Source: Deltaproteobacteria bacterium (GTDB taxonomy: Bacteria > Myxococcota > XYA12-FULL-58-9 > JAFGEK01). From it: a DNA stretch of 64,000 nt. Location: the NCBI GenBank assembly GCA_016931625.1, contig JAFGEK010000159.1, forward strand, positions 566 through 64,565. The letters are read 5' to 3'. The notes beneath the pieces are model-generated. The model worked only from the letters and a program-made list of their open reading frames with translations, ran no database searches and was not told where the DNA came from. This document shows, piece by piece, positions 1-64,000 of the stretch. Position numbers and translations under genes: made by a program. Each line of letters begins with the position of its first letter. Within the stretch, counting starts at the first letter, position 1.

Positions 1-1
1 T

Positions 2-847
2 AATACTCATGTTGAGCGCGAAACACGCAGTCGTTATCAGTCACAACATTACAAAAATGCAATGAATGAGCCAACAACCACGAAACGTGGACAAGCTCAG
101 GGGCCTGAAACAATAAAAGATGCCAAAGCTATTGAAATTAATCTTAACGCGCAAAACACTAATAAAACAAACACAACCAATGACACTCCTGCGCCTGCAG
201 TGGAGATCCCCAAAATTACCCCTCGCGATCGTTTAGCCCTCAAACTTAACTCAGAATTTGGCAAAATCCACAATCGTGATTCAATTTCTGCATCTGAGGG
301 TAATAGTGACAGACTCAAACTCTCGCTAGATCAAGGAAGTAATCAAAAAAATTCTAATAATTCAGAAGTTGCCCTTCAAAAGGGAAAAAAATCTATCGAA
401 TTAGTTCCACAAATAGGAGTGTTGGCTAGCCTTTCGGGGGCTCCCGCAAATGATCACCTTGAAGGTGTAGATTTGGGCGAAGGTACTTTTTTAAACTCGC
501 GTGCCTTTAAATATGCTTCATTTTTTAATCGAATTAAACGCGATGTCAGCAACAATTGGCGACCTATGCAAGAGTATCAGCGCCGTGATCCCACTGGTAA
601 CATATATGGCTTTCGTTCTCGTGAAACAGTTTTAAATATTACGTTAAAAGCAGATGGTACGCTGAAAGATACAAAGATTTTACAATCTAGCGGTCTTGAT
701 TTTCTTGATCGTGAAGCAATTTATGCATTCAAACGCGCTGGGCCATTTCCAAATCCACCTAAGGGTTTAATTCAAAATAATGACGAGATTTCTTTTCCAT
801 TTGGTTTTTATATAGATTTTAGCGGTCGTTCACGATCCCCATTTTAA
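2..847 (+). CDS. TonB C-terminal domain protein, 5' end probably truncated by the window edge
   Basis: The frame is open from position 2, so the real start is likely upstream of the window. The C-terminal region resembles the TonB_C fold (LNITLKADGTLKDTKIL..SGLDFLDREAIYAFKRAGPFPNPP). No N-terminal TM segment lies inside the window. Confidence 0.45.
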   Translation, partial: NTHVERETRSRYQSQHYKNAMNEPTTTKRGQAQGPETIKDAKAIEINLNAQNTNKTNTTNDTPAPAVEIPKITPRDRLALKLNSEFGKIHNRDSISASEGNSDRLKLSLDQGSNQKNSNNSEVALQKGKKSIELVPQIGVLASLSGAPANDHLEGVDLGEGTFLNSRAFKYASFFNRIKRDVSNNWRPMQEYQRRDPTGNIYGFRSRETVLNITLKADGTLKDTKILQSSGLDFLDREAIYAFKRAGPFPNPPKGLIQNNDEISFPFGFYIDFSGRSRSPF

Positions 848-914
848 ATATATTTCCTTGATATCATTATACAAAATAAAAAATAGCTTAGCAAATATAA
901 ATATATTGATAATA

Positions 915-2180
915 TTATTGCTGTTTAGCTAATTCGGGCACATAAACCCTTACCAGAATCGCATAAATTAAGAGTATTATGGAACATAAGGCTATAGTTA
1001 TAGGTACGCCTATATGCGTGGCTAAAGCACCAACCACTAAACCACCAATGGGCATCATACCAAAAAAACTTAACGTATAAATACTCAAAACCCGACCACG
1101 TAGTTCATCAGCAACATTCATTTGAATTACTGTATTAGTCATATTCATAAAAATCATTACTGACCAACCGGTTAGCAATAGAAATATTAAAGAGATACTA
1201 AGAATATGCGCTGCAGAAAATACCAATTGTGCTATCGGCAGGATAAAAATTACCATGCTTAGATGGCGACCCCGATGCACTTGTCTGCCATATGCAGCAA
1301 TCATTAATGCGCCTATTAAAGACCCTAAACCACGAGCGGTTAACAACCAGCCATTTGTGCGAGCATCGCCATGTAAGACTTCAGTAGCCCAGGCGGGCAT
1401 TAAAGTAATTATGGCAAAACCAAAAAAACTTATCGCCATAATGCCTAAAATTAGCGTACGTATCACACGATGCCGCCATACGAATAATAGACCAAGAATA
1501 ATTTCGCGGCGGGCCGAAGCTGTAGATATAATTTTTATTTTTGATGATAAACGCATGATTGCCAAAGCTACTAACACCGCCACAAACGACAGGCCATTAA
1601 TGAAAAAGCACCAAGCCGGCCCGAACCAAACGTAAAGCATCCCTGCAATACTTGGCCCTACAGTAGTCCCTATATTAAATATAGTGGAGTTTAATGCAAT
1701 AGCATTACCAAGATCAACGCGGGGCACAAGTTCTGCAACAAAAGCATGTCGCGCTGGGGCATCAAAAGAATTTGCAATACCAAGGCAAAAAGCTAATACT
1801 AAAATATGCCAAGGTTGTACAATTTCGCAGTAAGTTAATGCTGCTAAGATAAAAGCAAGCAACATCATAATTGATTGCGTGGTAAGCAAAAGCAGGCGTT
1901 GTGGTATGCGGTCGGCTACTACCCCACCATAAAGATTGAAAAACCAAGCTGGTACGCCGGCAACAAAGGCGACGTAACCAAGATATGCCGGAGAACGTGT
2001 AAGTTGATAAATTAAAAAGCCTTGGGCGGTAATTTGCATAAAGGTGCCAAGTATAGAAATTACTTGGCCGATAAACCAATAGCGGTAGTTTTTGTGGTAA
2101 AGAGCGGCAAAGGTTGTGCGTAGACTTTGGATGAGTGGCTTAGTCAAAACTCCAAAAGCACACATATACTTTGTTTTCAT
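915..2180 (-). CDS. MFS family transporter
   Basis: 421 aa with about 12 predicted hydrophobic helices. It carries an MFS-like signature with a GxxxDRxxRR-like loop (GGVVADRIPQRLLLL). Confidence 0.65.
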   Translation of the reverse strand: MKTKYMCAFGVLTKPLIQSLRTTFAALYHKNYRYWFIGQVISILGTFMQITAQGFLIYQLTRSPAYLGYVAFVAGVPAWFFNLYGGVVADRIPQRLLLLTTQSIMMLLAFILAALTYCEIVQPWHILVLAFCLGIANSFDAPARHAFVAELVPRVDLGNAIALNSTIFNIGTTVGPSIAGMLYVWFGPAWCFFINGLSFVAVLVALAIMRLSSKIKIISTASARREIILGLLFVWRHRVIRTLILGIMAISFFGFAIITLMPAWATEVLHGDARTNGWLLTARGLGSLIGALMIAAYGRQVHRGRHLSMVIFILPIAQLVFSAAHILSISLIFLLLTGWSVMIFMNMTNTVIQMNVADELRGRVLSIYTLSFFGMMPIGGLVVGALATHIGVPITIALCSIILLIYAILVRVYVPELAKQQ

Positions 2181-2240
2181 GATTTTACTTTTATTTGCAT
2201 AATTTAAACCTTATATCATAAAGATTGCATTTTGTTTATA

Positions 2241-2270
2241 GGGCTAGTGATTTATGGGCTAGTGATTTAG
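2241..2270. repeat. Tandem direct repeat GGGCTAGTGATTTA x2 about 130 bp upstream of the ECF sigma gene
   Basis: Two adjacent near-identical 14-15 bp units are directly visible in the sequence. Confidence 0.5.
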
Positions 2271-2393
2271 ATCACAAAAAAATAAAATCCTCAGGTATTA
2301 TAAGATAATACGAGGTGACACATTTTACTCGAGGCGGTGTTTCATAAGTAGTACACATATGGGACCCACGCTTTGATCTGTGGAGGCTAATGC

Positions 2394-2885
2394 TTGGGCA
2401 TTGATATAAAAAGCTTCTATGAGCGTTATGGCCCCATGGTATTAAGACGCTGCCGCCGATTGCTCGGTGACGACGAGAAAGCGTGGGATGCCATGCAAGA
2501 TGTATTTGTACAACTGCTGCGCTCGCAAAATCGACTACATGATACCGCACCTTCGAGCTTGTTATTTCGGATGGCGACTAATATTTGTCTTAATCGTTTA
2601 CGTTCACAATCTCGCTGTCGCGAAAATCAAAACGATGACATCATTGATGCAATTGCCCAAGCATCAACTGAATCTCAGTCACAAGCACGACTTATGCTTA
2701 CAAGAATATTTAATTCACAACGTGATGATACTAACACCGCAACCATGGCAATAATGCATTGGGTTGATGGTATGACTTATGAAGAAGTTGCTGGTGAAAC
2801 CGGTTTATCGGTATCTGGGGTACGCAAACGCTTACGAGTGCTGCGCGAAAAATTGCTAAGTAAAAATATTGAGGTGACGCCATGA
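2394..2885 (+). CDS. ECF (sigma-70 family) RNA polymerase sigma factor
   Basis: Start codon is TTG, with a GGAGG Shine-Dalgarno 7 nt upstream. The sigma region 2 motif is present (YERYGPMVLRRCRRLLGDDEKAWDAMQDVFVQLL), and the region 4 helix-turn-helix is present (MTYEEVAGETGLSVSGVRKRLRVLREKL). Confidence 0.8.
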   Translation: MGIDIKSFYERYGPMVLRRCRRLLGDDEKAWDAMQDVFVQLLRSQNRLHDTAPSSLLFRMATNICLNRLRSQSRCRENQNDDIIDAIAQASTESQSQARLMLTRIFNSQRDDTNTATMAIMHWVDGMTYEEVAGETGLSVSGVRKRLRVLREKLLSKNIEVTP

Positions 2886-3685
2886 ATAACACGCATATAC
2901 GTGATTGGGAGATTGAACGTTATCTGCTGGGTGAATTAAATAATGAGCGTCAAGAATATATACATAATTTGTTAGCTACAGATTGCGAGCTACAAAAACG
3001 TCTTGCAGATATAGAAGCTGATAATGTCGCTGTGCTAGCTAAACACCCTGGCACTACTTTTGCCGCTGCTATTAACAATCGCCTGCAACAAAAATCTGAA
3101 TATTTGCCCAAAACCAAACGTTCAAATTTATCGAAATTGTTATTTTTAGCGCCGGCGCTTGCTGGTGCTGCTGTTATACTTTTTGTTTGGCAACCAATGA
3201 ATACTGATGAAGTAATAATTCATAATAATACGGTAACTAAGGTTGACCCGGGTAATCGCGTTAAAGGTGCACCACATTTAATTATTCACCGTCAAGAAAA
3301 TAACGAGCAATTTGAATTGATTAATGGTGATACCGCTAAAGCTGGGGATTTATTGCAACTTGCTTACGTTCCGAGCGATAGTACTTATGGTATGATCATA
3401 TCTATGGATGGTTCTGGCAATGTAACTTTGCATTTCCCAGAAAATTCTACTGGTAATACCGCTTTAACCAAAGGTGGAGCAGCCTTACCGCACTCTTATG
3501 AACTTGATGATGCCCCTCTTTTTGAAAGATTTATTTTTATTACTGCTAAACATCCGATACCTGTTGGAGCAATACTAGCACGTGCTCATGCTTTAGCCCG
3601 CAACCCCCAAAAAGCAAGTTCTGCTTCGTTAGAGCTTACTAAAGAATTCAACGAAACATCCTTGCTAATTAGGAAGCTGCCATGA
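2882..3685 (+). CDS. Membrane-spanning anti-sigma factor
   Basis: The start overlaps the sigma stop (ATGA). It has a short cytoplasmic N-terminal domain and a single TM segment (LLFLAPALAGAAVILFVW). The C-terminal domain is about 150 aa and predicted extracytoplasmic. Its position immediately after the ECF sigma gene fits an anti-sigma role. Confidence 0.55.
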   Translation: MNNTHIRDWEIERYLLGELNNERQEYIHNLLATDCELQKRLADIEADNVAVLAKHPGTTFAAAINNRLQQKSEYLPKTKRSNLSKLLFLAPALAGAAVILFVWQPMNTDEVIIHNNTVTKVDPGNRVKGAPHLIIHRQENNEQFELINGDTAKAGDLLQLAYVPSDSTYGMIISMDGSGNVTLHFPENSTGNTALTKGGAALPHSYELDDAPLFERFIFITAKHPIPVGAILARAHALARNPQKASSASLELTKEFNETSLLIRKLP

Positions 3686-5991
3686 AAACTTTTGCAGCTA
3701 TCCTAATAAATATAGTCATTGTTCTTTTAGTTAGCCCGAATATTAATGCTAACGAACTTCCTCAGGGATTACGACGCTTTGCTCTGATAGTTGGGGTTAA
3801 TGATGGCGGCCCCGAAAGATCTTTACTGCGTTATGCTGCTAGCGATGCGAAAACGATAGCACGCGTTCTTAATGAACTTGGTGGCATTACTGAAAAAGAT
3901 ACTACTATCTTGTTAGATATAGATAATGAAACGCTGATAAATACTCTTGAGCAATATGTTTCATATATTAAATCTGCACAACTCCCATCTCAACGTATCG
4001 AATTAGTTTTTTATTATTCAGGTCATTCCGATGACCAGGGTTTATTACTGAAAGGCAAACGTGTCGGCTATCGCGAACTTAGACAAGCGCTTAATAAAAT
4101 ACCTGCTGATGTAAGAGTAGCAATAGTAGATTCATGTTCTTCAGGTGCGTTAACTAGGCGTAAAGGTGGTGTTCATCGACCTCCGTTTTTAATAGATGGA
4201 ACTACTAGCGTCCGTGGTCATGCTATTTTAACTTCAAGCTCAGAACATGAAGCTGCCCAAGAATCTGACCGTATACGTGCCTCATACTTCACTCATTATC
4301 TTATTTCTGGTTTACGCGGTGCTGCCGACACTACTGCCGACGGTCGCGTAACTCTCAACGAAGCTTATCAATTCGCCTTTGCTGAAACATTGCATCAAAC
4401 TGAAAAAACCCAAGCCGGCGCTCAACACCCTGCATACGATATTCAACTGCAAGGCTCGGGTGATTTGGTAATGACCGACTTGCGCACAACAAATGCCAGT
4501 CTTAGTATGGCTGCTGAGTTACATGGAAGATTTTATATTCATGATAACAGTCAGCATTTAGCTGCGGAACTTTATAAACCAATCGGCAGAGTGGTTGAAC
4601 TTGGTCTTGAACCTGGAAAATATTCTGTACGTCTTACTCAACGTGATGCCCTCTATGAAGCAGAGGTCGAATTGCAAGATGGCAAACATTTGCTTTTAAA
4701 AAATAATGATCTAAAAAAAGTATCATATGAATTAACCGCCATGCGCGGAAAGAACAACGACATTAACGATTTTGCAGCACCAGAATTTGCCATGCCCGCA
4801 GAAAAAAACAAAAATGTAAGTATCGATTCTTTCCCGCGTGTTAATACAAGTTTTTCTTTGATACCAACGATTAGCACCACAGAAACCATGGTGACTAAAA
4901 GATTATCTTTGAGTTTGGCAATGAGCGAAAGTGCCTACATTGACGGTGCCGATATTGGCGCCGGTTTTAATCATGTTTTATATGACCTACGCGGTCTGCA
5001 AGCTGGATTAGTTAATAAAGTAGATGGTGCGGCAGTAGGCGCACAAGTATCTTATGGTGTTAACTTAGTTAATAAACAAATGTTCGGCCTACAGGGAGCT
5101 GCAGCCTTTAATAGCAGCAATGGTGGCTCCTTTGCTCAAATCGCTGGTGGTGGCAATAGTACAACTGCCGCCAGCCGAGGATTACAAACTGCTGGTGTTT
5201 TTAATATCGCCAACTCAAGTTTTAAAGGCGCACAAATCAGTGGTGGCTTTAATGTTGTCAAAGAAGACTTTACGGGAGCGCAGATCACCGGTATTTTAAA
5301 TCAATCTAGTGCTTATATGACTGGCGTGCAAATTGGGTTAATTAATTTAGGGGGTACAAAACTTACTGGTAGCCAAATTGGGTTAATTAATATTAGTGAT
5401 GACCTTAGTGGCGGTCAAATTGGTTTAGTTAATATTGGCGATAAGGTTAATGGCACGCAGATTGGCTTGGTAAATGTATCGGATAATGCTGATGCGCCAA
5501 TTGGTTTTATTAATTATGTAAAAGATGTTCCATTGCACTTTGAATTTTGGGGTTCTTCTGATGAACCAACGATGTTTGCGTTACGCTATGGTGGCAAATA
5601 TATTTATGCCATGTTTGTTACTGGCATCATGCGGCGCAATTTACCACGTATGACCAATGAAGATTGGTCAATAGGTTTTGGTATTGGCGGACATATCCCA
5701 ATTCAACAAGCCTTTATTGATATTGATATTATGGGTACAAGCCCTGCAAGCAAATTTGGCCATCCTGATGATCATACAACTTTGGGGCATCTGCGTTTAA
5801 CTGTAGGTTGGCAAATTATGCCGCGTTTAGCGTTATTTGCCGGTCCAATGGCAAATGTATCTATTATAGCAGATGATAAAAGTTTAAATTTGCCAGTTAG
5901 AGATCGTTTTCGCTCGTTAGAGAAAGTATGGCATTCTGGCGATACTACGGTGCGTTTATGGCCTGGATTTGTAATTGGGGTGAGAATTTAA
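3682..5991 (+). CDS. Exported caspase-like (peptidase C14) domain protein with C-terminal tandem G-x-Q-I-G-L-V-N repeats
   Basis: The start overlaps the anti-sigma stop (ATGA). A signal peptide is present. The caspase His/Cys dyad context is present (YYSGHSDDQG and VAIVDSCSSGA). About 8 repeats of roughly 20 aa each (GAQISGGFNVV, GVQIGLINLG, GSQIGLINIS, GGQIGLVNIG, GTQIGLVNVS) span about nt 4990-5520. Confidence 0.65.
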   Translation: MKTFAAILINIVIVLLVSPNINANELPQGLRRFALIVGVNDGGPERSLLRYAASDAKTIARVLNELGGITEKDTTILLDIDNETLINTLEQYVSYIKSAQLPSQRIELVFYYSGHSDDQGLLLKGKRVGYRELRQALNKIPADVRVAIVDSCSSGALTRRKGGVHRPPFLIDGTTSVRGHAILTSSSEHEAAQESDRIRASYFTHYLISGLRGAADTTADGRVTLNEAYQFAFAETLHQTEKTQAGAQHPAYDIQLQGSGDLVMTDLRTTNASLSMAAELHGRFYIHDNSQHLAAELYKPIGRVVELGLEPGKYSVRLTQRDALYEAEVELQDGKHLLLKNNDLKKVSYELTAMRGKNNDINDFAAPEFAMPAEKNKNVSIDSFPRVNTSFSLIPTISTTETMVTKRLSLSLAMSESAYIDGADIGAGFNHVLYDLRGLQAGLVNKVDGAAVGAQVSYGVNLVNKQMFGLQGAAAFNSSNGGSFAQIAGGGNSTTAASRGLQTAGVFNIANSSFKGAQISGGFNVVKEDFTGAQITGILNQSSAYMTGVQIGLINLGGTKLTGSQIGLINISDDLSGGQIGLVNIGDKVNGTQIGLVNVSDNADAPIGFINYVKDVPLHFEFWGSSDEPTMFALRYGGKYIYAMFVTGIMRRNLPRMTNEDWSIGFGIGGHIPIQQAFIDIDIMGTSPASKFGHPDDHTTLGHLRLTVGWQIMPRLALFAGPMANVSIIADDKSLNLPVRDRFRSLEKVWHSGDTTVRLWPGFVIGVRI

Positions 5992-6015
5992 TATAATTTA
6001 ATCCTTGGTGAGATT

Positions 6016-6324
6016 TTAATAAAGAAACACACCTTGGCTATCGATATGAACTTGCATGTATTTATTTAATCGCTGGTAATCTAAAATATCAACGCAACGA
6101 ACTAGTTCTGATTCTTCAAGCAAATCTTCAAATTCAGCAAGTAAATTTAACGGAACTTTATTGGTAGCTTTAATCGCCAGATCGATATCTGAATTTTCTC
6201 GCCCTTGGTTTTTGGCCAATGAACCAAATAATATTAATTTTGCACCTGGAAGTTTTGCAGCAATACTCTTCCAAGCATCGTTAACAATATTTAGTTCTTT
6301 ACTGCTTAGACCAATATTACTCAT
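6016..6324 (-). CDS. Nucleotidyltransferase (MntA/HI0073-like antitoxin-type minimal nucleotidyltransferase)
   Basis: Carries the GS-x9-SDIDL motif (LFGSLAKNQGRENSDIDLAI). It overlaps its partner gene by 4 nt. Confidence 0.7.
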   Translation of the reverse strand: MSNIGLSSKELNIVNDAWKSIAAKLPGAKLILFGSLAKNQGRENSDIDLAIKATNKVPLNLLAEFEDLLEESELVRCVDILDYQRLNKYMQVHIDSQGVFLY

Positions 6325-6710
6325 TTTAAATTTAGCTCAAAATCGTCTTGTAACTTAATGATAAGTTTTTTCACAAAATACGGGAAACGCACAGCTTCTT
6401 GATAAACTTCATCAGCGGTATCTTCATTATAAGTATGTGATGTAAGATTACGACTTGCTAAGAATCTCATCCAGGTGGCAACATCATCGATATACCCAGC
6501 TTTATGAGCTGCACGAAATGCCTGTTTTGCACTGCCGGTATCCACTCCACCTAGTTTTAATGCTCTTTGCATAATTTTCCAAGCTAACTCAAACGTATAT
6601 TCAAATCGCTGAATAACCCCATCACGAATATAGGGCGACAATGGCTGATTGAGAATATCTTCTAAACTAGTCAGTGCTTTTTTTAGCGCTGTTAAATCAA
6701 GGTCGTTCAT
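6321..6710 (-). CDS. Nucleotidyltransferase substrate-binding protein (HI0074 family, HepT-like toxin-type)
   Basis: Has the HI0074-type four-helix signature (IRDGVIQRFEYTFELAWKIMQRAL). It is co-oriented with, and overlaps, the nucleotidyltransferase gene. Confidence 0.65.
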   Translation of the reverse strand: MNDLDLTALKKALTSLEDILNQPLSPYIRDGVIQRFEYTFELAWKIMQRALKLGGVDTGSAKQAFRAAHKAGYIDDVATWMRFLASRNLTSHTYNEDTADEVYQEAVRFPYFVKKLIIKLQDDFELNLK

Positions 6711-6761
6711 AGTTATTTTGATAGCCTAGAACAAAACATACTACAAGATATCATACATAAA

Positions 6762-7907
6762 TTAAAATAATGAAAGCTGTTGAGCTGCCCGACACCCATC
6801 AAACAATAAATATGGCGCAGCAATTTTATAAGAAGCACCAACTGCTGCTAATGCTTGAGTATCACGTAGTTTTGTGGTCGCACGTAACTTAAGTAAGCGG
6901 GTTACAGATTTTGGACCAATACCAGGGACACGCAACAATTCGTGACGTTGTGCAGTATTTATTTCTAGCGGAAAAAGCTCAGGGTGTTGTTTGGCCCATA
7001 AGGTTTTAGGATCGGTAGTAAGTGAAAGTGCACCACTATCATTAAAAGGTATTTCATCAACCTTAAACCCATAACAACGCAGCATAAAATCTACTTGGTA
7101 TAATCTATGTTCACGCATAAATGGCACAGGTTGCGCAATAATATTATCGACACCGGCTAGTGGCTGTAAGGCTGAATAATAAACGCGAGATAATTTTAAA
7201 TCGTCATAAAGATTTGCAACACGCAAGGCAATATCTTGATCGCTTTCACCCGCCGCACCAACAACTAACTGAGTTGTTTGACCAGACCGCGCAAAGCGAC
7301 CGGCTTTCTCAGCTTTTGCTACTTGTTGCATTATTGCCAGGATTTGGGCGTGATGTTTACCTGGAGCAATTTTTTTTAATTGCGCTTCGTTAGGTGTTTC
7401 AAGATTTACTGAAACGCGTGTCGCATAACGCATGGCATATTCAACCTGAGCACTATCACAACCTGGGATAAGCTTAAGATGCATATAACCCCGATACTTA
7501 TAACGACTACGTAAAATTTCGGCGGTGGCAAGTAAATTATCCATAGTTGCAACCGCACCTTTATGAATTGCCGATGATAGAAACAAACCAAATACTTGGC
7601 GAGCTTGGTAAAGCTGCATGAATATTTGTGCCAACTCATCTGGAGCTAGTTTTTCTTGGTACCCCCTGCCCCCGAGACGTTCACTGCAATAGTTACAGGC
7701 GCACTCGCATCCTTTAGCTTGCAACACTTTTAACATTGCGGTGCGTTCACCATTAGGCAAGGCTGCTGGATAAATCCATAAACCATCACTACCACGTTTA
7801 CGTGAGTTAGAAGGACCGCAAGCACATGATAAGTCGTAACGTGCTGCCTCGGTAAGCGAGGCTAAGCGCTGCTCAACTGATGGTAGCACACGGATTGATG
7901 GAGGCAT
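6762..7907 (-). CDS. Putative DNA modification/repair radical SAM protein with C-terminal helix-hairpin-helix
   Basis: Contains a CxxxCxxC cluster (CECACNYC). The C-terminal helix-hairpin-helix motif is LLRVPGIGPKSVTRLL. The architecture matches the radical-SAM/HhH family usually paired with a UDG-like partner. Confidence 0.6.
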   Translation of the reverse strand: MPPSIRVLPSVEQRLASLTEAARYDLSCACGPSNSRKRGSDGLWIYPAALPNGERTAMLKVLQAKGCECACNYCSERLGGRGYQEKLAPDELAQIFMQLYQARQVFGLFLSSAIHKGAVATMDNLLATAEILRSRYKYRGYMHLKLIPGCDSAQVEYAMRYATRVSVNLETPNEAQLKKIAPGKHHAQILAIMQQVAKAEKAGRFARSGQTTQLVVGAAGESDQDIALRVANLYDDLKLSRVYYSALQPLAGVDNIIAQPVPFMREHRLYQVDFMLRCYGFKVDEIPFNDSGALSLTTDPKTLWAKQHPELFPLEINTAQRHELLRVPGIGPKSVTRLLKLRATTKLRDTQALAAVGASYKIAAPYLLFDGCRAAQQLSLF

Positions 7908-7961
7908 GTTGTGACTATACTGTACGGTTGTTCAGGTTGCAAGAGTGCTTTTTAAAAATAA

Positions 7962-8579
7962 CTACGCACTAACCCCTGCCATTATAAAGGCTTCTTGTAG
8001 TTCATTATAATCTTGGGTCACTGGAAACTGCGGAAATTCACCAGTTATATTTGCGGGCGGGCGAAAAAAAATGCCAGCATCGGCGCTAAGCATCATCGAA
8101 GTATCATTATATGAATCACCAGCAGCAATCACATAGAAATTTAGCTCTTTAAAAGCTCTAACTGCAGCACGTTTTTGATCGGCAAGACGCAAATTGTAAC
8201 CAGATATTTTATTGTTAGCATCAATTTCAAGGCTGTGGCAAAAAAGCGTTGGATAACTCAGCTGCTTCATTAATGGCGCGGCAAATTGAGCAAAAGTGTC
8301 AGACAAAATAACTACCTGACAGCGCTCTCGTAGCCAATTAAGAAATTTTAACGCGCCATCTAAAGGCTTCATGGTGGCAATAACATTTTGAATGTCACGC
8401 AACTTGAGGTCATGCTTAGCTAAAATGTTAAGGCGATATTGCATTAACACATTATAATCAGGTTCATCGCGCGTGGTGCGACGAAGTTCGGCAATGCCTG
8501 TGCATTCAGCTACATTTATCCAAATCTCGGGAACTAAAACACCTTCTAAGTCTAAGCAGGCTATTACTTGACGGTTCAT
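7962..8579 (-). CDS. thrH: Phosphoserine phosphatase / homoserine phosphotransferase ThrH (HAD family)
   Basis: Similarity is strong along the whole length to Pseudomonas ThrH as recalled from memory (IACLDLEGVLVPEIWI ... VVILSDTF ... AAGDSYNDT). The first motif matches the HAD DxD signature. Confidence 0.75.
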   Translation of the reverse strand: MNRQVIACLDLEGVLVPEIWINVAECTGIAELRRTTRDEPDYNVLMQYRLNILAKHDLKLRDIQNVIATMKPLDGALKFLNWLRERCQVVILSDTFAQFAAPLMKQLSYPTLFCHSLEIDANNKISGYNLRLADQKRAAVRAFKELNFYVIAAGDSYNDTSMMLSADAGIFFRPPANITGEFPQFPVTQDYNELQEAFIMAGVSA

Positions 8580-8746
8580 AATAAAATACTCCTAACGACA
8601 AATACTTAGATGATAATCAATTAATATGATTGTTTAATAAATTAACGTACAGCAAGAATAACATATACTTATTCTAGCAAAACTCGCTAGTATGATAATT
8701 GCTAATTGTCATATAACCAAACCACAAAAACTATTAAAATTATATG

Positions 8747-8762
8747 CATTTAGGGACACCCC
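8747..8762 (+). repeat. Copy 1 of the dispersed 17-nt motif CATTTAGGGACACCCC
   Basis: Matches exactly the motifs at 19671, at 43467, and in inverted form at 43301. It lies in the divergent intergenic region between thrH and the PAP2 gene. Confidence 0.6.
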
Positions 8763-8787
8763 TTATATTAAGATTGGTAAGTTAACA

Positions 8788-9570
8788 ATGATACTAACAT
8801 CATTAACTATATGCTATTTTTCGCTTGGCTTAACAAATTTACCTAGTACGTCAAATTCAACATTAATAGATAATCAAGCCGATCCATTTACAGTTTCGCT
8901 TTTAATTGATGCACCGTTAATAGGTGGTAGCGCCGCTTTGTTTGCTAGTACTTTATTACTAAATAATTATGGCAATAAAAAGAAAAAGACCGATAGAACA
9001 AAAATACTTTTGCCATTTGATAAAATTGCGCTCAATCGTAATAATAAAAGTCATGATATTGCTTCGACTTATTTACAAAACGCTATGATCATAAGTGCTC
9101 CGCTTGCTATTGGCATGTGGCAATGGGACTTAAAATTTAAAAGTTTAGTTCCAGCGTTTATAATAACTGAATCGCTAATTGTAAGCTCTGCCATCTGCCA
9201 TTTTACTAAATCAATGGTGAGACGCCCACGCCCTTATTCATACACGCGTAGTTTTGCTTCTGGTGAAGCAAGTCGCTCATTTTATTCTGCTCACACTACA
9301 GTGGCTTTTGCTGCAGTTACATCAACGACAAGTGTGCTTTACCATTTGCAATCACCATATACCTGGCCGGTGCTTTATGCTGGTATCCCGTTAGCAGCTA
9401 CGGTTGGTATTTTGCGAGTTAGTAGTGGCAAACATTTTCCGAGTGATGTAATAGTTGGGGCGCTTGCCGGGGCATCAATAGGCATATTAGTCCCTTATCT
9501 ACATCGAAGTAATCGTTCGCTATCATTAATATTTTCACCATCGGGACTAGCTGTCGCTGGTAATTTCTGA
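8788..9570 (+). CDS. PAP2 family phosphatase (membrane)
   Basis: The PAP2 motifs are present: KSMVRRPRP (KX6RP), YSAHT (SxH), and SSGKHFPSDVIVG (SRX5HX3D-like). Several TM helices are predicted. The start was chosen at the Met preceding the first TM segment; the ORF track extends it to 8692. Confidence 0.6.
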   Translation: MILTSLTICYFSLGLTNLPSTSNSTLIDNQADPFTVSLLIDAPLIGGSAALFASTLLLNNYGNKKKKTDRTKILLPFDKIALNRNNKSHDIASTYLQNAMIISAPLAIGMWQWDLKFKSLVPAFIITESLIVSSAICHFTKSMVRRPRPYSYTRSFASGEASRSFYSAHTTVAFAAVTSTTSVLYHLQSPYTWPVLYAGIPLAATVGILRVSSGKHFPSDVIVGALAGASIGILVPYLHRSNRSLSLIFSPSGLAVAGNF

Positions 9571-9583
9571 CAATTGTTGAGCC

Positions 9584-10189
9584 ATGCATAACAACACTGG
9601 ATTTCTAATTGCTTTAGAAGGTATTGATGGCTCTGGCACCACTACGCAAGCGCGGCTACTAGGCGAATATTTAAAGTTAAGACGAAAAGTTGTTTGTACT
9701 GTTGAACCATCAAAAGGTCCAATAGGTATACTTATTCGTCAAGCATTAGTTGATAATAAAAAACTTAGCGATGAATCGCTGGCTTTGTTATTTGCTGCTG
9801 ATCGCCTAGATCATATTGAACGCGAAATAGAACCGGCGCTAAAAGAGGGAAACATTGTCATCACTGATCGCTATTTACTTTCTTCGCTAGCATACCAGTC
9901 GAGTTACTTGCCTATAGACTGGGTATTATCAATAAACTCTCGCGCACGAAAACCCGACGCTTCAATTTTATTGCGTGTAAGTGCCGAAACAGCAGCAAGA
10001 CGTCGCGAAACACGTGGCGGTCATAAAGAACGCTTTGATGATATTGAGCGCCAAGGTCAAATCGCGCAAGCTTATGAACAAACTTTAAAGCTTGCAAACG
10101 TTGGCTTAACGTATGCTATCAATGCTGAGAATGATGTTGAAACTGTGCACAACGAATTAAAACAATTGCTAGATAAAATTTTGCCATAA
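9584..10189 (+). CDS. tmk: Thymidylate kinase
   Basis: Has the P-loop (LEGIDGSGTTTQ), the DRY motif (TDRYLLSSLAYQ), and a LID arginine cluster (RRRETRG). Confidence 0.85.
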   Translation: MHNNTGFLIALEGIDGSGTTTQARLLGEYLKLRRKVVCTVEPSKGPIGILIRQALVDNKKLSDESLALLFAADRLDHIEREIEPALKEGNIVITDRYLLSSLAYQSSYLPIDWVLSINSRARKPDASILLRVSAETAARRRETRGGHKERFDDIERQGQIAQAYEQTLKLANVGLTYAINAENDVETVHNELKQLLDKILP

Positions 10190-10503
10190 ATTATCAATTT
10201 GCAGGTTGGACTTTTTTACTTCGACATATAAAACCACACATAAAACTACATATGGCAAATATGTCAGAGAACAACATTATATTAATAACACATAAAATAA
10301 CTATATTATAAATAGCTTTGCGACTAATATGTCATAGTGTATTAATCATTTTTTAGGTTGATAAGAATTATCATTACAACTTTGCTGTAATTATTAAGAC
10401 TTTGTTTTGAATATTATTGGCATATGATATGCTAATATATTACAGCGCAAAGAAATCAACCAAAAAAATCGTTTACCTTTTTGCTAGTGCAGGAGAGGCG
10501 AGC

Positions 10504-12009
10504 ATGAATCAGAAATTATTGAGTATATGCATCATTTCCACATTAACTTTTACTGCATGTAAAAAAGATGATGTCAAAGTTGACGATGTCAATACTCGCA
10601 GTTCAGCTATAGTTAAAAATACGATAACCACTACTACCAGTGCGCTTAACGCGCTTCAAAACGAGCAAACTATTAAAAGTCTTGAACAAGCTTTTGAACA
10701 ATTAAATGAAATCTTTGGTGGTTCAACATCAAATATTCAATCACCTCTTTCTTCTAGTTTAAAAACTTTGCAAGCTAAGGCTACATTAGCATCAAAACGT
10801 CTTAAAAATATAAAATCAAGCTCTTCGGCTTTAGATGAAGTAAGCTCTGTAGATACCGAAGAAGACATTGCTGCTGATATTAATGATTTTTTACAACAAT
10901 ACATATTTACTGATGATAATCTTGAATCAAGTGATGAAAATAGCGCTACTTTGTTAATCAAAGGCACTAGCATATGTGAGACTGAAGATAGTGAATGTAT
11001 CTCATCATTTACTGAAGCGCAAATTCGCATTAAAGCTACATTAACTGATAATGATGGAGTTAATTTTGATTTAATGATTGGTTCGTCACGTACTAATCCT
11101 ATTAGCATAGAAGCCACACCAAAAAGCATTGCCGTACAGCTTGATTTAGCTGCTTTTAAAAATGCCTATCAACAAATAGCGGCTATTACTGGTGATGATG
11201 TCTCTGATATGCCTGAAGTTTTGCAAGGCATATTGCGAGCTAAATTAGTGATTAATGGTGAACAAGATATTTCACTTACTGGCTCAATTATTAAGGCTTT
11301 GCAATTAAAAACTAATGAAACAGAAGGTGCAACAGGTTTAAGTCTCGCTGCTGCAGATCCATTAATTGCTATGGATCTACAAGGTCTCACTAGTACTATG
11401 GAAATAGCTCTCAATGCCGGCAGTGGTAGTTTTTACGCTCCATATTCTTCACTTGATGAAGAATCGACTATTACTGATTCTTTTAGTATCAATTTTGCTG
11501 GTGCAAGTTTTAATGTTTCACTGCAACCTGAGACTGATTTAGTTATTACCAATGTTAGCATTGGCAAAGGACCATTAACCCTAACCCTTGGGGCAAAGAC
11601 TCTATTGTCGCTATTGCTAAATCCGTCTTCTGATTATACTTTTGATGTTGCAATTAAAGCTACTGAAGCAAACGATGCTGTATTAACTTTTACCCCTGAA
11701 TTAAATGTGATTTTGGACTATGATTTTGTTAATACTCCTTTTGAAGACCCCTATGCAGAAGTAGCAATGGCTGAAACCTATGAAATTGATATTTCAGGTA
11801 ATGGCAGCGCCACCATACAATCAGTCCCAGAGGACGCCACTGGGTTTGATGGGGGGATAAAAGTAGTTAGTGGTACTTTAAATTTATCGGCAGCATCAGA
11901 TCAAAGTTCAGTTCAAGTTTCGCAAGGTCAATGTCTTGTATCAGTTGACTCTGAGCCAGAGGCTGGCGCACCATTAACCGCCTATGTTCAAGCAGCAAGC
12001 TGCTTTTAA
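10504..12009 (+). CDS. Hypothetical secreted lipoprotein
   Basis: An AGGAGA Shine-Dalgarno precedes the start. A lipoprotein signal with lipobox is present (LSICIISTLTFTAC). No domain was recognised in the remainder. The ORF track gives a longer N-terminus (10417). Confidence 0.45.
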   Translation: MNQKLLSICIISTLTFTACKKDDVKVDDVNTRSSAIVKNTITTTTSALNALQNEQTIKSLEQAFEQLNEIFGGSTSNIQSPLSSSLKTLQAKATLASKRLKNIKSSSSALDEVSSVDTEEDIAADINDFLQQYIFTDDNLESSDENSATLLIKGTSICETEDSECISSFTEAQIRIKATLTDNDGVNFDLMIGSSRTNPISIEATPKSIAVQLDLAAFKNAYQQIAAITGDDVSDMPEVLQGILRAKLVINGEQDISLTGSIIKALQLKTNETEGATGLSLAAADPLIAMDLQGLTSTMEIALNAGSGSFYAPYSSLDEESTITDSFSINFAGASFNVSLQPETDLVITNVSIGKGPLTLTLGAKTLLSLLLNPSSDYTFDVAIKATEANDAVLTFTPELNVILDYDFVNTPFEDPYAEVAMAETYEIDISGNGSATIQSVPEDATGFDGGIKVVSGTLNLSAASDQSSVQVSQGQCLVSVDSEPEAGAPLTAYVQAASCF

Positions 12010-12045
12010 GATATTAAATATAGTTTAACTCTATTTAATTTACAC

Positions 12046-12110
12046 ACTTATGGATGAGGGATCTCAGCCACTAACATCTAAGAACCCTCGTCCCTTCGGC
12101 TTTGTTCATG
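12046..12110 (-). repeat. Truncated copy (D) of the ~79-bp dispersed element, with an internal hairpin GAGGGATC-N18-GAACCCTC
   Basis: On the minus strand the sequence CCGAAGGGACGAGGGTTCTTAGATG resembles the 5' part of element C (CCCGAAGAG..GACGAGGGATCTTATACC). It lies between convergent genes, at the 3' end of the pilW-like gene. Confidence 0.4.
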
Positions 12111-12155
12111 GTTGTCGTGATAATGATCGAAGGGTGGTTGTCTCTATGCGTTTTT

Positions 12156-13241
12156 TTACAAACCTGAATTATCAATAAAGATATAGGTTGGATTTTGTGT
12201 ATTAATGCTATTAGTTTTGACTAATTCAACAAAATCAGTAGAAGGATATATTGGAGGATTACTGCCTGCTTCAGGTGTTTCAGAACGTAAACGCATCTGT
12301 ACTTCAATAGCACAAACATTAGCAAAATCATTTGCTGTTGGTGAGGTAATGGCGTCTGCGCGCGTAAATAAATTATCGTTATTGGTATCATCGCATTGCC
12401 CATCCCCATTTGCATCTAAATAAAATAAAAATCGTAATGCTGCTATGCTGCCAGCATTAGCACCAATTGATAGATCTGCAGCTGCAAGCACCCTAGTGTC
12501 GGCATTGCGTGCAAGTGGTACCTTATTTTGCCCGGCTTGTTCCCAAAAAATGTATGGGTGGGCTACGTCATCAGTGCAATTTACTCCAAAACGTGACACG
12601 CGGGCCCTTAATATAACAGGGACATGTGGTACCGAAGTACTTAAAGTAGGCTGGGTTAAATCAATACGTGGAGCTAGACTCGAATAGTTGGTATTACTAA
12701 TATTGATAGCGGTATTTGCGACAGTACGAGTTGTAGCAACTTGTAACATTCCATAACCATTAGATATAGCACCACTTGAGAAATTTGAATTTTGATAAAA
12801 AAACAACCATTCGTTTTGCGCAATAATAATATCGCTAACACTCGCCGGATCTGGATTTGCTGAAGTTAAGGTAAGAGAATTAGCAGCAGTGCTACTTACT
12901 ATCCATTCACGTAAATAATCTAATGATGCTATCTCAAGCTCAGGTGTGCCAGAGCATTCTGAACCATTAAGGGTAAAACTTCTAATAGCAAATACACGAG
13001 GCAATCCTAAACCTGCATGGTTTATCTCTTGACTAATTATACTTAATGCCGCACGACCACCCCGCTGAATATCGGTGCGGTCAAAAGTTCTTCTGCTGGT
13101 ACGCGTATGACTAATAAGAAATAAAATAATGCCAGAGATAAAAAACATAGTCACCGCTAAACTGATCATCATTTCGATCAATGTCATACCACGAGTATTC
13201 GTATTATTTCGCCAAATTTGTTGTTTAAGATGCTTGTTCAT
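12156..13241 (-). CDS. pilW: Type IV pilus minor pilin, PilW-like (prepilin-type N-terminal cleavage/methylation domain)
   Basis: Leader is MNKHLKQQIWRNNTNTRG, followed by the mature N-terminus MTLIEMMISLAVTMFF (prepilin peptidase motif G|[FM]TLIE). The size of about 360 aa is typical of PilW. Confidence 0.6.
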   Translation of the reverse strand: MNKHLKQQIWRNNTNTRGMTLIEMMISLAVTMFFISGIILFLISHTRTSRRTFDRTDIQRGGRAALSIISQEINHAGLGLPRVFAIRSFTLNGSECSGTPELEIASLDYLREWIVSSTAANSLTLTSANPDPASVSDIIIAQNEWLFFYQNSNFSSGAISNGYGMLQVATTRTVANTAINISNTNYSSLAPRIDLTQPTLSTSVPHVPVILRARVSRFGVNCTDDVAHPYIFWEQAGQNKVPLARNADTRVLAAADLSIGANAGSIAALRFLFYLDANGDGQCDDTNNDNLFTRADAITSPTANDFANVCAIEVQMRLRSETPEAGSNPPIYPSTDFVELVKTNSINTQNPTYIFIDNSGL

Positions 13242-13243
13242 GT

Positions 13244-13723
13244 CTATAAACTCTTGCCGCCTACGACTCGCACGGTACGTACAGTGTTTTTAAAAGATAG
13301 ATCAGTCCAAGAAACCGTTACCGTAATAAGTTTAAATTCTATACCCGCAGCAGTAGTATCAACATCTTGATCGGCTACAAACCACGAGCGTGCAAACCAT
13401 CCATCGGCGCTGCCATAATCACCTGTTGCTGCACCAGTTGGAGTATAGGCAGTTCCACCATAGCCTATATTTTTTCCGCCTGGTTCTATATGGTTACCAG
13501 CAGTTAAATCAGCATTAGTAAATTGCTTGCCCAGAAGCTCATTTAATTTGCTTTGCGCCAACACGGTTGCTTGGGTCATGCGACCAGCAGTAGCTACACC
13601 TTGTGAACCGGAGACTAATAAACGTAACAAACCAAGCGCCCCAAAGGTAAAAACAAACATCGCAACAACAACTTCGATTAAAGTAAAACCTCGTTCATGC
13701 TTTACTCTAAGTAGATGTCGCAT
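13244..13723 (-). CDS. pilV: Type IV pilus minor pilin, PilV-like
   Basis: Leader MRHLLRVKHERG precedes FTLIEVVVAMFVFTFGALGLL, a PilV-like N-terminus. Length is about 160 aa. Confidence 0.6.
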   Translation of the reverse strand: MRHLLRVKHERGFTLIEVVVAMFVFTFGALGLLRLLVSGSQGVATAGRMTQATVLAQSKLNELLGKQFTNADLTAGNHIEPGGKNIGYGGTAYTPTGAATGDYGSADGWFARSWFVADQDVDTTAAGIEFKLITVTVSWTDLSFKNTVRTVRVVGGKSL

Positions 13724-13735
13724 AATCTTCCCACC

Positions 13736-14377
13736 TCAATTGCGTCTGAAGATACGAGCATCGCCACTAGCACCAACAAAAACCAGGGCGTCGATACGTG
13801 CTGATGTTCCTGATGCATCGTAAATTAACACTGCACCACTGGTGCCATTTAAAACAGTGCCATCTTCGATAAAGTTAATATTTCCAGTATTACCGCCGCC
13901 ACAAAAACTACACCAACTACTACTTGCAATACCGTTGTAAGGTACGGGGAAATTTGCACCATAACCTGCAGTTGGGCCAAAGCCCACTTCTGTTGCAGAT
14001 AGTGTTTTGGTTTTTATTAGCGTTTCATAATTTCCGTCACGATCACTATCTTTACGTATATGCCATTGCTGATTAGCGCGATCGACCACAATTTGGTGCG
14101 GCAACGTAGTGCTGCGTGCGAAACCTTGCGCCTCGATAAAACCACCATAAAACTCACGCATCGCCGCACCTACTTGAGAACTACGATAATATCCAATTAG
14201 ATTTGGGGTTGCGATTATAGCAACTATACCAATAATGGCGGCTACCACCATTACTTCAATAAGGGTGAAGCCTATTTCACCTCGACTTTTGTTTCTGCTT
14301 TCATTTCGACTTTCATTTCTGTCATTTCGACTGCAGGAAGAAATCTTATATTGAAGTGGTATAAGATCCCTCGTCAC
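13736..14377 (-). CDS. FimT/GspH-like pseudopilin (prepilin-type N-terminal domain); start uncertain
   Basis: Contains the G|FTLIEVMVVAAIIGIVA prepilin motif at nt 14272-14220 on the minus strand. No in-frame ATG exists between that motif and the repeat element. The nearest candidate start is the in-frame GTG at 14377; the ORF track extends to 14503. The 5' region is encoded by repeat element C, so the true start could lie closer to 14290 via a non-canonical codon. Confidence 0.45.
   Translation of the reverse strand: MTRDLIPLQYKISSCSRNDRNESRNESRNKSRGEIGFTLIEVMVVAAIIGIVAIIATPNLIGYYRSSQVGAAMREFYGGFIEAQGFARSTTLPHQIVVDRANQQWHIRKDSDRDGNYETLIKTKTLSATEVGFGPTAGYGANFPVPYNGIASSSWCSFCGGGNTGNINFIEDGTVLNGTSGAVLIYDASGTSARIDALVFVGASGDARIFRRN
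14299..14377 (-). repeat. Copy C of the ~79-bp dispersed element, immediately upstream of (or within the 5' end of) the fimT-like gene
   Basis: Minus-strand sequence: GTGACGAGGGATCTTATACCACTTCAATATAAGATTTCTTCCTGCAGTCGAAATGACAGAAATGAAAGTCGAAATGAAA. It aligns with copies A and B and shares GAGGGATC-N18-AGATTTCTYCCTRCRGTCGAAATGACA-N10-TCGAAATGA. Confidence 0.7.
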
Positions 14378-14450
14378 TAAAGCTCTTCGGGATGACATTA
14401 GTCGCATTACTCCTCGGGATAACATAAAACGCCAATGCGTATTTTTATTT

Positions 14451-17400
14451 TTAGTGTAACGCATTATGTAACTCACGACTAACATCAAGACGTAAGATTT
14501 CAACTACTAGACTTTGACTACCACTATTTACTTGCAGGGTAGTCAAACCAGAATCACTACTACCGGAAATTAAAGTAGTGGTAGCACCGTGGCTTGTTAT
14601 TACGCTAGTAGTAGCAGGCGCGGCTGGAACACCTTGCCCTAATGAAGCTGATGCATCTGCAACTGTGATCGCATTATCATGATTCCAATCAACGGGTTTA
14701 CCGGTTAACCAATCAAAAGCATAAAGTTTACCATCGCCTTTGCTTTGCGCGGCAGAACAAACATCGCTGCTACCACCGCCACCACAAACCGCAGTGGGAG
14801 CAAATACGGAGTATTCTGCGAATGGTGAAATAGTACCCATGGTTTCAAAGCGTGAAATATTAAATGGGGCCACCACTTTTTCGCCTGCGGGCAACTTGTA
14901 ATACCACCCTCGTGAACTAGAAGTTGCCCAAGTGTTATTAGCAATATTAATTTCGGTTAAATCACTTTCGGTACATGGTCGAGTTACGCTGCTAGTGCTA
15001 CAACTTTCTAAAACCATTGAATAGAGACGTTGTTGGTCACTACAAATATAACCATTAATAGTAGTACTTAATAACGGATTAGGTATAAGGTAGTCACGAT
15101 CACCAGTACCAATAATAATTCGTTCTTTTCCTTGATAACGAGTTAGCGTAGGCGCAAAAAAGAACGGCCACCGCTGGTACTCACTGTTAGCAAGTGTAGT
15201 ATCACCATTTGATGTAATTAGCGGATTGGTAGTTTTAAAAATTACTTGGGGGGTAAAATTAAACACGCCACTTGATAGCGCTGATGCTGGTGTTGGTATA
15301 TGCCAGATCTGCCCGCCGTGATCGGCTGCAACTATGCCTGCCATCATCGGCACCCCACCCTCAGTATTGCGCGCATAAAATACTGGGGTTGCGGGGAATG
15401 AATACTTCATTGTTGCTGTAGCCGAGCTAACCGCATAAGTAACTTTCCATAATACTGCCCCAGTATAGGCATCGAGCATAAATAGTGCGTTACCTTTTAT
15501 ATCGAGTGGATCATACCCGCCTGAAAGTAGCACTACCCATCGATCAACTGCTTTAGTGGCAGGATTATTATCGTGATCCCAAGCTAGTGGACCTATTGAA
15601 GCTGGCGAAGGATAAACATCAAGCCAACTATTGGCCATTAATGCATCTTCACTGCTACTAGGCGCGGGGAATTGCCATAAAAATACAGGATTAGTGGCAT
15701 CAGTAACATCAAGTGCAACATAGCGTTGACCACCATCGCGATGACCATAAATGGCTACCGTTTTCCATTTAGTTTTGTTACTAGCAATATTTTTATCAGC
15801 GGTTGGGTCAATCCAAATATCACGCACCATTACTGAGCCATCAACCATAAATTTATGGTTAGCTAAACCACATGAATGGGTTGCTGGGTTACACATGTCT
15901 TTAAGACGGGGAAGCATCTCAGGGCTCACAAAAGCCCATAATTCTTTACCTAATTCTGGATGAGAAGATGTATCTTCAATGTATGCCCCCCCTATCCCGG
16001 CATTGGCATCCCAAACTCCAGTTAAAAATGCATGCAGCATACCGTCATTAGCACCTACTAACATAACACGCGATCGTGAAGTATAAGTTGATTGAAAACC
16101 TTGATAAGATGCGGTCGCTGCCCAAGCCCCGACATCAGTACTGCCACCAGGACGCTGCAAAGTAGCTGGTATTGAGTGAAAAATATCGCCAAGCTTCCAC
16201 CAGCCATCAATTGGTTGACCACCATGTTGAATATTGTTGAGATTGCGCTCTTCACTAGTATTGGTATCACCGTCGATATCATATACATCTAACCCACGGA
16301 AAAAATTAACCAGCTTTTGCCCATCACTAACTGTCGCCGTGCCTAACTCGGCAAGAAAGCGCGACCCGGTAGTTACATTAGCCTCGGTAAAATCTATTTG
16401 CGTGTATGCAGGTGGTAATGAAGTATCAGGCACCGCTGTTTTAATCACTCGATTGGCTGCAGTTACATAACAAGATGAGACATCAAGGTCGCCTTGATCT
16501 GAAGGAACCACCCCAAGAGTACCTGCAACATCACCTGCTAAACAAAGCGATGAATCCCATAATGGTTTTGAGCTTAAATAGCCATCGCTATCATAAATCG
16601 GTGCGATGGCACCATTTGCATCAAGAATGCAGGTGCTATCACCAGATGGACAAGTGCAAGCATTACCAAGTAATGCAGAATTTGCGACATCACAAAATGT
16701 AAAACCGTAAATATGACCTTCCCACAACGAGAATTCGTCACTGGGGCGAAAAACGGCATTGGCAACCGAAGCTTGACCAGATTGATTAGTAGCAGGGACA
16801 GACGGTGCGGTAAAACCTACGGTGCGATGTAAAATATCTGAAATAATTTCAGTAAGCGCATCACGTAACTCTGCTACACTCGTTGCCGGCAAACATTTTC
16901 CTGAGCCCCCCGTGGCTACATCATCTAATAATCCGTAACATTTAGTTGGGTCAGTTTCATCAGTTATACCGTAACTCACTGCATAGGTTTTAACATCTTG
17001 AAGCCCCGAAATATCTGAACGCATGTCTAATTGGGTTAAGGCATAAGCTACATCATCAACTAATGAACCACCATACTGGTACAATCCTCCAACCATACCT
17101 TGATTTTTATAATAACCGTCACTCATACCAGTGACTTCGCCATTAACAAAAGGCACTCTACTGCCTGCAGTAGCGTCCCACATGGGAAAACCGTCAGTAA
17201 TTAATACCACAAAATTCTTAGCTTGTGTGCAAACTGATGAACCATAGTCGCATATCGGGGTGTTTACACCGGTAGTTGTAGTAAAATATTTGCCAACATT
17301 ATCAAGGGCCATAGCAAGTGGGGTACCCCAATCCAGCGTATAGCCATTATAAAGATAGTTTATCAAATTGCTGTCAGACGGATTAAAACATTGGGTTGCA

Positions 17401-18548
17401 GGATCACCATCAAAGCAAGCAGTGCCTGTAGTTTGCGAACAAGGGGGTTTCACCGCATATTGAATAGAACCGCTACTACCTGTAGCAGGATAATAAATAT
17501 TGCCACTGTCATTAAAATCAGAAATACCAATACGAACGTCGCCGCTCATATTATTTATGGTATCGGTAAAAGCTTTAACTAAGGCCACTACCTTAGTTGG
17601 ATAGAAGTTTAAAAAATCACCTAAGACGTAAGGGTAATCTTTGTTAAGGCCACCGGTAGTAGCACCACTGCCGCCGCTATATGGTATACAATATTTATAA
17701 GAATATTTATAATAATAGCAGCCAGAAATCGAGCAACCGGAGCCGCCTGAACACATTGAACATATGTGACTTTTACATATACCGCTAGTACATTCATAGC
17801 CATGACTACAGTACCCACCTAAATCTGGCGCTGTCGGTGTGGTCGGTGTTGACGAACACATATTTAACGGATCGCCACTAGCGTTATCTGCTGGCTCCCA
17901 AAAATAACCATGCGTACGCATGCTATAAATACAGCGTGATTTTTGATAACAGTTATCAGTAACACTACTACTGCTACAAATAGTGCTAATAACATCGTCA
18001 AATTTATCTTGTTCGGTAGTACCGCTACCGGTGGCTTGTACCGTATACTCAAAAGCGACACTATTGTGAGTGTATATGTTCCAAGGTGGAAACATATCAT
18101 CGGTAGGGCCACTTTTGCGTTCGTCAAAAATCGGATACCTAGTGCCACGATAAGTTGTACCGTCACTGTTATATAAACTGCGATATGGATCAGCAACGCT
18201 GTCACCGGTAACATCCGGGCCGCTTAAGCCTTCTAGTACTGAATTTACACTGATCATAGAACTATTAGGCCCGCTAATCAGCGTCATATTTTGATTTTTG
18301 CTGCATTGTCGTGTACCTGATAAATCTTCACAAATCAGATCGTACATCGAATTTGAACTATCAAACAAGAAAACAATGTTAGGCGGAGCAGTAGAACTTG
18401 TACCAGCACCTGCTTCAAGCAAGTGTAAATCATCAGCAAGCGCAAACTCTACGCCACTAACAAAAAATACGATCGAGGCAATTACAATAACTCGCCAACT
18501 AAAAACTTTAAACAATGCAAAAACAAATGCTCGCATCATCGACTCCAC
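14451..18548 (-). CDS. pilY1: PilY1/PilC-like type IV pilus tip adhesin/biogenesis protein with vWA-like and Cys-rich regions
   Basis: 1365 aa with a signal/TM N-terminus. A vWA-like stretch is present (DVRIGISDFNDSGNIYY ... FVVLITDGFP). A Cys-rich insert is present (CSHGYECTSGICKSHICSMCSGGSGCSISGCYYY). The C-terminal half is beta-propeller-like. Its position between pilX-like and minor pilin genes supports the call. Confidence 0.6.
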   Translation of the reverse strand: MESMMRAFVFALFKVFSWRVIVIASIVFFVSGVEFALADDLHLLEAGAGTSSTAPPNIVFLFDSSNSMYDLICEDLSGTRQCSKNQNMTLISGPNSSMISVNSVLEGLSGPDVTGDSVADPYRSLYNSDGTTYRGTRYPIFDERKSGPTDDMFPPWNIYTHNSVAFEYTVQATGSGTTEQDKFDDVISTICSSSSVTDNCYQKSRCIYSMRTHGYFWEPADNASGDPLNMCSSTPTTPTAPDLGGYCSHGYECTSGICKSHICSMCSGGSGCSISGCYYYKYSYKYCIPYSGGSGATTGGLNKDYPYVLGDFLNFYPTKVVALVKAFTDTINNMSGDVRIGISDFNDSGNIYYPATGSSGSIQYAVKPPCSQTTGTACFDGDPATQCFNPSDSNLINYLYNGYTLDWGTPLAMALDNVGKYFTTTTGVNTPICDYGSSVCTQAKNFVVLITDGFPMWDATAGSRVPFVNGEVTGMSDGYYKNQGMVGGLYQYGGSLVDDVAYALTQLDMRSDISGLQDVKTYAVSYGITDETDPTKCYGLLDDVATGGSGKCLPATSVAELRDALTEIISDILHRTVGFTAPSVPATNQSGQASVANAVFRPSDEFSLWEGHIYGFTFCDVANSALLGNACTCPSGDSTCILDANGAIAPIYDSDGYLSSKPLWDSSLCLAGDVAGTLGVVPSDQGDLDVSSCYVTAANRVIKTAVPDTSLPPAYTQIDFTEANVTTGSRFLAELGTATVSDGQKLVNFFRGLDVYDIDGDTNTSEERNLNNIQHGGQPIDGWWKLGDIFHSIPATLQRPGGSTDVGAWAATASYQGFQSTYTSRSRVMLVGANDGMLHAFLTGVWDANAGIGGAYIEDTSSHPELGKELWAFVSPEMLPRLKDMCNPATHSCGLANHKFMVDGSVMVRDIWIDPTADKNIASNKTKWKTVAIYGHRDGGQRYVALDVTDATNPVFLWQFPAPSSSEDALMANSWLDVYPSPASIGPLAWDHDNNPATKAVDRWVVLLSGGYDPLDIKGNALFMLDAYTGAVLWKVTYAVSSATATMKYSFPATPVFYARNTEGGVPMMAGIVAADHGGQIWHIPTPASALSSGVFNFTPQVIFKTTNPLITSNGDTTLANSEYQRWPFFFAPTLTRYQGKERIIIGTGDRDYLIPNPLLSTTINGYICSDQQRLYSMVLESCSTSSVTRPCTESDLTEINIANNTWATSSSRGWYYKLPAGEKVVAPFNISRFETMGTISPFAEYSVFAPTAVCGGGGSSDVCSAAQSKGDGKLYAFDWLTGKPVDWNHDNAITVADASASLGQGVPAAPATTSVITSHGATTTLISGSSDSGLTTLQVNSGSQSLVVEILRLDVSRELHNALH

Positions 18549-18565
18549 CAGCGAAATCTTCTTAT

Positions 18566-19078
18566 TTACGGCGTAGCAATGCCATAACGTAGTACCAGTT
18601 GGACTTCACGTTCGCCAAAATTAGGCCCCCTACAAGTCGCAGTAGTCGTTATAAAATGAATACCGCTACTTAAATTTGCACCACCACCGCCACCGCCGTA
18701 ATCAAGCTTATTAGTAATATTCACACCTTCAAATGCAGAAGAAAAATCGCCTGAAGTGGCCGCAAGTTCAGTAAACGGTACAGTGGCTGCAACATTATCA
18801 TAATGCCCAGCTTGATAATGCAAAGTATTACCACCACCAATATCAATATCGGCAGCGATTGATTGAGCGCTATTATCAGGAAGTATTGAACGTATATGCT
18901 CAAGCGCCGCGCGTGCACAAGAAGCTGTTACTTCACGCGAGCGAAAGCCGACACTGCTATTTAATTCACTACCAGTAATCGCCACTGCAGCTAAACCGCC
19001 GACTAAAACTATAAGCAAAAGAAAAGTTACTACGATAAGAGCGGCACCGCGCTCGGTCGAAGAAGAATTTTTTTGCAT
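18566..19078 (-). CDS. pilX: PilX-like minor pilin / pilus assembly protein (PilX_N-type N-terminus)
   Basis: The start was chosen at the Met of MQKNSSSTERGAALIVVTFLLLIVLVGGLAAVAITG, a PilX N-terminal-like hydrophobic segment. The ORF track extends to 19297, but that extension is encoded by repeat element A in antisense. No clear Shine-Dalgarno is present. Confidence 0.45.
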   Translation of the reverse strand: MQKNSSSTERGAALIVVTFLLLIVLVGGLAAVAITGSELNSSVGFRSREVTASCARAALEHIRSILPDNSAQSIAADIDIGGGNTLHYQAGHYDNVAATVPFTELAATSGDFSSAFEGVNITNKLDYGGGGGGANLSSGIHFITTTATCRGPNFGEREVQLVLRYGIATP

Positions 19079-19176
19079 ACAAAATCGCTGCTTAAGCTGC
19101 AATTTTCCAATAACCTTTGGTGATGCGGGAAGGTCATCTTGTGGTTCAAAGAGCTCACCATGCTCGGGTGCGCATA

Positions 19177-19255
19177 GGGACGAGGGATCTTTTTCTATTG
19201 GAAAATGAGATTTCTCCCTACGGTCGAAATGACAGGAGGGAGAATCGAAATGACA
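19177..19255 (+). repeat. Copy A of the ~79-bp dispersed element (plus strand, inverted relative to copy C)
   Basis: Sequence: GGGACGAGGGATCTTTTTCTATTGGAAAATGAGATTTCTCCCTACGGTCGAAATGACAGGAGGGAGAATCGAAATGACA. It has two TCGAAATGACA units 21 bp apart. Confidence 0.7.
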
Positions 19256-19331
19256 TGCGGTTTTCGTTTTAGCCGATGCTGGTAAAAATGACTTCATCTT
19301 GGGCTCCGCGCTACAGTTCTTAGCAATGTGA

Positions 19332-19363
19332 CTATCTGGCTATCTGGCTATCTGGCTATCTGA
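19332..19363. repeat. Octanucleotide microsatellite (CTATCTGG)x3 + CTATCTGA
   Basis: The perfect tandem 8-bp units are directly visible. They lie in the intergenic region upstream of the pilX-like/pilY1-like genes, which are on the minus strand. Confidence 0.8.
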
Positions 19364-19451
19364 TTATACTGCAAATTTTACGCCATTATTGATCGGCCAC
19401 CAATCATTATGTTTTCAGGCTATTATTTTATTATATTCGCAACCTGTACTA

Positions 19452-19467
19452 AATACTTTTTGCGTTA
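19452..19467. promoter_or_regulatory. Palindrome TTGCGT-TATG-ACGCAA followed by a T-run (possible bidirectional terminator or regulator site)
   Basis: A perfect 6-bp inverted repeat with a 4-nt loop is followed by ATTTTTG on the plus strand. Confidence 0.3.
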
Positions 19468-19670
19468 TGACGCAAATTTTTGCAGGGTGCGCAGGTATGA
19501 TCACATCATCTAAGGTATGTCTGATTTATTAGACACTCTTTTTTTAATAAGCTCACTTAAAATTCTTAAGTTTTTAAGTTTCTGTTCTTTAAATCTTCAT
19601 TTTTTTAACTTGGTATTTAAAGAATTTAAGAATAGGGAACGGGGAATGAAAGGCGATGATATAGCTGAAA

Positions 19671-19687
19671 CATTTAGGGACACCCCC
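19671..19687 (+). repeat. Copy 2 of the 17-nt motif CATTTAGGGACACCCCC, immediately 3' of the nuoK stop
   Basis: It exactly matches the other copies. Confidence 0.6.
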
Positions 19688-19692
19688 AAGCT

Positions 19693-20016
19693 TTATACAT
19701 CTTCACGCAATGAATCTAACTCATTTATATCAAGCGTTTGTTTGGTGCGAAACACGCCAATAATAATAGCTAGCCCCACTGCTGCTTCGGCTGCTGCTAT
19801 TGCAATTACAAAGAGAGCTAGTACATGACCACCAACGTCGCCATACTGTTTTGCGTAGGTGAGAAATAACAAATTGGCTGCATTTAGCATGAGTTCAACA
19901 CACATAAGCACTACTATCGCATTACGACGCATAATCGCACCAATCATACCAATAGCAAACAAACCCCCAGCGAGTGCAATAAAATGAGTTGAACTGATAG
20001 TGGTAATTGTGCTCAC
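19693..20016 (-). CDS. nuoK: NADH-quinone oxidoreductase subunit K
   Basis: 107 aa with three TM helices. The conserved MCVELMLNAANLLFL segment is present. Confidence 0.85.
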   Translation of the reverse strand: MSTITTISSTHFIALAGGLFAIGMIGAIMRRNAIVVLMCVELMLNAANLLFLTYAKQYGDVGGHVLALFVIAIAAAEAAVGLAIIIGVFRTKQTLDINELDSLREDV

Positions 20017-20522
20017 ACTAATCTCCGTAGCCCTAATACTACTGCCCCCAAAACTGCGGTTAATAATAACAAAGATATAGCTTCAAAATCGAATAAGTAT
20101 CGAGTTAACATTAGCTGAGCAATATTATAAACCGAGCCGTTAATAGTACTTTTTGTAATGGCTTCATTATTTTGCAAATTTTGAATTATCACATAGAAAA
20201 AATATGTTGCCGATACAGCACCAAATAATTTTGTAAGAGAAAAATATGTTGGTCTAAAATTATCAGCCACTTGCAGATTTAAAAGCATTATAACAAATAT
20301 AATAAGCACTACAATAGCCCCAGCATATACCAAAATTTGCATAGCCGCGACTAAACCTGCGTCAACAATAATATATACAAGTGCTAAAGAGACTAAAGAA
20401 ATAATAAGAAACATAGTTGCACGTAATGGATTACGTGTAAGAATCATTAGTAAAGCAGCAACAAGCGTAGTAGCTGCGGCGAAATAAAATAAGAATGCTA
20501 TCATTAATTTTAATCCTCCCAA
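20013..20522 (-). CDS. nuoJ: NADH-quinone oxidoreductase subunit J
   Basis: 169 aa. It has an NuoJ-like N-terminus (AATTLVAALLMILTRNPLRATMFLIISL). It overlaps nuoK by 4 nt. Confidence 0.8.
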   Translation of the reverse strand: MGGLKLMIAFLFYFAAATTLVAALLMILTRNPLRATMFLIISLVSLALVYIIVDAGLVAAMQILVYAGAIVVLIIFVIMLLNLQVADNFRPTYFSLTKLFGAVSATYFFYVIIQNLQNNEAITKSTINGSVYNIAQLMLTRYLFDFEAISLLLLTAVLGAVVLGLRRLV

Positions 20523-21922
20523 GTAGTATTGCCGCTTGGGGCAATTTCAGCATCAGGAAACCAGCAGGTTTTTCCTATATGTTCATAAAACTCATCTTTA
20601 AATTTATCAAAATAGCTTCGCGCAGGTATGGCGATAGCGTCAGCAAGCGGGCAAATAGTAGTAGAGGTCATAAAAGTAACTGTATCAGACAGCGTCGCTA
20701 AATCAGTATGACTACCCTTACCTATTTCGAGACGGCGTAGCATTTTTGCAATCCAGCCGGTTCCTTCACGACAAGGAGTGCATTGCCCACAAGACTCATG
20801 TGCATAAAATTCTGCTAGGTTTAATAAAACTCTAACCATACAAGTAGTATCATCAAGCACAATCATACCCGCGCTACCTAAAAGTGATCCTACTTTTTTG
20901 ATACCGTCGAAATCTAATGGTGCTTGTGTCTCAAGCGGCCAATGTTCAACGCTTTTTTGGGGGGGCGCAAAAGACGTAACCTTTTGTTGCGGTGCATTAT
21001 CAGCTAATGCTTGACATGGTCGTGGCACTAAAACTGGTGTCGAACTACCACCAGGAATTACCGCTTTAAGTTGTCGACCTTTCCATACACCACCGGCTAG
21101 CTCGATTAATTCATTTATAGGATAACCACTTGGAACTTCATAAACACCTGGTCTTTTTATATGCCCTGAGACACTTGCTAATTTAGGACCACCATTATGT
21201 GGCAAACCTTGGGTTAAAAACCAATCAACGCCACGCGCGAAAATCAAAGGTACACAAGCAAGCGTTTCTACATTATTTATAATTGTCGGGCCACCAAAAG
21301 CACCTACTATCGCCGGAAATGGTGGTTTTAATCGTGGACGACCAATTTTGCCTTCGAGTGATTCAAGCAAAGATGTTTCTTCACCGCAGATATAAGCACC
21401 CGCACCACGATGAACATGGCAATTGAGTTTAAATCTTGTGCCCATAACCGCATCGCCAAAAATTTTAGCGTTATAGGCTTCTTTAATAGCTGCCAAAATT
21501 CGGGTATACGGTTTGGTAAATTCACCACGAATATAAATGTAAATATCATTGGCCCCTATTGCATATGCCGCAATAGCAGCACCTTCAAGCAAAGCATGGG
21601 GATCACGGGATAGAATATAGCGATCTTTAAATGTGCCAGGCTCAGACTCATCAGCATTAACTATTAGGTATTTAGCTTTATCAGTTTGCTTTGGCACAAA
21701 ATCCCATTTAACGCCAGTTGGAAAACCCGCGCCACCGCGTCCGCGCAAATTGGCTTGCTTAACGGTTGTTATTATTTCATTGGGATCGAGTTGTAAAACA
21801 CTGCGTAACGCTTGATAGCCACCATCACGTTGATAACAAGCAAGCTCATAGCCATTGGCGATAAAAAATCGTTTAGAGAGTGTAGGCTCAAAAGCAGCGG
21901 GAGAATATTGATGGTCACTCAC
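20510..21922 (-). CDS. nuoF: NADH-quinone oxidoreductase subunit F (FMN, 4Fe-4S)
   Basis: Has the FMN/NADH motifs GRGGAGFPTGVKW and YLIVNADESEPGTFKDR. The 4Fe-4S Cys motif is present (ESCGQCTPCREGT). Confidence 0.9.
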   Translation of the reverse strand: MSDHQYSPAAFEPTLSKRFFIANGYELACYQRDGGYQALRSVLQLDPNEIITTVKQANLRGRGGAGFPTGVKWDFVPKQTDKAKYLIVNADESEPGTFKDRYILSRDPHALLEGAAIAAYAIGANDIYIYIRGEFTKPYTRILAAIKEAYNAKIFGDAVMGTRFKLNCHVHRGAGAYICGEETSLLESLEGKIGRPRLKPPFPAIVGAFGGPTIINNVETLACVPLIFARGVDWFLTQGLPHNGGPKLASVSGHIKRPGVYEVPSGYPINELIELAGGVWKGRQLKAVIPGGSSTPVLVPRPCQALADNAPQQKVTSFAPPQKSVEHWPLETQAPLDFDGIKKVGSLLGSAGMIVLDDTTCMVRVLLNLAEFYAHESCGQCTPCREGTGWIAKMLRRLEIGKGSHTDLATLSDTVTFMTSTTICPLADAIAIPARSYFDKFKDEFYEHIGKTCWFPDAEIAPSGNTTWED

Positions 21923-22392
21923 AACAACCCTCCCAATACCGCTTCAAGCTTAGCGCAGGTTAAATTTTCAACTAAAACACCATCAACCCATAAACAAGGC
22001 CCGGTAGCGCAAGACGCCAAACATTCTTCATGTAAAAGTGTTACTCGACCGTCAGCAGAGGTCTCACCTACCTTTATACCAAGAATAGTTTGGGCCCGGG
22101 ATATAATCTCTTTAGCACCACGTAATTCACAAGAAAGCGTACGACATATTTTTACCACATGCCGACCAACTGACTGCTCGTAGAGCATTGAATAAAAAGA
22201 AACGACCTCACTAATACGAGTTGGTGGCACATCTAAAATCTCAGCCACCTCAAGTTGCGCCTCTTTTGATAAATGCCCTATCTCTTGTTGTACTAAATGT
22301 AAGGCTGGCAAGGTAGCCGCAAGTGGGGTGGGATATTCACCCATCAATTCTTTAATTCGCGTGACTGTTGATTGTGATAGTACTTTTACCAT
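21919..22392 (-). CDS. nuoE: NADH-quinone oxidoreductase subunit E (2Fe-2S, thioredoxin-like)
   Basis: The Cys ligands fall in CRTLSC and CLASCATGPC contexts. It overlaps nuoF by 4 nt. Confidence 0.85.
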   Translation of the reverse strand: MVKVLSQSTVTRIKELMGEYPTPLAATLPALHLVQQEIGHLSKEAQLEVAEILDVPPTRISEVVSFYSMLYEQSVGRHVVKICRTLSCELRGAKEIISRAQTILGIKVGETSADGRVTLLHEECLASCATGPCLWVDGVLVENLTCAKLEAVLGGLL

Positions 22393-22484
22393 GATTATAA
22401 ATTACATTCTATAACACTAAAATTAATGCCAGTCACAATAGCAAAAGGTGTAAATATGAAATTTACTAATTTTACAATATATTT

Positions 22485-22820
22485 CTATTTTCTTATTTCG
22501 CGATCAATTCGGTCAAACATATGCTTTGCTGCGTCAGTACTAACTGATGTAGCAAATTTGTCTATAGTTATTTTTTCAAGCTTATTCACAATTTGATTAA
22601 CGGCATTACTAGCTTGCTCACTATTAAGCCCCTGTGCCTTAAGTAGGTTTGGCATTATATTGCGAAAAATAATCACCATTTGATGTAAGGTCACATCTTG
22701 GGGAGTGCAACCACCTTTTTTTAACGCAAGACGTATCGACCCCCTTGCTTGCGGTGCTGAAAGACTAGTTTTCTCAACAAGTATTGATGCCGTCTGTTCA
22801 AAAACACTGTTAGGCATCAT
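22485..22820 (-). CDS. Hypothetical cytoplasmic protein
   Basis: The start was moved to the internal Met (MMPNSVF...) so that it abuts the upstream membrane-protein gene instead of overlapping it by 160 bp. No domain was recognised. Confidence 0.3.
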   Translation of the reverse strand: MMPNSVFEQTASILVEKTSLSAPQARGSIRLALKKGGCTPQDVTLHQMVIIFRNIMPNLLKAQGLNSEQASNAVNQIVNKLEKITIDKFATSVSTDAAKHMFDRIDREIRK

Positions 22821-23542
22821 TGTGCTTGATCCTCTGCGTATCGTTCTCGTAAAAATCGTGGGGGAAAAAATGTAATCCACATGAACGAAATGCTTAATAG
22901 CAGCAATATTGGAAGAGTAATAGAATTTAACCAATATGGGGTTGCAACTAAATATCGCGACCACAATACAAACCAATGCATAAGTAACATTATGCTGGCA
23001 GCAAACCAGAGAAGATATCTAATACTTAAAAACGGAGATGCTAGACCAATAAGTGCACGACGTTTAAATAGGCGATGGTAATACCACATTTCTATTGCTG
23101 CCCACAAAAAACTCATAGTAATCAAAATATCGCAGACAAAAACGACAAACGAAACGTCAGTGCTAAATAAAGATACTGCAAAACCAAAGATAGTAATCTC
23201 TACAATCCATGTAATTACTAAAGATGCAGCAACAGCAATATTAATCGCTTTGGCCCACAAACGCCCAGGGCGAAACAGTCGCCAGTTTGCAATAAAGAGT
23301 GATATTATTAACATTGGATAAGAGATTTCTAATCCCCAATGAAAAAACCTATTAAGTATGGGTGTATTAACGGCAACAGTTAAAGTGTTAAATACGTTAA
23401 CAATTGCGCCTAGAAACCAAGCGAGCCCCCAGAAAAACTCGGGTGTTCCGCGAGTTTGGCGCGACAGTAGTAATAAGCGTACACTAAAAACTAAACATAA
23501 AATGGCAGCAATACTAAGACATACCGACTTAATAATTAGCAT
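22817..23542 (-). CDS. Hypothetical polytopic membrane protein (about 7 TM)
   Basis: The ORF is 241 aa and hydrophobic throughout. No family was recognised. Confidence 0.4.
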   Translation of the reverse strand: MLIIKSVCLSIAAILCLVFSVRLLLLSRQTRGTPEFFWGLAWFLGAIVNVFNTLTVAVNTPILNRFFHWGLEISYPMLIISLFIANWRLFRPGRLWAKAINIAVAASLVITWIVEITIFGFAVSLFSTDVSFVVFVCDILITMSFLWAAIEMWYYHRLFKRRALIGLASPFLSIRYLLWFAASIMLLMHWFVLWSRYLVATPYWLNSITLPILLLLSISFMWITFFPPRFLRERYAEDQAQ

Positions 23543-23652
23543 CGATTGACTCTTTGTGAACTTATACTGCTAATTTTAATGCCGTGATTAAACCTACTGA
23601 TAATATTAACGTAACAACGACATGGGCGCTATAAGTTTTTCACTTTTGGTTG

Positions 23653-24384
23653 CTATAGTGATGTGGTAACGTCAAAATCCACAATCAACGGTAAATGATC
23701 TGACAACTCTCTCCATGGTGAGCCAACTAATCTTAGTGCCTGCTTGGTTGCAATATTGCGAACGTATACACGATCGAGATTAAAAACCGGTCGGCGTGAA
23801 TGCCAGGTACGCACCGCTTGCGGTGGTAAGTGGCCAAGGGCATTGATGAAACCCAATTGATTAACAATTATTTTTTCGAGCTTACGATTCCAGTCATTAA
23901 AATCACCGGCCATAATAACCGCATCACTGGTTTGCACGCGATTAGCTAATATTGCCGTAATACTTTTAAGCTGAAATATACGTTGCGCTTGATTAAGACC
24001 AAGATGAACGTTGAGCACATGTACTTTTCGACGAGCCACCTCAAGACAAACGTATAAAACGCCACGTCTTTCGATCTTGTTAGTTGATACATCATAGTTA
24101 CATGCATGAGTAACTGGATGGCACGTAAAAGTAGCATTACCATGATGACCATCTCGGCGATGCTTATTGGGTTCGTAATACGAATTTAGACTTAGCATTT
24201 TGCCAAGTTCAACGCTTTGAGAAATCATAGGGTAATAAAAATGAGAAACCTCCTGACATAACAGTAGGTCAGGTGCATAATCACGCAAGGCATTGCCCAA
24301 GCTTTTAAAATAATTACCCGCGAATACTGAAGCACCTTTGCCTTTACGAATATTATAGGTGATGAAACGAATATGATGAGACAA
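23653..24384 (-). CDS. Endonuclease/exonuclease/phosphatase (EEP) family protein
   Basis: The EEP motifs are present: LLCQEV, AGDFNDW and SDHLPL. Confidence 0.65.
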   Translation of the reverse strand: MSHHIRFITYNIRKGKGASVFAGNYFKSLGNALRDYAPDLLLCQEVSHFYYPMISQSVELGKMLSLNSYYEPNKHRRDGHHGNATFTCHPVTHACNYDVSTNKIERRGVLYVCLEVARRKVHVLNVHLGLNQAQRIFQLKSITAILANRVQTSDAVIMAGDFNDWNRKLEKIIVNQLGFINALGHLPPQAVRTWHSRRPVFNLDRVYVRNIATKQALRLVGSPWRELSDHLPLIVDFDVTTSL

Positions 24385-24456
24385 CTTATATACTTCCTTT
24401 AGTCATACCAATTATCATTTGGTCGATGTTAAAAAACTTATCTATTATACCTTAAA

Positions 24457-25119
24457 TTGGCAAACTTTTCAGCAACTAAAAATGTTTCGTTAATCCGCTT
24501 AGTTAGAGCATTATTAAAACGTGAAGCAGAACAAACACAACTATTAGCTCTACGCTCACAGCTTGATCCGCATTTTCTTTTTAATACCCTCAATGCAATT
24601 GCTGAATGGTGCAGAGAAGATGGCATTGTTGCTGAACGAGCTGTGCTACAATTAGCGGCGATCCTTAGAATAATATTAGAAGGAGTAAAAACTACTACCT
24701 GGCCACTTGCACAAGAAATTGATCTAATAGAAACACTATTTTCACTACATCGTTTACGTGACCCTCAATTATTTGAATTGAATATCAATATCACTGATGT
24801 ATGTTATAAAATTTTAATTCCCCCATTAATATTGCTGCCGCTAGCTGAAAATGCCGTTAAGCATGGTCCACATTCTGGACATATTGGTAAAATTTATTTA
24901 ATTGCCAACTGTGATGAAAGTGAATTGGTATTAACAATCATAAACCCGGGGACCTATCTTGGCCCGCGTCTAGGTAGTGTTGGATTGCCCCATTTAAAAC
25001 GTCGTCTTGATATTATCTATGGCGGTAAGGCTTTATTTAATATTGCAGCACAAGATTCACAAACACATGCAGTTTTGCATTTGCCTATTAACGGACCCAT
25101 AAATGGGGAGCTATCATGA
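24457..25119 (+). CDS. LytS/YehU-type sensor histidine kinase fragment (His_kinase + HATPase only; no membrane sensor domain)
   Basis: The His_kinase box is present (LRSQLDPHFLFNTLNAIAEW), as is an HATPase_c region with the N-box LAENAVKHG (LPLAENAVKHG ... IINPG). Only 220 aa remain, so the N-terminal TM domain typical of the family is absent. Confidence 0.55.
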   Translation: MANFSATKNVSLIRLVRALLKREAEQTQLLALRSQLDPHFLFNTLNAIAEWCREDGIVAERAVLQLAAILRIILEGVKTTTWPLAQEIDLIETLFSLHRLRDPQLFELNINITDVCYKILIPPLILLPLAENAVKHGPHSGHIGKIYLIANCDESELVLTIINPGTYLGPRLGSVGLPHLKRRLDIIYGGKALFNIAAQDSQTHAVLHLPINGPINGELS

Positions 25120-25203
25120 GCCTGAAATTGCGAGTGCTAATAGCTGATGATGAACTCATGGCTCGCAAGCGTTTATTACGCCTATATTCTGTATTTTTAT
25201 AAT
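25117..25203 (+). pseudogene. Remnant of a response-regulator receiver gene (28 codons), probably LytTR-type partner
   Basis: An ATGA overlap with the kinase stop begins a frame encoding MSLKLRVLIADDELMARKRLLRL (receiver-domain N-terminus), which then hits a stop. Confidence 0.4.
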
Positions 25204-25409
25204 CCAGAAGCAATAACTACTTCTTGCACAGCTTCAGCATGCAAACGCGGTATAGTCTCATCACCGCCAGCGGCCATACGACTTGTGCGTGCCAATACTT
25301 TAGATTGTTTTAAGTCTATCAATTCTTAACTTACTGTTTTTATTTAGATAAAAAATCTATTTAATTAATCGTTTGACAGCAAGTAAGGCTCTACATTATG
25401 GCCTTTTTT

Positions 25410-25612
25410 CGTAACCGGTGCCTACCATACGAAAGTGTGAGGCATAATAGGGAACCTGGTGAAAATCCAGGACTGCCCCGCAGCGGTAAGTGAAAACGAA
25501 GTCCACACATAGCACTGGCTAATTATGCTGGGAAGCTGTGGGCAATAGGAAGACGACAACAACTAATTGTGTGTCGTTAAGCTCACAAGCCCGAAGACCT
25601 GCCGGTACCTGA
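25410..25612 (+). ncRNA. Cobalamin (B12) riboswitch in the nrdD leader
   Basis: The conserved core is GGTGCC..AATAGGGAA..GGTGAAAATCC..ACTGCCCCGCAGCGGTAAG (25417-25492). The B12 box is AGCCCGAAGACCTGCC (25588-25603). A GCCTC-GCGG-GAGGC hairpin precedes the RBS. Confidence 0.8.
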
Positions 25613-25677
25613 TCTCAGAGAGAAAACTGAGACTGTCTATTAACCTTACGGCCTCGCGGGAGGCAAAAGGAGTAGCA

Positions 25678-27834
25678 ATGTCAAACATTGCATCACTTGC
25701 GCATGAAATTTCATCAACTGTTGTTATTACTAATAACCCTTCGAATATTACTCCTCTGTTTTCAACTATTATCAAACGTGACGGAACACGTGAGCCTTTT
25801 GCTGCTGCACGCATTGCAAAAGCTATAGAACTTGCTGGCAAAGCTACCCATGAATATGATGCGCAAGAAGCACAACGACTTGCTCGCCGTGTGTTAGTTA
25901 TTGCGGCTGCTACAACTCAAAATGAGCCGACGGTTGAGGGGATTCAAGATTTAGTTGAAGACGTGCTCATGGCCTCACCTTTTCGTAAAGCTGCACGTGC
26001 ATATATTCTATATCGCGAACAACATCGGATATTACGTGAAATACATAGCAAACAAAACACTAAACTGGTTGACTCATATCTTGATAAATCTGATTGGCAA
26101 ATATCTGAAAATGCCAACATGGCTTTTAGCTTACAGGGACTAAATAACCATATTGCTAGTGAAGTTATTCGTAAGTATTGGCTTGAACAACTATACCCAC
26201 CGGTTGTACGCAATGCTCATGAATCGGGTGACTTTCATATTCATGATTTAAATTTATTGGCTGTCTATTGTGTTGGTTGGGACTTAAGCGATTTATTGCT
26301 GCAAGGTTTTTGTGGCGCAGATGGTAAAGTCGAAAGTAAACCAGCACGTCATTTTCGCACCGCGCTCGGACAAATAGCTAACTTTTTTTATACCCTTCAG
26401 GGGGAAGCAGCTGGCGCGCAAGCCTTTTCAAGTGTAGACACCTTGTTGGCTCCCTTTATCGCATACGATAAGCTTTCTTATAAAAATGTAAAGCAAGCGA
26501 TACAAGAATGGGTTTTTAACCTAAACGTTGCCACTCGCGTTGGTTTTCAAACACCTTTTACTAACATAACCCTTGATTTCAATGTACCGACAAAACTTCA
26601 CGATCAACCAGTAATTATCGGTGGCAAATTACAAAAAGCAACATATGGTAACTTTCAAAATGAAGTCGATATGTTCAACCGTGCTTTTCTTGAAGTCATG
26701 ATCGAAGGTGATGCTAAAGGGCGTGTTTTTACTTTTCCAATTCCTACTTATAACATTACTAAAGATTTTAATTATGATGATCCTCGTCTTTCGCTTTTAT
26801 GGGAAGCAACTGCACGTTATGGCATCCCCTATTTTGCCAATTTTGTAAATTCGCAAATGTCTCCTGATGATGCGCGCAGTATGTGTTGTCGTTTGCGGCT
26901 TGATACTCGTGAGCTGCAACATCGCGGTGGCGGATTGTTTGGTGCTAATCCGCTTACTGGTTCTATTGGGGTAGTTACGCTTAATCTACCACGCCTGGGA
27001 CACTTTGCTCATGATGAAGATGATTTTAAAATTCGTTTAAGTGCGCTTATGGATATTGCTCGTGATAGCCTTATACTAAAACGTAAAATTTTAGAACGTT
27101 TTACCGAAGCTGGGCTATATCCATATGCCCGCCATTATCTGCAAAGTATAAAAACACGTTTTAACTCATTTTGGCATAATCACTTTGCAACGATTGGTAT
27201 TATCGGTCTTGAAGAAGCTACGCAAAACCTGCTCGGTGAAAGTTTATTGTCAGAAAGTGGGCGCGCTTTCGGTTTACGTATGCTTGATTTTCTGCGCGCG
27301 AAATTAATTTCTTTTCAAGAAGAGACCAATACACCATTTAATTTAGAGGCTACTCCAGCAGAGGGCGCAAGTTATCGTTTGACCAATCTTGACCGCAAGC
27401 ATTATCCTGATATGCAGATTTTTACTCAAGATAATGATATCGTTTATGCAAATTCATCGCAACCACCTATTGATGCTTTCAATGACCCCTTTGAACTGCT
27501 TGAACAACAAGATGAATTTCAAGTACAATATACTGGTGGTACTGTGCTGCATTTTTATCTTGGCGAACGTGTTGAGGATTCTGCCACAGTTAAAAACTTT
27601 GTCCGTAAAGTTTGCGCAAACTTTCATTTGCCTTATTTTACTTTAACCCCAACTTTTTCTATTTGTCCTGAACATGCTTATCTTGCAGGCGAGCATCAAG
27701 TATGTCCGCATTGCGGCGCACCAACTGAAGTATATTCGCGTGTCGTTGGTTACCTAAGACCTGTACAACAGTGGAATCCTGGCAAACAAAAAGAGTTCTC
27801 GCGGCGCGGCCTATTTGATCAAAATCTTAGGTAA
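25678..27834 (+). CDS. nrdD: Anaerobic ribonucleoside-triphosphate reductase (class III)
   Basis: An AAAGGAG Shine-Dalgarno lies 7 nt upstream. An ATP-cone is present (IIKRDGTREPF). The C-terminal Zn ribbon (CPEHAYLAGEHQVCPHCG) and the glycyl-radical motif (SRVVGYLRP) are present. The ORF track starts earlier, at 25567 inside the riboswitch. Confidence 0.85.
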   Translation: MSNIASLAHEISSTVVITNNPSNITPLFSTIIKRDGTREPFAAARIAKAIELAGKATHEYDAQEAQRLARRVLVIAAATTQNEPTVEGIQDLVEDVLMASPFRKAARAYILYREQHRILREIHSKQNTKLVDSYLDKSDWQISENANMAFSLQGLNNHIASEVIRKYWLEQLYPPVVRNAHESGDFHIHDLNLLAVYCVGWDLSDLLLQGFCGADGKVESKPARHFRTALGQIANFFYTLQGEAAGAQAFSSVDTLLAPFIAYDKLSYKNVKQAIQEWVFNLNVATRVGFQTPFTNITLDFNVPTKLHDQPVIIGGKLQKATYGNFQNEVDMFNRAFLEVMIEGDAKGRVFTFPIPTYNITKDFNYDDPRLSLLWEATARYGIPYFANFVNSQMSPDDARSMCCRLRLDTRELQHRGGGLFGANPLTGSIGVVTLNLPRLGHFAHDEDDFKIRLSALMDIARDSLILKRKILERFTEAGLYPYARHYLQSIKTRFNSFWHNHFATIGIIGLEEATQNLLGESLLSESGRAFGLRMLDFLRAKLISFQEETNTPFNLEATPAEGASYRLTNLDRKHYPDMQIFTQDNDIVYANSSQPPIDAFNDPFELLEQQDEFQVQYTGGTVLHFYLGERVEDSATVKNFVRKVCANFHLPYFTLTPTFSICPEHAYLAGEHQVCPHCGAPTEVYSRVVGYLRPVQQWNPGKQKEFSRRGLFDQNLR

Positions 27835-27839
27835 TTTTT

Positions 27840-28523
27840 ATGATCGCCGGTCTCCAACCTTGTTCTTTTATTGATTATCCCGAGTATCTTAGCGCTGTAG
27901 TTTTCTTGCGCGGTTGCAATCTGCGATGCCCATATTGTCATAACCCATCACTTATTTCTCCAAATGGAGAATGTTATTTAAGCGATGATGAGTTTTTTAG
28001 TTTTTTGAAAAAAAGACAAGGTTTGCTAGATGCTGTAGTTATTTCAGGCGGTGAACCTACACTATATGCAGATTTAAATAAGCTAATCACTAAAATTCAA
28101 AGTATGGGGTTTTTGGTTAAACTAGATACTAATGGTACACAGCCAAAGGTAATTGCTGATTTATTAAATGCAAAGTTGCTTAACTATATAGCTCTTGACC
28201 TTAAAGACCATCCAAATAGTTATGCGTCATGGCTCGGGGCATATAGCAAGCCTGAAGATTTATTAGAAAGTATTTCAATTATTAAAGATAGCGATGTTGC
28301 ACATGAATTTCGTACCACTGTTGTATTACCATATCACGATAAAGTGCGATTAAATCGTATGGCAAAATACGCTTTGGGCTGCAAGCAATGGATTTTGCAG
28401 GCGTATAAAAACACTACCACATCAAGACGATTTGTTTCACCACCAGTAAATTATCTAAAACAAATTGCTGCGACTATTTGTCGTGATTATGGTATTTCTT
28501 GTTTTTACCGAAACGGAAACTAA
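27840..28523 (+). CDS. nrdG: Anaerobic ribonucleotide reductase activating protein (radical SAM)
   Basis: The CNLRCPYCHN (CX3CX2C) motif is present. The gene sits immediately downstream of nrdD. Confidence 0.8.
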   Translation: MIAGLQPCSFIDYPEYLSAVVFLRGCNLRCPYCHNPSLISPNGECYLSDDEFFSFLKKRQGLLDAVVISGGEPTLYADLNKLITKIQSMGFLVKLDTNGTQPKVIADLLNAKLLNYIALDLKDHPNSYASWLGAYSKPEDLLESISIIKDSDVAHEFRTTVVLPYHDKVRLNRMAKYALGCKQWILQAYKNTTTSRRFVSPPVNYLKQIAATICRDYGISCFYRNGN

Positions 28524-28582
28524 AAATACTAACTATTTATACTATTAAAATTTCATTTTATATACACTATAATTAGTTTCTC

Positions 28583-29827
28583 TTAAATTTTCTCAGGCTC
28601 ACAAATCACTAAATAAGTGCGTAGCAAAGGTAAATTCCAGGCCAAAAACACACTAATATGCACAAGTAGCCATGCAATTTTAAACGAAAACCCTGGGATT
28701 AATAAAAGTACTGCTACACCGCCAGCATTAAGCAAAGCTGTAGTAATGCTTACGAAAACATAACGACCGGTTTGAGGTTTAATAATAATTTTAACATTAG
28801 CCGACCAGATACGACTTAAAAAGAAATGAATAATGGTACCAGTGATTGTTGCGATAAATGTCGCAACTGATGGCATAAGTATCTCAGCATCAACTAATGA
28901 TACGGCTGCAAAAAAATCAACAATAGTAGCAGCTGCAGCTATTATTGCGCCACGTGCTAATACCCCACGACCAAGACGTAACCAACCTTTATGCCATTCG
29001 CTTTCATCTAAAGCACCAAGCAAATGGCTAAACCGCTGCAAGGCAGTAATTTGTGTTGAAACTGCAAGTAGCACTAAACCAGCAATCGCAATACGATGTA
29101 GCGGTCGAGGCTCACCAGGATCAATTATCGCTTCAAGAATAGGACTAATCGCAACGGCTACACCAAGATATAAAATACGTTCAGCACGTTGCATAAAACC
29201 AACTTCTTTAATGGAAACACCAATAGCTTCACCACGTGCGCGAATATAAGGAACAAGAGCTGAACCAACTAAAGCGATTTGAGTCGCTAAAAGAACCCAA
29301 CTATCTCGATAATACCAAGCGAGACCTACTAAGACTGCAGCGTCACAATAGCGATCGAGAATAGAATCAAGTGCTGCCCCTTTTTTAGTTACTTCATTGC
29401 GAGCACGAGCTAGGCGACCATCAAAAAAATCACACATACCAGCAAATAGATATAGCCATCCACCAAGTGCAAAACGGCCAATTGATAAAGACACACCAGA
29501 GGCGGTTGCTAATAATACCGATAAAGTGGTGATTGCATTTGCTGGTACACCCATACGTATAAGTACGCGCCAGATGGGTTGCATTATCCAAGTGAAATAA
29601 AGGCGAATGTACATAGAGGCAAGAAAAGACGAACCACGGGATTCCATCTCTGAATCACGATACTGCCCAACAAATAAAGTTCTAATACTATAAATAATTA
29701 AACCGCCAACAAAATATAAAGCAATTAAAATAGCCGGAGCCAAAGCAGACCAAATACGCCCTGCTGCGCTCATATGGCCATAAATCCAATTTGAAAGCAT
29801 ATCCATGGTAAGCCCCATACTTGGCAA
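28583..29827 (-). CDS. CDP-alcohol phosphatidyltransferase family membrane protein with extra C-terminal TM domain
   Basis: The motif DFFDGRLARARNEVTKKGAALDSILDRYCD matches D-G-x2-A-R-x8-G-x3-D-x3-D. The protein is polytopic. Confidence 0.6.
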   Translation of the reverse strand: MPSMGLTMDMLSNWIYGHMSAAGRIWSALAPAILIALYFVGGLIIYSIRTLFVGQYRDSEMESRGSSFLASMYIRLYFTWIMQPIWRVLIRMGVPANAITTLSVLLATASGVSLSIGRFALGGWLYLFAGMCDFFDGRLARARNEVTKKGAALDSILDRYCDAAVLVGLAWYYRDSWVLLATQIALVGSALVPYIRARGEAIGVSIKEVGFMQRAERILYLGVAVAISPILEAIIDPGEPRPLHRIAIAGLVLLAVSTQITALQRFSHLLGALDESEWHKGWLRLGRGVLARGAIIAAAATIVDFFAAVSLVDAEILMPSVATFIATITGTIIHFFLSRIWSANVKIIIKPQTGRYVFVSITTALLNAGGVAVLLLIPGFSFKIAWLLVHISVFLAWNLPLLRTYLVICEPEKI

Positions 29828-29891
29828 TTATTTTAAGTGCAGCTATCTCATGACTGCTGCTTTTTGCAAGATTAAAGCTAAAAGATTATGG

Positions 29892-30464
29892 TTATTGATC
29901 AATTGGCTGTTTTATACGTTTCATAACCTCACCAGATTGATTTAGATCTAATCCGCGTGCCTGCATTAGGTTAGTAACAGCTTGATCAAATATTTTACGA
30001 GAAATCTGCGTTTTTGCTCGTAAGGCTAATATATTTTCATCGCCACGTTGAATGCGTTGCCAAGCTCGCTGCATTGGCGAAAATTTAGCCGTAAAAATAT
30101 TGGTAGTTTCGCTTTGTAGGTTTGTTATTTTAGGTTTTGCAGTATCACTTTGCACATCAATTTCTAAACTGACAATTGAAACAGCTACAGCCTTGGCGAG
30201 TTCTGCACGAGTAACTGCATCAATCATGGCAAAGGCGGCCTGTAATCGTGAATTTCCTGGGACTTCGATAGCGCCAAAAACCGTAATATTGTTGTCATCG
30301 ATAATAATCGTCGCAAGATTATGGTTAAATAATGATTGATCACCACCGGTTGCAAGAATACTTGTAGATTCGTCATTACCACTATTAGTGCGTACCTGTG
30401 CAGAATTACTACAAGCCAAAATGGCTGCTGCAGTAATAAAAATATAAAATTTAGGATAAATCAT
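29892..30464 (-). CDS. Hypothetical periplasmic lipoprotein
   Basis: A signal peptide with lipobox (AAAILACSNS) is present. No domain was recognised. Confidence 0.35.
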   Translation of the reverse strand: MIYPKFYIFITAAAILACSNSAQVRTNSGNDESTSILATGGDQSLFNHNLATIIIDDNNITVFGAIEVPGNSRLQAAFAMIDAVTRAELAKAVAVSIVSLEIDVQSDTAKPKITNLQSETTNIFTAKFSPMQRAWQRIQRGDENILALRAKTQISRKIFDQAVTNLMQARGLDLNQSGEVMKRIKQPIDQ

Positions 30465-30637
30465 GAATGCACTGTATCACTTTTTATTGTGAAATCCAGC
30501 TCTCACAAAATAATTAACTGCAGTTTATCTATGCAACGATTGCATAAATCTCTTCGTTTGGCATTGTAACTAAGGCATTGTGACTAAACTAAATAAGAGG
30601 TAACTTTAGATTGCTGATTAAAGCCTAATCTGCAACT

Positions 30638-33600
30638 TTAATTATCAGGTTTACTTATTTGTGGATGGCATTGCTTGATAAAAAGACACATAAGTTGTTT
30701 GCATATGTTTAATGATTTACAAGGTAAATCATGCTGCATGGGTGTTTGTATAGCAAGTTCACCGATACAATTTTTGATTCTTTTGCGTAAGTTATCGCGC
30801 ATCTTTGCAGTAACTGCATGCTCTATAATTTCTTCGGTATGGAGAAAGACCAATTGCGTTCGTACTGTAGTAGAAATATCACACGCCATACTAACAGCTA
30901 AAGCATAGATTTCTAATTGCAAGTAATCCAGTTCGAGCTCAGCCGGTGACGGCTTGCTATGCTTGAAATCTAATATAATTATTGCATTATTTTCTTCATA
31001 AACGACATCAAACTGACCTCTTAAAGATAACTTATATGGCGATGCTGCTATATTGGCAATAAAAGGTAGTTCGTGGCGATGTTTATCTGTTGGTAACTTG
31101 ATTAGTTTTTTCCCTAATGGTGAGTTAAAAAATCGAACACAATCTTCAAACACTTCATGAATATTTGGATCATCAATATCATAGCCTATAGCGCTAATAC
31201 CTTCGTAAACCCATGCTTGTATATCTTTTGATGGCTTTGTTGCATCCAAACGCGCCATTACTGCATGAGCAATAGTCCCTTGAGTAATTGCTTTTGCTTG
31301 TTGTGAGTTTAATGTACTCTTCATCGAGTTATTTATTACAGTGTCTGATTCTTTTTGCTTAGACATCGCCATCATTACAGCTTCATTAAAACGTAGCTGT
31401 GTACGTAAAAAACCTCGACGTTGACACTGTAAAAATACTGCTAACTCAGTAACCGATAATGAAAATTCACTGCCTTCGGCGATGGCAATTGTCGATTGTA
31501 TTTGTGGTGATATGTTGTTTGTTTCTGATAGGGTAGAAATTAACGATTCATTAGATTCAATATTATTCACCTTTATTACCTGTAAAACACCAGCCGCAAC
31601 TGCCTCAATATGCCATGGTTGCAGACGCCGCAGTAGTCCCTTATTAGTTTTTAAGTTTTCACTTTCTGGGGCAAAAAATACTAGTTCACTTTTTGCACGC
31701 GTAACCGCAACATAAAGTAAACGATCTTGCTCAGCTTCTGCTGCACTTTTCGCATTAGCAACTGATGCGTGCCACTTATCACATTTCAGCAATTCACCAT
31801 TAATACGCGGACGCATAATTAAACCATGTTCACGTGAATAACGAAGTGAGTTAAAATCTCCGGGTTTGCCATGAGCTAAATCAACTAATAAAACCGCAGG
31901 GAACTCAAGCCCTTTAGCTTGATGAATAGTACCGATAACCACGGCATTATTAGAGTTATGAATACTAGTTAATGGTTCGCGCACCCCCCGTTCAATACGA
32001 ATACTTAGCTCGCGTGCAAACCGCCAAGTGTTGTAGGCATTATTTTGAGCATATTCTATCGCCAACGATTGCAGATGTTTGACATTCGCAACTTTTTGTT
32101 CACCACCAGGCAAAGTAGCTAAAATCGCTTCAATTTGTAGTAACTCATTACACCAATGTAAAAAAGCATCGGCGTTAAGCAATTTTGCACCTTGCCATAA
32201 ACGAGGCATAACAAAAGAAACTAATGTAATAGCAGCAATATCATTATCACTTAAACATGATGCTTTAGCCTGATTAACACTAAGTTTAACAAAATTATCT
32301 TCTGCCTGCGGCCCAAATAAATATAACAATCCATCATCAGATAAACCGAACAATGGTGAACGTAAGGCTATCGCTGCGGCAAGTCTATCATCAGGATCAC
32401 AGCACCAACGTAGCAATGCAGCAATATCAATTATTTCTCGCTCTGCATAAAGACCCCCACTGCCCATGGTTGCTGGAATACCACGTTTTAGTAGGGCATC
32501 ACAGTAATGCACCGCTTTAGTCATTGCTGCCATCAATATGGCAAAATCAGATGGTAAGCGCCCAGCTTGAAGACGTTTTGCTACATAATCGGCAACAGCT
32601 TCAGCTTCTAATAAAGTATTGGTGGTATTATTCTCTGCTGCCGGAGTTTCAATCCATAAAGCCGTTTGCTTGTTATCGTTTATAGTATCTGCAGCTTGTA
32701 TTGCTTCATATTCATGGCCGAACAGCTTTTGTCCTAAATGGTTTATCGAGGCGCATAATGCTGTAGTTGTACGATAACTTGTATGTAAAGTATTTTTGCT
32801 ACCACCAAGTTTTTCAATATCAGCAGTAAAACTATCGAAACTTTCAATATCAGCACCACGAAAAGTATAGATAGCTTGTTTTCGATCACCAACAACAAAC
32901 AACGTCGCCGGAGGTTGACTACCAGCAGCAGGTCCACTTAATCCCGCAAGGAGATGCACAAATCGACGCTGTAGACGGTTAGTATCTTGGGCTTCATCGA
33001 CCAAAACCGCACGAAAGCGTTGCAGTACACGTGCGTGAAGCGATGCATCATTCTCAAGCAAATGAACTGCACGTTCAATAATATCGGCAAAATCAAACAA
33101 TACATGTTCTTGTTTTAAACGCTGATAATTTTGCCATGCCGCATCGACTAATTTGGTGAAATTTGACGCTAAAGCTGCGCAAGCAAATTCTGCATTTATT
33201 AAATTGTTTGCTTGTTTACTTATAAAATCTTTTTCTTCGCTACTAATTAGTTGACCGAGTTTGCCACGACGGTCTAAATGTGTTGCCGCCTTTGTCCAAT
33301 TATCAATCCAACTAATAGTATCTACATTGTTTTCTGTAGGCACCAATTTTAAAAAATTTTCGACCTTCGCACTTACTGTATCTGATAATTCAGAACGTGC
33401 TAACAGCAAACGTGTGCGTATATTTGTTAATTGTTCGGTAATTCGTTGACTAATAATATCGGGGTCATATGACGTGACTAGTTTGCTACCTATTATTTCG
33501 CAACCATCCTCGCGTGCTTGTGATAAAGCAGACCATAAAGATACCGGAAATTCGCTATCAAGTTTAAAAGCGGCTGCAAGCTGCTTCACTGCATTAGCTA

Positions 33601-33979
33601 CGTTAGTATCATTTGCAAACCAAGCTTCTTCACAAGCTTGTTGAAATAATAGTCGGTCTTCTCCTTCTTGCCCGAGCACCAATAATCGCTTAAAAACACC
33701 AACATTTGCCCCTGAAAAAGACAATAACTGTAAAGCAAGTCCATGAAAATTATTTATCGGCGCGCGACTAATATCGCTAAGAAGATCGTTTGCTTCTAAA
33801 GATCGCAGACGTACACGGATGCGATTTAACAGCTCACGCGCAGCTTTACGCGTAAAGGTAATTGCCACAACCGAACTTGGCTTTAACTTATGCCTCAAAA
33901 GAATGCGAATATAACTTTCTACCAATGCATAGGTCTTACCGGTGCCAGCACTCGCACGTACAATTTCAGCGCTACTCAT
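30638..33979 (-). CDS. addA: ATP-dependent helicase/nuclease subunit A (UvrD-like helicase + C-terminal PD-(D/E)XK nuclease), AddA/RexA-like
   Basis: Has Walker A (ASAGTGKTYALVE) and UvrD-family helicase motifs. A C-terminal nuclease motif is present (ILDFKHSK). The gene is 1113 aa and overlaps the upstream addB-like gene by 4 nt. Confidence 0.7.
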   Translation of the reverse strand: MSSAEIVRASAGTGKTYALVESYIRILLRHKLKPSSVVAITFTRKAARELLNRIRVRLRSLEANDLLSDISRAPINNFHGLALQLLSFSGANVGVFKRLLVLGQEGEDRLLFQQACEEAWFANDTNVANAVKQLAAAFKLDSEFPVSLWSALSQAREDGCEIIGSKLVTSYDPDIISQRITEQLTNIRTRLLLARSELSDTVSAKVENFLKLVPTENNVDTISWIDNWTKAATHLDRRGKLGQLISSEEKDFISKQANNLINAEFACAALASNFTKLVDAAWQNYQRLKQEHVLFDFADIIERAVHLLENDASLHARVLQRFRAVLVDEAQDTNRLQRRFVHLLAGLSGPAAGSQPPATLFVVGDRKQAIYTFRGADIESFDSFTADIEKLGGSKNTLHTSYRTTTALCASINHLGQKLFGHEYEAIQAADTINDNKQTALWIETPAAENNTTNTLLEAEAVADYVAKRLQAGRLPSDFAILMAAMTKAVHYCDALLKRGIPATMGSGGLYAEREIIDIAALLRWCCDPDDRLAAAIALRSPLFGLSDDGLLYLFGPQAEDNFVKLSVNQAKASCLSDNDIAAITLVSFVMPRLWQGAKLLNADAFLHWCNELLQIEAILATLPGGEQKVANVKHLQSLAIEYAQNNAYNTWRFARELSIRIERGVREPLTSIHNSNNAVVIGTIHQAKGLEFPAVLLVDLAHGKPGDFNSLRYSREHGLIMRPRINGELLKCDKWHASVANAKSAAEAEQDRLLYVAVTRAKSELVFFAPESENLKTNKGLLRRLQPWHIEAVAAGVLQVIKVNNIESNESLISTLSETNNISPQIQSTIAIAEGSEFSLSVTELAVFLQCQRRGFLRTQLRFNEAVMMAMSKQKESDTVINNSMKSTLNSQQAKAITQGTIAHAVMARLDATKPSKDIQAWVYEGISAIGYDIDDPNIHEVFEDCVRFFNSPLGKKLIKLPTDKHRHELPFIANIAASPYKLSLRGQFDVVYEENNAIIILDFKHSKPSPAELELDYLQLEIYALAVSMACDISTTVRTQLVFLHTEEIIEHAVTAKMRDNLRKRIKNCIGELAIQTPMQHDLPCKSLNICKQLMCLFIKQCHPQISKPDN

Positions 33980-36900
33980 AATATTTCACTTTCATCATTA
34001 GACACGACACTAAAACGACATAGTGCACGGTAATCACATCTTTCACATAGAGTAGCTGGTTTGGGATCAGGTGAGATATCACCACCAAGTACCCTTTCAA
34101 GCCTAGCAAAAAAACTCATACGCAAATTTTGTAAAAAAAGTTGTGGAGTGCTTGCTTCTACAGCGATATGTCGCTTGCGATCTCGCAAAACTATCCAATG
34201 CGCAGCAAGCTTTTGTGCATTATCACTAAAATCTCGCCATGCGACTGCTAAATACAAAGGCAATTGAAAATGACGACCATCGGTACGCTTGGCAAATGAA
34301 CGTTTATAATCAATAGCTTCTATTGTATTGTCGACATGATCTATACGATCTATACTTCCACGAATTTTTACTTCATAGGAACCATCTTCGCTATTAAGTA
34401 CTAATGGTGGGGCTGCTTTTTCTAATGATACTCTCTCATTATTTCGCTTTATAAAAGAGCGATCGTCAAAACGATATTCAAGCTTTAAAGGTTCACGGTC
34501 ATCATTACCATTAAGATCATCGGCCAATATCCGTAATGCTGTATTATTTGCATCTTGTAGCGCTGCTGGTGCTAATAGTGGATGGATAATCGTATCAATC
34601 AATATGCTTTCGGCTGCCGCTTCTAATAATTCTTTAGCTCTTGTTAGTGCTTTTTGTGGGTTATTACGCGCCTCTTTTAAACCACCTTGATTCACTATAT
34701 CACGATATACAATATCAAGAGCAGCATGCATGAGACTGCCCTGGTCACGTGCATCAGCACCAAGTGCCGGAACATCATCATGTGCTAAGTGTAAAACTGC
34801 ATTGGCAAAATAACGAAAAGCACACATACCCAAATAATCGAAATGCGACGCAGAATGAATATTGTCTTTAATATGAGAGGCAAGTCGCTTTTTTGAACCC
34901 TCTGATAAACTTCTTAAAACAAATGGACTATTTTCGATAATAGTTGCATAGTTAATACGCCGTTCGATATCTAATTGTTTGTTATATTTAGTAGCTCTAA
35001 TTTGCGTTTGCTTTGCAAAAAACTTTTGTGGATTATTTACACCTATGGCACGTAGTATTTCTTGAACAATTTCACTACGACCCGTAGCATCAGCTGATTC
35101 GGGGGCTTCTGGCTGCATGCAAGTAACTATAATTTCATTACTAGCGCTGGCGATTATTTCTAACCACAGCCAATAATCGCGAGCATGTGCTGGCAGGGCT
35201 TCTCGACCTGAAATTGAACCATACTGTAATAAGCGTAAACCGACATGCGCGTTAATTTCGCTACGTAATTCATCAGTAAGCACTGCATCAGCTAAAGTTG
35301 CCTTTGGAAAAACATCCGTATCAACACCAGCAAATATAACTCGCTTATAATTGGTAGCGACCAATTCACTTGGTGGAACAATGCTAATTGCTGTGGGGCC
35401 TGCCGGTGAAGGCATTCTTTGTTTGCGCAATTCTAATTCAAATATTTGCGTTATCTCACGTCGTGTAATCTTAGTTTGATCATTGAGCTGTCTTACAGCT
35501 TGGGCGATAGTATCAATAAGAGAAATAATTTGCTGTACTGCTTCTTGTTCATTGGCAAACGCTGCAAGCAAAGACAGCTCTAAAAGCAGCTCATTGTTTT
35601 GACATTCGATTGTTTGTCTTTTTGCAAATAAAAAATCTGCGATTTTTACAATCGCTTTAATTTGTGTTTGTAAATTATCTTCATCTGCTATCTGTGATAC
35701 ATTAGCAATTAAATCTTCTATAGATTCTACTAATGCAACTGTTAATTCATGGTCATGTTCTTCTGATTGAGACGGTGATATTTTACCAATTAAAGAATTT
35801 CGATAACCACCAATACGATTAGAGCGAACACCACTGCGACGCAATTTGCGCACAACTTGTGTCGTTGACCAACTAGCTTTATTAGTTTTAACCCATCGTT
35901 CTAAATAAAACCATAGATCTATTAGAGATTCTCTTTGGACTTCTTGCTCTGCTAATTTTAACGCCGTTAGTATTGCTTCACCTGCACGCGTTGAAATTAA
36001 TGCAATACCTTGTGGCAATTTTGTAGCAATATCGAAAGAAGCAAGTTCACGCATAATAGCAGTTGCATGCGTTTCATAATCTGCAACAACTATCACAATA
36101 CTATTTGGTGTTACTCCTGCTTCTAGCCACTTTTTAACTATCTCTGCAGTTGCACGTGCATGTTCACTAACATCATTAACTTCAATTAGTTGAACAGGAG
36201 CTTTTGGCGCCATCTTTTTAGTAAACTGCACTTGACGAAAGTGAGCTAGTGGCCCGCTACCTATAAGATTGTCGTATTTTATTTCTATTTTGCTTGCGTT
36301 GCTGGCCTCAATGCGATGCAAACTAGCTTCAGGCCAAGCAAAACTAGTTCGTCGTTCATTATCGTACGGCAGCTGCACGTCAACCACTAAACCCCTTTTT
36401 GAAAAAGCAGCAAGCAAATCAAGTCGCGAACCAAATAATTCTGTACCGTTAGCAACATGTACTGACTTTAAATTTGTAATATATGGATGCCCGCGAAGTA
36501 CTGCTAGTATAGCTTCACGTTCTTTATCGGCATCATCAAACCAATTATACTCATCAAATGCTTGTTCATATTTAGTTAAAACTGCAATTATTGCTGCAAG
36601 CTCTGGCGATATCTTTTTTTGGTTATAGTTAGCAAAATGGCCAGTAGTAATACCGGCGGCTCGTATTTCATTAAGCGCATGTGAAAAAGCATCTATGGCA
36701 TATGGGTCATTAGCTCTACCTTGCCATGGGCCATCAGATTCTAAGAAAAGCCGTCTTAAAAGCAATGAGCATACTATTGGTGCTGCATAACGACGCCCAA
36801 TTACTGTACCAAGCCGTGCAAATAAGTCAGCAAATACTACTACAGAATCACTTGTAATAACTGCATTATCCTTTGCAAGCTCTGCAATCTTTTGCGCCTG

Positions 36901-37011
36901 CGCTAATCTTGAAGGCATAATAAATAATTGGCGCGGGCGTTGAAGTAGCAGCAACATATTAAATAAAGCTATAGCATTTTTTTTCCCCCCATCTAAAGTG
37001 TCAAACACCAA
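33976..37011 (-). CDS. addB: Helicase/nuclease subunit B (AddB-type, inactive helicase + PD-(D/E)XK nuclease with Fe-S Cys cluster)
   Basis: 1011 aa. The C-terminal nuclease motif (IEAIDYKRS) and a Cys cluster (CERCDYRALC) are present. It is paired with addA. Confidence 0.65.
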   Translation of the reverse strand: MVFDTLDGGKKNAIALFNMLLLLQRPRQLFIMPSRLAQAQKIAELAKDNAVITSDSVVVFADLFARLGTVIGRRYAAPIVCSLLLRRLFLESDGPWQGRANDPYAIDAFSHALNEIRAAGITTGHFANYNQKKISPELAAIIAVLTKYEQAFDEYNWFDDADKEREAILAVLRGHPYITNLKSVHVANGTELFGSRLDLLAAFSKRGLVVDVQLPYDNERRTSFAWPEASLHRIEASNASKIEIKYDNLIGSGPLAHFRQVQFTKKMAPKAPVQLIEVNDVSEHARATAEIVKKWLEAGVTPNSIVIVVADYETHATAIMRELASFDIATKLPQGIALISTRAGEAILTALKLAEQEVQRESLIDLWFYLERWVKTNKASWSTTQVVRKLRRSGVRSNRIGGYRNSLIGKISPSQSEEHDHELTVALVESIEDLIANVSQIADEDNLQTQIKAIVKIADFLFAKRQTIECQNNELLLELSLLAAFANEQEAVQQIISLIDTIAQAVRQLNDQTKITRREITQIFELELRKQRMPSPAGPTAISIVPPSELVATNYKRVIFAGVDTDVFPKATLADAVLTDELRSEINAHVGLRLLQYGSISGREALPAHARDYWLWLEIIASASNEIIVTCMQPEAPESADATGRSEIVQEILRAIGVNNPQKFFAKQTQIRATKYNKQLDIERRINYATIIENSPFVLRSLSEGSKKRLASHIKDNIHSASHFDYLGMCAFRYFANAVLHLAHDDVPALGADARDQGSLMHAALDIVYRDIVNQGGLKEARNNPQKALTRAKELLEAAAESILIDTIIHPLLAPAALQDANNTALRILADDLNGNDDREPLKLEYRFDDRSFIKRNNERVSLEKAAPPLVLNSEDGSYEVKIRGSIDRIDHVDNTIEAIDYKRSFAKRTDGRHFQLPLYLAVAWRDFSDNAQKLAAHWIVLRDRKRHIAVEASTPQLFLQNLRMSFFARLERVLGGDISPDPKPATLCERCDYRALCRFSVVSNDESEIL

Positions 37012-37221
37012 AAAAATGGCTTTATAGATATGTGCGACCGTTAGCCGTTAAACCGTTAACCAAGCTATTCCTTATTCCCTGTTCTTTAAATACTTAAGTT
37101 TAAACTCACCTTACTTAAAGATATAAGTCGGTCAGTACATAAAAATGTAGATTTAAATAACTTAAGAACTGGAAATTGGAATTTTAGGTGAGCTTATTCG
37201 AAAAGAGTGTCTAATTTTAAA

Positions 37222-38772
37222 CTAGCGCTTGCCCTTCATTGTTGCATCTATCTTTTTACCGACGCTACCAGCAAGCTTTTTGGCTAATTCACGTACTACG
37301 CGACGTTCAGCTTCCATAGCACTACGATGGCCTTCTTTGCGATATTCCTTAAAGCTGCCGATGCTTTTACCACTCTTTACATTTTTCACAGTAAGCATTA
37401 CCACCCCACGAACAAAATGAAGTTTTGCAGCACTACCTGTGCCTTTGCCACCGTCTTCCATTCTTATGTTGGCTGAGATTAATACATTTGCGTCAGCACC
37501 ATCACCATCAGTAATTTGGTAGCCTTGCGAAGTTAATGAATCAACCAAAGCATTGCGGAAATCCTCGGCATTTGGGCCATCAGCGACAACACTTATTAAT
37601 AGCTGTTCTTGCGTTTGCTCTAAAGCTGCGGCGACATCGTATGGCGCATATTGGCTTGAAATACCAACGCCGTCATAGTCTATCAAACGTAATTCGTTAT
37701 TTAACGCCTCGCGTTGACGCAGGGCATCTAAAGCACGAGATAAATGTTTAAGGCGAGCTTGAGCATCAGCATCACTAGCACGACTAATTGAACGTTCGAC
37801 GGTTCCGTCTAAATCACCAATTTGTTTTTTAAGAATACTCGCACTCTTGGCACGTTCGAGACACGAAAGAGCAAAAATTGTACTTTGTGGATCTTGCCAA
37901 ACTTCGGGGATCCGCACACCTGAGAATAACTTTTCAGTAGAAACCTTAGTCAAAGTTGCACTTGCTTGCACTTCGAGTGAAGGCGCGCCAGTGCGTGAAT
38001 AGGCGCCCATAAAATCAGAACTAGCAGACTCAACATGTGCAACAAAAACTTTTGCTAAAGCAGCATAAGCAGCATTTTCTGCAGCACCTCGTTTTGAGGC
38101 ATAGCCAACGGCGCAAAGAAACTCGCGGTATGGAAAACGAGAATCTTCACCATCAATCCAATCCGGTTTACCACCTTTTTTCTGTTGGGTACTTGAAGTA
38201 GCATTGCTGGGTGCTTTACTGGCGCTACCATCACCACCACTTTTTGCAATCGGTTTTTGTGGCTCTGCCTTTTTACTGTGACGATCAAAAATATCATCAA
38301 GGGTGACCGGCTTAACGTGACTCTTAACGATTCCCTGAGCCTTAGCCTTTTTTACTGCGGCAGCTACTTGATCAATATCAAGCACTGCTAAAGAATACAT
38401 CGTTCCGTCACTATCGATATAACGATCCCGAACCTCGACACCTTCAAGCGACATTGCCGAAAATGTTTTCACCGCTTGCTCAACATTCTGCGCACCGTCA
38501 GAATTCATGTAGTCTTTCATTAGCGAAGCAGAAAAAGTTTCAAAAACTTTAGCAACTTCAGATCTGGCACGATTATCGGCAGTCGATCGTAGAAGGGCTG
38601 GGTTTTTTATACCACTAGCAGAGCCCACTCCATAAAAGGCGCGACTACCGCTATTATTAAAAGCACTACTGCCACGGTTTACCCATTTAGGCAGATCGCT
38701 GGCAAAAACCGTACTGCTAGTTGCAATAATTGCTAAAACTGTAAAAAACGTGCTTTTTAACACGATGCGCAT
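37222..38772 (-). CDS. LPP20-like domain lipoprotein (N-terminal LPP20 domain, long C-terminal extension)
   Basis: A signal peptide is present. LPP20-like signatures are present (RAFYGVGSASGIKNPALLRSTADNRARSEVAKV). Confidence 0.45.
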   Translation of the reverse strand: MRIVLKSTFFTVLAIIATSSTVFASDLPKWVNRGSSAFNNSGSRAFYGVGSASGIKNPALLRSTADNRARSEVAKVFETFSASLMKDYMNSDGAQNVEQAVKTFSAMSLEGVEVRDRYIDSDGTMYSLAVLDIDQVAAAVKKAKAQGIVKSHVKPVTLDDIFDRHSKKAEPQKPIAKSGGDGSASKAPSNATSSTQQKKGGKPDWIDGEDSRFPYREFLCAVGYASKRGAAENAAYAALAKVFVAHVESASSDFMGAYSRTGAPSLEVQASATLTKVSTEKLFSGVRIPEVWQDPQSTIFALSCLERAKSASILKKQIGDLDGTVERSISRASDADAQARLKHLSRALDALRQREALNNELRLIDYDGVGISSQYAPYDVAAALEQTQEQLLISVVADGPNAEDFRNALVDSLTSQGYQITDGDGADANVLISANIRMEDGGKGTGSAAKLHFVRGVVMLTVKNVKSGKSIGSFKEYRKEGHRSAMEAERRVVRELAKKLAGSVGKKIDATMKGKR

Positions 38773-38969
38773 GAAAGTCCTCCAATAGCGCTAAGGTGGC
38801 GATAATCGCCCCCCATATGCTTTGCTACAAAAAAAAAGTTAATTTTTTATAAGACGTCGCAACTCTTTGATGCATTCTGTATTTAACGAAAAATGTATTA
38901 TACGGCGTAATCGGGGGTCGCTGCCAGAATAAAAATGATTCCCGGTTCATAGCAGCTAGAAAGCTAAGC

Positions 38970-41129
38970 TTATGGTACAACAAATACCGTTTGCGCTACC
39001 CCCTCGTTTTGTGCTTCGTCATTAACTCTTACCGTCAGTGTATGTATTCCCTTTGGTAACTCCCCTAATGACAAAGTGAAACTTTCACGCAATCCATCAA
39101 GTATGCCATCATCAACTTGTAATGGTTTTGAGTCTTTAGCATCAAGAGAAAAAACGGCAGCCGCAATAGGACTAACCGTGTCTGCAAATCCACCTTTTAT
39201 AGTAACTTTACGCCGTTTTACTTGTGCGATTAATGGCTCAACTTGCGGTGGAGTATTATCAATTAAAACATCGCGGCTATCGCGAGTATCTAAGCGCTCA
39301 CTGCCGGGTGGGTTTGATAAAGCGTCAGTAGCTTCAACACGAAATTGATAATGCCCATCAGGAAGCTGCGATGAATGCAATGAATAAAATGGAACATCCA
39401 AATCTTTTTTTAAAGTACGCCAAATACCATAACCATCGCGGCGATATTGAATTGTATAACGTAATTCATCACCATTGGGATCTTCAGCGGACCACCGTAT
39501 CGTAATAATTCCTGGCTCTTCAATTTGTCGTGCGCGAATTGGAGTTGCAGAATTCTCTGGGTCATCACGTTTATCATTAGTGTGCTTATCCATTAAACTG
39601 ACGGTTTTGCTTTTAGGCGCTTCTTGCGGCAAAGAATAAAATGCAATTCCCTTATCAAGAGCAATTACTTCACGTACAAAAGGAGCTAAATTTTGCCTTA
39701 AATAAGCTAAACGCACGCGATGCACGGTTGGTGTGAATTTGCTAGTGCTATTAAGAGTTAAGCGTAACTGCACAAAACGACCCTTAGGTATAGTGGGTAC
39801 AACATTGAAAGGTGCTGCAATTTCACTTGACCAGTCAGACCAACTATTATCAGTTTCAGAGGTTTGACCACTACGTGCAGCGATAGATATTTTAGTGCCA
39901 CGCGGCCACTCACCAAAAACTTGCACAATACCAAAACTCGAATTTACTCCAGCATCAAAAGCCAAAGTATAAAATTCACCCTTTGGTGCATAACCATTAG
40001 CAAGCTCAGTTATACGACCACCAGCCGCAGCTATTGCTGCTATTGCTCCGCTTTTCGTTGATGCCAAATGGGTAATACGTCGTGATGGCGATTGATACAG
40101 CATTGCGATAACGCGTTTTTTATGATCGACACTATAAATACGTCCCCTTGGTTCTTCTCGTCCGGTAGCACCCGTAGCAACAAGAATTTGTTTTTTATCA
40201 TTGATCGCTAAAGCAAATATCGCTTCATCACTAGAGCCAGCTAAAGTCTCAACCGCACCGTCCATGGCAATACGCACCAATTGTGAACGCACGTTTGCCG
40301 ATTTACCTTTATTGTTTTTTCCTGAGGCAAGATCAGCATGTGAATCTGCCAACTCTTGCGCACCGGTTACCCCAGCTGCAAAAGCATAATCATCATAAAT
40401 GAGAATACTAGTAACTTCTGGATGACCAGTGTCGTATAAGGCACGAAATATATCACTACCTTTTTCAGCACGATAAACCACGCCTCGTTCACCACCACCA
40501 ACAAATAAACCTAAACGACTATCATAAGCCAAGGCACGCAAATGTGATTGCTCTGGCTTAAATATTACTTCACCTTTGTTGCGTTTAATGATGCGTTCAA
40601 CTGTACCGGGCTCGCCCGTAGCTGCGTATAGTGCGCCACCTGGACCTTTTACTAATGACCAAATATAGGTGGCATCCGATTTGTAATATAGTTCACTCTT
40701 ACCATCTTTAGTGATTTTATAAATTCTTGCCGGGGAACCCGTAGCTACAAATAAACCTTCATCTGTTGAAAGCAGCGCCGATACCATAGTCTCAGTAGCT
40801 TTAAAAAGCTTGCGACTTTTGCCAGCTTTGTTGATTGCTAGTACTTGTGCATCATCTGCAAGAGCTACAATGATTTCATCGCCAAATACTGCTGCCGCAC
40901 TATAAACTGCCTCAACATCGCTGTATAATTCTTTAGTAGGTGGTGGCAGGGCAACAGCGCCATCTTCAGTAACTGTTGTTGATTGTGGATTGCCATCAAG
41001 AAAATGACCAAAACCTTCAAGGTCATAAAAGCGCGTATTTTCTGCGTATACGTTATAGCTAATGCTACTAATAATTATCAGCAAAAAAATCGATGGTATA
41101 AACCTAAGACCAACATGCCGTAACGACAT
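38970..41129 (-). CDS. Secreted beta-propeller repeat protein with fibronectin type III-like domain
   Basis: A signal peptide is present. Repeated ATGEPG/ATGATG blade-like segments occur. An FN3-like region is present (IRWSAEDPNGDELRYTIQYRRDGYGIWRTL). Confidence 0.4.
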   Translation of the reverse strand: MSLRHVGLRFIPSIFLLIIISSISYNVYAENTRFYDLEGFGHFLDGNPQSTTVTEDGAVALPPPTKELYSDVEAVYSAAAVFGDEIIVALADDAQVLAINKAGKSRKLFKATETMVSALLSTDEGLFVATGSPARIYKITKDGKSELYYKSDATYIWSLVKGPGGALYAATGEPGTVERIIKRNKGEVIFKPEQSHLRALAYDSRLGLFVGGGERGVVYRAEKGSDIFRALYDTGHPEVTSILIYDDYAFAAGVTGAQELADSHADLASGKNNKGKSANVRSQLVRIAMDGAVETLAGSSDEAIFALAINDKKQILVATGATGREEPRGRIYSVDHKKRVIAMLYQSPSRRITHLASTKSGAIAAIAAAGGRITELANGYAPKGEFYTLAFDAGVNSSFGIVQVFGEWPRGTKISIAARSGQTSETDNSWSDWSSEIAAPFNVVPTIPKGRFVQLRLTLNSTSKFTPTVHRVRLAYLRQNLAPFVREVIALDKGIAFYSLPQEAPKSKTVSLMDKHTNDKRDDPENSATPIRARQIEEPGIITIRWSAEDPNGDELRYTIQYRRDGYGIWRTLKKDLDVPFYSLHSSQLPDGHYQFRVEATDALSNPPGSERLDTRDSRDVLIDNTPPQVEPLIAQVKRRKVTIKGGFADTVSPIAAAVFSLDAKDSKPLQVDDGILDGLRESFTLSLGELPKGIHTLTVRVNDEAQNEGVAQTVFVVP

Positions 41130-41190
41130 AATTAACCTCTCTTAAGTAACAATTACTTATAACTAATATATCAAAGATTTTTATTGATTT

Positions 41191-42933
41191 TCATTTTCGA
41201 TCTTGAATCTCAATTTTTACTTGCGCTATTCCTGAAACTGTACCTAAGCGCGCACGTTTATCTTCCCAAGCAAGACCACGATCTCTGCGATTTATCTTCT
41301 GCGCACCTGACATTGTTGCAACAATTGATGGCGGTAAAAATGGCAACATATCAACACGTGAATGCAATCCTGCGCCAGCACGCGTAACTAATAAGTACAA
41401 ATTACCATCTGCACGACGCTGTGAAAGCCCTTTAATAATGTCTGACAAATTTTCGGGTTTTGCATCGCCAGCAAGTTTGGTTAACACTCTGTTAACTTCT
41501 GTGGCACCAGCAGCGATTATTTCAATCTCTTCGTTAGCCCAGTTATTAGGTATAGTTATTTCAAAGAGCTCCTGACTTATACCACTACCTTTTTTATACA
41601 AACGCACAATAACCTTAAGTTGGTCTCCTGGCCTAATAAACGAACGATCTAAATGAATTGATTCAACTGATTCTTCAACTGGATCGGTAACAAATTCAGC
41701 CTGAACATTAAGGCTAATTTTTGGTGGCTTATTAAATGGTGAATTCCATATCAAATCAAAAGCTTGGGCAACATCAATTGCTGGATAAACCATAAGATTC
41801 ATGTCATGTTCTGATGAATAAATATCATTAATTGCTAAAGATTCGTGCCCGGCTATAGCAATATTAGCATTAAGTTTTAAAATGCCACGTCTGCTGGCTT
41901 CAATACGACCAGCAAAACAATTTGCTAAGGCCATTGCCATTAAGCGTGGTGATAAACCTTGATCGCGAGCAACCTCAAAAGAAAATGGTTTATTACCCCC
42001 AGGCGTTATAATTTGCCCATTTACTTTTATCATATCTGCCTGGCGACCTAAGTAACCACCAATACCGGTTAAGCGATCTTGAGTTACTTCACCAATTACG
42101 GCACCAGTTGTAGACATTTTAAATGAGCGCATAGTCGAAGCCATGGTGTTGATGATCTCAGCATTAGCCATTGGCAATGAAACAGCCCCGGCACCAAAAA
42201 ATGGATGGCCAAAAGCCAATACTTGCTTACCCTCAACACTAGTAACCGTACCAGTCGCAGCTATTTCAACATCGCCACGAACTAATACAGCAGCAACTGC
42301 AGAACCAGGCTTTAGCTGATAAGGTTTTGCTAAGCGGCTAGAACTACCGGCCGCCATCGGCATAAAACCATTAGCCTCTAACCAGGGCGAAAAATGACGC
42401 AATAATTCTGGCGTAAAACCACTTATTGATAATGGCGTCGCAATTGGCGCCATACTGCTATTTATATTATTAACTTCACTGTTTTTATTAGGAGTATCAC
42501 CATGCCGTAATGCTCGCCAGTCGGTCATACTCTCATTATGGCTTATACGCCATGGACGCGACTCTTGCGGTAGCTGCATTATTTTATGCATGCTGGCAAT
42601 CGGCGTAATGCCCGCGATAGGTTCTTTGGCAAACTGCGCAAAAGCATAAGCTAATGCCCCAACTAAGCGACCATTGATCAAGCATGGGCTGCCACTCATG
42701 CCTGAAACGACACCAGTAAATTCTGCCTTTTCACCGTTTAACCGAATAACCACAACATCTTGGCCGGGACCTAAAAAGTTGGGCATTAACCCGCGCACCG
42801 TAAAAGGCATGGGTTCAACTTTATGACCTTGAAAAACCGTTAAACATTCACCAGTTGCCCCTGGTTGAATGTCACTTACCGCTATGGTCGGCGGTAGTGC
42901 GAGCAGCAATGAAAAAAATACAGATATCATCAA
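41191..42933 (-). CDS. Secreted S55 (SpoIVB-like) serine peptidase family protein
   Basis: A signal peptide is present. The SpoIVB-type catalytic-serine context GMSGSP is present (FTGVVSGMSGSPCLINGRLVG). Confidence 0.45.
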   Translation of the reverse strand: MMISVFFSLLLALPPTIAVSDIQPGATGECLTVFQGHKVEPMPFTVRGLMPNFLGPGQDVVVIRLNGEKAEFTGVVSGMSGSPCLINGRLVGALAYAFAQFAKEPIAGITPIASMHKIMQLPQESRPWRISHNESMTDWRALRHGDTPNKNSEVNNINSSMAPIATPLSISGFTPELLRHFSPWLEANGFMPMAAGSSSRLAKPYQLKPGSAVAAVLVRGDVEIAATGTVTSVEGKQVLAFGHPFFGAGAVSLPMANAEIINTMASTMRSFKMSTTGAVIGEVTQDRLTGIGGYLGRQADMIKVNGQIITPGGNKPFSFEVARDQGLSPRLMAMALANCFAGRIEASRRGILKLNANIAIAGHESLAINDIYSSEHDMNLMVYPAIDVAQAFDLIWNSPFNKPPKISLNVQAEFVTDPVEESVESIHLDRSFIRPGDQLKVIVRLYKKGSGISQELFEITIPNNWANEEIEIIAAGATEVNRVLTKLAGDAKPENLSDIIKGLSQRRADGNLYLLVTRAGAGLHSRVDMLPFLPPSIVATMSGAQKINRRDRGLAWEDKRARLGTVSGIAQVKIEIQDRK

Positions 42934-43300
42934 GATAATTTTACTCGCTTACGCATAAACAGCCAGCTTTATGCAAAAGGTAAATGCATATTGGCTACCA
43001 CCTCATAAATTCGCAAATGGTGGCCAATAACAACGTTTGTTTATTATTTTGCACATTATGACAATTTGCGGCAAGTAATCCCCGCACGTTTGCCTGAAGC
43101 TGCTTTATTGATAAAAGTTTTCTCAGGAACTCCCCAAGCCCAACTTGCATAATTACCTGCAACATTTAAACCACCATCATTATTTTCAAAATTTGGTTTT
43201 TGTGTGACTTTTATAAGTGGTTCTTAATGAATATTTTTATGATCGTCGAGGTAAGTAAAATTTAAAAAGCACGATAATTTAGAATTTTAACTAGTTATCA

Positions 43301-43483
43301 GGGGGTGTCCCTAAATGTTGGACTTAAGAAATTCATGAAAGCCTCGTAAACGATGGCTGCGCGCTTAAGCAAAATCATGCAAAAGGCTTGCTTGTGGCAA
43401 GTTGCAGGCAGGATTTCTGCGAGCAAGCGGTCGTAAGTAGCGGATTTCGTGAAGATCGACGGGAGACATTTAGGGACACCCCC
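43301..43483. repeat. MITE-like unit: 17-nt motif CATTTAGGGACACCCCC in inverted orientation at both ends of a 183-bp structured segment
   Basis: The left end is GGGGGTGTCCCTAAATG (43301-43317). The right end is CATTTAGGGACACCCCC (43467-43483). The interior is rich in short inverted repeats (GCTTGCTTG ... CGAGCAAGC). It lies 3' of the zinc-ribbon/TPR gene. Confidence 0.5.
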
Positions 43484-43493
43484 TATATTATCC

Positions 43494-44825
43494 TTAATGA
43501 TTTTTTCGATATTCGCTAATAGTTGCGCGCGCCTTTGGCGCGTCTTTATGTCCTGGATCAAGTTTAACAAAACGCTCAAAAGCTGCAACCGCCTTTTTCT
43601 CGTCGCCAGATATATTATACGCCATACCTAAAAGCCAATATGAGCGCGCCTCATCAGGAGCTGCGGCTATAGCTTTTTTTAATTCTTTAATGGCTGCCTC
43701 TGTTTGTTGTTTAAATAAATATTTGCGTGCAAGTGTGTAGTGCTGATCGGCAACTGGATTAATATTTTTTACTTTTGCTACACGTAACTCAGGTTTAGCT
43801 GATGTCGTATTTGTTGTTGCGGCAGGTTTAGTTGCGCTTGTTGTTGTATTGCTAGCTATCGAAGTATTGTTTGTGGCTAATGAATTTGATGGCTTTTCAA
43901 AATTTTTAGAGTCAGCTTGTAGCTTAGATGTTTTACTTTTGCCATTTTCTTTGGTCTTAGCATTTGCAAGTACTGCTGTTTTATTTGCTGCTGCAAAATG
44001 TTCTAAAACTCCACGCGACGTAGTCTTTGCTTTTGTTATTTCCTCATGTGGTGTCTTTGGCGTTGCAGCTTTACTTATCACCTTAGCGATTTCATGATGT
44101 TCAGTTTTTTCTCGCTTGGCTCGCCGTTCATGCTTTAATCGCTGCTTTTCGCGTTCAGGCAAAGCTACCGGAACTGGTTCTAAATCTAAGTCTAATATTG
44201 ATTGAGATAATGTTGTTTCAGGTCTTGGTTTTCGTACTAACTCGGTGACGGTAATTTTATTGATAGGTATAAAAGCACCAAACCGAGAGGTAAAATAAAG
44301 ATATAACGCAGTAGATATAACTAATAGTATTAAACCTAAAAATATCCAACGACCATAGTGTTTTTGGCGTAAGATTATTTCGGTATTTTCTGTCTGATTT
44401 TGCATGCGCAATTTTGCGGCAGCAGCTAATTGAGACTGCTGGCGTTTGCGTTTTGAAGCTGTTGCTATAGCAAGCGCATCGCTATTATTATTGCGCATAC
44501 TAGCAACTACCGGTGGCACCCAAACTGCCGCTGGTTCTGCCTTAGCTGTTGCCAAGGTATTATTTGCCAACGTCACTTGACCAATTGAAGGTGCCTCGTC
44601 ATTGGCATTATGGTGCTTAATACGTATCGCAGGTTCAGCGGGTTTGCTCGTTGAATTACTATTTAATGTTGCTGCTTCTGGTGATCCAATATTGTGAACA
44701 TTGCCATTAGCATCAATTGAGAATTTCTGATTACAGCTATCACAAATAGTATAGTCATTTTCACCTGCAGCTGAGCTTAAGCTGGTAAATAATGTTTTAC
44801 GACAATTTGGACAGGTTACTAACAT
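43494..44825 (-). CDS. Zinc-ribbon (MJ0042-type) N-terminal domain, TM segment and C-terminal TPR-repeat protein
   Basis: Cys pairs CPNC and CDSC are present. A single TM segment is present (IFLGLILLVISTALYLYF). The C-terminal region is TPR-like (ARKYLFKQQTEAAIKELKKAIAAAPDEARSYWLLGMAY). Confidence 0.45.
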   Translation of the reverse strand: MLVTCPNCRKTLFTSLSSAAGENDYTICDSCNQKFSIDANGNVHNIGSPEAATLNSNSTSKPAEPAIRIKHHNANDEAPSIGQVTLANNTLATAKAEPAAVWVPPVVASMRNNNSDALAIATASKRKRQQSQLAAAAKLRMQNQTENTEIILRQKHYGRWIFLGLILLVISTALYLYFTSRFGAFIPINKITVTELVRKPRPETTLSQSILDLDLEPVPVALPEREKQRLKHERRAKREKTEHHEIAKVISKAATPKTPHEEITKAKTTSRGVLEHFAAANKTAVLANAKTKENGKSKTSKLQADSKNFEKPSNSLATNNTSIASNTTTSATKPAATTNTTSAKPELRVAKVKNINPVADQHYTLARKYLFKQQTEAAIKELKKAIAAAPDEARSYWLLGMAYNISGDEKKAVAAFERFVKLDPGHKDAPKARATISEYRKNH

Positions 44826-44931
44826 CGCACTCAGATGATTGCTTTTTTAAATTTACTAAAATTGGCCTCTATTATTTTGTCTAATATTAGGACGTCTATC
44901 AATGAAATATACATAGTAATACTTTCACAAA

Positions 44932-45951
44932 TCAGTCAATTTGTACATTGCGTAACCGTGCTGCGCTTTCTTCTGGTAAGGCAGGATTAATAAACATACC
45001 TGTCCCCAGTTCAAAACCAGCCAATCTGGTCAAACGGACCACTATAGAAATATACCAGTGACCATACTTAACATTAGCTTCTAAAGGCGATAATGAGCGA
45101 ATTACATAATTATAATGGGGATTTCCCAGTGCAATATTAAGACGACGCAAGGTGCGGCGCAATATGCTAGCAAGAGAAGTCGTCTCTGCAACCGAAATGT
45201 CACCAAAATATGCACTATGGCGATGTGGAATGATCCAAATATGATATGGCGATAGAGCCGCATACGGAATTAAAACGACAAAATCTGAGGTCGCTTCAAT
45301 AATGCGCGTACCTGAAGCAAGTTCTTGGCGAACACAGTGACAATACATGCATTCACCCAATTGCCCATACTGCCTAAGGGCTTCTTCAATGCGCACGCGA
45401 ACCTGTCCAGGAATTACCGGAGTACCTACAATCTGTGAGTGCGGATGATCTATGGTCGAACCGGCTGTTTGTCCATGATTTTTAAAGGCTATTACATGGC
45501 TAATACGCGGGTCGGCATAAAAAGCACGCATACGATCAAGATACACACCTAAAATATCGCGGACATGCTCAACCGGCAATGATGCTACCATATCATTGTG
45601 ATATGGACTTTCGATTATTACCTCATGCTGTCCAATGCCCGGCATAGAGCGTTCATAACTACAGCCGTTGCGATGCAAATCACCTTCTGCGGCTAAAGCA
45701 GGAAATAAATTTTTAACCGCACGAACTGACCAGCTTTTATTGTTACTAATGCGTATCGTTTCGGTGGGAGTAGCGGCATCATTTCCTAAACAAAAAGGAC
45801 ACGATTCTTCGTATTTTGACCCCATAGTGACCGTGGGGATTTGCATTTCTAGGTTATCTCGTTTGCCTCGCTTAGGCGCAATTATCACCCAGTCTCCAGT
45901 TATTAGGTTATAACGTAATTGTGGTTTTTCATCATCCATTTCATACCTCAA
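44932..45951 (-). CDS. galT: Galactose-1-phosphate uridylyltransferase (HIT family, class I)
   Basis: The zinc site (ESCPFCLGN), the HPHSQI active-site motif, and the second half-domain are present. Confidence 0.75.
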   Translation of the reverse strand: MRYEMDDEKPQLRYNLITGDWVIIAPKRGKRDNLEMQIPTVTMGSKYEESCPFCLGNDAATPTETIRISNNKSWSVRAVKNLFPALAAEGDLHRNGCSYERSMPGIGQHEVIIESPYHNDMVASLPVEHVRDILGVYLDRMRAFYADPRISHVIAFKNHGQTAGSTIDHPHSQIVGTPVIPGQVRVRIEEALRQYGQLGECMYCHCVRQELASGTRIIEATSDFVVLIPYAALSPYHIWIIPHRHSAYFGDISVAETTSLASILRRTLRRLNIALGNPHYNYVIRSLSPLEANVKYGHWYISIVVRLTRLAGFELGTGMFINPALPEESAARLRNVQID

Positions 45952-46077
45952 TAATATTTATGCTTCTGGCACAATATTAATTCCCAAATCATTTTAATTT
46001 TAGCAAAAACCGGCGATTTGTAACACTCTTCTTGTTGTCTTTCCCCCCTAATTTGGGGCTATAACTTAAATGACAAT

Positions 46078-48189
46078 ATGGGCGTAGATGCCACAAGTGC
46101 CATTCTTGCAGCAATTGTCTCGATTACCGTGGCAATCGCAGTACTCGTACGTCGACCGCAACGTATATTATACCAATATTTTGCCACATTTACCCTCTCA
46201 TTATTCTTTTGGCATGCTGCTGCCATTGCCTCAAGATTATCGCAATCTGATCTTTTTAACCTTAAATTGATAGCAGCTCTACTATTGCCACCCACTGCAG
46301 GCCTGTTCTTTCGAGAACTACTGCGTGAACCTCGCCGTAGCAACTCACGCCTACAACGCCTTATTTTCTTTTGTTCTGGCTTGTTAGCACTCATCGGCTT
46401 GTCACCACTAGCTGATGAACAACAACATTTGGGTATTGCTTTAATATATCGAACCTTCGCGACCACCTATGTCATTGGAATTTTAGCATTTATCCTCAAT
46501 GGTCTATACAAACGCACCAAAACAGCAAGGGCTGACGAAAAAAAACGCCTACGTTTTTTATTTTATGGTGGCTTATTAACTTTAGTATTAGCCTGCGTTG
46601 GTCTATTTCAAGGCAGCGATGTCTTAACTGCTTTAGGCCATATTGCGGCAACTTTTTATGTCTATTTTCTTTATCAATCAATTTTAGCACGACGATTGGT
46701 AGACCTAGTTGAGTTATTGGGTAAGGCCGCAGTACTTGCAGTATTGACCTTGGTTTTAGCCAGTGTATATGCGCTGCTAGTACTTTGGGTAGGTACTCAT
46801 CAACAAGGTTTATGGCTATTTAATACTTTAGTAGCGAGTTTTGTTATTCTTATTCTCTTTGATCAAGTTCGCGCTTGGGTCGAAGAAGGCACCGCCAAAT
46901 TATTTTTTCGCCAACGCTACGAACTACGAATGTTATTGCGGCGTTTGATTCGGTCACTAAGAATTATAACTGAGTTGCCTGAAATGCGCTCTTTAGTACT
47001 CGATACTTTGCATGCTTCGGGTCGTGCCAGCCAATTAGCTTTATATATGCAAGTAGAAGGTGACGCCGCATATATGCTTTATGGTCACCGTGGCAAAATA
47101 CCACCAGAATCTTTAAGTATGAGTCAACACCCAACTTTATTAAGTGAATTGCGCCGCGATAAAAAACCGGTGCTCATTGAAAATCTATTATCGCGTCAGC
47201 AAGATCTGCCAACTTTTTTTACCGCTGATGACCCAAGTTTGCAGCGCGAAATTGAGCGTACCAATGAAGCTATTGCGTTAATGCGCCAGCTACGCGCCAA
47301 TGCCGTAATCCCCATGCTTATTGATGATCGCATTTTGGGCCTTTTATGTCTTGGTACTGAGCATATTTCCGAAGCCTACTCAACCGATGAATTAACTGCA
47401 TTGCTTTCAGTTGCCGAAGCCTGCGCCATCATTATTGAGAATTCACAAGAATATGAAAAACGCCGTGAACGTGACCGACTTGTTGCTATTGGTGAAATGG
47501 CCGCTGGTATGGCTCATGAAATCCGTAACCCCTTAGGGGCAATAAAAGGTGCGGCACAGTGCCTTGAACCAACTGGCATATCAGTTGAAGCTCAAGATTT
47601 TATTAGTGTCATCATTGAAGAAGTCGACCGCTTAAATCGAGTAGTAAGCGCTTTTCTTGAATATGCACGTCCCTATCGAGGTAATCCCATTTCAGCAAAT
47701 ATAAACGAAATTATCAATGCTACGATAAAATTGTTAAATCGTGATGCGCTTCCTATCAACGCCAATATTGATCTTAAACTTGCTGAAGATTTACCTCCAG
47801 TACTGATCGACCCCGAACAACTTAAACAAGTGTTAATCAACTTAATACAAAATGCCATCCAAGCTACGACTACAAATGGGACGGTTACGATTAGCACTCT
47901 CATTAGTCTTGCTAGAGTCACTAACTTTAAATCTGGCTCTTTGCGTTTTACTGATCGCTCCCAGGTGTTAATTCGTGTACGCGATAACGGCCCTGGTATT
48001 AAACCAGACGATTTGCCACGTGTTTTTGTGCCATTTTTTACAACAAAATCTTCAGGCACTGGTCTTGGTTTAGCAATATGTCAACGTATTATCGAAAATG
48101 GCGGTGGTCGCATCGAAGTCCACTCTACTCTTGGCAAAGGCGCAACTTTCACCATACGTTTGCCAGCAGCCAATTCAAATCTTAGCTAA
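46078..48189 (+). CDS. Membrane sensor histidine kinase (polytopic N-terminal sensor, HisKA + HATPase_c)
   Basis: About 7 TM helices occupy the first ~280 aa. The H-box is AHEIRNPL. The N, G1 and G2 boxes are present (LIQNAIQAT, DNGPGI, GTGLGLAI). Confidence 0.8.
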   Translation: MGVDATSAILAAIVSITVAIAVLVRRPQRILYQYFATFTLSLFFWHAAAIASRLSQSDLFNLKLIAALLLPPTAGLFFRELLREPRRSNSRLQRLIFFCSGLLALIGLSPLADEQQHLGIALIYRTFATTYVIGILAFILNGLYKRTKTARADEKKRLRFLFYGGLLTLVLACVGLFQGSDVLTALGHIAATFYVYFLYQSILARRLVDLVELLGKAAVLAVLTLVLASVYALLVLWVGTHQQGLWLFNTLVASFVILILFDQVRAWVEEGTAKLFFRQRYELRMLLRRLIRSLRIITELPEMRSLVLDTLHASGRASQLALYMQVEGDAAYMLYGHRGKIPPESLSMSQHPTLLSELRRDKKPVLIENLLSRQQDLPTFFTADDPSLQREIERTNEAIALMRQLRANAVIPMLIDDRILGLLCLGTEHISEAYSTDELTALLSVAEACAIIIENSQEYEKRRERDRLVAIGEMAAGMAHEIRNPLGAIKGAAQCLEPTGISVEAQDFISVIIEEVDRLNRVVSAFLEYARPYRGNPISANINEIINATIKLLNRDALPINANIDLKLAEDLPPVLIDPEQLKQVLINLIQNAIQATTTNGTVTISTLISLARVTNFKSGSLRFTDRSQVLIRVRDNGPGIKPDDLPRVFVPFFTTKSSGTGLGLAICQRIIENGGGRIEVHSTLGKGATFTIRLPAANSNLS

Positions 48190-48903
48190 CCATTGTTTAC
48201 GTTCAGTTGCAGAAAAATGCTCTATCGCATACCTTAAAGCTGTGCGTGGCATTTGGGTTAAATTTTGTTGTAAAAAGTCGCGCAATAATTCTTTGTCGAT
48301 GCGTTTACCTACTTCGCGCAGCATCCAGCCTACGGCTTTATGAATTAAATCATGTTTGTCATTAAGTAAAAGTTTTGCCAATTTAAAAGTATCACTAGCG
48401 TCTTGTGCACGTATAAAAGCAAAAGTTGCAACGATAGCAATACGCCTTTCCCAGTACAACTGTGATTTAATTAGTTTATACAAAATTTGACGGTTTTTAG
48501 TTAACAACCAATCGCCTAAAATTGCCGGGGCGCTTAAATCCACCAAATCCCATGCGTTAATATATTTAGTATTTTTTAGATAAACTTTAACCACTCGTTC
48601 TTTTTGTGATTGATTACCAGTTTGGTAATGCTGCATCATAATCAATAATGCCGTAAATCTCTCTTCATGAAAGCGTGATTGCAATAAAAAAATAACCTGC
48701 GTTAAAGCAAGCTTTGCAAAGCTTTTTGCAATTTGACGCATCTTGGGTACGGTTATCCCCAAAAATATGTCGTCTTGAATATAGTCGTTTTTACCTGTTT
48801 TAAAAAATTTGCGAATTACTTCAGCTTTAGCAGGATCAGCTATAGCACGTAAAGCTTTTTGTAGATTAACTATATTGATTGTATCATTTGGCACATTTGG
48901 CAT
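48175..48903 (-). CDS. DNA alkylation repair protein (AlkD/AlkC-like HEAT-repeat glycosylase family)
   Basis: The N-terminus resembles the DNA_alkylation family (ADPAKAEVIRKFFKTGKNDYIQDDIFLGITVPKMRQIAK). Confidence 0.55.
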   Translation of the reverse strand: MPNVPNDTINIVNLQKALRAIADPAKAEVIRKFFKTGKNDYIQDDIFLGITVPKMRQIAKSFAKLALTQVIFLLQSRFHEERFTALLIMMQHYQTGNQSQKERVVKVYLKNTKYINAWDLVDLSAPAILGDWLLTKNRQILYKLIKSQLYWERRIAIVATFAFIRAQDASDTFKLAKLLLNDKHDLIHKAVGWMLREVGKRIDKELLRDFLQQNLTQMPRTALRYAIEHFSATERKQWLAKI

Positions 48904-49150
48904 AAGTTGTTACTTACCTTCTAAATGTATTGATTGGGTCGGGAAGGCAAAACTACTACCTGACTTTTCTACAATTTGCATAAAATCTAATAAAATTTCT
49001 TGACGAATAAGGCGAAACTCATCCCAATCGTCTGTATTAAACCAAGCCATTGCCACCATAAAATTCCTAATGGACCTATTTGTAATAAATATGAGTGCAA
49101 ATGTGAATTAAGCCAATTGGGTGCGGCTTCATATGCTTTTTCGATCATAA

Positions 49151-50284
49151 TCAAAAACTAGTTGATATACTAGCCTGAACCCCGCTAGGAGTACCATCAG
49201 GTAAGACTACAGGTGCGGCTACTATATCTATTCCCCATAAAATCGCGCCAATTCCAAATAAACCAGCACTAATGTATAAGCAATTATTAGTATATTCAGT
49301 ATATCTATCTGCGTCTCTATTTTTAGCAATCGCTTGTTTCTGTGTCGTGCTACCACTAATTTTATCTTTAGCGGCCTTCTTTTTAATATAGAATACCCCA
49401 CCTGTAGCTAAAGCTACTAGTGAACCCGCGGCAAAAGCAACGCTAGTCCAACGCATCTTACTCCATGGCGGTGGCCCTTTTTCTTTAATTTTTATACTTC
49501 CTGCCGGTAGAGGTGTTAAAGCCAATGTTATTTCGTCAGCAGAGGGGGTAATGGTTGTGGTTTGCTCTGGTTTGACCAAAACCTCATGTTTCACTGCATC
49601 AATATGCACAATATGTCGTCCAGGAGATGCTTGAAAAGGGCCTCGACCTTTACCGACTAAAGTACCATCTATCTGAATATCAACATCAGAATTTTCGGTA
49701 TTAATCTCGACAAATCCGGGGGTATCAATACCAAGAATGGCATAAATATTCTCGTTTATTACTTTTTGCGCAGTTTTTGTATCAGGCACTTCTACGCGAA
49801 CTTTTCGTAAGGCTGATGCACCTTCACTAGGGAATGCAATAAACATCAAACTTGCACCCGAGCCTGATTCACGCACTTGCCCAACTAAAATTTCAGCAGC
49901 ACCGATTTTCTTTCCCAAACCAGAAATACAATAAATGTCTTCTTTACAAGCCAATAATGCCGTCTGCGGAGAAGTGTTAAGTTCTTGTTGCAATGTATCA
50001 CCGACAAGAATTTTTACCACTGCGACAGAAGATGCAATACTATTAATCGATTCGCTTATCGCACGAAATACGGCGTTATTTGGTGAACCCTCTTTTAATA
50101 GCGGAAAAATCGCCACTTTCGTAAGTGCTTGGTCGCTTTCTGTCGTATTTTCATTTTGGGCATTTGTGGGTGTTTCTTGGGCAAAAATCGTAGTGCTATT
50201 GCAAACAAAAACAATTGCCAGCAATACGAAAGCTCTGCACTCACATATCAATCGCTTAAGGCGTATTAATATAATGTCTCTCAT
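49151..50284 (-). CDS. Hypothetical secreted protein with PEGA-like domain and C-terminal TM anchor
   Basis: A signal peptide is present. The PEGA-like segment is VEINTENSDVDIQIDGTLVGKGRGPFQASPGRHIVHI. The C-terminal TM segment is WTSVAFAAGSLVALATGGVFYI. Confidence 0.35.
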   Translation of the reverse strand: MRDIILIRLKRLICECRAFVLLAIVFVCNSTTIFAQETPTNAQNENTTESDQALTKVAIFPLLKEGSPNNAVFRAISESINSIASSVAVVKILVGDTLQQELNTSPQTALLACKEDIYCISGLGKKIGAAEILVGQVRESGSGASLMFIAFPSEGASALRKVRVEVPDTKTAQKVINENIYAILGIDTPGFVEINTENSDVDIQIDGTLVGKGRGPFQASPGRHIVHIDAVKHEVLVKPEQTTTITPSADEITLALTPLPAGSIKIKEKGPPPWSKMRWTSVAFAAGSLVALATGGVFYIKKKAAKDKISGSTTQKQAIAKNRDADRYTEYTNNCLYISAGLFGIGAILWGIDIVAAPVVLPDGTPSGVQASISTSF

Positions 50285-52944
50285 TAACGCACCGTGATTG
50301 GCCCGATGGCCATCGTTTTAATTATTAACGTTTTACCCGAACTTGGTAATCGCCACTTAACTGCTACATCTGTAATACATTTTTTTAGGTTTGGCGAGCG
50401 TGCTATTGCTGCGCCACCTAATCGAATATTGCTTACTGCTCCATCTGGTAAAACCATCGCTACAAACTCTATCGAATAATCGCCAGCAGTAATATCTCCT
50501 CGCCTTTTAGCTTCAAGGAAGCAAGGTTTAAATTCACGGCCTCGTTTTTTTAAGATCGCAGTAATATCATTGACTGGTTTTGCTGCTGGCCCTAAATGCA
50601 CAACATCACTGTCATTATCAAAAAGGTCTCCTAAACGTGTTGATTGCGTCGAAACATTATTAGCATCGTTAGTATTTGAAGAAGAATCGTCGGCTTTGCT
50701 CTTTGTGCTATTTGCTGCTGCTGTCATATTACGTCTTGCACCTTGACGACGAGCATATGTCCGCGGCTTAAAAACCGAACGTCTACTAGCTGCTCGCTGC
50801 GAAACTTCTGTAGCCACAGGATATTCTAAAGGTAAATCCAAGTGATCAAATGATTCGTCTGCTGCTATTGCGTCAAGACTATCATCTGATAATTCTTCAT
50901 TTTCATCTTTATTAGCTAAGGCAGCAGAACCAGATATTTCTTTTCTTTTTTGGTTACCATGATCTGCTCTATTAACTTTGTTCGTATCTTTTTTAGCTGC
51001 AATAGCTGCATTATTAGACGATGCTTTTTTCAAAAACGCTTCAAAGAATTGAGGACGCCCTTGCGACCACCAATACCACGATAAAGCAAACGCTAATGCA
51101 AATGCCACACCTGCAACAAAAGCAAAAGTTGCCCTCATACGTCGTTTTAGTTGAGCTGGTGGTTGCCAAACTGCCGGAAGTAATGATGCAGGTAACTGCT
51201 TTGATAAAAGAGCTAGTTCATTAACATTAGATGTAGATGCTTTCGCTGGTGAATTTTGGGCAATTTCTGCAGCATTGGCTAAAATTTTCTGTCTTTCTTT
51301 TGCAAGATCGACACCTAGTTGTTCTAATAATTCTTCTTGTTGTGTTAATAACGATGCACGACTCTTAATAGTATCATTGTATGTACTATCTTCAATCGTA
51401 GCTGCGCCATGTTCTTCAAGCTGACGATTAGTAAGTTTGCTGCTTTCAAGCACTTCTTTTTCACGGGTGATAAGTCTGCGAACCAAAGCTTCAACATCTT
51501 TACGGCTCTGCTCAACCGCATTCGCCCGCTTTTCTAATTCTTTTGCTCGTTCATCAAGGCGACGATGACTTTGTTCAACATTATTAGAATTAATTTCAAG
51601 CTCGCTAGCTTTGCGTTTTAGATCTTGTTGTTGCTGATCTATAATACGCAAACGTTCTTCAATATCTATAGCGCGCTCATCAAGAGATGAGGCGCGTAAT
51701 TGCAATTCTTTTTCTCTTTTTTTAAAGGATACTTCTTTATCGTCTAATTCGGATTTTCGCTTATAAATCTCAGTAGCATGGCCATCTAATTTAGCTGAAC
51801 GTTTATATAGCTCGCTTTCTTTTTGAGCAATTTCATCGATACGTTTTTCTATTTCGGTAACTTTAAGATCAAGCTCTTGACCCTGTAATTCAACCGTTTG
51901 TAATTTTTCTGCAATCTCATTTTCACGTTTTTCTATTTCAGTTTCACGGTCATCTAAATAAAACTGTTGTTCATCAAGTTCTAACTTTAATGATTCAGTT
52001 TCAGTTCTAAGGTTTTCAAAATCAAGAACGCGTTTATCAAGATCAGCTGCACGTTGCTCAATTTCGCGACGATGCATTAAAACATCTTGCTGCGCAACAA
52101 AAAGTTCAGCCTCATGATTTTCAATCTCATCTAAACGAAATGACAAATCACGATGCTGTTCTTCATTTGAATTAACTTTATCCTGTATCTCATAATCTTT
52201 ACGTTCAAGTTCTTTACGCTGAGAATCGAGTTCTGCTAATTTAGTAGAAAGATTAGATTCTTGCTCAATAACTTCTTGTCTTTTTCTATCAAGTTCAACT
52301 TGCTGGTTTTGAATTTCGGTCAGCTTAGCGTCGAGTTCTATCTCTTTTGCCTCAACTTCTTTGCGCCGGTTATCAAACTCAGCTTGCTTTTTATCAAATA
52401 CTGCTTGCTTAGCGTCTACTTCTGCCCTTTTTGTATCTAAATCTGCAAGTTTTGTATCAATTTCTGCTAATTTAGTTTCAATTTCTTCCTGTTTGGCATC
52501 AGCCTGGGAATCTTGATTATTCATCTGCGACCGCATAGTTTCGAATTCCTTCAATCCGTCGTCTATGATTTGAAGCGCTGAACGCGGTTGCCTTTCAATA
52601 TTATTATCTGAACCAGAAATATTATCAACTAAAGGTTCAGCAACTTCTGTTTCTAAATCTAACTGGTAACTATTATCTATAGGTGTATCTATTTCTTCTA
52701 TCTCTTCTACTTTTTTGATTTCTTCTATTTCCTCAAAACGCGGTTGTTCAATTAAAACTTCGTGTTTTACCCGATGTTGTAATGTATCAAGTTCATTAAA
52801 CTCTTTTGCTACCTGCAAATCTTGTTCTATTTCATCTTTTATACACGAACCTTGTGAATTAGTTTTCATTTGATCAATTGCTTCATTCAAAGAAGCTATA
52901 TCTAAATTATACTCAGTATCATTTGATTTTGTTTCTGAATTCAT
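50284..52944 (-). CDS. Large coiled-coil protein with single TM and C-terminal AgmX/PglI/TonB-C-like domain
   Basis: The start was chosen at the Met of MNSETK, preceded by a GAAGG Shine-Dalgarno; the ORF track extends to 53220 and would overlap the sulfatase-family gene. About 500 aa are heptad-rich (EIE.K..ELD repeats). A TM segment is present (FAFVAGVAFALAFALSWYWW). The C-terminal roughly 110 aa resemble the AgmX/PglI C-terminal domain. Confidence 0.4.
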   Translation of the reverse strand: MNSETKSNDTEYNLDIASLNEAIDQMKTNSQGSCIKDEIEQDLQVAKEFNELDTLQHRVKHEVLIEQPRFEEIEEIKKVEEIEEIDTPIDNSYQLDLETEVAEPLVDNISGSDNNIERQPRSALQIIDDGLKEFETMRSQMNNQDSQADAKQEEIETKLAEIDTKLADLDTKRAEVDAKQAVFDKKQAEFDNRRKEVEAKEIELDAKLTEIQNQQVELDRKRQEVIEQESNLSTKLAELDSQRKELERKDYEIQDKVNSNEEQHRDLSFRLDEIENHEAELFVAQQDVLMHRREIEQRAADLDKRVLDFENLRTETESLKLELDEQQFYLDDRETEIEKRENEIAEKLQTVELQGQELDLKVTEIEKRIDEIAQKESELYKRSAKLDGHATEIYKRKSELDDKEVSFKKREKELQLRASSLDERAIDIEERLRIIDQQQQDLKRKASELEINSNNVEQSHRRLDERAKELEKRANAVEQSRKDVEALVRRLITREKEVLESSKLTNRQLEEHGAATIEDSTYNDTIKSRASLLTQQEELLEQLGVDLAKERQKILANAAEIAQNSPAKASTSNVNELALLSKQLPASLLPAVWQPPAQLKRRMRATFAFVAGVAFALAFALSWYWWSQGRPQFFEAFLKKASSNNAAIAAKKDTNKVNRADHGNQKRKEISGSAALANKDENEELSDDSLDAIAADESFDHLDLPLEYPVATEVSQRAASRRSVFKPRTYARRQGARRNMTAAANSTKSKADDSSSNTNDANNVSTQSTRLGDLFDNDSDVVHLGPAAKPVNDITAILKKRGREFKPCFLEAKRRGDITAGDYSIEFVAMVLPDGAVSNIRLGGAAIARSPNLKKCITDVAVKWRLPSSGKTLIIKTMAIGPITVR

Positions 52945-53125
52945 CAGAACCTTCAGAGTTAGGTTGAAATACGTTGGTGCCAATACTAACCATATTAAAT
53001 AATTCCTTAAAATTTTGAACTCATAATAACCGCGCTTTTGCAAAAGGTAAACTCGACAGTGATATGTAGTTATACGATAAACCAATATTATCTGCATAAT
53101 ATGTAAAACATTTATAATTGTATAA

Positions 53126-54601
53126 TTACTGTATATAACCAAGCGATCGAAGATTATTTTCAGTATTTGTGTCAAGACGTTCTGCCATAGGTGTTGCTTT
53201 ACTACGATGATATCTAGCACGATGGGTTTTAAGTAATTTTATTAAACCACGCCATGGCTGACGTTTAGCATTATTACTGCTGTAAATATTATTAATTTCA
53301 AAAGGATCACGGTCTAAATCGAAAAACATTATTTTATCTCTATCAAAAGAAACAGATGGCAAAAGCGAGCGTTTACGTACCGTTGCGTAAAATTCTTTAG
53401 CATCGGCTGGTTCTTCGTAAATTATTTTGTATTCATAGTTACGAATCATACGGCGATGAATACCAAAATTATGAAATTCACAAATTACAAAACGCTGCGC
53501 ATCAATAAGCCGCGGACGTGCTAAATGAGCAAAAATATCTGCTCCGGGTAACTGAGAGGGAACTTTTCCATCAAAATAGCGCACTATACTTGGCATTAAG
53601 TCGATCGTTTGAAATAACCCATTATGATAAACCCCACGTGTACTCATTATAGGTGAACGAATAATTAGCGGCGCCCGCACTATTTCATCATATAAATGAT
53701 GGGCATGTAAAAATACGCCATGCTCACCAAATGCTTCACCATGGTCTGCAGTAACCATAATTGTAGCTTGGTCATATATACCCAGCTCTTTTAGCGTGGC
53801 GATAAAACGTCCAATAGCTGTATCAGCATAACGCAATGCACCATCATAAGTGGCTTTCATACGTTCGATTTGGGCTTTGGTATATTTAAATCTTTCCCAA
53901 TGAGGGCTACGAATTAGCGGTGCGGCATCCTTGCCAACATACATATTTTCGTACGGTGGTGGCGCATGGTAAGGATCATGCGGATCAATAAAAAATAACA
54001 TTAAAAAAAATGGTTGTTCCCTGTGTTTGCGTACAAACGGTATTGCTAATTCAACTACTTGATCTGCCGAAGGTAAACCGCGCCAGTGTTTTACTGTATC
54101 AGCATAAAAATCAAATCCACGACTCAAACCAAAGGCACTACCGGCATTACCATTACCCACCACCGCACCAGTAGGCACTTTTACATCACGTAGAAGCTCA
54201 GCCATGGTTACATATTCATCAGCAAGACGATCGCGATCGCGTTCAACGCCATGTTCTGAAGGAGGCAGGCCCGTAAGCATACTAGCCGTAGAGGGACGCG
54301 TCCAGTTACCGTTAACATGGTAATTTGTAAGAATAATCCCATCATCAGCTAATGCTTTAAGGTTTGGTGTAGTGTCACGATCATAGCCATAAGGTGATAA
54401 ATGATCGGGCCGCATGGCATCGACCACAATTAAAATTACCGGGCCACCATTACGTTTTATCTGTATACGTTCGGCGTATGGACGAGAAAGCCCGGTAAAA
54501 TAATCATGGGCATTATCAATGGGGGTACTTAAAACTAATAATGATAAACAAACAGCAAACATATTAATATTGATGGTCGCTTGTACAAACGCTTCTGTCA
54601 A
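53126..54601 (-). CDS. Sulfatase-family (alkaline phosphatase superfamily) protein; canonical Cys/Ser-x-P-x-R formylglycine motif not evident
   Basis: The metal-site motifs are present (LIVVDAMRPDHLSPYGY and VTADHGEAFGEHG). The aligned signature position reads WTRPSTASMLTG rather than C/S-x-P-x-R. An alternative start lies at 54562, before the signal peptide. Confidence 0.6.
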   Translation of the reverse strand: MTEAFVQATININMFAVCLSLLVLSTPIDNAHDYFTGLSRPYAERIQIKRNGGPVILIVVDAMRPDHLSPYGYDRDTTPNLKALADDGIILTNYHVNGNWTRPSTASMLTGLPPSEHGVERDRDRLADEYVTMAELLRDVKVPTGAVVGNGNAGSAFGLSRGFDFYADTVKHWRGLPSADQVVELAIPFVRKHREQPFFLMLFFIDPHDPYHAPPPYENMYVGKDAAPLIRSPHWERFKYTKAQIERMKATYDGALRYADTAIGRFIATLKELGIYDQATIMVTADHGEAFGEHGVFLHAHHLYDEIVRAPLIIRSPIMSTRGVYHNGLFQTIDLMPSIVRYFDGKVPSQLPGADIFAHLARPRLIDAQRFVICEFHNFGIHRRMIRNYEYKIIYEEPADAKEFYATVRKRSLLPSVSFDRDKIMFFDLDRDPFEINNIYSSNNAKRQPWRGLIKLLKTHRARYHRSKATPMAERLDTNTENNLRSLGYIQ

Positions 54602-54632
54602 CTAAACTGCGCATGAGAACAATTACAACTCT

Positions 54633-57500
54633 ATGCAAAAAAGCACATTGACCTCAGGCAATTGCCTGTTACGATGTGGTTCTATGTGGTCACGATTAAT
54701 TTTAATTACTGCTTTCACGTCTGCCACCTTGCCTGCCTATGCCTGGCAAGAACAATTCGGTCCCTTTGGTCCATCCTATGTGGGTCGTTTAGACTTTGTT
54801 TTTGTTGGTGCTTCACTTACCGACAATCAAGGTTTGCAAAACGGGGTGAATTGTTTAAAAAGCTCGGCCACGGCTACCGTGCGTAAAAGTGCTTTGCCGC
54901 AAAATCCCAAACTGATTGCTGCCATATTATATATCGGAGGCTCACTAATTGATGAAATCGATACACAAGGTCAACCAATACCAGATTATGATAATGATGA
55001 TGCTAATATTTTTCAACAGGGCGTAACTTTTCCAACAGACGGCATAATCTTTCACTCAGATTATATTGCCAGCACATTTCCTGATTTTGTCGCCATTGAT
55101 GCCTTAGCTGCTACTCCACGTTCGGTGCGCTTTTTACCACCTGGTGCGGCTAACGCGGTAACTGTAACTAACGACGGCATTCGTGGACCATATAGCAGCG
55201 TTTTGTTTAAATATGGGGGCCCCGAACAAGGCAATCTGGCTTTCTTTTTAACTCCTATCGATGTCACTAAAGTAATTCTCGATAATGGAGGCGTTCTTGA
55301 AGGTGATTATGAAGTTAGTGGTTTGTTAGCAGATGTTTGTCACGGCAAAGAAGTAATTTGTTCTGATGAGCCTAATGCAAAAACTTGTGCGACTAATCCC
55401 GGCTCTACTATAGATACCAATGGCGCTGCCTCGTTTGCTTTATTTTTGATGGTTGAAGATCTTAGCTTGCCACAACGTTCTATCACCGTTTTTGAAGGAC
55501 TAAGCGATATTCTTAATTATCCTAATGGGTTGCTGCATGAAACCCTTAACCTTAACAGCCCAATATCGAGCCCTGCTTCAGGAACCCTCGCTTTTTATGG
55601 TTTAGAAGGCGACCTTTTAGTGCCATTAACACCTACAGCGTTCGGACCTGGATGCGCTGGTAGCACCACCATAATTGATGAATATATACAAGTTAATGGT
55701 CATGGCGATGCCACGCCAGAAGCAGGTGGGATTTGCCTTTATGACGATGACAACCCCTATAACAACATCTTTAATGCAACGATAAATCAAGAACCTAGTA
55801 ATGGCGATGAACTGCGTTGCACACCTGATGAACCAAGCAACCCAGATATTCGTTGTTGCAAAGGCGATAGTCTTTGCGGCGTGGTAGGAGTTGATATTGA
55901 TCGCTTCAATATATCTGACGCCCTTACTCCTGGCGTCACCAAAGTTGATACCTGGTTACACTCAAGTAGTGACGAATTTTATTTAGCCGCGATGATATTA
56001 GGTATTGATGTATTTGCGCCGACCCTAAAAACCGATACGCAAATTCGGGTACTTAATGCTGACGTTAATAATAATGTACGCATTGGCACTCAAGTTATTT
56101 ACTCAATTGCCATTAGCAATACTGGTAATGTTGCGGCGACGAACGTTCGGGTAAGTATGGATGCTCCAAGTGGGGTAACTGATTTTACCGTGCAAATAAT
56201 ACCTGCTGGCGCGCAAAATTTGTCGTCAGCCACTGCTGGCAGCGCCCACACTGGCCGCATTGATGTTAATGGGTTTAGTGTTAATCCCGGCAAAGTGGCG
56301 GAAATCCGCTTTGCCGTAACTACCACCTGCCATGCTAATACCTATCTTAATGCTACCGCCCAAATTAGTGCTAATGAGATTACCGCATTTGATGTTGACG
56401 CTCCTTTGCTTGCTTTGCGTGGGCCCGGTGATGATGATAGCGATTGCCGCAACATCGATATTGATGGACCGTTTGCCTTACACGAAGACCCAACTAAAGT
56501 CCTTAGAGGTGGTGGTGGTTGTAATTCATTGACTGCTAATAACTTCTCAACCCCAGCATTAACCAGCATTTTAGTTTTATTATTCATGTTCGCTATTATA
56601 CGTCGCTTTAATCAACGAACGTTGCTTTCTATTATGTCATCCCGACGAATGTTAGTGAGGAGGGATCTTACCCACCTTCAAACCAAGATTTCTCCCTACG
56701 GTCGAAATGACAAAAGTAAAATTCGAAATAATAAAAAAAATTGCGCGTCTTTAATTACCATTACTGCCTTACTTATTTTTATATTATCATTTATTACTGC
56801 TTGCGGTAGTCGTCATAAAACACCATCTAATGACACGACTATTGATGTTATCACACCTGAGGATCCGCTGCCTGGCACGGCATGTAATTTGCCCTTAATG
56901 GTTGAAGTTATTCGTGTTGATGATTCACGTTTTTGTATTGATCGCTTCGAAGCTAGTATTGACGATGGCAACTTAGGTCAAACCCATCAGGGTTACAATG
57001 ATGACACGATAATGACTAACGATGGTTCGACTCTTGCTAAAGCAACTATCGGTATTGGCATAGCACCGCGAGCTAATGTTAGTTGGTATCAAGCGATGGC
57101 CGCCTGTGCTAATGCTGGTAAACATCTTTGCAGCACCACTGACTGGGAACGCGCCTGTCGTGCTGCTGCTGGCAATGTCTATCCATATGGCAATGTTTAT
57201 ACTGAAACCTTATGCAATGGCTTTTTTGCTTATGCTGCAGACAAACCTGCAGTAACCGGATCATTTGTTAGCTGCGTTAGTAGTATAGGTGCTTATGATA
57301 TGTCTGGCAATCTTGAAGAATGGACTGCCAGCGCTGTTGAACGTCAACCTGGTTTAACTATTTTAAATGACCGTGCGGTGCGTGGAGGTGGATATGCTGC
57401 TAACGCCAAAGCCTTGGCGTGCTCAGGCTCTGAATACCACGCACCCCCAGGCGAGGCTTTTGCAGACCGTGGTTTTCGTTGCTGTGTTGATTTGCCGTAA
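54633..57500 (+). CDS. Single 955-aa ORF: N-terminal secreted DUF11/CARDB-like repeat region, then repeat-element-encoded linker, then C-terminal lipoprotein-like segment with FGE-sulfatase (SUMF1-type) domain
   Basis: A signal peptide is present (MWSRLILITAFTSATLPAYA). A DUF11-like segment is present (IGTQVIYSIAISNTGNVAATNVRVSMDAP). A hydrophobic segment lies at aa ~640-665. Element B (56654-56733) is read in frame. A lipobox-like segment follows (ALLIFILSFITACGS). The FGE-type motifs GAYDMSGNLEEWT, RGGGYA and RGFRCC are present. No in-frame stop separates the halves, so this may be a fusion or two genes with an unrecognised start. Confidence 0.45.
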   Translation: MQKSTLTSGNCLLRCGSMWSRLILITAFTSATLPAYAWQEQFGPFGPSYVGRLDFVFVGASLTDNQGLQNGVNCLKSSATATVRKSALPQNPKLIAAILYIGGSLIDEIDTQGQPIPDYDNDDANIFQQGVTFPTDGIIFHSDYIASTFPDFVAIDALAATPRSVRFLPPGAANAVTVTNDGIRGPYSSVLFKYGGPEQGNLAFFLTPIDVTKVILDNGGVLEGDYEVSGLLADVCHGKEVICSDEPNAKTCATNPGSTIDTNGAASFALFLMVEDLSLPQRSITVFEGLSDILNYPNGLLHETLNLNSPISSPASGTLAFYGLEGDLLVPLTPTAFGPGCAGSTTIIDEYIQVNGHGDATPEAGGICLYDDDNPYNNIFNATINQEPSNGDELRCTPDEPSNPDIRCCKGDSLCGVVGVDIDRFNISDALTPGVTKVDTWLHSSSDEFYLAAMILGIDVFAPTLKTDTQIRVLNADVNNNVRIGTQVIYSIAISNTGNVAATNVRVSMDAPSGVTDFTVQIIPAGAQNLSSATAGSAHTGRIDVNGFSVNPGKVAEIRFAVTTTCHANTYLNATAQISANEITAFDVDAPLLALRGPGDDDSDCRNIDIDGPFALHEDPTKVLRGGGGCNSLTANNFSTPALTSILVLLFMFAIIRRFNQRTLLSIMSSRRMLVRRDLTHLQTKISPYGRNDKSKIRNNKKNCASLITITALLIFILSFITACGSRHKTPSNDTTIDVITPEDPLPGTACNLPLMVEVIRVDDSRFCIDRFEASIDDGNLGQTHQGYNDDTIMTNDGSTLAKATIGIGIAPRANVSWYQAMAACANAGKHLCSTTDWERACRAAAGNVYPYGNVYTETLCNGFFAYAADKPAVTGSFVSCVSSIGAYDMSGNLEEWTASAVERQPGLTILNDRAVRGGGYAANAKALACSGSEYHAPPGEAFADRGFRCCVDLP
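56654..56733 (+). repeat. Copy B of the ~79-bp dispersed element, located inside the 955-aa ORF
   Basis: Sequence: TAGTGAGGAGGGATCTTACCCACCTTCAAACCAAGATTTCTCCCTACGGTCGAAATGACAAAAGTAAAATTCGAAATAATA. The 27-mer AGATTTCTCCCTACGGTCGAAATGACA is identical to copy A. Confidence 0.7.
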
Positions 57501-57534
57501 TGTACAGCTTTTTTTAACCGTTTCATTAAAAAAA

Positions 57535-57996
57535 CTATTTAATATTTTTTTCACGCAAACGCAGCACTTCTCGTAACACTTGAGCATCATTTTGGTGACG
57601 TGGCTCATTTATCGCACTTTTAATCGCAATCAAGGTGTCTAAACTGGCCCAATTGCATGCAACATTGCCATAGCGGTCTCGGATTTTTTTCTGCCAAGCT
57701 TTTGTAAAATCGGCATCGCCGAGTTGCTGCAAAATATCGACACGGTTAGGTTCTATACCTATTTGTAAAATCTCATTAAGTTGACCGTAGCTAAGCAAAT
57801 TAGGGCTAGGAAATTCTGCAAGTGCTCGATTAGCCAGCTTTATATTTTCTTCATCAGGGTCTACCCATATGTCCATATCTTTAGTATATCTTGGTTTAGC
57901 GTGATAAATAAAAGCGAGACCTCCAACAATAAGATAACGGACATTGTGTTGCTCAAAAAGAAAAAGTAGATCTTCAAAGTCAGCTATGGTCTCCAT
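57535..57996 (-). CDS. Nucleotidyltransferase-fold protein (possible toxin/antitoxin component)
   Basis: 153 aa. The YLIVGGLAFIYHAKPRYTKDMDIWV segment resembles a nucleotidyltransferase-fold beta-strand plus catalytic Asp pair. It overlaps a 71-aa upstream partner. Confidence 0.35.
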   Translation of the reverse strand: METIADFEDLLFLFEQHNVRYLIVGGLAFIYHAKPRYTKDMDIWVDPDEENIKLANRALAEFPSPNLLSYGQLNEILQIGIEPNRVDILQQLGDADFTKAWQKKIRDRYGNVACNWASLDTLIAIKSAINEPRHQNDAQVLREVLRLREKNIK

Positions 57997-58199
57997 CGAC
58001 TCACCGGTATTTTAGCATCAGGGTGAACAGACGCAATATCACGATGTATTGCCATAAGCGCGGATAATCGCGCTTGCGGTGTTAAACTCTGCCAATACTC
58101 TAAATCCCAACGTTCAGCTTCTGCATATGATTTAGCAACATTACTAACTAGTCGCTCTTTTCTTTGTTTAGCTCGTTTTAAGAATGCTTCATCAACCAT
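57984..58199 (-). CDS. Small hypothetical partner protein (71 aa) co-transcribed with the nucleotidyltransferase-fold protein
   Basis: It overlaps the downstream gene by 13 nt. No domain was recognised. Confidence 0.3.
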   Translation of the reverse strand: MVDEAFLKRAKQRKERLVSNVAKSYAEAERWDLEYWQSLTPQARLSALMAIHRDIASVHPDAKIPVSRWRP

Positions 58200-58218
58200 A
58201 TAAAAGTATATAACTCTT

Positions 58219-58240
58219 TATCCGGTGCCAGACACCAAAA
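58219..58240. repeat. Left direct repeat TATCCGGTGCCAGACACCAAAA flanking the TA-like cassette
   Basis: It matches the composite right repeat at 59115-59166. It is followed by the tandem GACACCAAAATTC x2. Confidence 0.6.
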
Positions 58241-58353
58241 TTCAAAGACACCAAAATTCGAAAATTCGGGGATACTTTATAAGTCATAAATCGTCAAGAC
58301 TAAGGCGTTTTTCATTTGACTCTAACATTTTATTTTTTTTATCATTTTATATC

Positions 58354-58764
58354 ATGCTTGATTACTCCTCTTTGGTTAAGGCCATAAGTCAGCTTGAAAA
58401 AGCTCTTAACTTCGCAAAATCTACCGATCCTAAAAATAATGCCGAATTATTTGAGCAATTTCGCAACTCTGTCATTCAAACTTTTGAATATTCATACGAG
58501 TTATGTTTTAAACTCATACGTCGCAAATTAATGGAAAATGCTCCTACAATTGATGAAATAGCTAGTTTGTCTTTTCAAGATGTAATACGCGAAGGCGCGC
58601 GCGTTGGTATAATCGATGATCCAGAAGCCTGGTTTGACTACCGTACTGTACGCAATAAAACTAGCCATGCCTATCAAGAACCATTTGCTATTGAAGCCTT
58701 TAATATGGCACAAAAATTTCTTCCAGATGCCAAAAAAATACTAGCTCATCTAAAAACAAACTAA
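58354..58764 (+). CDS. Nucleotidyltransferase substrate-binding protein (HI0074 family)
   Basis: The start was chosen at MLDYSSL. The HI0074 signature is present (FRNSVIQTFEYSYELCFKLIRRKL). Confidence 0.65.
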   Translation: MLDYSSLVKAISQLEKALNFAKSTDPKNNAELFEQFRNSVIQTFEYSYELCFKLIRRKLMENAPTIDEIASLSFQDVIREGARVGIIDDPEAWFDYRTVRNKTSHAYQEPFAIEAFNMAQKFLPDAKKILAHLKTN

Positions 58765-58771
58765 TTTATCA

Positions 58772-59065
58772 ATGACGATATGTTTAAATCCACGCCATTA
58801 CCAAAAAGTTTTACAAATTATTAATAAGTATCGTTCACTAGGCGATTTTTATGTATTCGGCTCACGTGCTACTGGTCAGGCAAGTAAATTCTCCGATTTA
58901 GATATTCTTATTCTTGGTAAGGAATCAATAAATATAAAAAATCTTAGTGCACTCGAAAGAGATTTTTCTGAATCTTCACTACCTTTTCGTGTAGATATTG
59001 TAGACGCACACCGAGTCTCTGCATCGTTTTTAAAAACAATAATCAAAAATAAAAAAAAGATATAA
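58772..59065 (+). CDS. Nucleotidyltransferase (HI0073/MntA-like)
   Basis: The FGSRATGQASKFSDLDILI motif is present. It lies immediately downstream of the HI0074-like gene. Confidence 0.7.
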   Translation: MTICLNPRHYQKVLQIINKYRSLGDFYVFGSRATGQASKFSDLDILILGKESINIKNLSALERDFSESSLPFRVDIVDAHRVSASFLKTIIKNKKKI

Positions 59066-59114
59066 GTCCAAGTCCCTGAACAACTGGGCAACTAATTATT
59101 AGCTTTATCCCTAT

Positions 59115-59166
59115 TATCCGATGGTGCCAGGTGCTGGTGCCCAGGTGCTGGTGCCAGACACCAAAC
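59115..59166. repeat. Right direct repeat: TATCCG-ATG-(GTGCCAGGTGCTG)x2-GTGCCAGACACCAAAC (copy of left repeat expanded by a 13-bp tandem triplication)
   Basis: Both ends match the 58219-58240 repeat. The internal GTGCC(C)AGGTGCTG units are visibly tandem. Confidence 0.6.
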
Positions 59167-59203
59167 AAATAGGGATTTGGTGCACAAACAAATGAATTTT
59201 TAC

Positions 59204-60784
59204 CTACAAAGTCACTTGCTGTGCAAAACGCACCCCACCAATTTTAGCTAAAGCGTCTATGGCGGCAGGTTCTTCAACATTGATGAGCGCTAAGTGCTCA
59301 CTGGCTTCGCGGTCACGACCCATTTGCATATTGGTGATATTAATACCGCCTTGACCAAGTACTGTGCCGATTTGACCGATCATACCCGGCTTATCAACAT
59401 TGCGAATTACTAAAATGTGGCCATCTAAAGCCGCATCAATAGCCACACCATCTAGCGAAACAATACGTGGCAATTGCCCACCAATTAAAATACCAGCGGC
59501 AGTATGGGTTTGAGCGCCACTAACAGTAATGCAAATGCCAGTGTCATGAGCTGAAACTGGTTTGGCAGTAGTGTTTTCAACTAATTCAATGCCACGTTCT
59601 TGTGCTAATACACGGGCATTTACTGCATTAACCACGCCTTCTATAGCACCGGTTAATACGCCCGCTAAAGCCCCTTGGCTAATAGCAGTCAATGGGTGCT
59701 CGGTTACTTCGCCCCAATATTGCACCTCGACCTTCTTTAATTGACCATTTATTAATTGTGCACAGAAAGAACCAAGTCGTCGCGCTAAATCAACATACGG
59801 ACCAAGTTGTTGTAATTCACTTGGTGAGGCAGTTGGTAAATTAACTGCATTTTTCGCTGGCTCACCGCGAGCAAATGCAATGATTTGATTTGCAATATCA
59901 ATAGCAACCTGCACCTGTGCTTCCATTGTTGAAGCACCAAGATGTGGTGTGCAAATCACTTTCTCGTGCATTACCAACGGGTCATTAGCAGCAACTGGCT
60001 CTTTGCTAAAAACATCAAGGGCCAGAGAGGCAATCTTGCCAGAATTTAATCCCTCAAGTAACGCGGCCTCATCCATAATGCCACCGCGTGCACAATTAAC
60101 CAGCAGTACCCCTGGTTTCATATGTTCAATTTGCTTGACGCTAATTAAACCACGAGTAGCGTTGGTCAGCGGTGTATGCACCGTAATGATATCAGCACGC
60201 TCAACTAAATCATCTAATGAGACTAATTCAACGTTAAGTTTGGCAGCAGCGTCAGCATCGAAAAATGGGTCATGAGCAATAACTCGCATTTTTAAACCAA
60301 CGGCGCGATCTGCAACAATACGACCAATGTTACCCAAACCTATGACGCCAAAAGTCTTATTGCACAGCTCGTTGCCCATGAACTTTTTCTTTTCCCACAT
60401 ACCCGCCTTCATCGAGGCTGTAGCTTGCGGGATCTTTCGTGCCATAGACATCATTAAAGCAATAGTATGTTCAGCAGCAGTGGTGGCGTTACCATCAGGA
60501 GTATTCATAACCACAATGCCAGCACGAGTAGCAGCACCAAGATCTACGTTGTCGACCCCAATACCAGCGCGACCAATGACTTTAAGACTTTTGCCCGCTG
60601 CAATTATCTCAGCATTGGCTTTAGTAGCACTGCGAATAACTAGCGCGTCATATTCTCCAATAATTTTAAGCAAATCCTCTTTAGCAATACCAGCTTTATC
60701 ATCAACCTTAATGCCAGGGGCGTTATTAAAAATCTCAAGACCCTCTTTGGCAAGTTTATCGGAGACTAATACTCGAAAGGTCAT
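59204..60784 (-). CDS. serA: D-3-phosphoglycerate dehydrogenase (long form with ASB and ACT domains)
   Basis: The NAD-binding motif is present (GVIGLGNIGRIVADRA). The catalytic region is present (VNCARGGIMDEAAL ... CTPHLGAST). A C-terminal ACT domain is present. Length is 526 aa. Confidence 0.85.
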   Translation of the reverse strand: MTFRVLVSDKLAKEGLEIFNNAPGIKVDDKAGIAKEDLLKIIGEYDALVIRSATKANAEIIAAGKSLKVIGRAGIGVDNVDLGAATRAGIVVMNTPDGNATTAAEHTIALMMSMARKIPQATASMKAGMWEKKKFMGNELCNKTFGVIGLGNIGRIVADRAVGLKMRVIAHDPFFDADAAAKLNVELVSLDDLVERADIITVHTPLTNATRGLISVKQIEHMKPGVLLVNCARGGIMDEAALLEGLNSGKIASLALDVFSKEPVAANDPLVMHEKVICTPHLGASTMEAQVQVAIDIANQIIAFARGEPAKNAVNLPTASPSELQQLGPYVDLARRLGSFCAQLINGQLKKVEVQYWGEVTEHPLTAISQGALAGVLTGAIEGVVNAVNARVLAQERGIELVENTTAKPVSAHDTGICITVSGAQTHTAAGILIGGQLPRIVSLDGVAIDAALDGHILVIRNVDKPGMIGQIGTVLGQGGINITNMQMGRDREASEHLALINVEEPAAIDALAKIGGVRFAQQVTL

Positions 60785-61097
60785 GGTGTTTTCTCTCTGT
60801 TATTAAGTTTTTTTATACTCTTTGCTCCCCATATTGGAGCTCTAAGCAAATTTGGAGTTATGGCAATCGCGCGGCCTAACGGTATGAGTCAAGCAAAGAT
60901 GCACTGTTCATTGCAGATTTGCCGTCAACACGATCGCTAGCTTATACAAAATATCACTTAGAGGTATAGAATCAACCTATATGTATAGCAAAAACAAAGT
61001 ACAAATAAGAATTTTTATTGCCCAGAAGGCTTGAGTGCCAATAGCAGTATGCGTTACGAATAGTGCCGCCTCTTTTAACCAAGCCGAGGATAAATTA

Positions 61098-61904
61098 ATG
61101 AAAGCTAAATTATTTTCTGTTTTATCGTTTTTATCATTTACGGCTCTGACCACCGGTTGCGTAACTAGTGGAACCCATGAAGCTGTAGTCAATGAACTAG
61201 CTAAGACCAAAAAAGAGTTAGCTGCTGAACAAGACAAGGGTAAACAATTAGATGAAAAACTGCAGCTATCAACAACTCAAAATGAGCAATTAGTCACCAA
61301 AATCTCGGCGATGGGGCAAAATGTCGAACAGCTTTTGGGTGAAAAAGATACGTTAGCAGCCGAACATGTTGCTTTAGCTAAAGAGGTTGAACAACTTAAG
61401 CGTATGCGTGCCGCTGCTGAAGCACGTAATGCACAATTTCGCCAGTTGCTTGAAAAACTACAACGTATGATTGACTCAGGCACCTTGCAGGTAAAACCAC
61501 GCAATGGGCGTTTAATTGTGCAAATGTCCAGTGACGTTCTCTTCCCGCCAGGTGGAGCCCACTTAAAAGCTGCGGCTAAAGATGCGATAATTGAGTTAGC
61601 CGAAACTATCAGACAAATTCCTGATCGCAAATTCGAGGTGGTTGGTCATTGCGATTCTACTCCTATTCATAGTGCACGTTTCGCTTCTAACTGGGAGCTA
61701 TCAACTCAACGTGCAGTTGAAGTCGTTAAGCTAATGGTAGAAGCTGGTGTGCCACCTGAGATGATTTCAGCCGCTGGTTATGCTGAATTTGATCCCATTG
61801 CTCCTAATGACACTCCCGAAAATAAAAAGATGAATCGGCGCGTTGAGTTAGTGTTTTTACCAAGCATTGATGAGTTGCCGGTATTTGATGTGTTAAAGAA
61901 ATAG
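61098..61904 (+). CDS. OmpA/MotB-family lipoprotein with N-terminal coiled coil
   Basis: The start was chosen at MKAKLFSV. A lipobox is present (FTALTTGC). An OmpA-like C-terminal domain is present (HCDSTPIHSARFASNWELSTQRAVEVVKLM ... NRRVELVF). Confidence 0.7.
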   Translation: MKAKLFSVLSFLSFTALTTGCVTSGTHEAVVNELAKTKKELAAEQDKGKQLDEKLQLSTTQNEQLVTKISAMGQNVEQLLGEKDTLAAEHVALAKEVEQLKRMRAAAEARNAQFRQLLEKLQRMIDSGTLQVKPRNGRLIVQMSSDVLFPPGGAHLKAAAKDAIIELAETIRQIPDRKFEVVGHCDSTPIHSARFASNWELSTQRAVEVVKLMVEAGVPPEMISAAGYAEFDPIAPNDTPENKKMNRRVELVFLPSIDELPVFDVLKK

Positions 61905-61978
61905 ACTATTAGCTTTTCGAAATTAGATTAATCACTACACTACCTCAATGCTGCCATAGCACTTTAGATAGTTTTCTT

Positions 61979-63487
61979 TTATGGGTGTATAGAATTAGCT
62001 GTATTATAAATATATTGCGTTATTTTCTTAGCGAATTTGATTTTTTTCGGAATAGAAATAGCATCATTCTTAAAGTTAATACTCCAGGTTTGGAGTGAAT
62101 GCTTACCCACGGTCAACGGGTAATCAGCACCATCTTTGTGGATAAGGGTAAATAGTTTTCTATCTTTAATTTTTTGAAAAGCTTGCTCTAATTGAGAGGC
62201 GCGCTGAGCGTTGGCTGGTTTAAACGCTACCGTCAAACTGCCGTCATATTCTTTTACAAGAAATAGCTCTTTTTCGATTGCTGCATATACATGCTTAAAT
62301 TTGCCCTTGTTAAAAACCCTTAATTTTATTGCCAACTCTTCTGCCGTAAGATCAACAGCAGCGTTGATAACTGGAAGGTTTGCTGCTGGATCAGTAGCAG
62401 TGTTGATAACTGGCGGTTCTGCCGGTGAATCAATATTAACTTCAAAAACTGCTGGTTCTTCCGCAGGATCTGTAGCATTGCTCCCCATTGCCTTATTTAT
62501 TTCATCTTGATCAAATTTCTTTGTTTCCAAAAGAGATGGATCTTCTGGATCATCTTCTTGAGTCTCTTTAGATTTGCCACCATCTCCAGATCCAGACGCG
62601 GCATCGTCAGCTAAAGCCAGTAAACCAATACTTGCACCGACGCCTGCTATATCAAGAGGAATACTACCAGCAGCCGCAAGCTCAGAAGCCAAACATAGCT
62701 CTCCAGCGCCAGTTATTGCATATTCACTACTCAGGCTGGGTATGCTTAATGACACGCCTCCAGTAAGATATGCGATAGCGAATGTAATAATAATATGAAT
62801 TTGTTGATGGTAGAGTTCTTGATATCGCTCATCAGGCGGCAACGCCATTATATACTTAATATATTCTGGGCTGTTTTTGGCTAAAACAAACAGAAAATCA
62901 ACAATTTTATCAGGTAAGCACATTAACCCAGCACCAGTATCAAGAATAGTTTCTGCCGGTTCTTCTTTTAGTTGCGTTAATGCCTCAGGAATTCCGTCGA
63001 TGACATACTGTTCAAAAGCTAATGTTAACTTATCGACCCATTGATCCGCTGCAATATTGATGTTGTTATATACATGTTGGCCTGCTTTAAAAAACGCGAC
63101 TACATTATTTTTTAACAGATCAGCATCTGTAGGAATATAAAGTGGACCGCCTGTGGGATATAAGTGCTCACCGATCGCATAAATACAACCATTTAGCGGA
63201 TTGCAATAATATAACTTTGCTACCTCTAATTTTTTAGCTTGAAGAATATTATATAAAACTTTGCCGGTGCTACTTGTAACTAGTTTGTGATCTTTACGAA
63301 ATATAACTATATTAGCAAAATGGTTAATAACTTCAATTAGCCTGCTTGGCGAATAAGTGAGCTTTGCTGCCGCTATTTTTTTAAGCAGAAAAATCGCCGC
63401 TAACCTCGGCCCATAGTTGGCCGACGGCGATGCTTCACCATTATTTTCAAGATAACTTTTAAGCTCTGCGGCTTCTTGCCTCGACAA
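61979..63487 (-). CDS. Hypothetical protein
   Basis: The ORF is 502 aa. The middle is acidic and low-complexity (DPEDPSLLETKKFDQDE). No domain was recognised. Confidence 0.3.
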   Translation of the reverse strand: MSRQEAAELKSYLENNGEASPSANYGPRLAAIFLLKKIAAAKLTYSPSRLIEVINHFANIVIFRKDHKLVTSSTGKVLYNILQAKKLEVAKLYYCNPLNGCIYAIGEHLYPTGGPLYIPTDADLLKNNVVAFFKAGQHVYNNINIAADQWVDKLTLAFEQYVIDGIPEALTQLKEEPAETILDTGAGLMCLPDKIVDFLFVLAKNSPEYIKYIMALPPDERYQELYHQQIHIIITFAIAYLTGGVSLSIPSLSSEYAITGAGELCLASELAAAGSIPLDIAGVGASIGLLALADDAASGSGDGGKSKETQEDDPEDPSLLETKKFDQDEINKAMGSNATDPAEEPAVFEVNIDSPAEPPVINTATDPAANLPVINAAVDLTAEELAIKLRVFNKGKFKHVYAAIEKELFLVKEYDGSLTVAFKPANAQRASQLEQAFQKIKDRKLFTLIHKDGADYPLTVGKHSLQTWSINFKNDAISIPKKIKFAKKITQYIYNTANSIHP

Positions 63488-63523
63488 ACCCTTGTCGCTA
63501 GTTATTTTAGCGGTAACTAATTC

Positions 63524-63907
63524 TTACGGTAGTCCTGCTTTAACAAAAAAGTTAATAACGCTATCAAAACTAGCTGTACCATCAGCAGTTTTGGTTAGTT
63601 GTACTTTGTTACCTCTTTTGGCGAAAATCGCTACTGTCTGCGGTTCCAAGCCATAAATATCGTCTATCTTGCTACCATAGTATAAAGATGCTCGTGATGT
63701 AGAAATGCCATCAACATAAAATTGACCATTACGTTTGAATACCCCTGCTTCGGCTCCAGCGTTCGCTTTTAATTGTGCTGCTTGCATGGCCTGATCAAGG
63801 CTCATGGGTTCATTGCCTACTTTGGTAATTGCAACGTTAGATTTGCTGATGAGGTTATAGTGTTTAGCCCATCTAATCAGTAAACCAGGTAAAGCCATAA
63901 TAACCAC
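63524..63907 (-). CDS. Hypothetical protein
   Basis: The ORF is 127 aa and shares the strand of the preceding gene. No domain was recognised. Confidence 0.3.
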   Translation of the reverse strand: MVIMALPGLLIRWAKHYNLISKSNVAITKVGNEPMSLDQAMQAAQLKANAGAEAGVFKRNGQFYVDGISTSRASLYYGSKIDDIYGLEPQTVAIFAKRGNKVQLTKTADGTASFDSVINFFVKAGLP

Positions 63908-64000
63908 ATTATCAATTTATATAATGAACATTTAATATGTAATATATTATATCGAATTTTCACGACAATTGTTTCGTAAAACTACTGTTTTGCGTAAGAC

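Follow-up and report, generated by a model that had tools for sequence, protein, structure and literature searches.

Three overlapping genes on the forward strand occupy positions 2394–5991 of the window, the 64,000-nucleotide stretch of DNA that was analyzed. The open reading frames at 2394–2885, 2882–3685, and 3682–5991, identified from the list of reading frames and the raw sequence, form a genuine operon that encodes a putative envelope-stress sigma factor of the ECF type, a membrane anti-sigma-like protein, and a caspase-like protease, and that has its own putative promoter. All features of the operon described below are on the forward strand. The stop and start codons of neighboring genes overlap as ATGA at both junctions, sigma/anti-sigma at 2882–2885 and anti-sigma/caspase at 3682–3685, in agreement with the translational coupling put forward in the original prediction. 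In related loci, the overlap is 4 bp long at 34 of 50 sigma/anti-sigma junctions, and it is commoner at the anti-sigma/caspase junction (59 of 70). The reading frames and profile matches uphold all annotation-level points of the three-gene assignment.

Proteins encoded by the operon

The 163-residue-long product of the first gene (2394–2885) is an ECF (group 4) sigma factor of the sigma-70 family. It matches Sigma70_r2 with 50.2 bits (cut-off 24, E-value 2.3e-13), Sigma70_r4_2 with 26.1 bits (cut-off 25.7, E-value 6.9e-6), and the ECF profile TIGR02937 with 64.7 bits (cut-off 42.9). The homologues share 55–71% identity with it. The predicted TTG start is corroborated, as the sigma genes of relatives align at this codon, and a Shine–Dalgarno sequence, GGAGG (2382–2386), is positioned 7 nucleotides upstream of it.

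The second gene (2882–3685) encodes a 267-residue-long, single-pass anti-sigma-like protein of the ActD family. The AF2 model of the protein (pLDDT 87) contains a cytoplasmic N-terminal domain of four helices (residues 8–74, about 2903–3103), a transmembrane helix (residues 85–103, 3134–3190), and a periplasmic beta-sandwich of the DUF4384 type (residues 130–267, 3269–3682). A flexible linker (residues 105–125) leads from the membrane to the motif R126-V-K128-G129 (3257–3268), which directly precedes the sandwich. All 71 homologues retain K-G, and 64 of them the full R-x-K-G. Homologues named "ActD protein" by NCBI match the protein over 97–99% of its length with E-values of about 1e-34 to 1e-36, and the protein is, as judged from sequence and model, an ActD homologue with a DUF4384-type periplasmic domain.

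The anti-sigma assignment is based on family-level evidence and not on a profile match of the protein itself, which scores 17.5 bits against the anti-sigma profile (cut-off 100) and 16 bits against DUF4384 (curated cut-off 27), both below the thresholds. Profile searches with the protein alone detected neither zf-HC2, the domain named for verification in the original prediction, nor a Pfam anti-sigma domain, nor a FecR domain, and solved anti-sigma structures gave no sequence match. By contrast, 39 of 53 family members match the NCBIfam "anti-sigma factor" profile NF052375 (best E-value 2.5e-10) and 36 of 53 match PRK13920. DUF4384 is matched by 20 of 53 members at E-values of up to 0.01 and by 38 of 53 at up to 1 (best 7e-8). 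Together, the model and the family matches bear out a protein that crosses the membrane once, its N-terminus being of the anti-sigma type and its periplasmic part a folded domain.

The third gene (3682–5991) encodes a 769-residue-long, Sec-exported protease of the C14 family, similar to metacaspases and orthocaspases. A signal peptide (residues 1–23, 3682–3750) is followed by the caspase domain (residues 30–266, 3769–4479), which matches Peptidase_C14 at residues 31–252 with 42 bits (cut-off 21.4) and has metacaspases 4 and 9 as Foldseek matches (1e-4). The catalytic dyad, His115 (codon 4024–4026) and Cys152 (codon 4135–4137), is invariant across 24 homologues and, in an alignment with solved metacaspases, falls on their YSGHG and DSCHSG motifs. 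The protein thus belongs to the C14 family and has an intact dyad, as had been predicted. Shortly after the catalytic cysteine, the sequence R159-R-K-G-G163 (4156–4170) is positioned in a disordered loop. R-x-K-G-G is present in 77 of 83 caspases and, like the R-x-K-G of the anti-sigma protein, is in a flexible segment of low confidence in the AF2 model. By analogy with orthocaspases, the protease is predicted to be specific for arginine and lysine.

The C-terminal repeat array noted in the original prediction matches LA_2272 repeats with 75.9 bits (cut-off 25) and is, in the AF2 model (pLDDT 78), a beta-helix followed by a small outer-membrane-type barrel. The C14 domain is modeled as tethered, beyond a beta-sandwich (residues 272–347, 4495–4722), through a beta-helix stalk built from some ten or more GxQ repeats of the LA_2272 type (residues ~386–650, 4837–5631) to an OmpA/NspA-like barrel (residues ~655–769, 5644–5988). 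The length of the beta-helix differs widely among homologues, which argues against the stalk being a fixed-distance ruler. Foldseek relates the C-terminus to eight-stranded outer-membrane barrels (NspA, OmpA, OprF, Ail, and OmpX). The barrel would be inserted into the outer membrane, leaving the protease domain on the periplasmic side; this placing is provisional because the E-values of the barrel matches are weak, about 1e-2, and because it draws on a topology rule for small barrels. Profile searches detected no Plug, TonB-dependent receptor, or N-terminal signaling domain in the protein.

Promoter and conservation of the gene triad

A putative autoregulatory promoter of the ECF type, GGTGACA (2314–2320) and GGTGTT (2336–2341) separated by a 15-nucleotide spacer, ends 52 nucleotides ahead of the TTG start of the sigma gene. 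Its exact sequence occurs only once in the window. The motif GGT(G/A)ACA-N15-GGTGTT, with the spacing fixed, is present in 43 of 49 distinct regions upstream of sigma genes in related loci, at a median distance of 55 nucleotides from the start codon. In 1.92 Mb of loci it is matched 92 times, as opposed to three times in the reversed-sequence control. The motif is specific to the family, and its sequence and position suggest that it serves as the promoter of the triad. Additional copies are located downstream of the caspase gene in five loci (L042, L057, L061, L066, and L083), ahead of other small exported proteins; therefore, envelope proteins appear to belong to the regulon.

It is this motif that is conserved, and not the 14-bp tandem repeat at 2241–2270 that had been placed in the putative promoter region. 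The repeat is real, with two copies of GGGCTAGTGATTTA at 2241–2254 and 2256–2269, about 45 nucleotides upstream of the -35 element; however, one spacer base between the copies gives a period of 15, so that it is not strictly tandem. The repeat is not conserved ahead of the sigma genes of the closest relatives, the unit has no further copy in the window, and the repeat probably does not belong to the conserved module.

The survey of gene neighborhoods suggested in the original prediction indicates that the triad is a conserved unit across many bacteria. The triad is present in 53 of 77 loci found with the caspase as seed, and another 13 contain the anti-sigma and caspase genes without the complete triad. 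Other seeds give the same result, with the triad in five of five sigma-seeded and two of three anti-sigma-seeded loci. The flanking genes differ and are unrelated from one triad locus to the next. Caspase paralogues without any anti-sigma gene occur in 10 of the 77 loci, and in two of these (L033 and L060) the sigma-type promoter motif directly precedes the caspase gene. Class III paralogues adjoin Oar-like TonB-dependent transporters, which 14 of 95 loci encode, and the gene order of locus L094 is caspase-ExbB-ExbD-ExbD-TonB-ActD-like. Among class I loci, the TonB association is limited to a minority. The window also encodes a TonB_C protein at 62–847.

The anti-sigma/caspase pair and the promoter are retained without an adjacent sigma gene in Archangium and in the act-operon loci of Myxococcus. 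The actABCDE operon of M. xanthus times developmental signaling (Gronewold & Kaiser 2001, 2002, as cited in PMC3824092 and PMC4320627), and its ActD is a true homologue of the 267-residue protein. In Myxococcus, the ActD-like gene overlaps by 4 bp with a gene for a full-length homologue of the 769-residue caspase, and the pair follows an actB-type sigma-54 activator (MXAN_3214) and a Rossmann and GNAT gene (MXAN_3215, actC). The motif of the window promoter recurs there as GT(G/A)AC-N17-GTGTT, 50–100 nucleotides upstream of actD. Whereas an ECF sigma gene is located upstream of the pair in the window, the Myxococcus pair has actABC in this position. In a neighbor-joining tree, the sigma-linked triads enclose the act-type pair, which branches among them as a derived clade. 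From synteny and the phrase "5 co-transcribed genes" in the literature, we infer that the Myxococcus caspase gene is actE. The literature found on ActD reports only phenotypes of developmental timing and does not describe it as an anti-sigma factor, and in that found on the act operon no relation of the fifth gene to caspases is mentioned.

Possible roles of the protease

The locus may be an autoregulated envelope-signaling module of three translationally coupled genes, in which the protease acts on the periplasmic domain of the anti-sigma protein as a site-1 protease with positive feedback. This reading, autoregulation included, is tentative and its probability is somewhat below even; proteolysis that feeds back on the sigma factor was one of the two roles suggested in the original prediction. 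The sigma factor would read GGT(G/A)ACA-N15-GGTGTT and drive all three genes. Upon an envelope signal, the protease would cut the anti-sigma protein between the lysine and glycine of the conserved R-x-K-G, at the membrane-proximal edge of the DUF4384 domain. Removal of this bulky domain would enable an RseP-type site-2 protease to complete the degradation of the anti-sigma protein and free the sigma factor, which would lead to the production of more protease. The protease would probably mature by self-cleavage in the R-x-K-G-G loop that closely follows Cys152. The R-x-K-G motif common to both proteins, in flexible regions of each, and the tighter coupling of the anti-sigma gene to the caspase gene than to the sigma gene are consistent with such cleavage. 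Orthocaspases cleave after basic residues (PMC6426788), and fusions of DUF4384 with orthocaspase p20 domains are known from other bacteria (PMC6426788, PMC7475262). However, protease and substrate would be constantly co-expressed, and hence an extra control step would be required. The likeness of the motifs extends over three residues only and could have a structural cause, and the DUF4384 and anti-sigma matches of the window protein itself are below the curated cut-offs.

It is less probable, but still a serious contender, that the protease is the main product of the regulon and does not act on the anti-sigma protein, with the sigma/anti-sigma pair sensing through DUF4384 by another route. 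This corresponds to the other role suggested in the original prediction, a sigma-controlled exported effector. The protease might then function in quality control of envelope proteins, processing of matrix or prey proteins, or cell-fate decisions. ECF operons commonly include their own effector genes. The caspase loci that lack an anti-sigma gene, two of them with the promoter, indicate a role of the protease independent of the anti-sigma factor and therefore fit this explanation, as do the class III paralogues beside Oar-like transporters and the additional promoters ahead of small exported proteins. It leaves unexplained, however, why the anti-sigma/caspase coupling is the tighter one, why this pair persists without an adjacent sigma gene, and why DUF4384 is recurrently fused to caspase-type domains elsewhere.

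A partnership without proteolysis is unlikely. The outer-membrane protein could relay a surface or outer-membrane signal by contact to the periplasmic domain of the anti-sigma protein, in the manner of FecA and FecR, or, in the reverse direction, the DUF4384 domain could keep the protease inactive or positioned, so that the anti-sigma protein regulates the protease. The order of sigma, anti-sigma, and outer-membrane protein genes is that of fecI-fecR-fecA, genes of TonB systems recur nearby (L094, the 14 of 95 loci with Oar-like transporters, and the TonB_C gene of the window), and the modeled DUF4384 domain is an Ig-like sandwich suited to protein binding. Nevertheless, the 769-residue protein lacks the Plug, receptor, and signaling domains and the anti-sigma protein lacks the FecR domain that were searched for, the TonB association is confined to a minority of class I loci, and the dyad is invariant, so that catalysis matters.

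That the adjacency is meaningless, or that the 267-residue protein is not an anti-sigma factor, is highly improbable: the sub-threshold matches and the lack of a match to solved anti-sigma structures are outweighed by dozens of triad loci with differing flanks, recovered with any of the three genes as seed, by conserved 4-bp overlaps, a shared promoter, and family anti-sigma matches of up to 2.5e-10. Chance adjacency of the three genes is effectively refuted by the conservation of the neighborhood and promoter.

Parallels with known systems

Anti-sigma factors are degraded by classical regulated intramembrane proteolysis in the RseA/DegS/RseP, RsiW/PrsW, and FecR/Prc systems. The proposed site-1 cleavage resembles these systems in the autoregulated ECF operon, the single-pass anti-sigma protein, and the removal of its periplasmic domain before a site-2 cut. 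To our knowledge, known site-1 proteases are serine proteases or metalloproteases that are usually encoded elsewhere, whereas the candidate here is an operon-encoded caspase homologue with a predicted outer-membrane anchor.

Orthocaspases and metacaspases (C14B-like; Microcystis MaOC1, Arabidopsis MC4 and MC9) share with the protease the p20-type fold, the YSGH and DSCxSG motifs, a flexible loop with basic residues past the catalytic cysteine, and the predicted Arg/Lys specificity. Unlike them, the 769-residue protein, a predicted protease, shares its operon with a sigma/anti-sigma pair; its sequence and model further indicate export and the addition, to the C14 domain, of a beta-sandwich, a stalk of beta-helix repeats, and a barrel of the outer-membrane type.

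The closest parallels are DdvA/DdvS and the Craspase of type III-E CRISPR (Csx29/Csx30/RpoE). In Craspase, the TPR-CHAT protease Csx29 cleaves Csx30, which binds the ECF sigma factor RpoE (bioRxiv 10.1101/2022.08.17.504292; PMC10028731), and some Csx30 proteins form a group with a DUF4384 domain at the C-terminus (bioRxiv 10.1101/2022.08.17.504292). Both systems would combine a caspase-fold protease with a sigma-binding protein as its substrate, the cleavage of which alters ECF sigma activity; the DUF4384 domains are of the same type, which does not imply homology to Csx30. However, Craspase is cytoplasmic, RNA-guided, and encoded beside cas genes, whereas the system described here belongs to the envelope, and the window contains no cas genes, no defense genes, and no PADLOC matches.

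In M. xanthus, the ECF sigma factor DdvS is paired with DdvA, a transmembrane anti-sigma factor whose periplasmic part is a caspase-like domain of the TPR-CHAT kind (PMC6061681, PMC11506125). The two systems share an ECF sigma factor, a single-pass anti-sigma protein, and a periplasmic His/Cys protease module of clan CD (caspase fold). The CHAT domain of DdvA has been proposed to be its own site-1 protease, cutting a membrane-adjacent linker ahead of RseP (PMC11506125), which follows the same logic as the site-1 cleavage suggested here. In DdvA, a single polypeptide comprises the anti-sigma factor and the CHAT protease with its TPR repeats, and this protease would cut in trans between the partners of a dimer; by contrast, the protease here is a separate, barrel-anchored C14 protein, and a DUF4384 sandwich forms the periplasmic domain of the anti-sigma protein. 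The anti-sigma domain of DdvA binds zinc and is of the CHCC type, whereas the 267-residue protein has no HxxxCxxC motif. The regulon of DdvA is a CBASS/CRISPR defense island, unlike the surroundings of the triad in the window. The triad family is large; DdvA-like proteins, by contrast, are narrowly distributed.

Operon structure and protein products

Translational coupling of three genes, as put forward in the original prediction, is borne out by the open reading frame table and the sequence. A gene encoding an ECF sigma factor (2394–2885, plus strand, 163 residues, TTG start) is followed on the same strand by an anti-sigma-like gene (2882–3685, 267 residues) and the gene of a C14 protease (3682–5991, 769 residues). 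The stop and start codons overlap as ATGA at both junctions (2882–2885 and 3682–3685). The sequence GGAGG is located 7 nucleotides upstream of the TTG codon of the sigma factor gene, and this codon lines up with the start codons of the closest relatives. Within window positions 2100–6400, sigma-70-type promoters and terminators occur at background level. The possibility of a genomic island was rejected, because the GC content is uniform at approximately 0.37–0.43 over positions 1–12000. The end of the protease gene is convergent with two minus-strand genes that overlap by 4 base pairs and encode a nucleotidyltransferase (Polbeta/NTP_transf_2, 6016–6324) and a substrate-binding/HepT-like protein (6321–6710); the pair resembles toxin–antitoxin systems of the MNT/HEPN type.

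The 163-residue protein exceeds the cut-offs of the profiles Sigma70_r2 (50.2 bits, cut-off 24), Sigma70_r4_2 (26.1, cut-off 25.7), and TIGR02937 (64.7, cut-off 42.9). By these matches it is an ECF (group 4) sigma-70 factor with sigma2 and sigma4 domains only, which confirms the predicted ECF sigma factor with a TTG start. Sigma factor homologues are 55–71% identical, a conservation far above that of the other two proteins of the triad.

The 267-residue protein belongs, by sequence similarity, to the ActD family. Several of its homologues are called "ActD protein" or "ActD-like" by NCBI, and the homologous proteins P0177 and P0199 (named ActD) and P0180 (ActD-like) share 35–37% identity with it over 97–99% of its length (E-values of 1e-34 to 1e-36). 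The family comprises 2252 representatives of 50%-identity clusters at E ≤ 1e-30, nearly all of which are 255–300 residues long. The AlphaFold model (pLDDT 87) contains four N-terminal helices (residues 8–74), a transmembrane helix (residues 90–103) within a hydrophobic stretch (residues 85–103), a disordered linker (residues 105–120), and a very confident beta-sandwich (residues 132–265). Residues K77, K79, R80, and K85 precede or begin the hydrophobic stretch. The protein is thus predicted to have one transmembrane helix and a cytoplasmic N-terminus.

The single-pass, putative anti-sigma factor with a periplasmic domain that had been expected from the sequence gains support from the predicted helix, the beta-sandwich, and anti-sigma matches at the level of the family, whereas the profile matches of the protein itself remain below threshold. 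The model NF052375 ("anti-sigma factor") matches it with E = 0.003 and 17.5 bits, far under the equivalog cut-off of 100, and DUF4384 (PF14326) with E = 0.013 and 16 bits, under the gathering score of 27. NF052375 matches 39 of 53 family members (best E-value 2.5e-10), and PRK13920 matches 36 of 53 over the N-terminal 100 or so residues. DUF4384 was detected in 20 of 53 homologues at E ≤ 0.01 (best 7e-8) and in 38 at E ≤ 1, and it is already precomputed as a domain in four homologues. The zinc motif HxxxCxxC is absent from the 267-residue protein, and the profile search for zf-HC2, which the original prediction had recommended, returned no match to it. Its N-terminal part includes H28 and C35, neither of which is conserved in the family alignment A2. 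If the protein is an anti-sigma factor, it would be of a non-zinc type. A profile built from the 53 homologues gave no meaningful match to solved anti-sigma structures when compared with the sequences in the PDB, and a Foldseek search with the model returned only generic Ig-like sandwiches, all with E > 0.01.

The third protein begins with a signal peptide of the Sec type, in which MK and a hydrophobic core precede INA|NE, and contains a Peptidase_C14 domain (PF00656) at residues 31–252, which scores 42 bits against a threshold of 21.4. His115 and Cys152 are invariant across 24 homologues and align with the YSGHG and DSCHSG motifs of Arabidopsis metacaspase 4 and Candida metacaspase-1. In Foldseek searches, the N-terminal domain is most similar to metacaspases 4 and 9 (E = 1e-4), followed by legumain and caspases. 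Profile match and fold search identify the protein as a member of peptidase family C14, clan CD, with a caspase–hemoglobinase fold, and the exported caspase-like protease of the original prediction stands. Specificity for Arg or Lys in the P1 position may be expected from the DSC motif and from published work on related enzymes (PMC6426788).

In the model of the 769-residue protein (pLDDT 78), the caspase domain is followed by a beta-sandwich (residues 272–347), a disordered linker, a beta-helix, and long C-terminal strands. The repeat array anticipated near the C-terminus is matched in three stretches by the LA_2272 repeat model NF047436 (75.9 bits, cut-off 25). The beta-helix predicted by AlphaFold is built from repeats of a GxQ motif, which recurs every 14–16 residues over residues 438–591, and long strands are predicted for residues 618–768. 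The C-terminal region resembles the small barrels NspA (E = 1.3e-2, probability 1.0), OmpA, OprF-N, Ail, and OmpX (E-values of 3e-2 to 1e-1) in Foldseek, and given these matches the protein is read as putatively anchored in the outer membrane. The canonical C-terminal Phe is absent from the protein, which ends with VIGVRI. Small OmpA/NspA-like barrels have both termini on the periplasmic side, a topology under which the protease domain would most likely be periplasmic.

Promoter and conservation of the triad

A dyad search in the regions upstream of the sigma factor genes identified the motif GGT(G/A)ACA-N15-GGTGTT. Its spacing is constant, it is present in 43 of the 49 distinct regions, and its distance from the start codon has a median of 55 nucleotides. 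Over all the loci of relatives fetched for comparison, the motif is matched 92 times in 1.92 Mb, against 3 matches in a reversed-sequence control. Its sole exact match in the window is at 2314–2341. Further regulon members within the window were considered and rejected, as the two matches with one mismatch (53169 and 61271) do not exceed the number expected by chance. The motif looks like an ECF-type −35/−10 pair. It has been kept across genomes of widely differing GC content (approximately 40% in the window), which provides good evidence that the putative promoter is autoregulatory.

The 14-base-pair direct repeat that had been assigned to the promoter region is present at 2241–2269 as two copies of GGGCTAGTGATTTA (2241–2254 and 2256–2269), but the copies are separated by one spacer base and are not preserved upstream of the sigma factor genes in the three closest relatives. 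The repeat unit was not found anywhere else within the window. A role of the repeat as a regulatory element was rejected, because the conserved element is GGTGACA-N15-GGTGTT and the repeat lies upstream of it.

Additional copies of the promoter motif closely follow the stop codon of the caspase gene in five loci (L042 at 7089, L057 at 7251, L061 at 7434 and 9670, L066 at 7049, and L083 at 7067). The genes behind them encode small exported proteins, including a 208-residue Asp-rich repeat protein (L042, 7111–7737) and a 197-residue outer-membrane-protein-like protein ending in AGVSF (L066, 7101–7694). These proteins are likely to be further members of the regulon.

Myxococcota commonly encode full-length homologues of the protease, with 38–51% identity. 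When species-representative genomes were scanned, at least 581 relatives were obtained, mostly from Myxococcota, and some from metagenome-assembled genomes (MAGs) labelled Spirochaetota, Fibrobacterota-like, Fermentibacteria, and Eiseniibacteriota. Gene order was compared in 77 caspase-seeded loci, namely those with enough upstream DNA among the best 80 of the at least 581 relatives and among separately fetched loci. The complete triad is present in 53 of the 77; 13 have the anti-sigma-like and caspase genes with no adjoining sigma factor gene, 10 have the caspase gene alone, and one, L064, has a frameshifted triad. The single open reading frame of L064 (4158–7367) was considered and rejected as a natural fusion of anti-sigma protein and caspase. 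Its frame decays into Arg/Pro-rich sequence after approximately residue 185, and the most likely cause is therefore an indel error within a long MAG contig. Loci seeded with the sigma factor contain the triad in five of five cases, one of them a MAG labelled Gemmatimonadetes, and those seeded with the anti-sigma-like protein in two of three. The third of these, L094, has the order caspase–ExbB–ExbD–ExbD–TonB–ActD-like.

Overlaps of 4 base pairs were found at 59 of 70 anti-sigma/caspase junctions and at 34 of 50 sigma/anti-sigma junctions. The flanking genes vary between loci, and those in the window (an MFS transporter, the MNT/HEPN-like pair, and a radical SAM protein) are unrelated to the triad. 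The identity of the components, their coupling, and the retention of the triad as a unit with a shared promoter motif are established. Annotation and the conservation of the module lend support to the original prediction of a functional unit, which may serve either for proteolytic feedback on the sigma factor or for an exported effector under sigma control.

Genes of TonB systems are found beside the caspase family in several loci (L094, 1–4783; L086, L087, and L089, 8299–10474; L041, 1049–3943), and the window encodes a TonB_C protein (62–847) two genes upstream of the triad. Of 95 loci, 14 encode Oar-like TonB-dependent transporters with CarboxypepD_reg and Plug domains, to which some add a TonB_C domain at the N-terminus; among the 14 are seven Myxococcaceae loci with stand-alone caspase paralogues (all but L058).

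Relationship to the Myxococcus act operon

When the proteases were placed in a neighbour-joining tree, linkage to a sigma factor gene proved to be the widespread and deep arrangement, and a Myxococcaceae/Archangiaceae clade was found to enclose the paralogues of the act type, of the Archangium type, and of the stand-alone type. The copy in the window is a deep-branching member of a large uncharacterised family.

Nine loci from the Myxococcus group (Myxococcaceae) encode homologues of a sigma-54 activator and of a Rossmann+GNAT protein, followed by ActD-like and caspase genes; in M. eversor (L008), the last two overlap by 4 base pairs. The corresponding upstream genes in M. xanthus are actB (MXAN_3214; PMC8570273) and MXAN_3215 (PMC8556138). 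According to Kaiser, the act operon consists of five co-transcribed genes that control C-signal positive feedback (PMC3824092). On the basis of synteny, we infer that the fifth act gene, here named actE, is the caspase homologue. Since an anti-sigma/caspase pair appears to close the act operon, ActD and the product of the fifth gene gain putative biochemical identities as anti-sigma-like and caspase-like proteins. The ActD-family gene of the window differs in lying outside any actA–actB–actC–actD operon: ActB- and ActC-like genes are absent from the window, and the gene upstream encodes the ECF sigma factor.

In act-type and Archangium/Vitiosangium loci with no adjoining sigma factor gene (L007–L009, L016, L017, L019, L021, L022, L024, and L027–L029), the shorter form of the promoter motif, GT(G/A)AC-N17-GTGTT, precedes the ActD-like gene by approximately 50–100 nucleotides (up to 180 in L021) and falls near coordinates 3950–4130 of the loci. 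This arrangement predicts that the act operon has an internal ECF-dependent promoter served by a sigma factor encoded elsewhere. The predicted promoter would lie inside an operon by which the C-signal is timed.

Possible proteolysis of the ActD-family protein

In the proposed mechanism, the sigma factor would drive the triad operon, the ActD-like protein would hold the sigma factor at the inner membrane, and the protease tethered to the outer membrane would meet the periplasmic domain of the anti-sigma protein. On the edge of the DUF4384 domain that lies nearer to the membrane, 64 of 71 homologues have the sequence R-x-K-G (R126-V-K128-G129 in the window), and all 71 share the K-G part. A similar R-x-K-G-G sequence occurs in 77 of 83 caspases, in a disordered loop immediately after the catalytic Cys (R159–G163). 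Orthocaspases cleave after basic residues (PMC6426788), and the R-x-K-G of the anti-sigma protein is a candidate cleavage site. A cut at K128 would leave a stub of approximately 25 residues, a typical substrate of an RseP-type site-2 protease.

Other bacteria encode proteins in which DUF4384 is fused to the p20 domain of an orthocaspase (PMC6426788, PMC7475262). Some Csx30 proteins have a DUF4384 C-terminal domain, and Csx30 binds RpoE and is cut by the caspase-like Csx29 (bioRxiv 10.1101/2022.08.17.504292). For M. xanthus DdvA, an unproven proposal holds that the periplasmic CHAT domain carries out the protein's own site-1 cleavage before RseP acts (PMC11506125). The triad would work along a scheme similar to those of regulated anti-sigma proteolysis, DdvA, and Craspase.

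Alternatively, the protease may be merely a product of the regulon, with no action on the anti-sigma factor. Stand-alone caspase paralogues, some of which have the promoter directly upstream (L033, L060), show that the protease also functions independently of this anti-sigma factor, which fits the interpretation of the protease as an output. A direct relation between the protease and the anti-sigma protein is suggested by the tight and persistent pairing of their genes, the fusions of DUF4384 to p20 domains, and the DUF4384 domains of Csx30. Action of the protease on the anti-sigma protein is our hypothesis for the module.

The similarity to cell-surface signalling of the FecI/FecR/FecA type is limited to gene order, as the FecR, Plug, and TonB_dep_Rec domains are absent from the three triad proteins in the profile search. 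The triad also lies apart from type III-E Craspase, as the window is without PADLOC hits and the genes flanking the triad are housekeeping or unrelated. A defence system was rejected, since there are no PADLOC matches and the EACC1-type caspase model, with a cut-off of 140, reaches only 63 bits.

A broader reading of proteolytic control, which we offer tentatively and consider unlikely to hold as a whole, is that a large family of ECF sigma/anti-sigma pairs (approximately 2000 or more ActD-like clusters) has so far escaped recognition and has the outer-membrane caspase homologue as its dedicated site-1 protease, which would cut R-x-K-G between K and G to start the release of the sigma factor. 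In Myxococcus, actD–actE would then count as a derived version of this switch, in which a caspase-like protease helps to time C-signal-dependent development, and the DUF4384/caspase pair would be an envelope counterpart, perhaps a relative, of the Csx30/Csx29 Craspase.

Each component of the triad falls into an established family, namely the ECF sigma factors, the C14 peptidases, the LA_2272 repeat proteins, or DUF4384/ActD. The literature searched does not describe an ECF sigma factor combined with a DUF4384 anti-sigma protein and a C14 protease that is separate and anchored by a barrel, under a promoter of their own. The main text of the ECF classification mentions neither caspases nor DUF4384 (PMC7826278).

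If proteolytic control is correct, the triad would bring a new class of site-1 proteases into ECF sigma signalling, and it would independently support the idea, as yet unproven, that regulated intramembrane proteolysis is set off by the caspase-like domain of DdvA. Bacterial caspase homologues are abundant, and, to our knowledge, a substrate or physiological role has been established for almost none of them. The triad provides a concrete, testable pair of protease and putative substrate, in which cleavage is predicted at a defined motif and the conserved promoter could serve as a simple read-out.

Two further features of the window were noted. A 530-residue open reading frame (10417–12009, plus strand) has a lipoprotein-like N-terminus (LTFTACKKDD) and no Pfam match at E ≤ 0.001. 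A cobalamin riboswitch (RF00174, 110 bits, E = 1e-26) is located at 25399–25620 on the plus strand, at the start of a 755-residue open reading frame (25567–27834) that, from its first possible start codon, overlaps the riboswitch by approximately 50 nucleotides.

Follow-up and report, generated by a model that had tools for sequence, protein, structure and literature searches.

Paired TGTC-tagged REP hairpins in a Deltaproteobacteria pilus locus, probable gene-less partners of an Ssn-type GIY-YIG nuclease

Short palindromes with an unpaired CGTC, TGTC or CCTC tag form a superfamily of REP elements with four families, to which Neisseria dRS3/NTS and Rickettsia RPE-4 and RPE-6 belong (PMC3733652). 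The canonical form given there is an 8–9-bp stem with a 4–5-nt loop and a CCA tail, and non-complementary residues and unusual loops are mentioned; no tyrosine transposase was seen there with CGTC repeats on its flanks (PMC3733652). SsnA is a single-domain GIY-YIG nuclease of ~100 aa that binds hairpin-forming single-stranded DNA and cleaves it immediately upstream of the hairpin, acting on neither double-stranded DNA nor RNA (PMC11893778). The GTC tag of its substrate matters for cutting and the 3' C for binding, and ssn genes are flanked by their cognate hairpins (PMC11893778).

The repeats described here lie in the window, i.e., the whole 64-kb stretch of a Deltaproteobacteria MAG that was analysed. 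They are very probably gene-less head-to-head (HH) pairs of CGTC/TGTC-tagged REP hairpins, the non-autonomous partners of an Ssn-type system, and not pilus regulators. The class is already known (CGTC/TGTC REPs; NTS or 'Ssn-related motifs'), and, judged by their sequences, the window repeats appear to be ordinary members of it. The initial annotation had found nothing like the element among textbook ones, a view that gives way to its placement as a REP of the CGTC/TGTC superfamily (PMC3733652), a class linked to Ssn (PMC11893778).

Inverted hairpin pairs in the window

The initial annotation described three near-identical copies of ~79 nt (A, B and C) and a truncated fourth (D). Three copies are indeed present, as the AGATTTCTYCCTRCRGTCGAAATGACA core has exactly three matches in the window (14320–14346 on the minus strand, 19208–19234 and 56686–56712 on the plus strand), with none expected from shuffles. 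The extent needed revision: the shared core is real, but B and C start with TGTCATCCCGA (56635; 14397 on the minus strand), ~20 nt to the 5' side of the boundary first proposed, and the match between the two spans 107 nt at 78%. In A, the left module lacks its 5' half. The orientation of A is opposite to that of C, as described, with arms of 79 nt at 78% identity that bracket 4.8 kb. The shorter GAGGGATCT has four matches against 0.07 expected, one of them being D at 12056. This 9-mer and an imperfect inverted partner are all that D shares with the family; it was missed by the covariance model and is a decayed remnant at best.

The repeat unit is an inverted pair of hairpin modules of ~28–35 nt with their TGTC tags pointing outward. 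Each module has the layout TGTC-AT(YYC)-GA-[variable tip]-GA-(GRR)AT-C, that is, an unpaired 5' TGTC, a 5-bp stem starting with A-T, a tandem G.A/A.G step, a variable tip, and a C directly after the stem. The covariance model detected five complete modules in the window (Table 1), all five starting with TGTC, and no further module below E = 1. Left modules pair ATCCC with GGGAT around an 18-nt inner segment; right modules pair ATTTC with GAAAT and can also be drawn with nine stem positions, two of them non-complementary (G.A and A.G), and a 3-nt loop. Because the left and right stems each pair within their own module, the local hairpins are what is conserved, in place of the AGGGATCT/AGATTTCTCCCT stem suggested initially. 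In B and C, the tags lie outside and the modules are separated by a 15-nt spacer.

Table 1. Repeat features and host genes in the 64-kb window
Feature	Coordinates	Strand	Description
D, possible decayed dimer centre	12052..12092	+	GAGGGATCT, 15 nt, AAGAACCCTC; no tag, no outer arms
FimT-like prepilin ORF	13736..14503	-	Pfam N_methyl; copy C in N-terminal extension; mature part from G/FTLIE
Copy C, head-to-head dimer (tags outside)	14320..14397	-	Sequence; covariance hits of 28.3 and 33.7 bits; matches B over 107 nt
Copy C left module	14363-14397	-	TGTCATCCCGAAGAGCTTTAGTGACGAGGGATCTT; spacer to right module 15 nt
Copy C right module	14320-14347	+ (tag strand)	TGTCATTTCGACTGCAGGAAGAAATCTT
Copy C truncated module (echo)	14299..14309	-	TCGAAATGAAA; 21 nt from right-module tag
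Copy C second echo	14414..14424	-	TGTTATCCCGA; 27 nt upstream of left module
PilX-like gene	18566..19078	-	Start is the ATG giving a normal leader, MQKNSSSTERG/AALIVV
Copy A left-module remnant	19175..19190	+	TAGGGACGAGGGATCT; 3' half only, tag and 5' arm lost; undetected as a module by the covariance model (window)
Copy A complete right module	19207..19234	- (tag strand)	TGTCATTTCGACCGTAGGGAGAAATCTC; 39.2 bits; identical to L155 module
Copy A echo	19245..19255	+	TCGAAATGACA; 21 nt from right-module tag
Copy B host gene	54633..57500	+	DUF11-like repeats and FGE/SUMF1 domain; conserved two-domain protein
Copy B, head-to-head dimer	56635..56712	+	Covariance model; insertion relative to full-length homologues
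Copy B left module	56635-56669	+	TGTCATCCCGACGAATGTTAGTGAGGAGGGATCTT
Copy B right module	56685-56712	- (tag strand)	
Copy B degenerate echo	56723..56733	+	TCGAAATAATA; 21 nt from tag

Spread across phyla and link to small GIY-YIG genes

Over 120 species, spread across many phyla, carry modules like those of the window (pattern scan, at least 120 loci), and the loci listed include Flavobacterium, Ignavibacteria, Desulfobacterota, Nitrospirales, Luteimonas, Anaerolineae, and one Bathyarchaeota MAG. Gene contexts are unrelated, and all-against-all clustering of ORFs of at least 90 aa revealed no recurrent neighbour gene in the 120 listed element loci. A perfect 5-bp stem is present in 210 of 269 distinct modules defined by their anchors alone. 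In an unbiased covariation test, 13 of 19 ATTCC arms faced their own complement and none faced the majority GAAAT; the corresponding counts were 7 of 12 and one for ATCTC arms, and 4 of 7 and none for ATTCT arms. The first stem A and the module-closing T and C are invariant in 67 aligned modules, with T at the second stem position in at least 90%, and the tag G, T, and C as well as the post-stem C show no variation in alignment A4, where the window modules are included. Among related loci, 237 of 285 modules have a T before the GTC, and 261 of 285 keep the post-stem C, followed by a variable base (tail CTT or CTC). The variable tip ranges from 3 to more than 30 nt across the family. The element loci listed contain 86 HH, 16 TT, and 4 HT pairs, whose spacers have a median of 28 nt. 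Of these 86 HH dimers, 11 fall in long open frames, compared to 75% of random windows. Gene-less dimers are dispersed and mostly intergenic, in either orientation relative to genes. Literature searches with the element sequences as raw strings returned primers only, and the comparison with Rfam proposed in the initial annotation gave no gathering-score match anywhere in the window; for copy C, there was none even at E<=10.

These results bear directly on the proposal that the element is a cis-regulatory site of a pilus or secretion regulon, in which two TCGAAATGACA half-sites would be spaced by 21 bp. The minor-pilin cluster does have three of the four copies within 7 kb, and a second TCGAAATGA-like unit is positioned exactly 21 nt downstream in A, B, and C (exact in A, one mismatch in C, TCGAAATAATA in B). 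The spacing is thus confirmed, but the dimeric operator drawn from it is not, since the supposed second half-site is a truncated module, and such echoes are seen family-wide, 17–31 nt from 33 of 526 modules. Moreover, modules stand beside unrelated genes in more than 120 species (at least 120 loci), copy B lies within an unrelated gene, and the stem covariation favours a hairpin over a duplex operator. A regulon site is highly improbable on this evidence.

Small GIY-YIG genes are found with the same modules. Two of the GIY-YIG genes beside elements came from a motif scan at a lower length cut-off and the remainder from tblastn; in L106, L110, and L007 the gene is directly beside the element. 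The GIY-YIG-flanking module of metagenome locus L155 is identical to the right module of copy A, that of L187 equals the left module of copy C at 27 of 35 positions, and in L186 a homologous GIY-YIG gene is flanked by CCA-tailed CGTC hairpins. The ssn gene is often positioned exactly at the dimer spacer. The reverse test started from relatives of a Flavobacterium GIY-YIG protein, encoded at 80 metagenomic loci, 71 of them with both flanks available. A tagged hairpin was located within 400 nt of the GIY-YIG gene in 71 of the 80 loci and on both sides in 51, and the density of tagged hairpins was 3.98 per kb near the gene versus 0.48 per kb farther off. The module-flanked proteins are ~100 aa long and match Pfam PF01541 (GIY-YIG) at 2.6e-16; NCBIfam holds no specific model for them, and their class is assigned by Pfam and by gonococcal homology. 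The Flavobacterium protein shares 41% identity (BLASTP E 1e-22) with a 94-aa GIY-YIG ORF of N. gonorrhoeae, the SsnA orthologue, which has 16 flanking NTS copies.

The published pattern for Ssn-related motifs (SRM; PMC11893778), HGTCWYN(0-2)YYVSBRHN(0-5)WNVSBRGN(0-2)RNCYNB, matches NTS as transcribed. It has no match in the window and matches 2 of 276 hairpins adjoining GIY-YIG genes, the failure stemming from the GA step after the 5-bp arm. The pattern therefore overlooks a subclass that is widespread and borders genes for SsnA homologues across many phyla, and surveys of Ssn systems probably undercount.

Since an Ssn gene is flanked by the same modules elsewhere, we read the window elements as gene-less, non-autonomous partners of an Ssn-type system. 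The 64-kb window contains no GIY-YIG gene; two ORFs considered as candidate ssn genes beside copy A (19517–19828 and 19693–20016) are not GIY-YIG, the latter being NuoK-like. The cognate Ssn would be encoded in the genome outside these 64 kb, and we predict that this Deltaproteobacteria MAG should encode an Ssn-type nuclease. The dimers would spread as non-autonomous copies, with Ssn-driven mobilisation as a putative mechanism. Because the spacer and a flanking echo are common to B and C, the whole 107-nt unit would have been copied within this genome. The initial annotation had offered three interpretations, of which the small non-autonomous mobile repeat is the only one that fits the evidence.

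Other mobile systems have similar architectures. REPIN-type elements mobilised by RAYT (a Y1 HUH transposase), like the GTAG doublets of Pseudomonas and E. coli, also consist of two inverted palindromes with a spacer and are dispersed and mostly intergenic. However, the tag here is TGTC instead of GTAG, and a relative of E. coli RayT was present in 1 of the 120 listed element loci, 6 kb from the element. It is GIY-YIG genes that stand directly beside elements in L106, L110, and L007, and the reverse test is strongly positive for them. Di Nocera et al. saw no CGTC repeats around tyrosine transposases (PMC3733652), and mobilisation by RAYT is very unlikely. A miniature inverted-repeat element derived from a DDE-transposase IS with TGT...ACA ends would account for the small size and the TGTCAT...ATGACA terminal inverted repeat, and the subterminal repeats of tag and arm resemble multiple transposase-binding sites. 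Such an origin is exceedingly improbable, as A, B, and C show no visible target-site duplication, covarying intra-arm stems are unexpected for DDE ends, and distant inverted modules enclose no transposase gene in the loci listed, the only gene found inside module pairs being the GIY-YIG nuclease.

Host genes and effects of the insertions

B and C, two of the three full copies, are located inside reading frames, one of them a clear intragenic case. Copy B lies within a 955-aa ORF, as the initial annotation stated (a single 938-aa protein in the NCBI annotation), and its in-frame translation reads ..MSSRRMLVRRDLTHLQTKISPYGRND.. at this position. The segment is absent from full-length homologues of 847–897 aa, and by this comparison copy B is an in-frame insertion of ~45 aa, placed in a loop of a conserved protein of 850–900 aa, where its peptide makes a basic loop between two hydrophobic segments. 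We also considered the ORF as two genes, an upstream one with a GlyGly-CTERM-like end and a downstream lipoprotein starting from the tag ATG, with a +1 slip in an A8 run. This reading was dropped because the homologues of 847–897 aa have the same internal junction within one ORF.

Copy C had been assigned to a 160-bp gap separating pilY1 from the FimT-like gene, but this gap is not free. The frame through C is open and continues into the latter gene, and none of ATG, GTG, and TTG occurs from C up to the GFTLIE motif. Leaders of FimT-like homologues are 3–16 aa long, with one exception of 28 aa (n = 8). A frameshifted native start (ATG AAA GCA..., MKAETKVEVK) is disfavoured, as the in-frame ..KSRGEIG/FTLIE resembles the basic leaders of the homologues and the alternative frame does not. 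Copy A is located ~100–180 nt upstream of pilX, where the frame happens to stay open to 19297. The mini-ORFs noted in each copy do begin at an ATG within the conserved ATGACA tag, but this is a trivial consequence of the tag and the peptides are mutually unrelated.

Copies would survive only where they are harmless, either intergenic or in the one open frame of six, which would account for B in a loop between hydrophobic segments and for C in a prepilin leader that is cleaved off. Two REP-type dimers are thus tolerated in coding sequence, as a basic loop (B) and a putative cleaved prepilin leader (C). The family is open in most frames and thereby gives rise to spurious small ORFs and artificially extended genes, so that its recognition prevents mis-annotation. 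It also breaks assemblies, as seen in the Logan contig, the only independent assembly, which ends inside copy A with unchanged orientation. That contig speaks against A and C as recombination arms of an invertible pilX-pilY1 segment, an idea suggested by their inverted placement around 4.8 kb and otherwise without anything in its favour. The arms are only 79 nt long at 78% identity, they are ordinary copies of a dispersed family, and no recombinase gene lies nearby. We give an invertible segment next to no credence.

Roles in mRNA stabilisation, attenuation, or processing have been described for some classical REPs. The hairpins could likewise be transcribed with the pilus operon and stabilise the message, attenuate it, or provide processing sites. 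Both A, in the 5' region of pilX, and C, located between pilY1 and the FimT-like gene, would be transcribed. Single-strand folding of the region around A is good relative to shuffles (z -3.9), and Di Nocera et al. argue for an RNA-level action of many REPs (PMC3733652). However, B (z -1.0) and C (z -0.5) fold no better than shuffles, the long hairpin that forms the minimum-energy fold of single copies not being significant for either. Rfam matches are absent even at E<=10 (copy C), wobble pairs lack strand asymmetry (G.T versus A.C mismatches, 8 versus 7), copies occur in either orientation relative to genes, and the RNA form is not bound by SsnA (PMC11893778). The structured 5' leader RNA of the initial annotation finds no support as such, given the empty Rfam result, the two of three copies in reading frames, and the inactivity on RNA of SsnA, the one protein shown to act on this class (PMC11893778). 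RNA-level function is therefore unlikely as the explanation of the elements; as a side effect, an RNA-level role is possible and compatible with gene-less Ssn partners.

Comparison with known systems

A broader interpretation, which we regard as doubtful, would treat GA-bulged TGTC hairpins as a very large cross-phylum subclass of Ssn substrates that escapes the published motif search, with compact hairpin-ssn-hairpin units, their gene placed in the spacer of an HH dimer, as the autonomous elements and gene-less dimers as their miniatures. The GIY-YIG nuclease would then mobilise a new class of ssDNA transposon, and the copies at pilX-pilY1 would mark an adhesin module in this organism for Ssn-dependent control of its exchange by transformation, like NTS-gene-NTS in Neisseria.

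The closest system is NTS/SRM. The 28-nt module has the layout of NTS CGTCATTCCCGCGMAVGCGGGAATCYRG, with a (C/T)GTC tag, an AT...AT stem, and a C directly after the stem, and in both cases modules flank small single-domain GIY-YIG genes and occur in many dispersed copies (PMC11893778). NTS forms a perfect 8-bp stem, whereas the stem here has 5 bp followed by a tandem G.A/A.G step and a variable tip (PMC11893778); the modules are also mostly TGTC-tagged, the tail is CT(T/C), and the window carries no ssn gene. With the CGTC REPs, the modules share the unpaired CGTC/TGTC tag, A-T at stem positions 1–2, probably a short unpaired tail, a predominance of HH dimers with tags outside and spacers of tens of nt, a mostly intergenic location with some in-frame intragenic copies, and a distribution over several phyla including Bacteroidetes (PMC3733652). 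They differ from the canonical description by two non-complementary stem positions, 18-nt inner segments in left modules, and a CTT/CTC tail (PMC3733652).

REPIN/RAYT and BIME elements are likewise inverted doublets of short palindromes with a spacer, non-autonomous, and related to a single-copy gene flanked by its own repeats, but they combine a GTAG tag with an HUH tyrosine transposase where the present elements combine TGTC with a GIY-YIG nuclease. RPE-1, which is Rickettsia-specific and ~100–150 bp long, is larger than the elements here. Copy B nevertheless shares with the Rickettsia palindromic elements the tolerance of a palindrome within an ORF, to which it adds a peptide while leaving the frame intact.

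Anatomy of the repeats in the window

The repeats in the window are TGTC-tagged REP hairpins arranged as gene-less head-to-head dimers; they belong to the class associated with the small GIY-YIG single-strand nuclease Ssn. Their conserved core, AGATTTCTYCCTRCRGTCGAAATGACA, occurs in each of the three full copies A, B and C (table) and never in shuffled sequence, and GAGGGATCT occurs four times in the window against 0.07 expected. The initial annotation described near-identical elements of about 79 bp; the core stood, and the 5' ends assigned to B and C did not, the true start lying about 20 nt earlier at TGTCATCCCGA. Read with more flank, each copy spans TGTCAT... to ...ATGACA, and B and C align over 107 nt with 78% identity. 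Of its left module, copy A retains the 3' half, the rest being gone. Fragment D, proposed as a truncated fourth copy, has the common 9-mer and an imperfect inverted partner, and nothing more.

In each copy, two modules form an inverted pair. A module is a tagged hairpin built as TGTC, AT(YYC), GA, a variable inner segment, GA, (GRR)AT and C, and the window has two types (TGTCATCCCGA... and TGTCATTTCGA...). The left module of B and C has an ATCCC/GGGAT stem around an 18-nt inner segment, and the right module an ATTTC/GAAAT stem around 11 nt. Because the two modules use different stems, the arms of a long hairpin would mismatch, but pairing within each local hairpin is perfect; the conserved unit is the single module, not the long hairpin. 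With a covariance model (R1) trained on 62 modules from elsewhere and five from the window, and run with filters off, the window yielded five complete modules and no other hit below E=1.

A second TCGAAATGA unit 21 bp away had been described as typical of a dimeric or tandem regulator binding site. The unit is present, but it is a truncated module (hereafter an echo) consisting of the tag and 5' arm only, and does not testify to a dimeric operator. Of 526 full modules, 33 have an echo nearby, in many lineages (loci in other genomes or metagenomes include L037, L181, L152 and L107), at distances of 17–31 nt and, in two cases, ~40 nt; some build 22–25-nt tandem units.

Positions of the repeats and of other features in the window
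Feature	Position	Strand
Core, copy C	14320-14346	-
Core, copy A	19208-19234	+
Core, copy B	56686-56712	+
Echo, copy C	14299-14309	
Second echo, copy C	14414-14424	
Echo, copy A	19245-19255	
Octamer tandem CTATCTGG	19332-19362	
955-aa ORF	54633-57500	
Cobalamin riboswitch	25399-25620	+
16-mer CATTTAGGGACACCCC	8747-8762	+
16-mer CATTTAGGGACACCCC	19671-19686	+
16-mer CATTTAGGGACACCCC	43302-43317	-
16-mer CATTTAGGGACACCCC	43467-43482	+
Inverted pair of the 16-mer	43302-43482	

Further features were recorded in the window. The cobalamin riboswitch (Rfam RF00174) scores 110 bits, the gathering score being 31.5. A second, unrelated repeat is an exact 16-mer found at four places where none is expected, and two of its copies form an inverted pair around ~150 nt.

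Copies in and beside genes

Copy B is a true in-frame insertion, since the window protein carries ~45 additional residues (FNQRTLLSIMSSRRMLVRRDLTHLQTKISPYGRNDKSKIRNNKK) relative to full-length homologues. These homologues (847–897 aa) align over almost the full length of the 955-aa ORF, annotated by NCBI as a single 938-aa SUMF1/EgtB/PvdO-family protein of a Deltaproteobacteria MAG, and the ORF encodes a genuine conserved protein. The extra residues fall in a short, basic loop that has a hydrophobic segment on either side. In the protein family, the internal junction runs LRGGGG, hydrophobic segment, RR(R), hydrophobic segment, C-G-x-R-H, and all full-length homologues (P0005-P0018, alignment A2) retain it in one ORF. 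It resembles a GlyGly-CTERM-type sorting signal with a lipobox after it, so processing may split the protein in two.

Copy C is located in the N-terminal extension of a FimT-like prepilin. Homologues are 185–195 aa long; of the eight read, seven have leaders of 3–16 aa and the eighth one of 28 aa. No ATG, GTG or TTG separates C from G|FTLIE, so translation, if the gene is expressed, must begin within or before the element; the extra residues would in that case be lost with the leader. Only one of the dimer's six reading frames is open, hence the shared frame of B and C. Copy A lies ~100–180 nt upstream of the pilX ATG that gives a normal leader. About 80 nt from it, between the nuoK-like and pilX-like genes, is a perfect tandem of 3.9 copies of an octamer, possibly a slippage tract. 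The sole independent assembly of the locus, a Logan contig from SRR13394437 (L001), terminates within copy A, which fits the assembly having broken at a dispersed repeat. The suggestion that A and C bound an invertible pilX-pilY1 segment is not supported.

Distribution and covariation of the family

Scanning one genome per species with the pattern TTTCTNCCTNCNGTCGAAATGA returned at least 120 loci. Hosts among the matches listed include Flavobacterium, Pedobacter, Ignavibacteria, Desulfobacterota, Nitrospirales, Riflebacteria, Luteimonas, Anaerolineae and a Bathyarchaeota MAG. The module stem covaries. A perfect stem is found in 210 of 269 distinct modules defined by tag, GA steps and tail alone. 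In a separate test that made no demand for pairing, the arm ATTCC is followed by its own exact complement in 13 of 19 modules and by the majority GAAAT in none; for ATCTC the counts are 7 and 1 of 12, and for ATTCT 4 and 0 of 7.

Among the matches listed, module pairs have their tags outside (86), inside (16) or in tandem (4), with a median spacer of 28 nt. Stop-free frames of at least 200 codons enclose 11 of the 86 tags-outside dimers, compared with 1811 of 2400 random windows; most members of the family lie between genes and a minority within them. Among ORFs of 90 aa or more around the element loci listed, no gene recurs as a neighbour, and the proposal of binding sites for a pilus or secretion regulon is unsupported. 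The same holds for a structured leader RNA, the Rfam search giving no match to the elements.

Other arrangements occur. In a Polaribacter MAG (L034, 1-239), the right-module sequence is arranged not in dimers but as a tandem array of 72 nt with four or more units. In L003, L007, L014, L077, L099, L116 and L120, which come from several lineages of Desulfobacterota and from others, longer lineage-specific inverted repeats enclose the dimer (e.g., GTAAAAAGTC...GACTTTTTAC), reflecting either insertion into other palindromes or a larger mobile unit there.

Association with GIY-YIG genes and known REP classes

Elsewhere, the hairpins are associated with genes for SsnA homologues. A Flavobacterium locus has a 105-aa GIY-YIG ORF between dimers, and similar genes adjoin elements in L110 and L007. 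Among 80 metagenomic loci retrieved with the alignment of its relatives, a tagged hairpin lies no more than 400 nt from the gene in 71, and 51 have hairpins on both sides (both flanks were available in 71 of the 80). Hairpins number 3.98 per kb close to the gene versus 0.48 per kb farther off. The gene usually lies between a plus-strand and a minus-strand module, the spacer position of the dimer. Flanking stems vary by locus (ATTTC, ATTCC, ATTCT, ATCCC, ATGCC, ATCTC and others) with self-complementarity kept. One flank module (L155) equals the right module of copy A exactly and differs from that of B in the last tail base alone; another (L187) matches the left module of C at 27 of 35 positions. 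By comparison, an E. coli RayT query found one relative in the 120 element loci listed, 6 kb from an element.

The Flavobacterium protein has one relative on a gonococcal chromosome (filed among plasmids), a 94-aa GIY-YIG ORF (41% identity, E 1e-22) flanked by 16 copies of the Neisseria hairpin repeat NTS (CGTCATTCCCGCGMAVGCGGGAATCYRG, which contains dRS3; PMC11893778), and this ties the Flavobacterium-type proteins to SsnA. SsnA binds and cuts NTS in single-stranded form only, with the three bases 5' of the palindrome important for cutting and the C 3' of it for binding, and ssn genes of various phyla have such motifs on their flanks (Chenal et al. 2025; PMC11893778). We infer that this genome encodes a cognate Ssn and that a single-strand mechanism, Ssn-dependent or otherwise, copies the dimers. 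The published Ssn-related motif pattern (SRM), as transcribed, matches NTS. No window module fits it, and of 276 hairpins beside the GIY-YIG genes only 2 do.

Classical CGTC...CCA hairpins surround a homologous GIY-YIG gene in L186. Di Nocera, De Gregorio and Rocco (2013; PMC3733652) divided REPs into GTAG-tagged and CGTC-tagged superfamilies, the latter without a known transposase at that time and known from five phyla, Bacteroidetes and Chlorobi among them. The CGTC class, which takes in Neisseria dRS3 and Rickettsia RPE-4 and RPE-6, often has TGTC in place of CGTC, a stem beginning A-T and a short tail, and forms chiefly head-to-head dimers with tags outside, some members being intragenic and in frame (PMC3733652).
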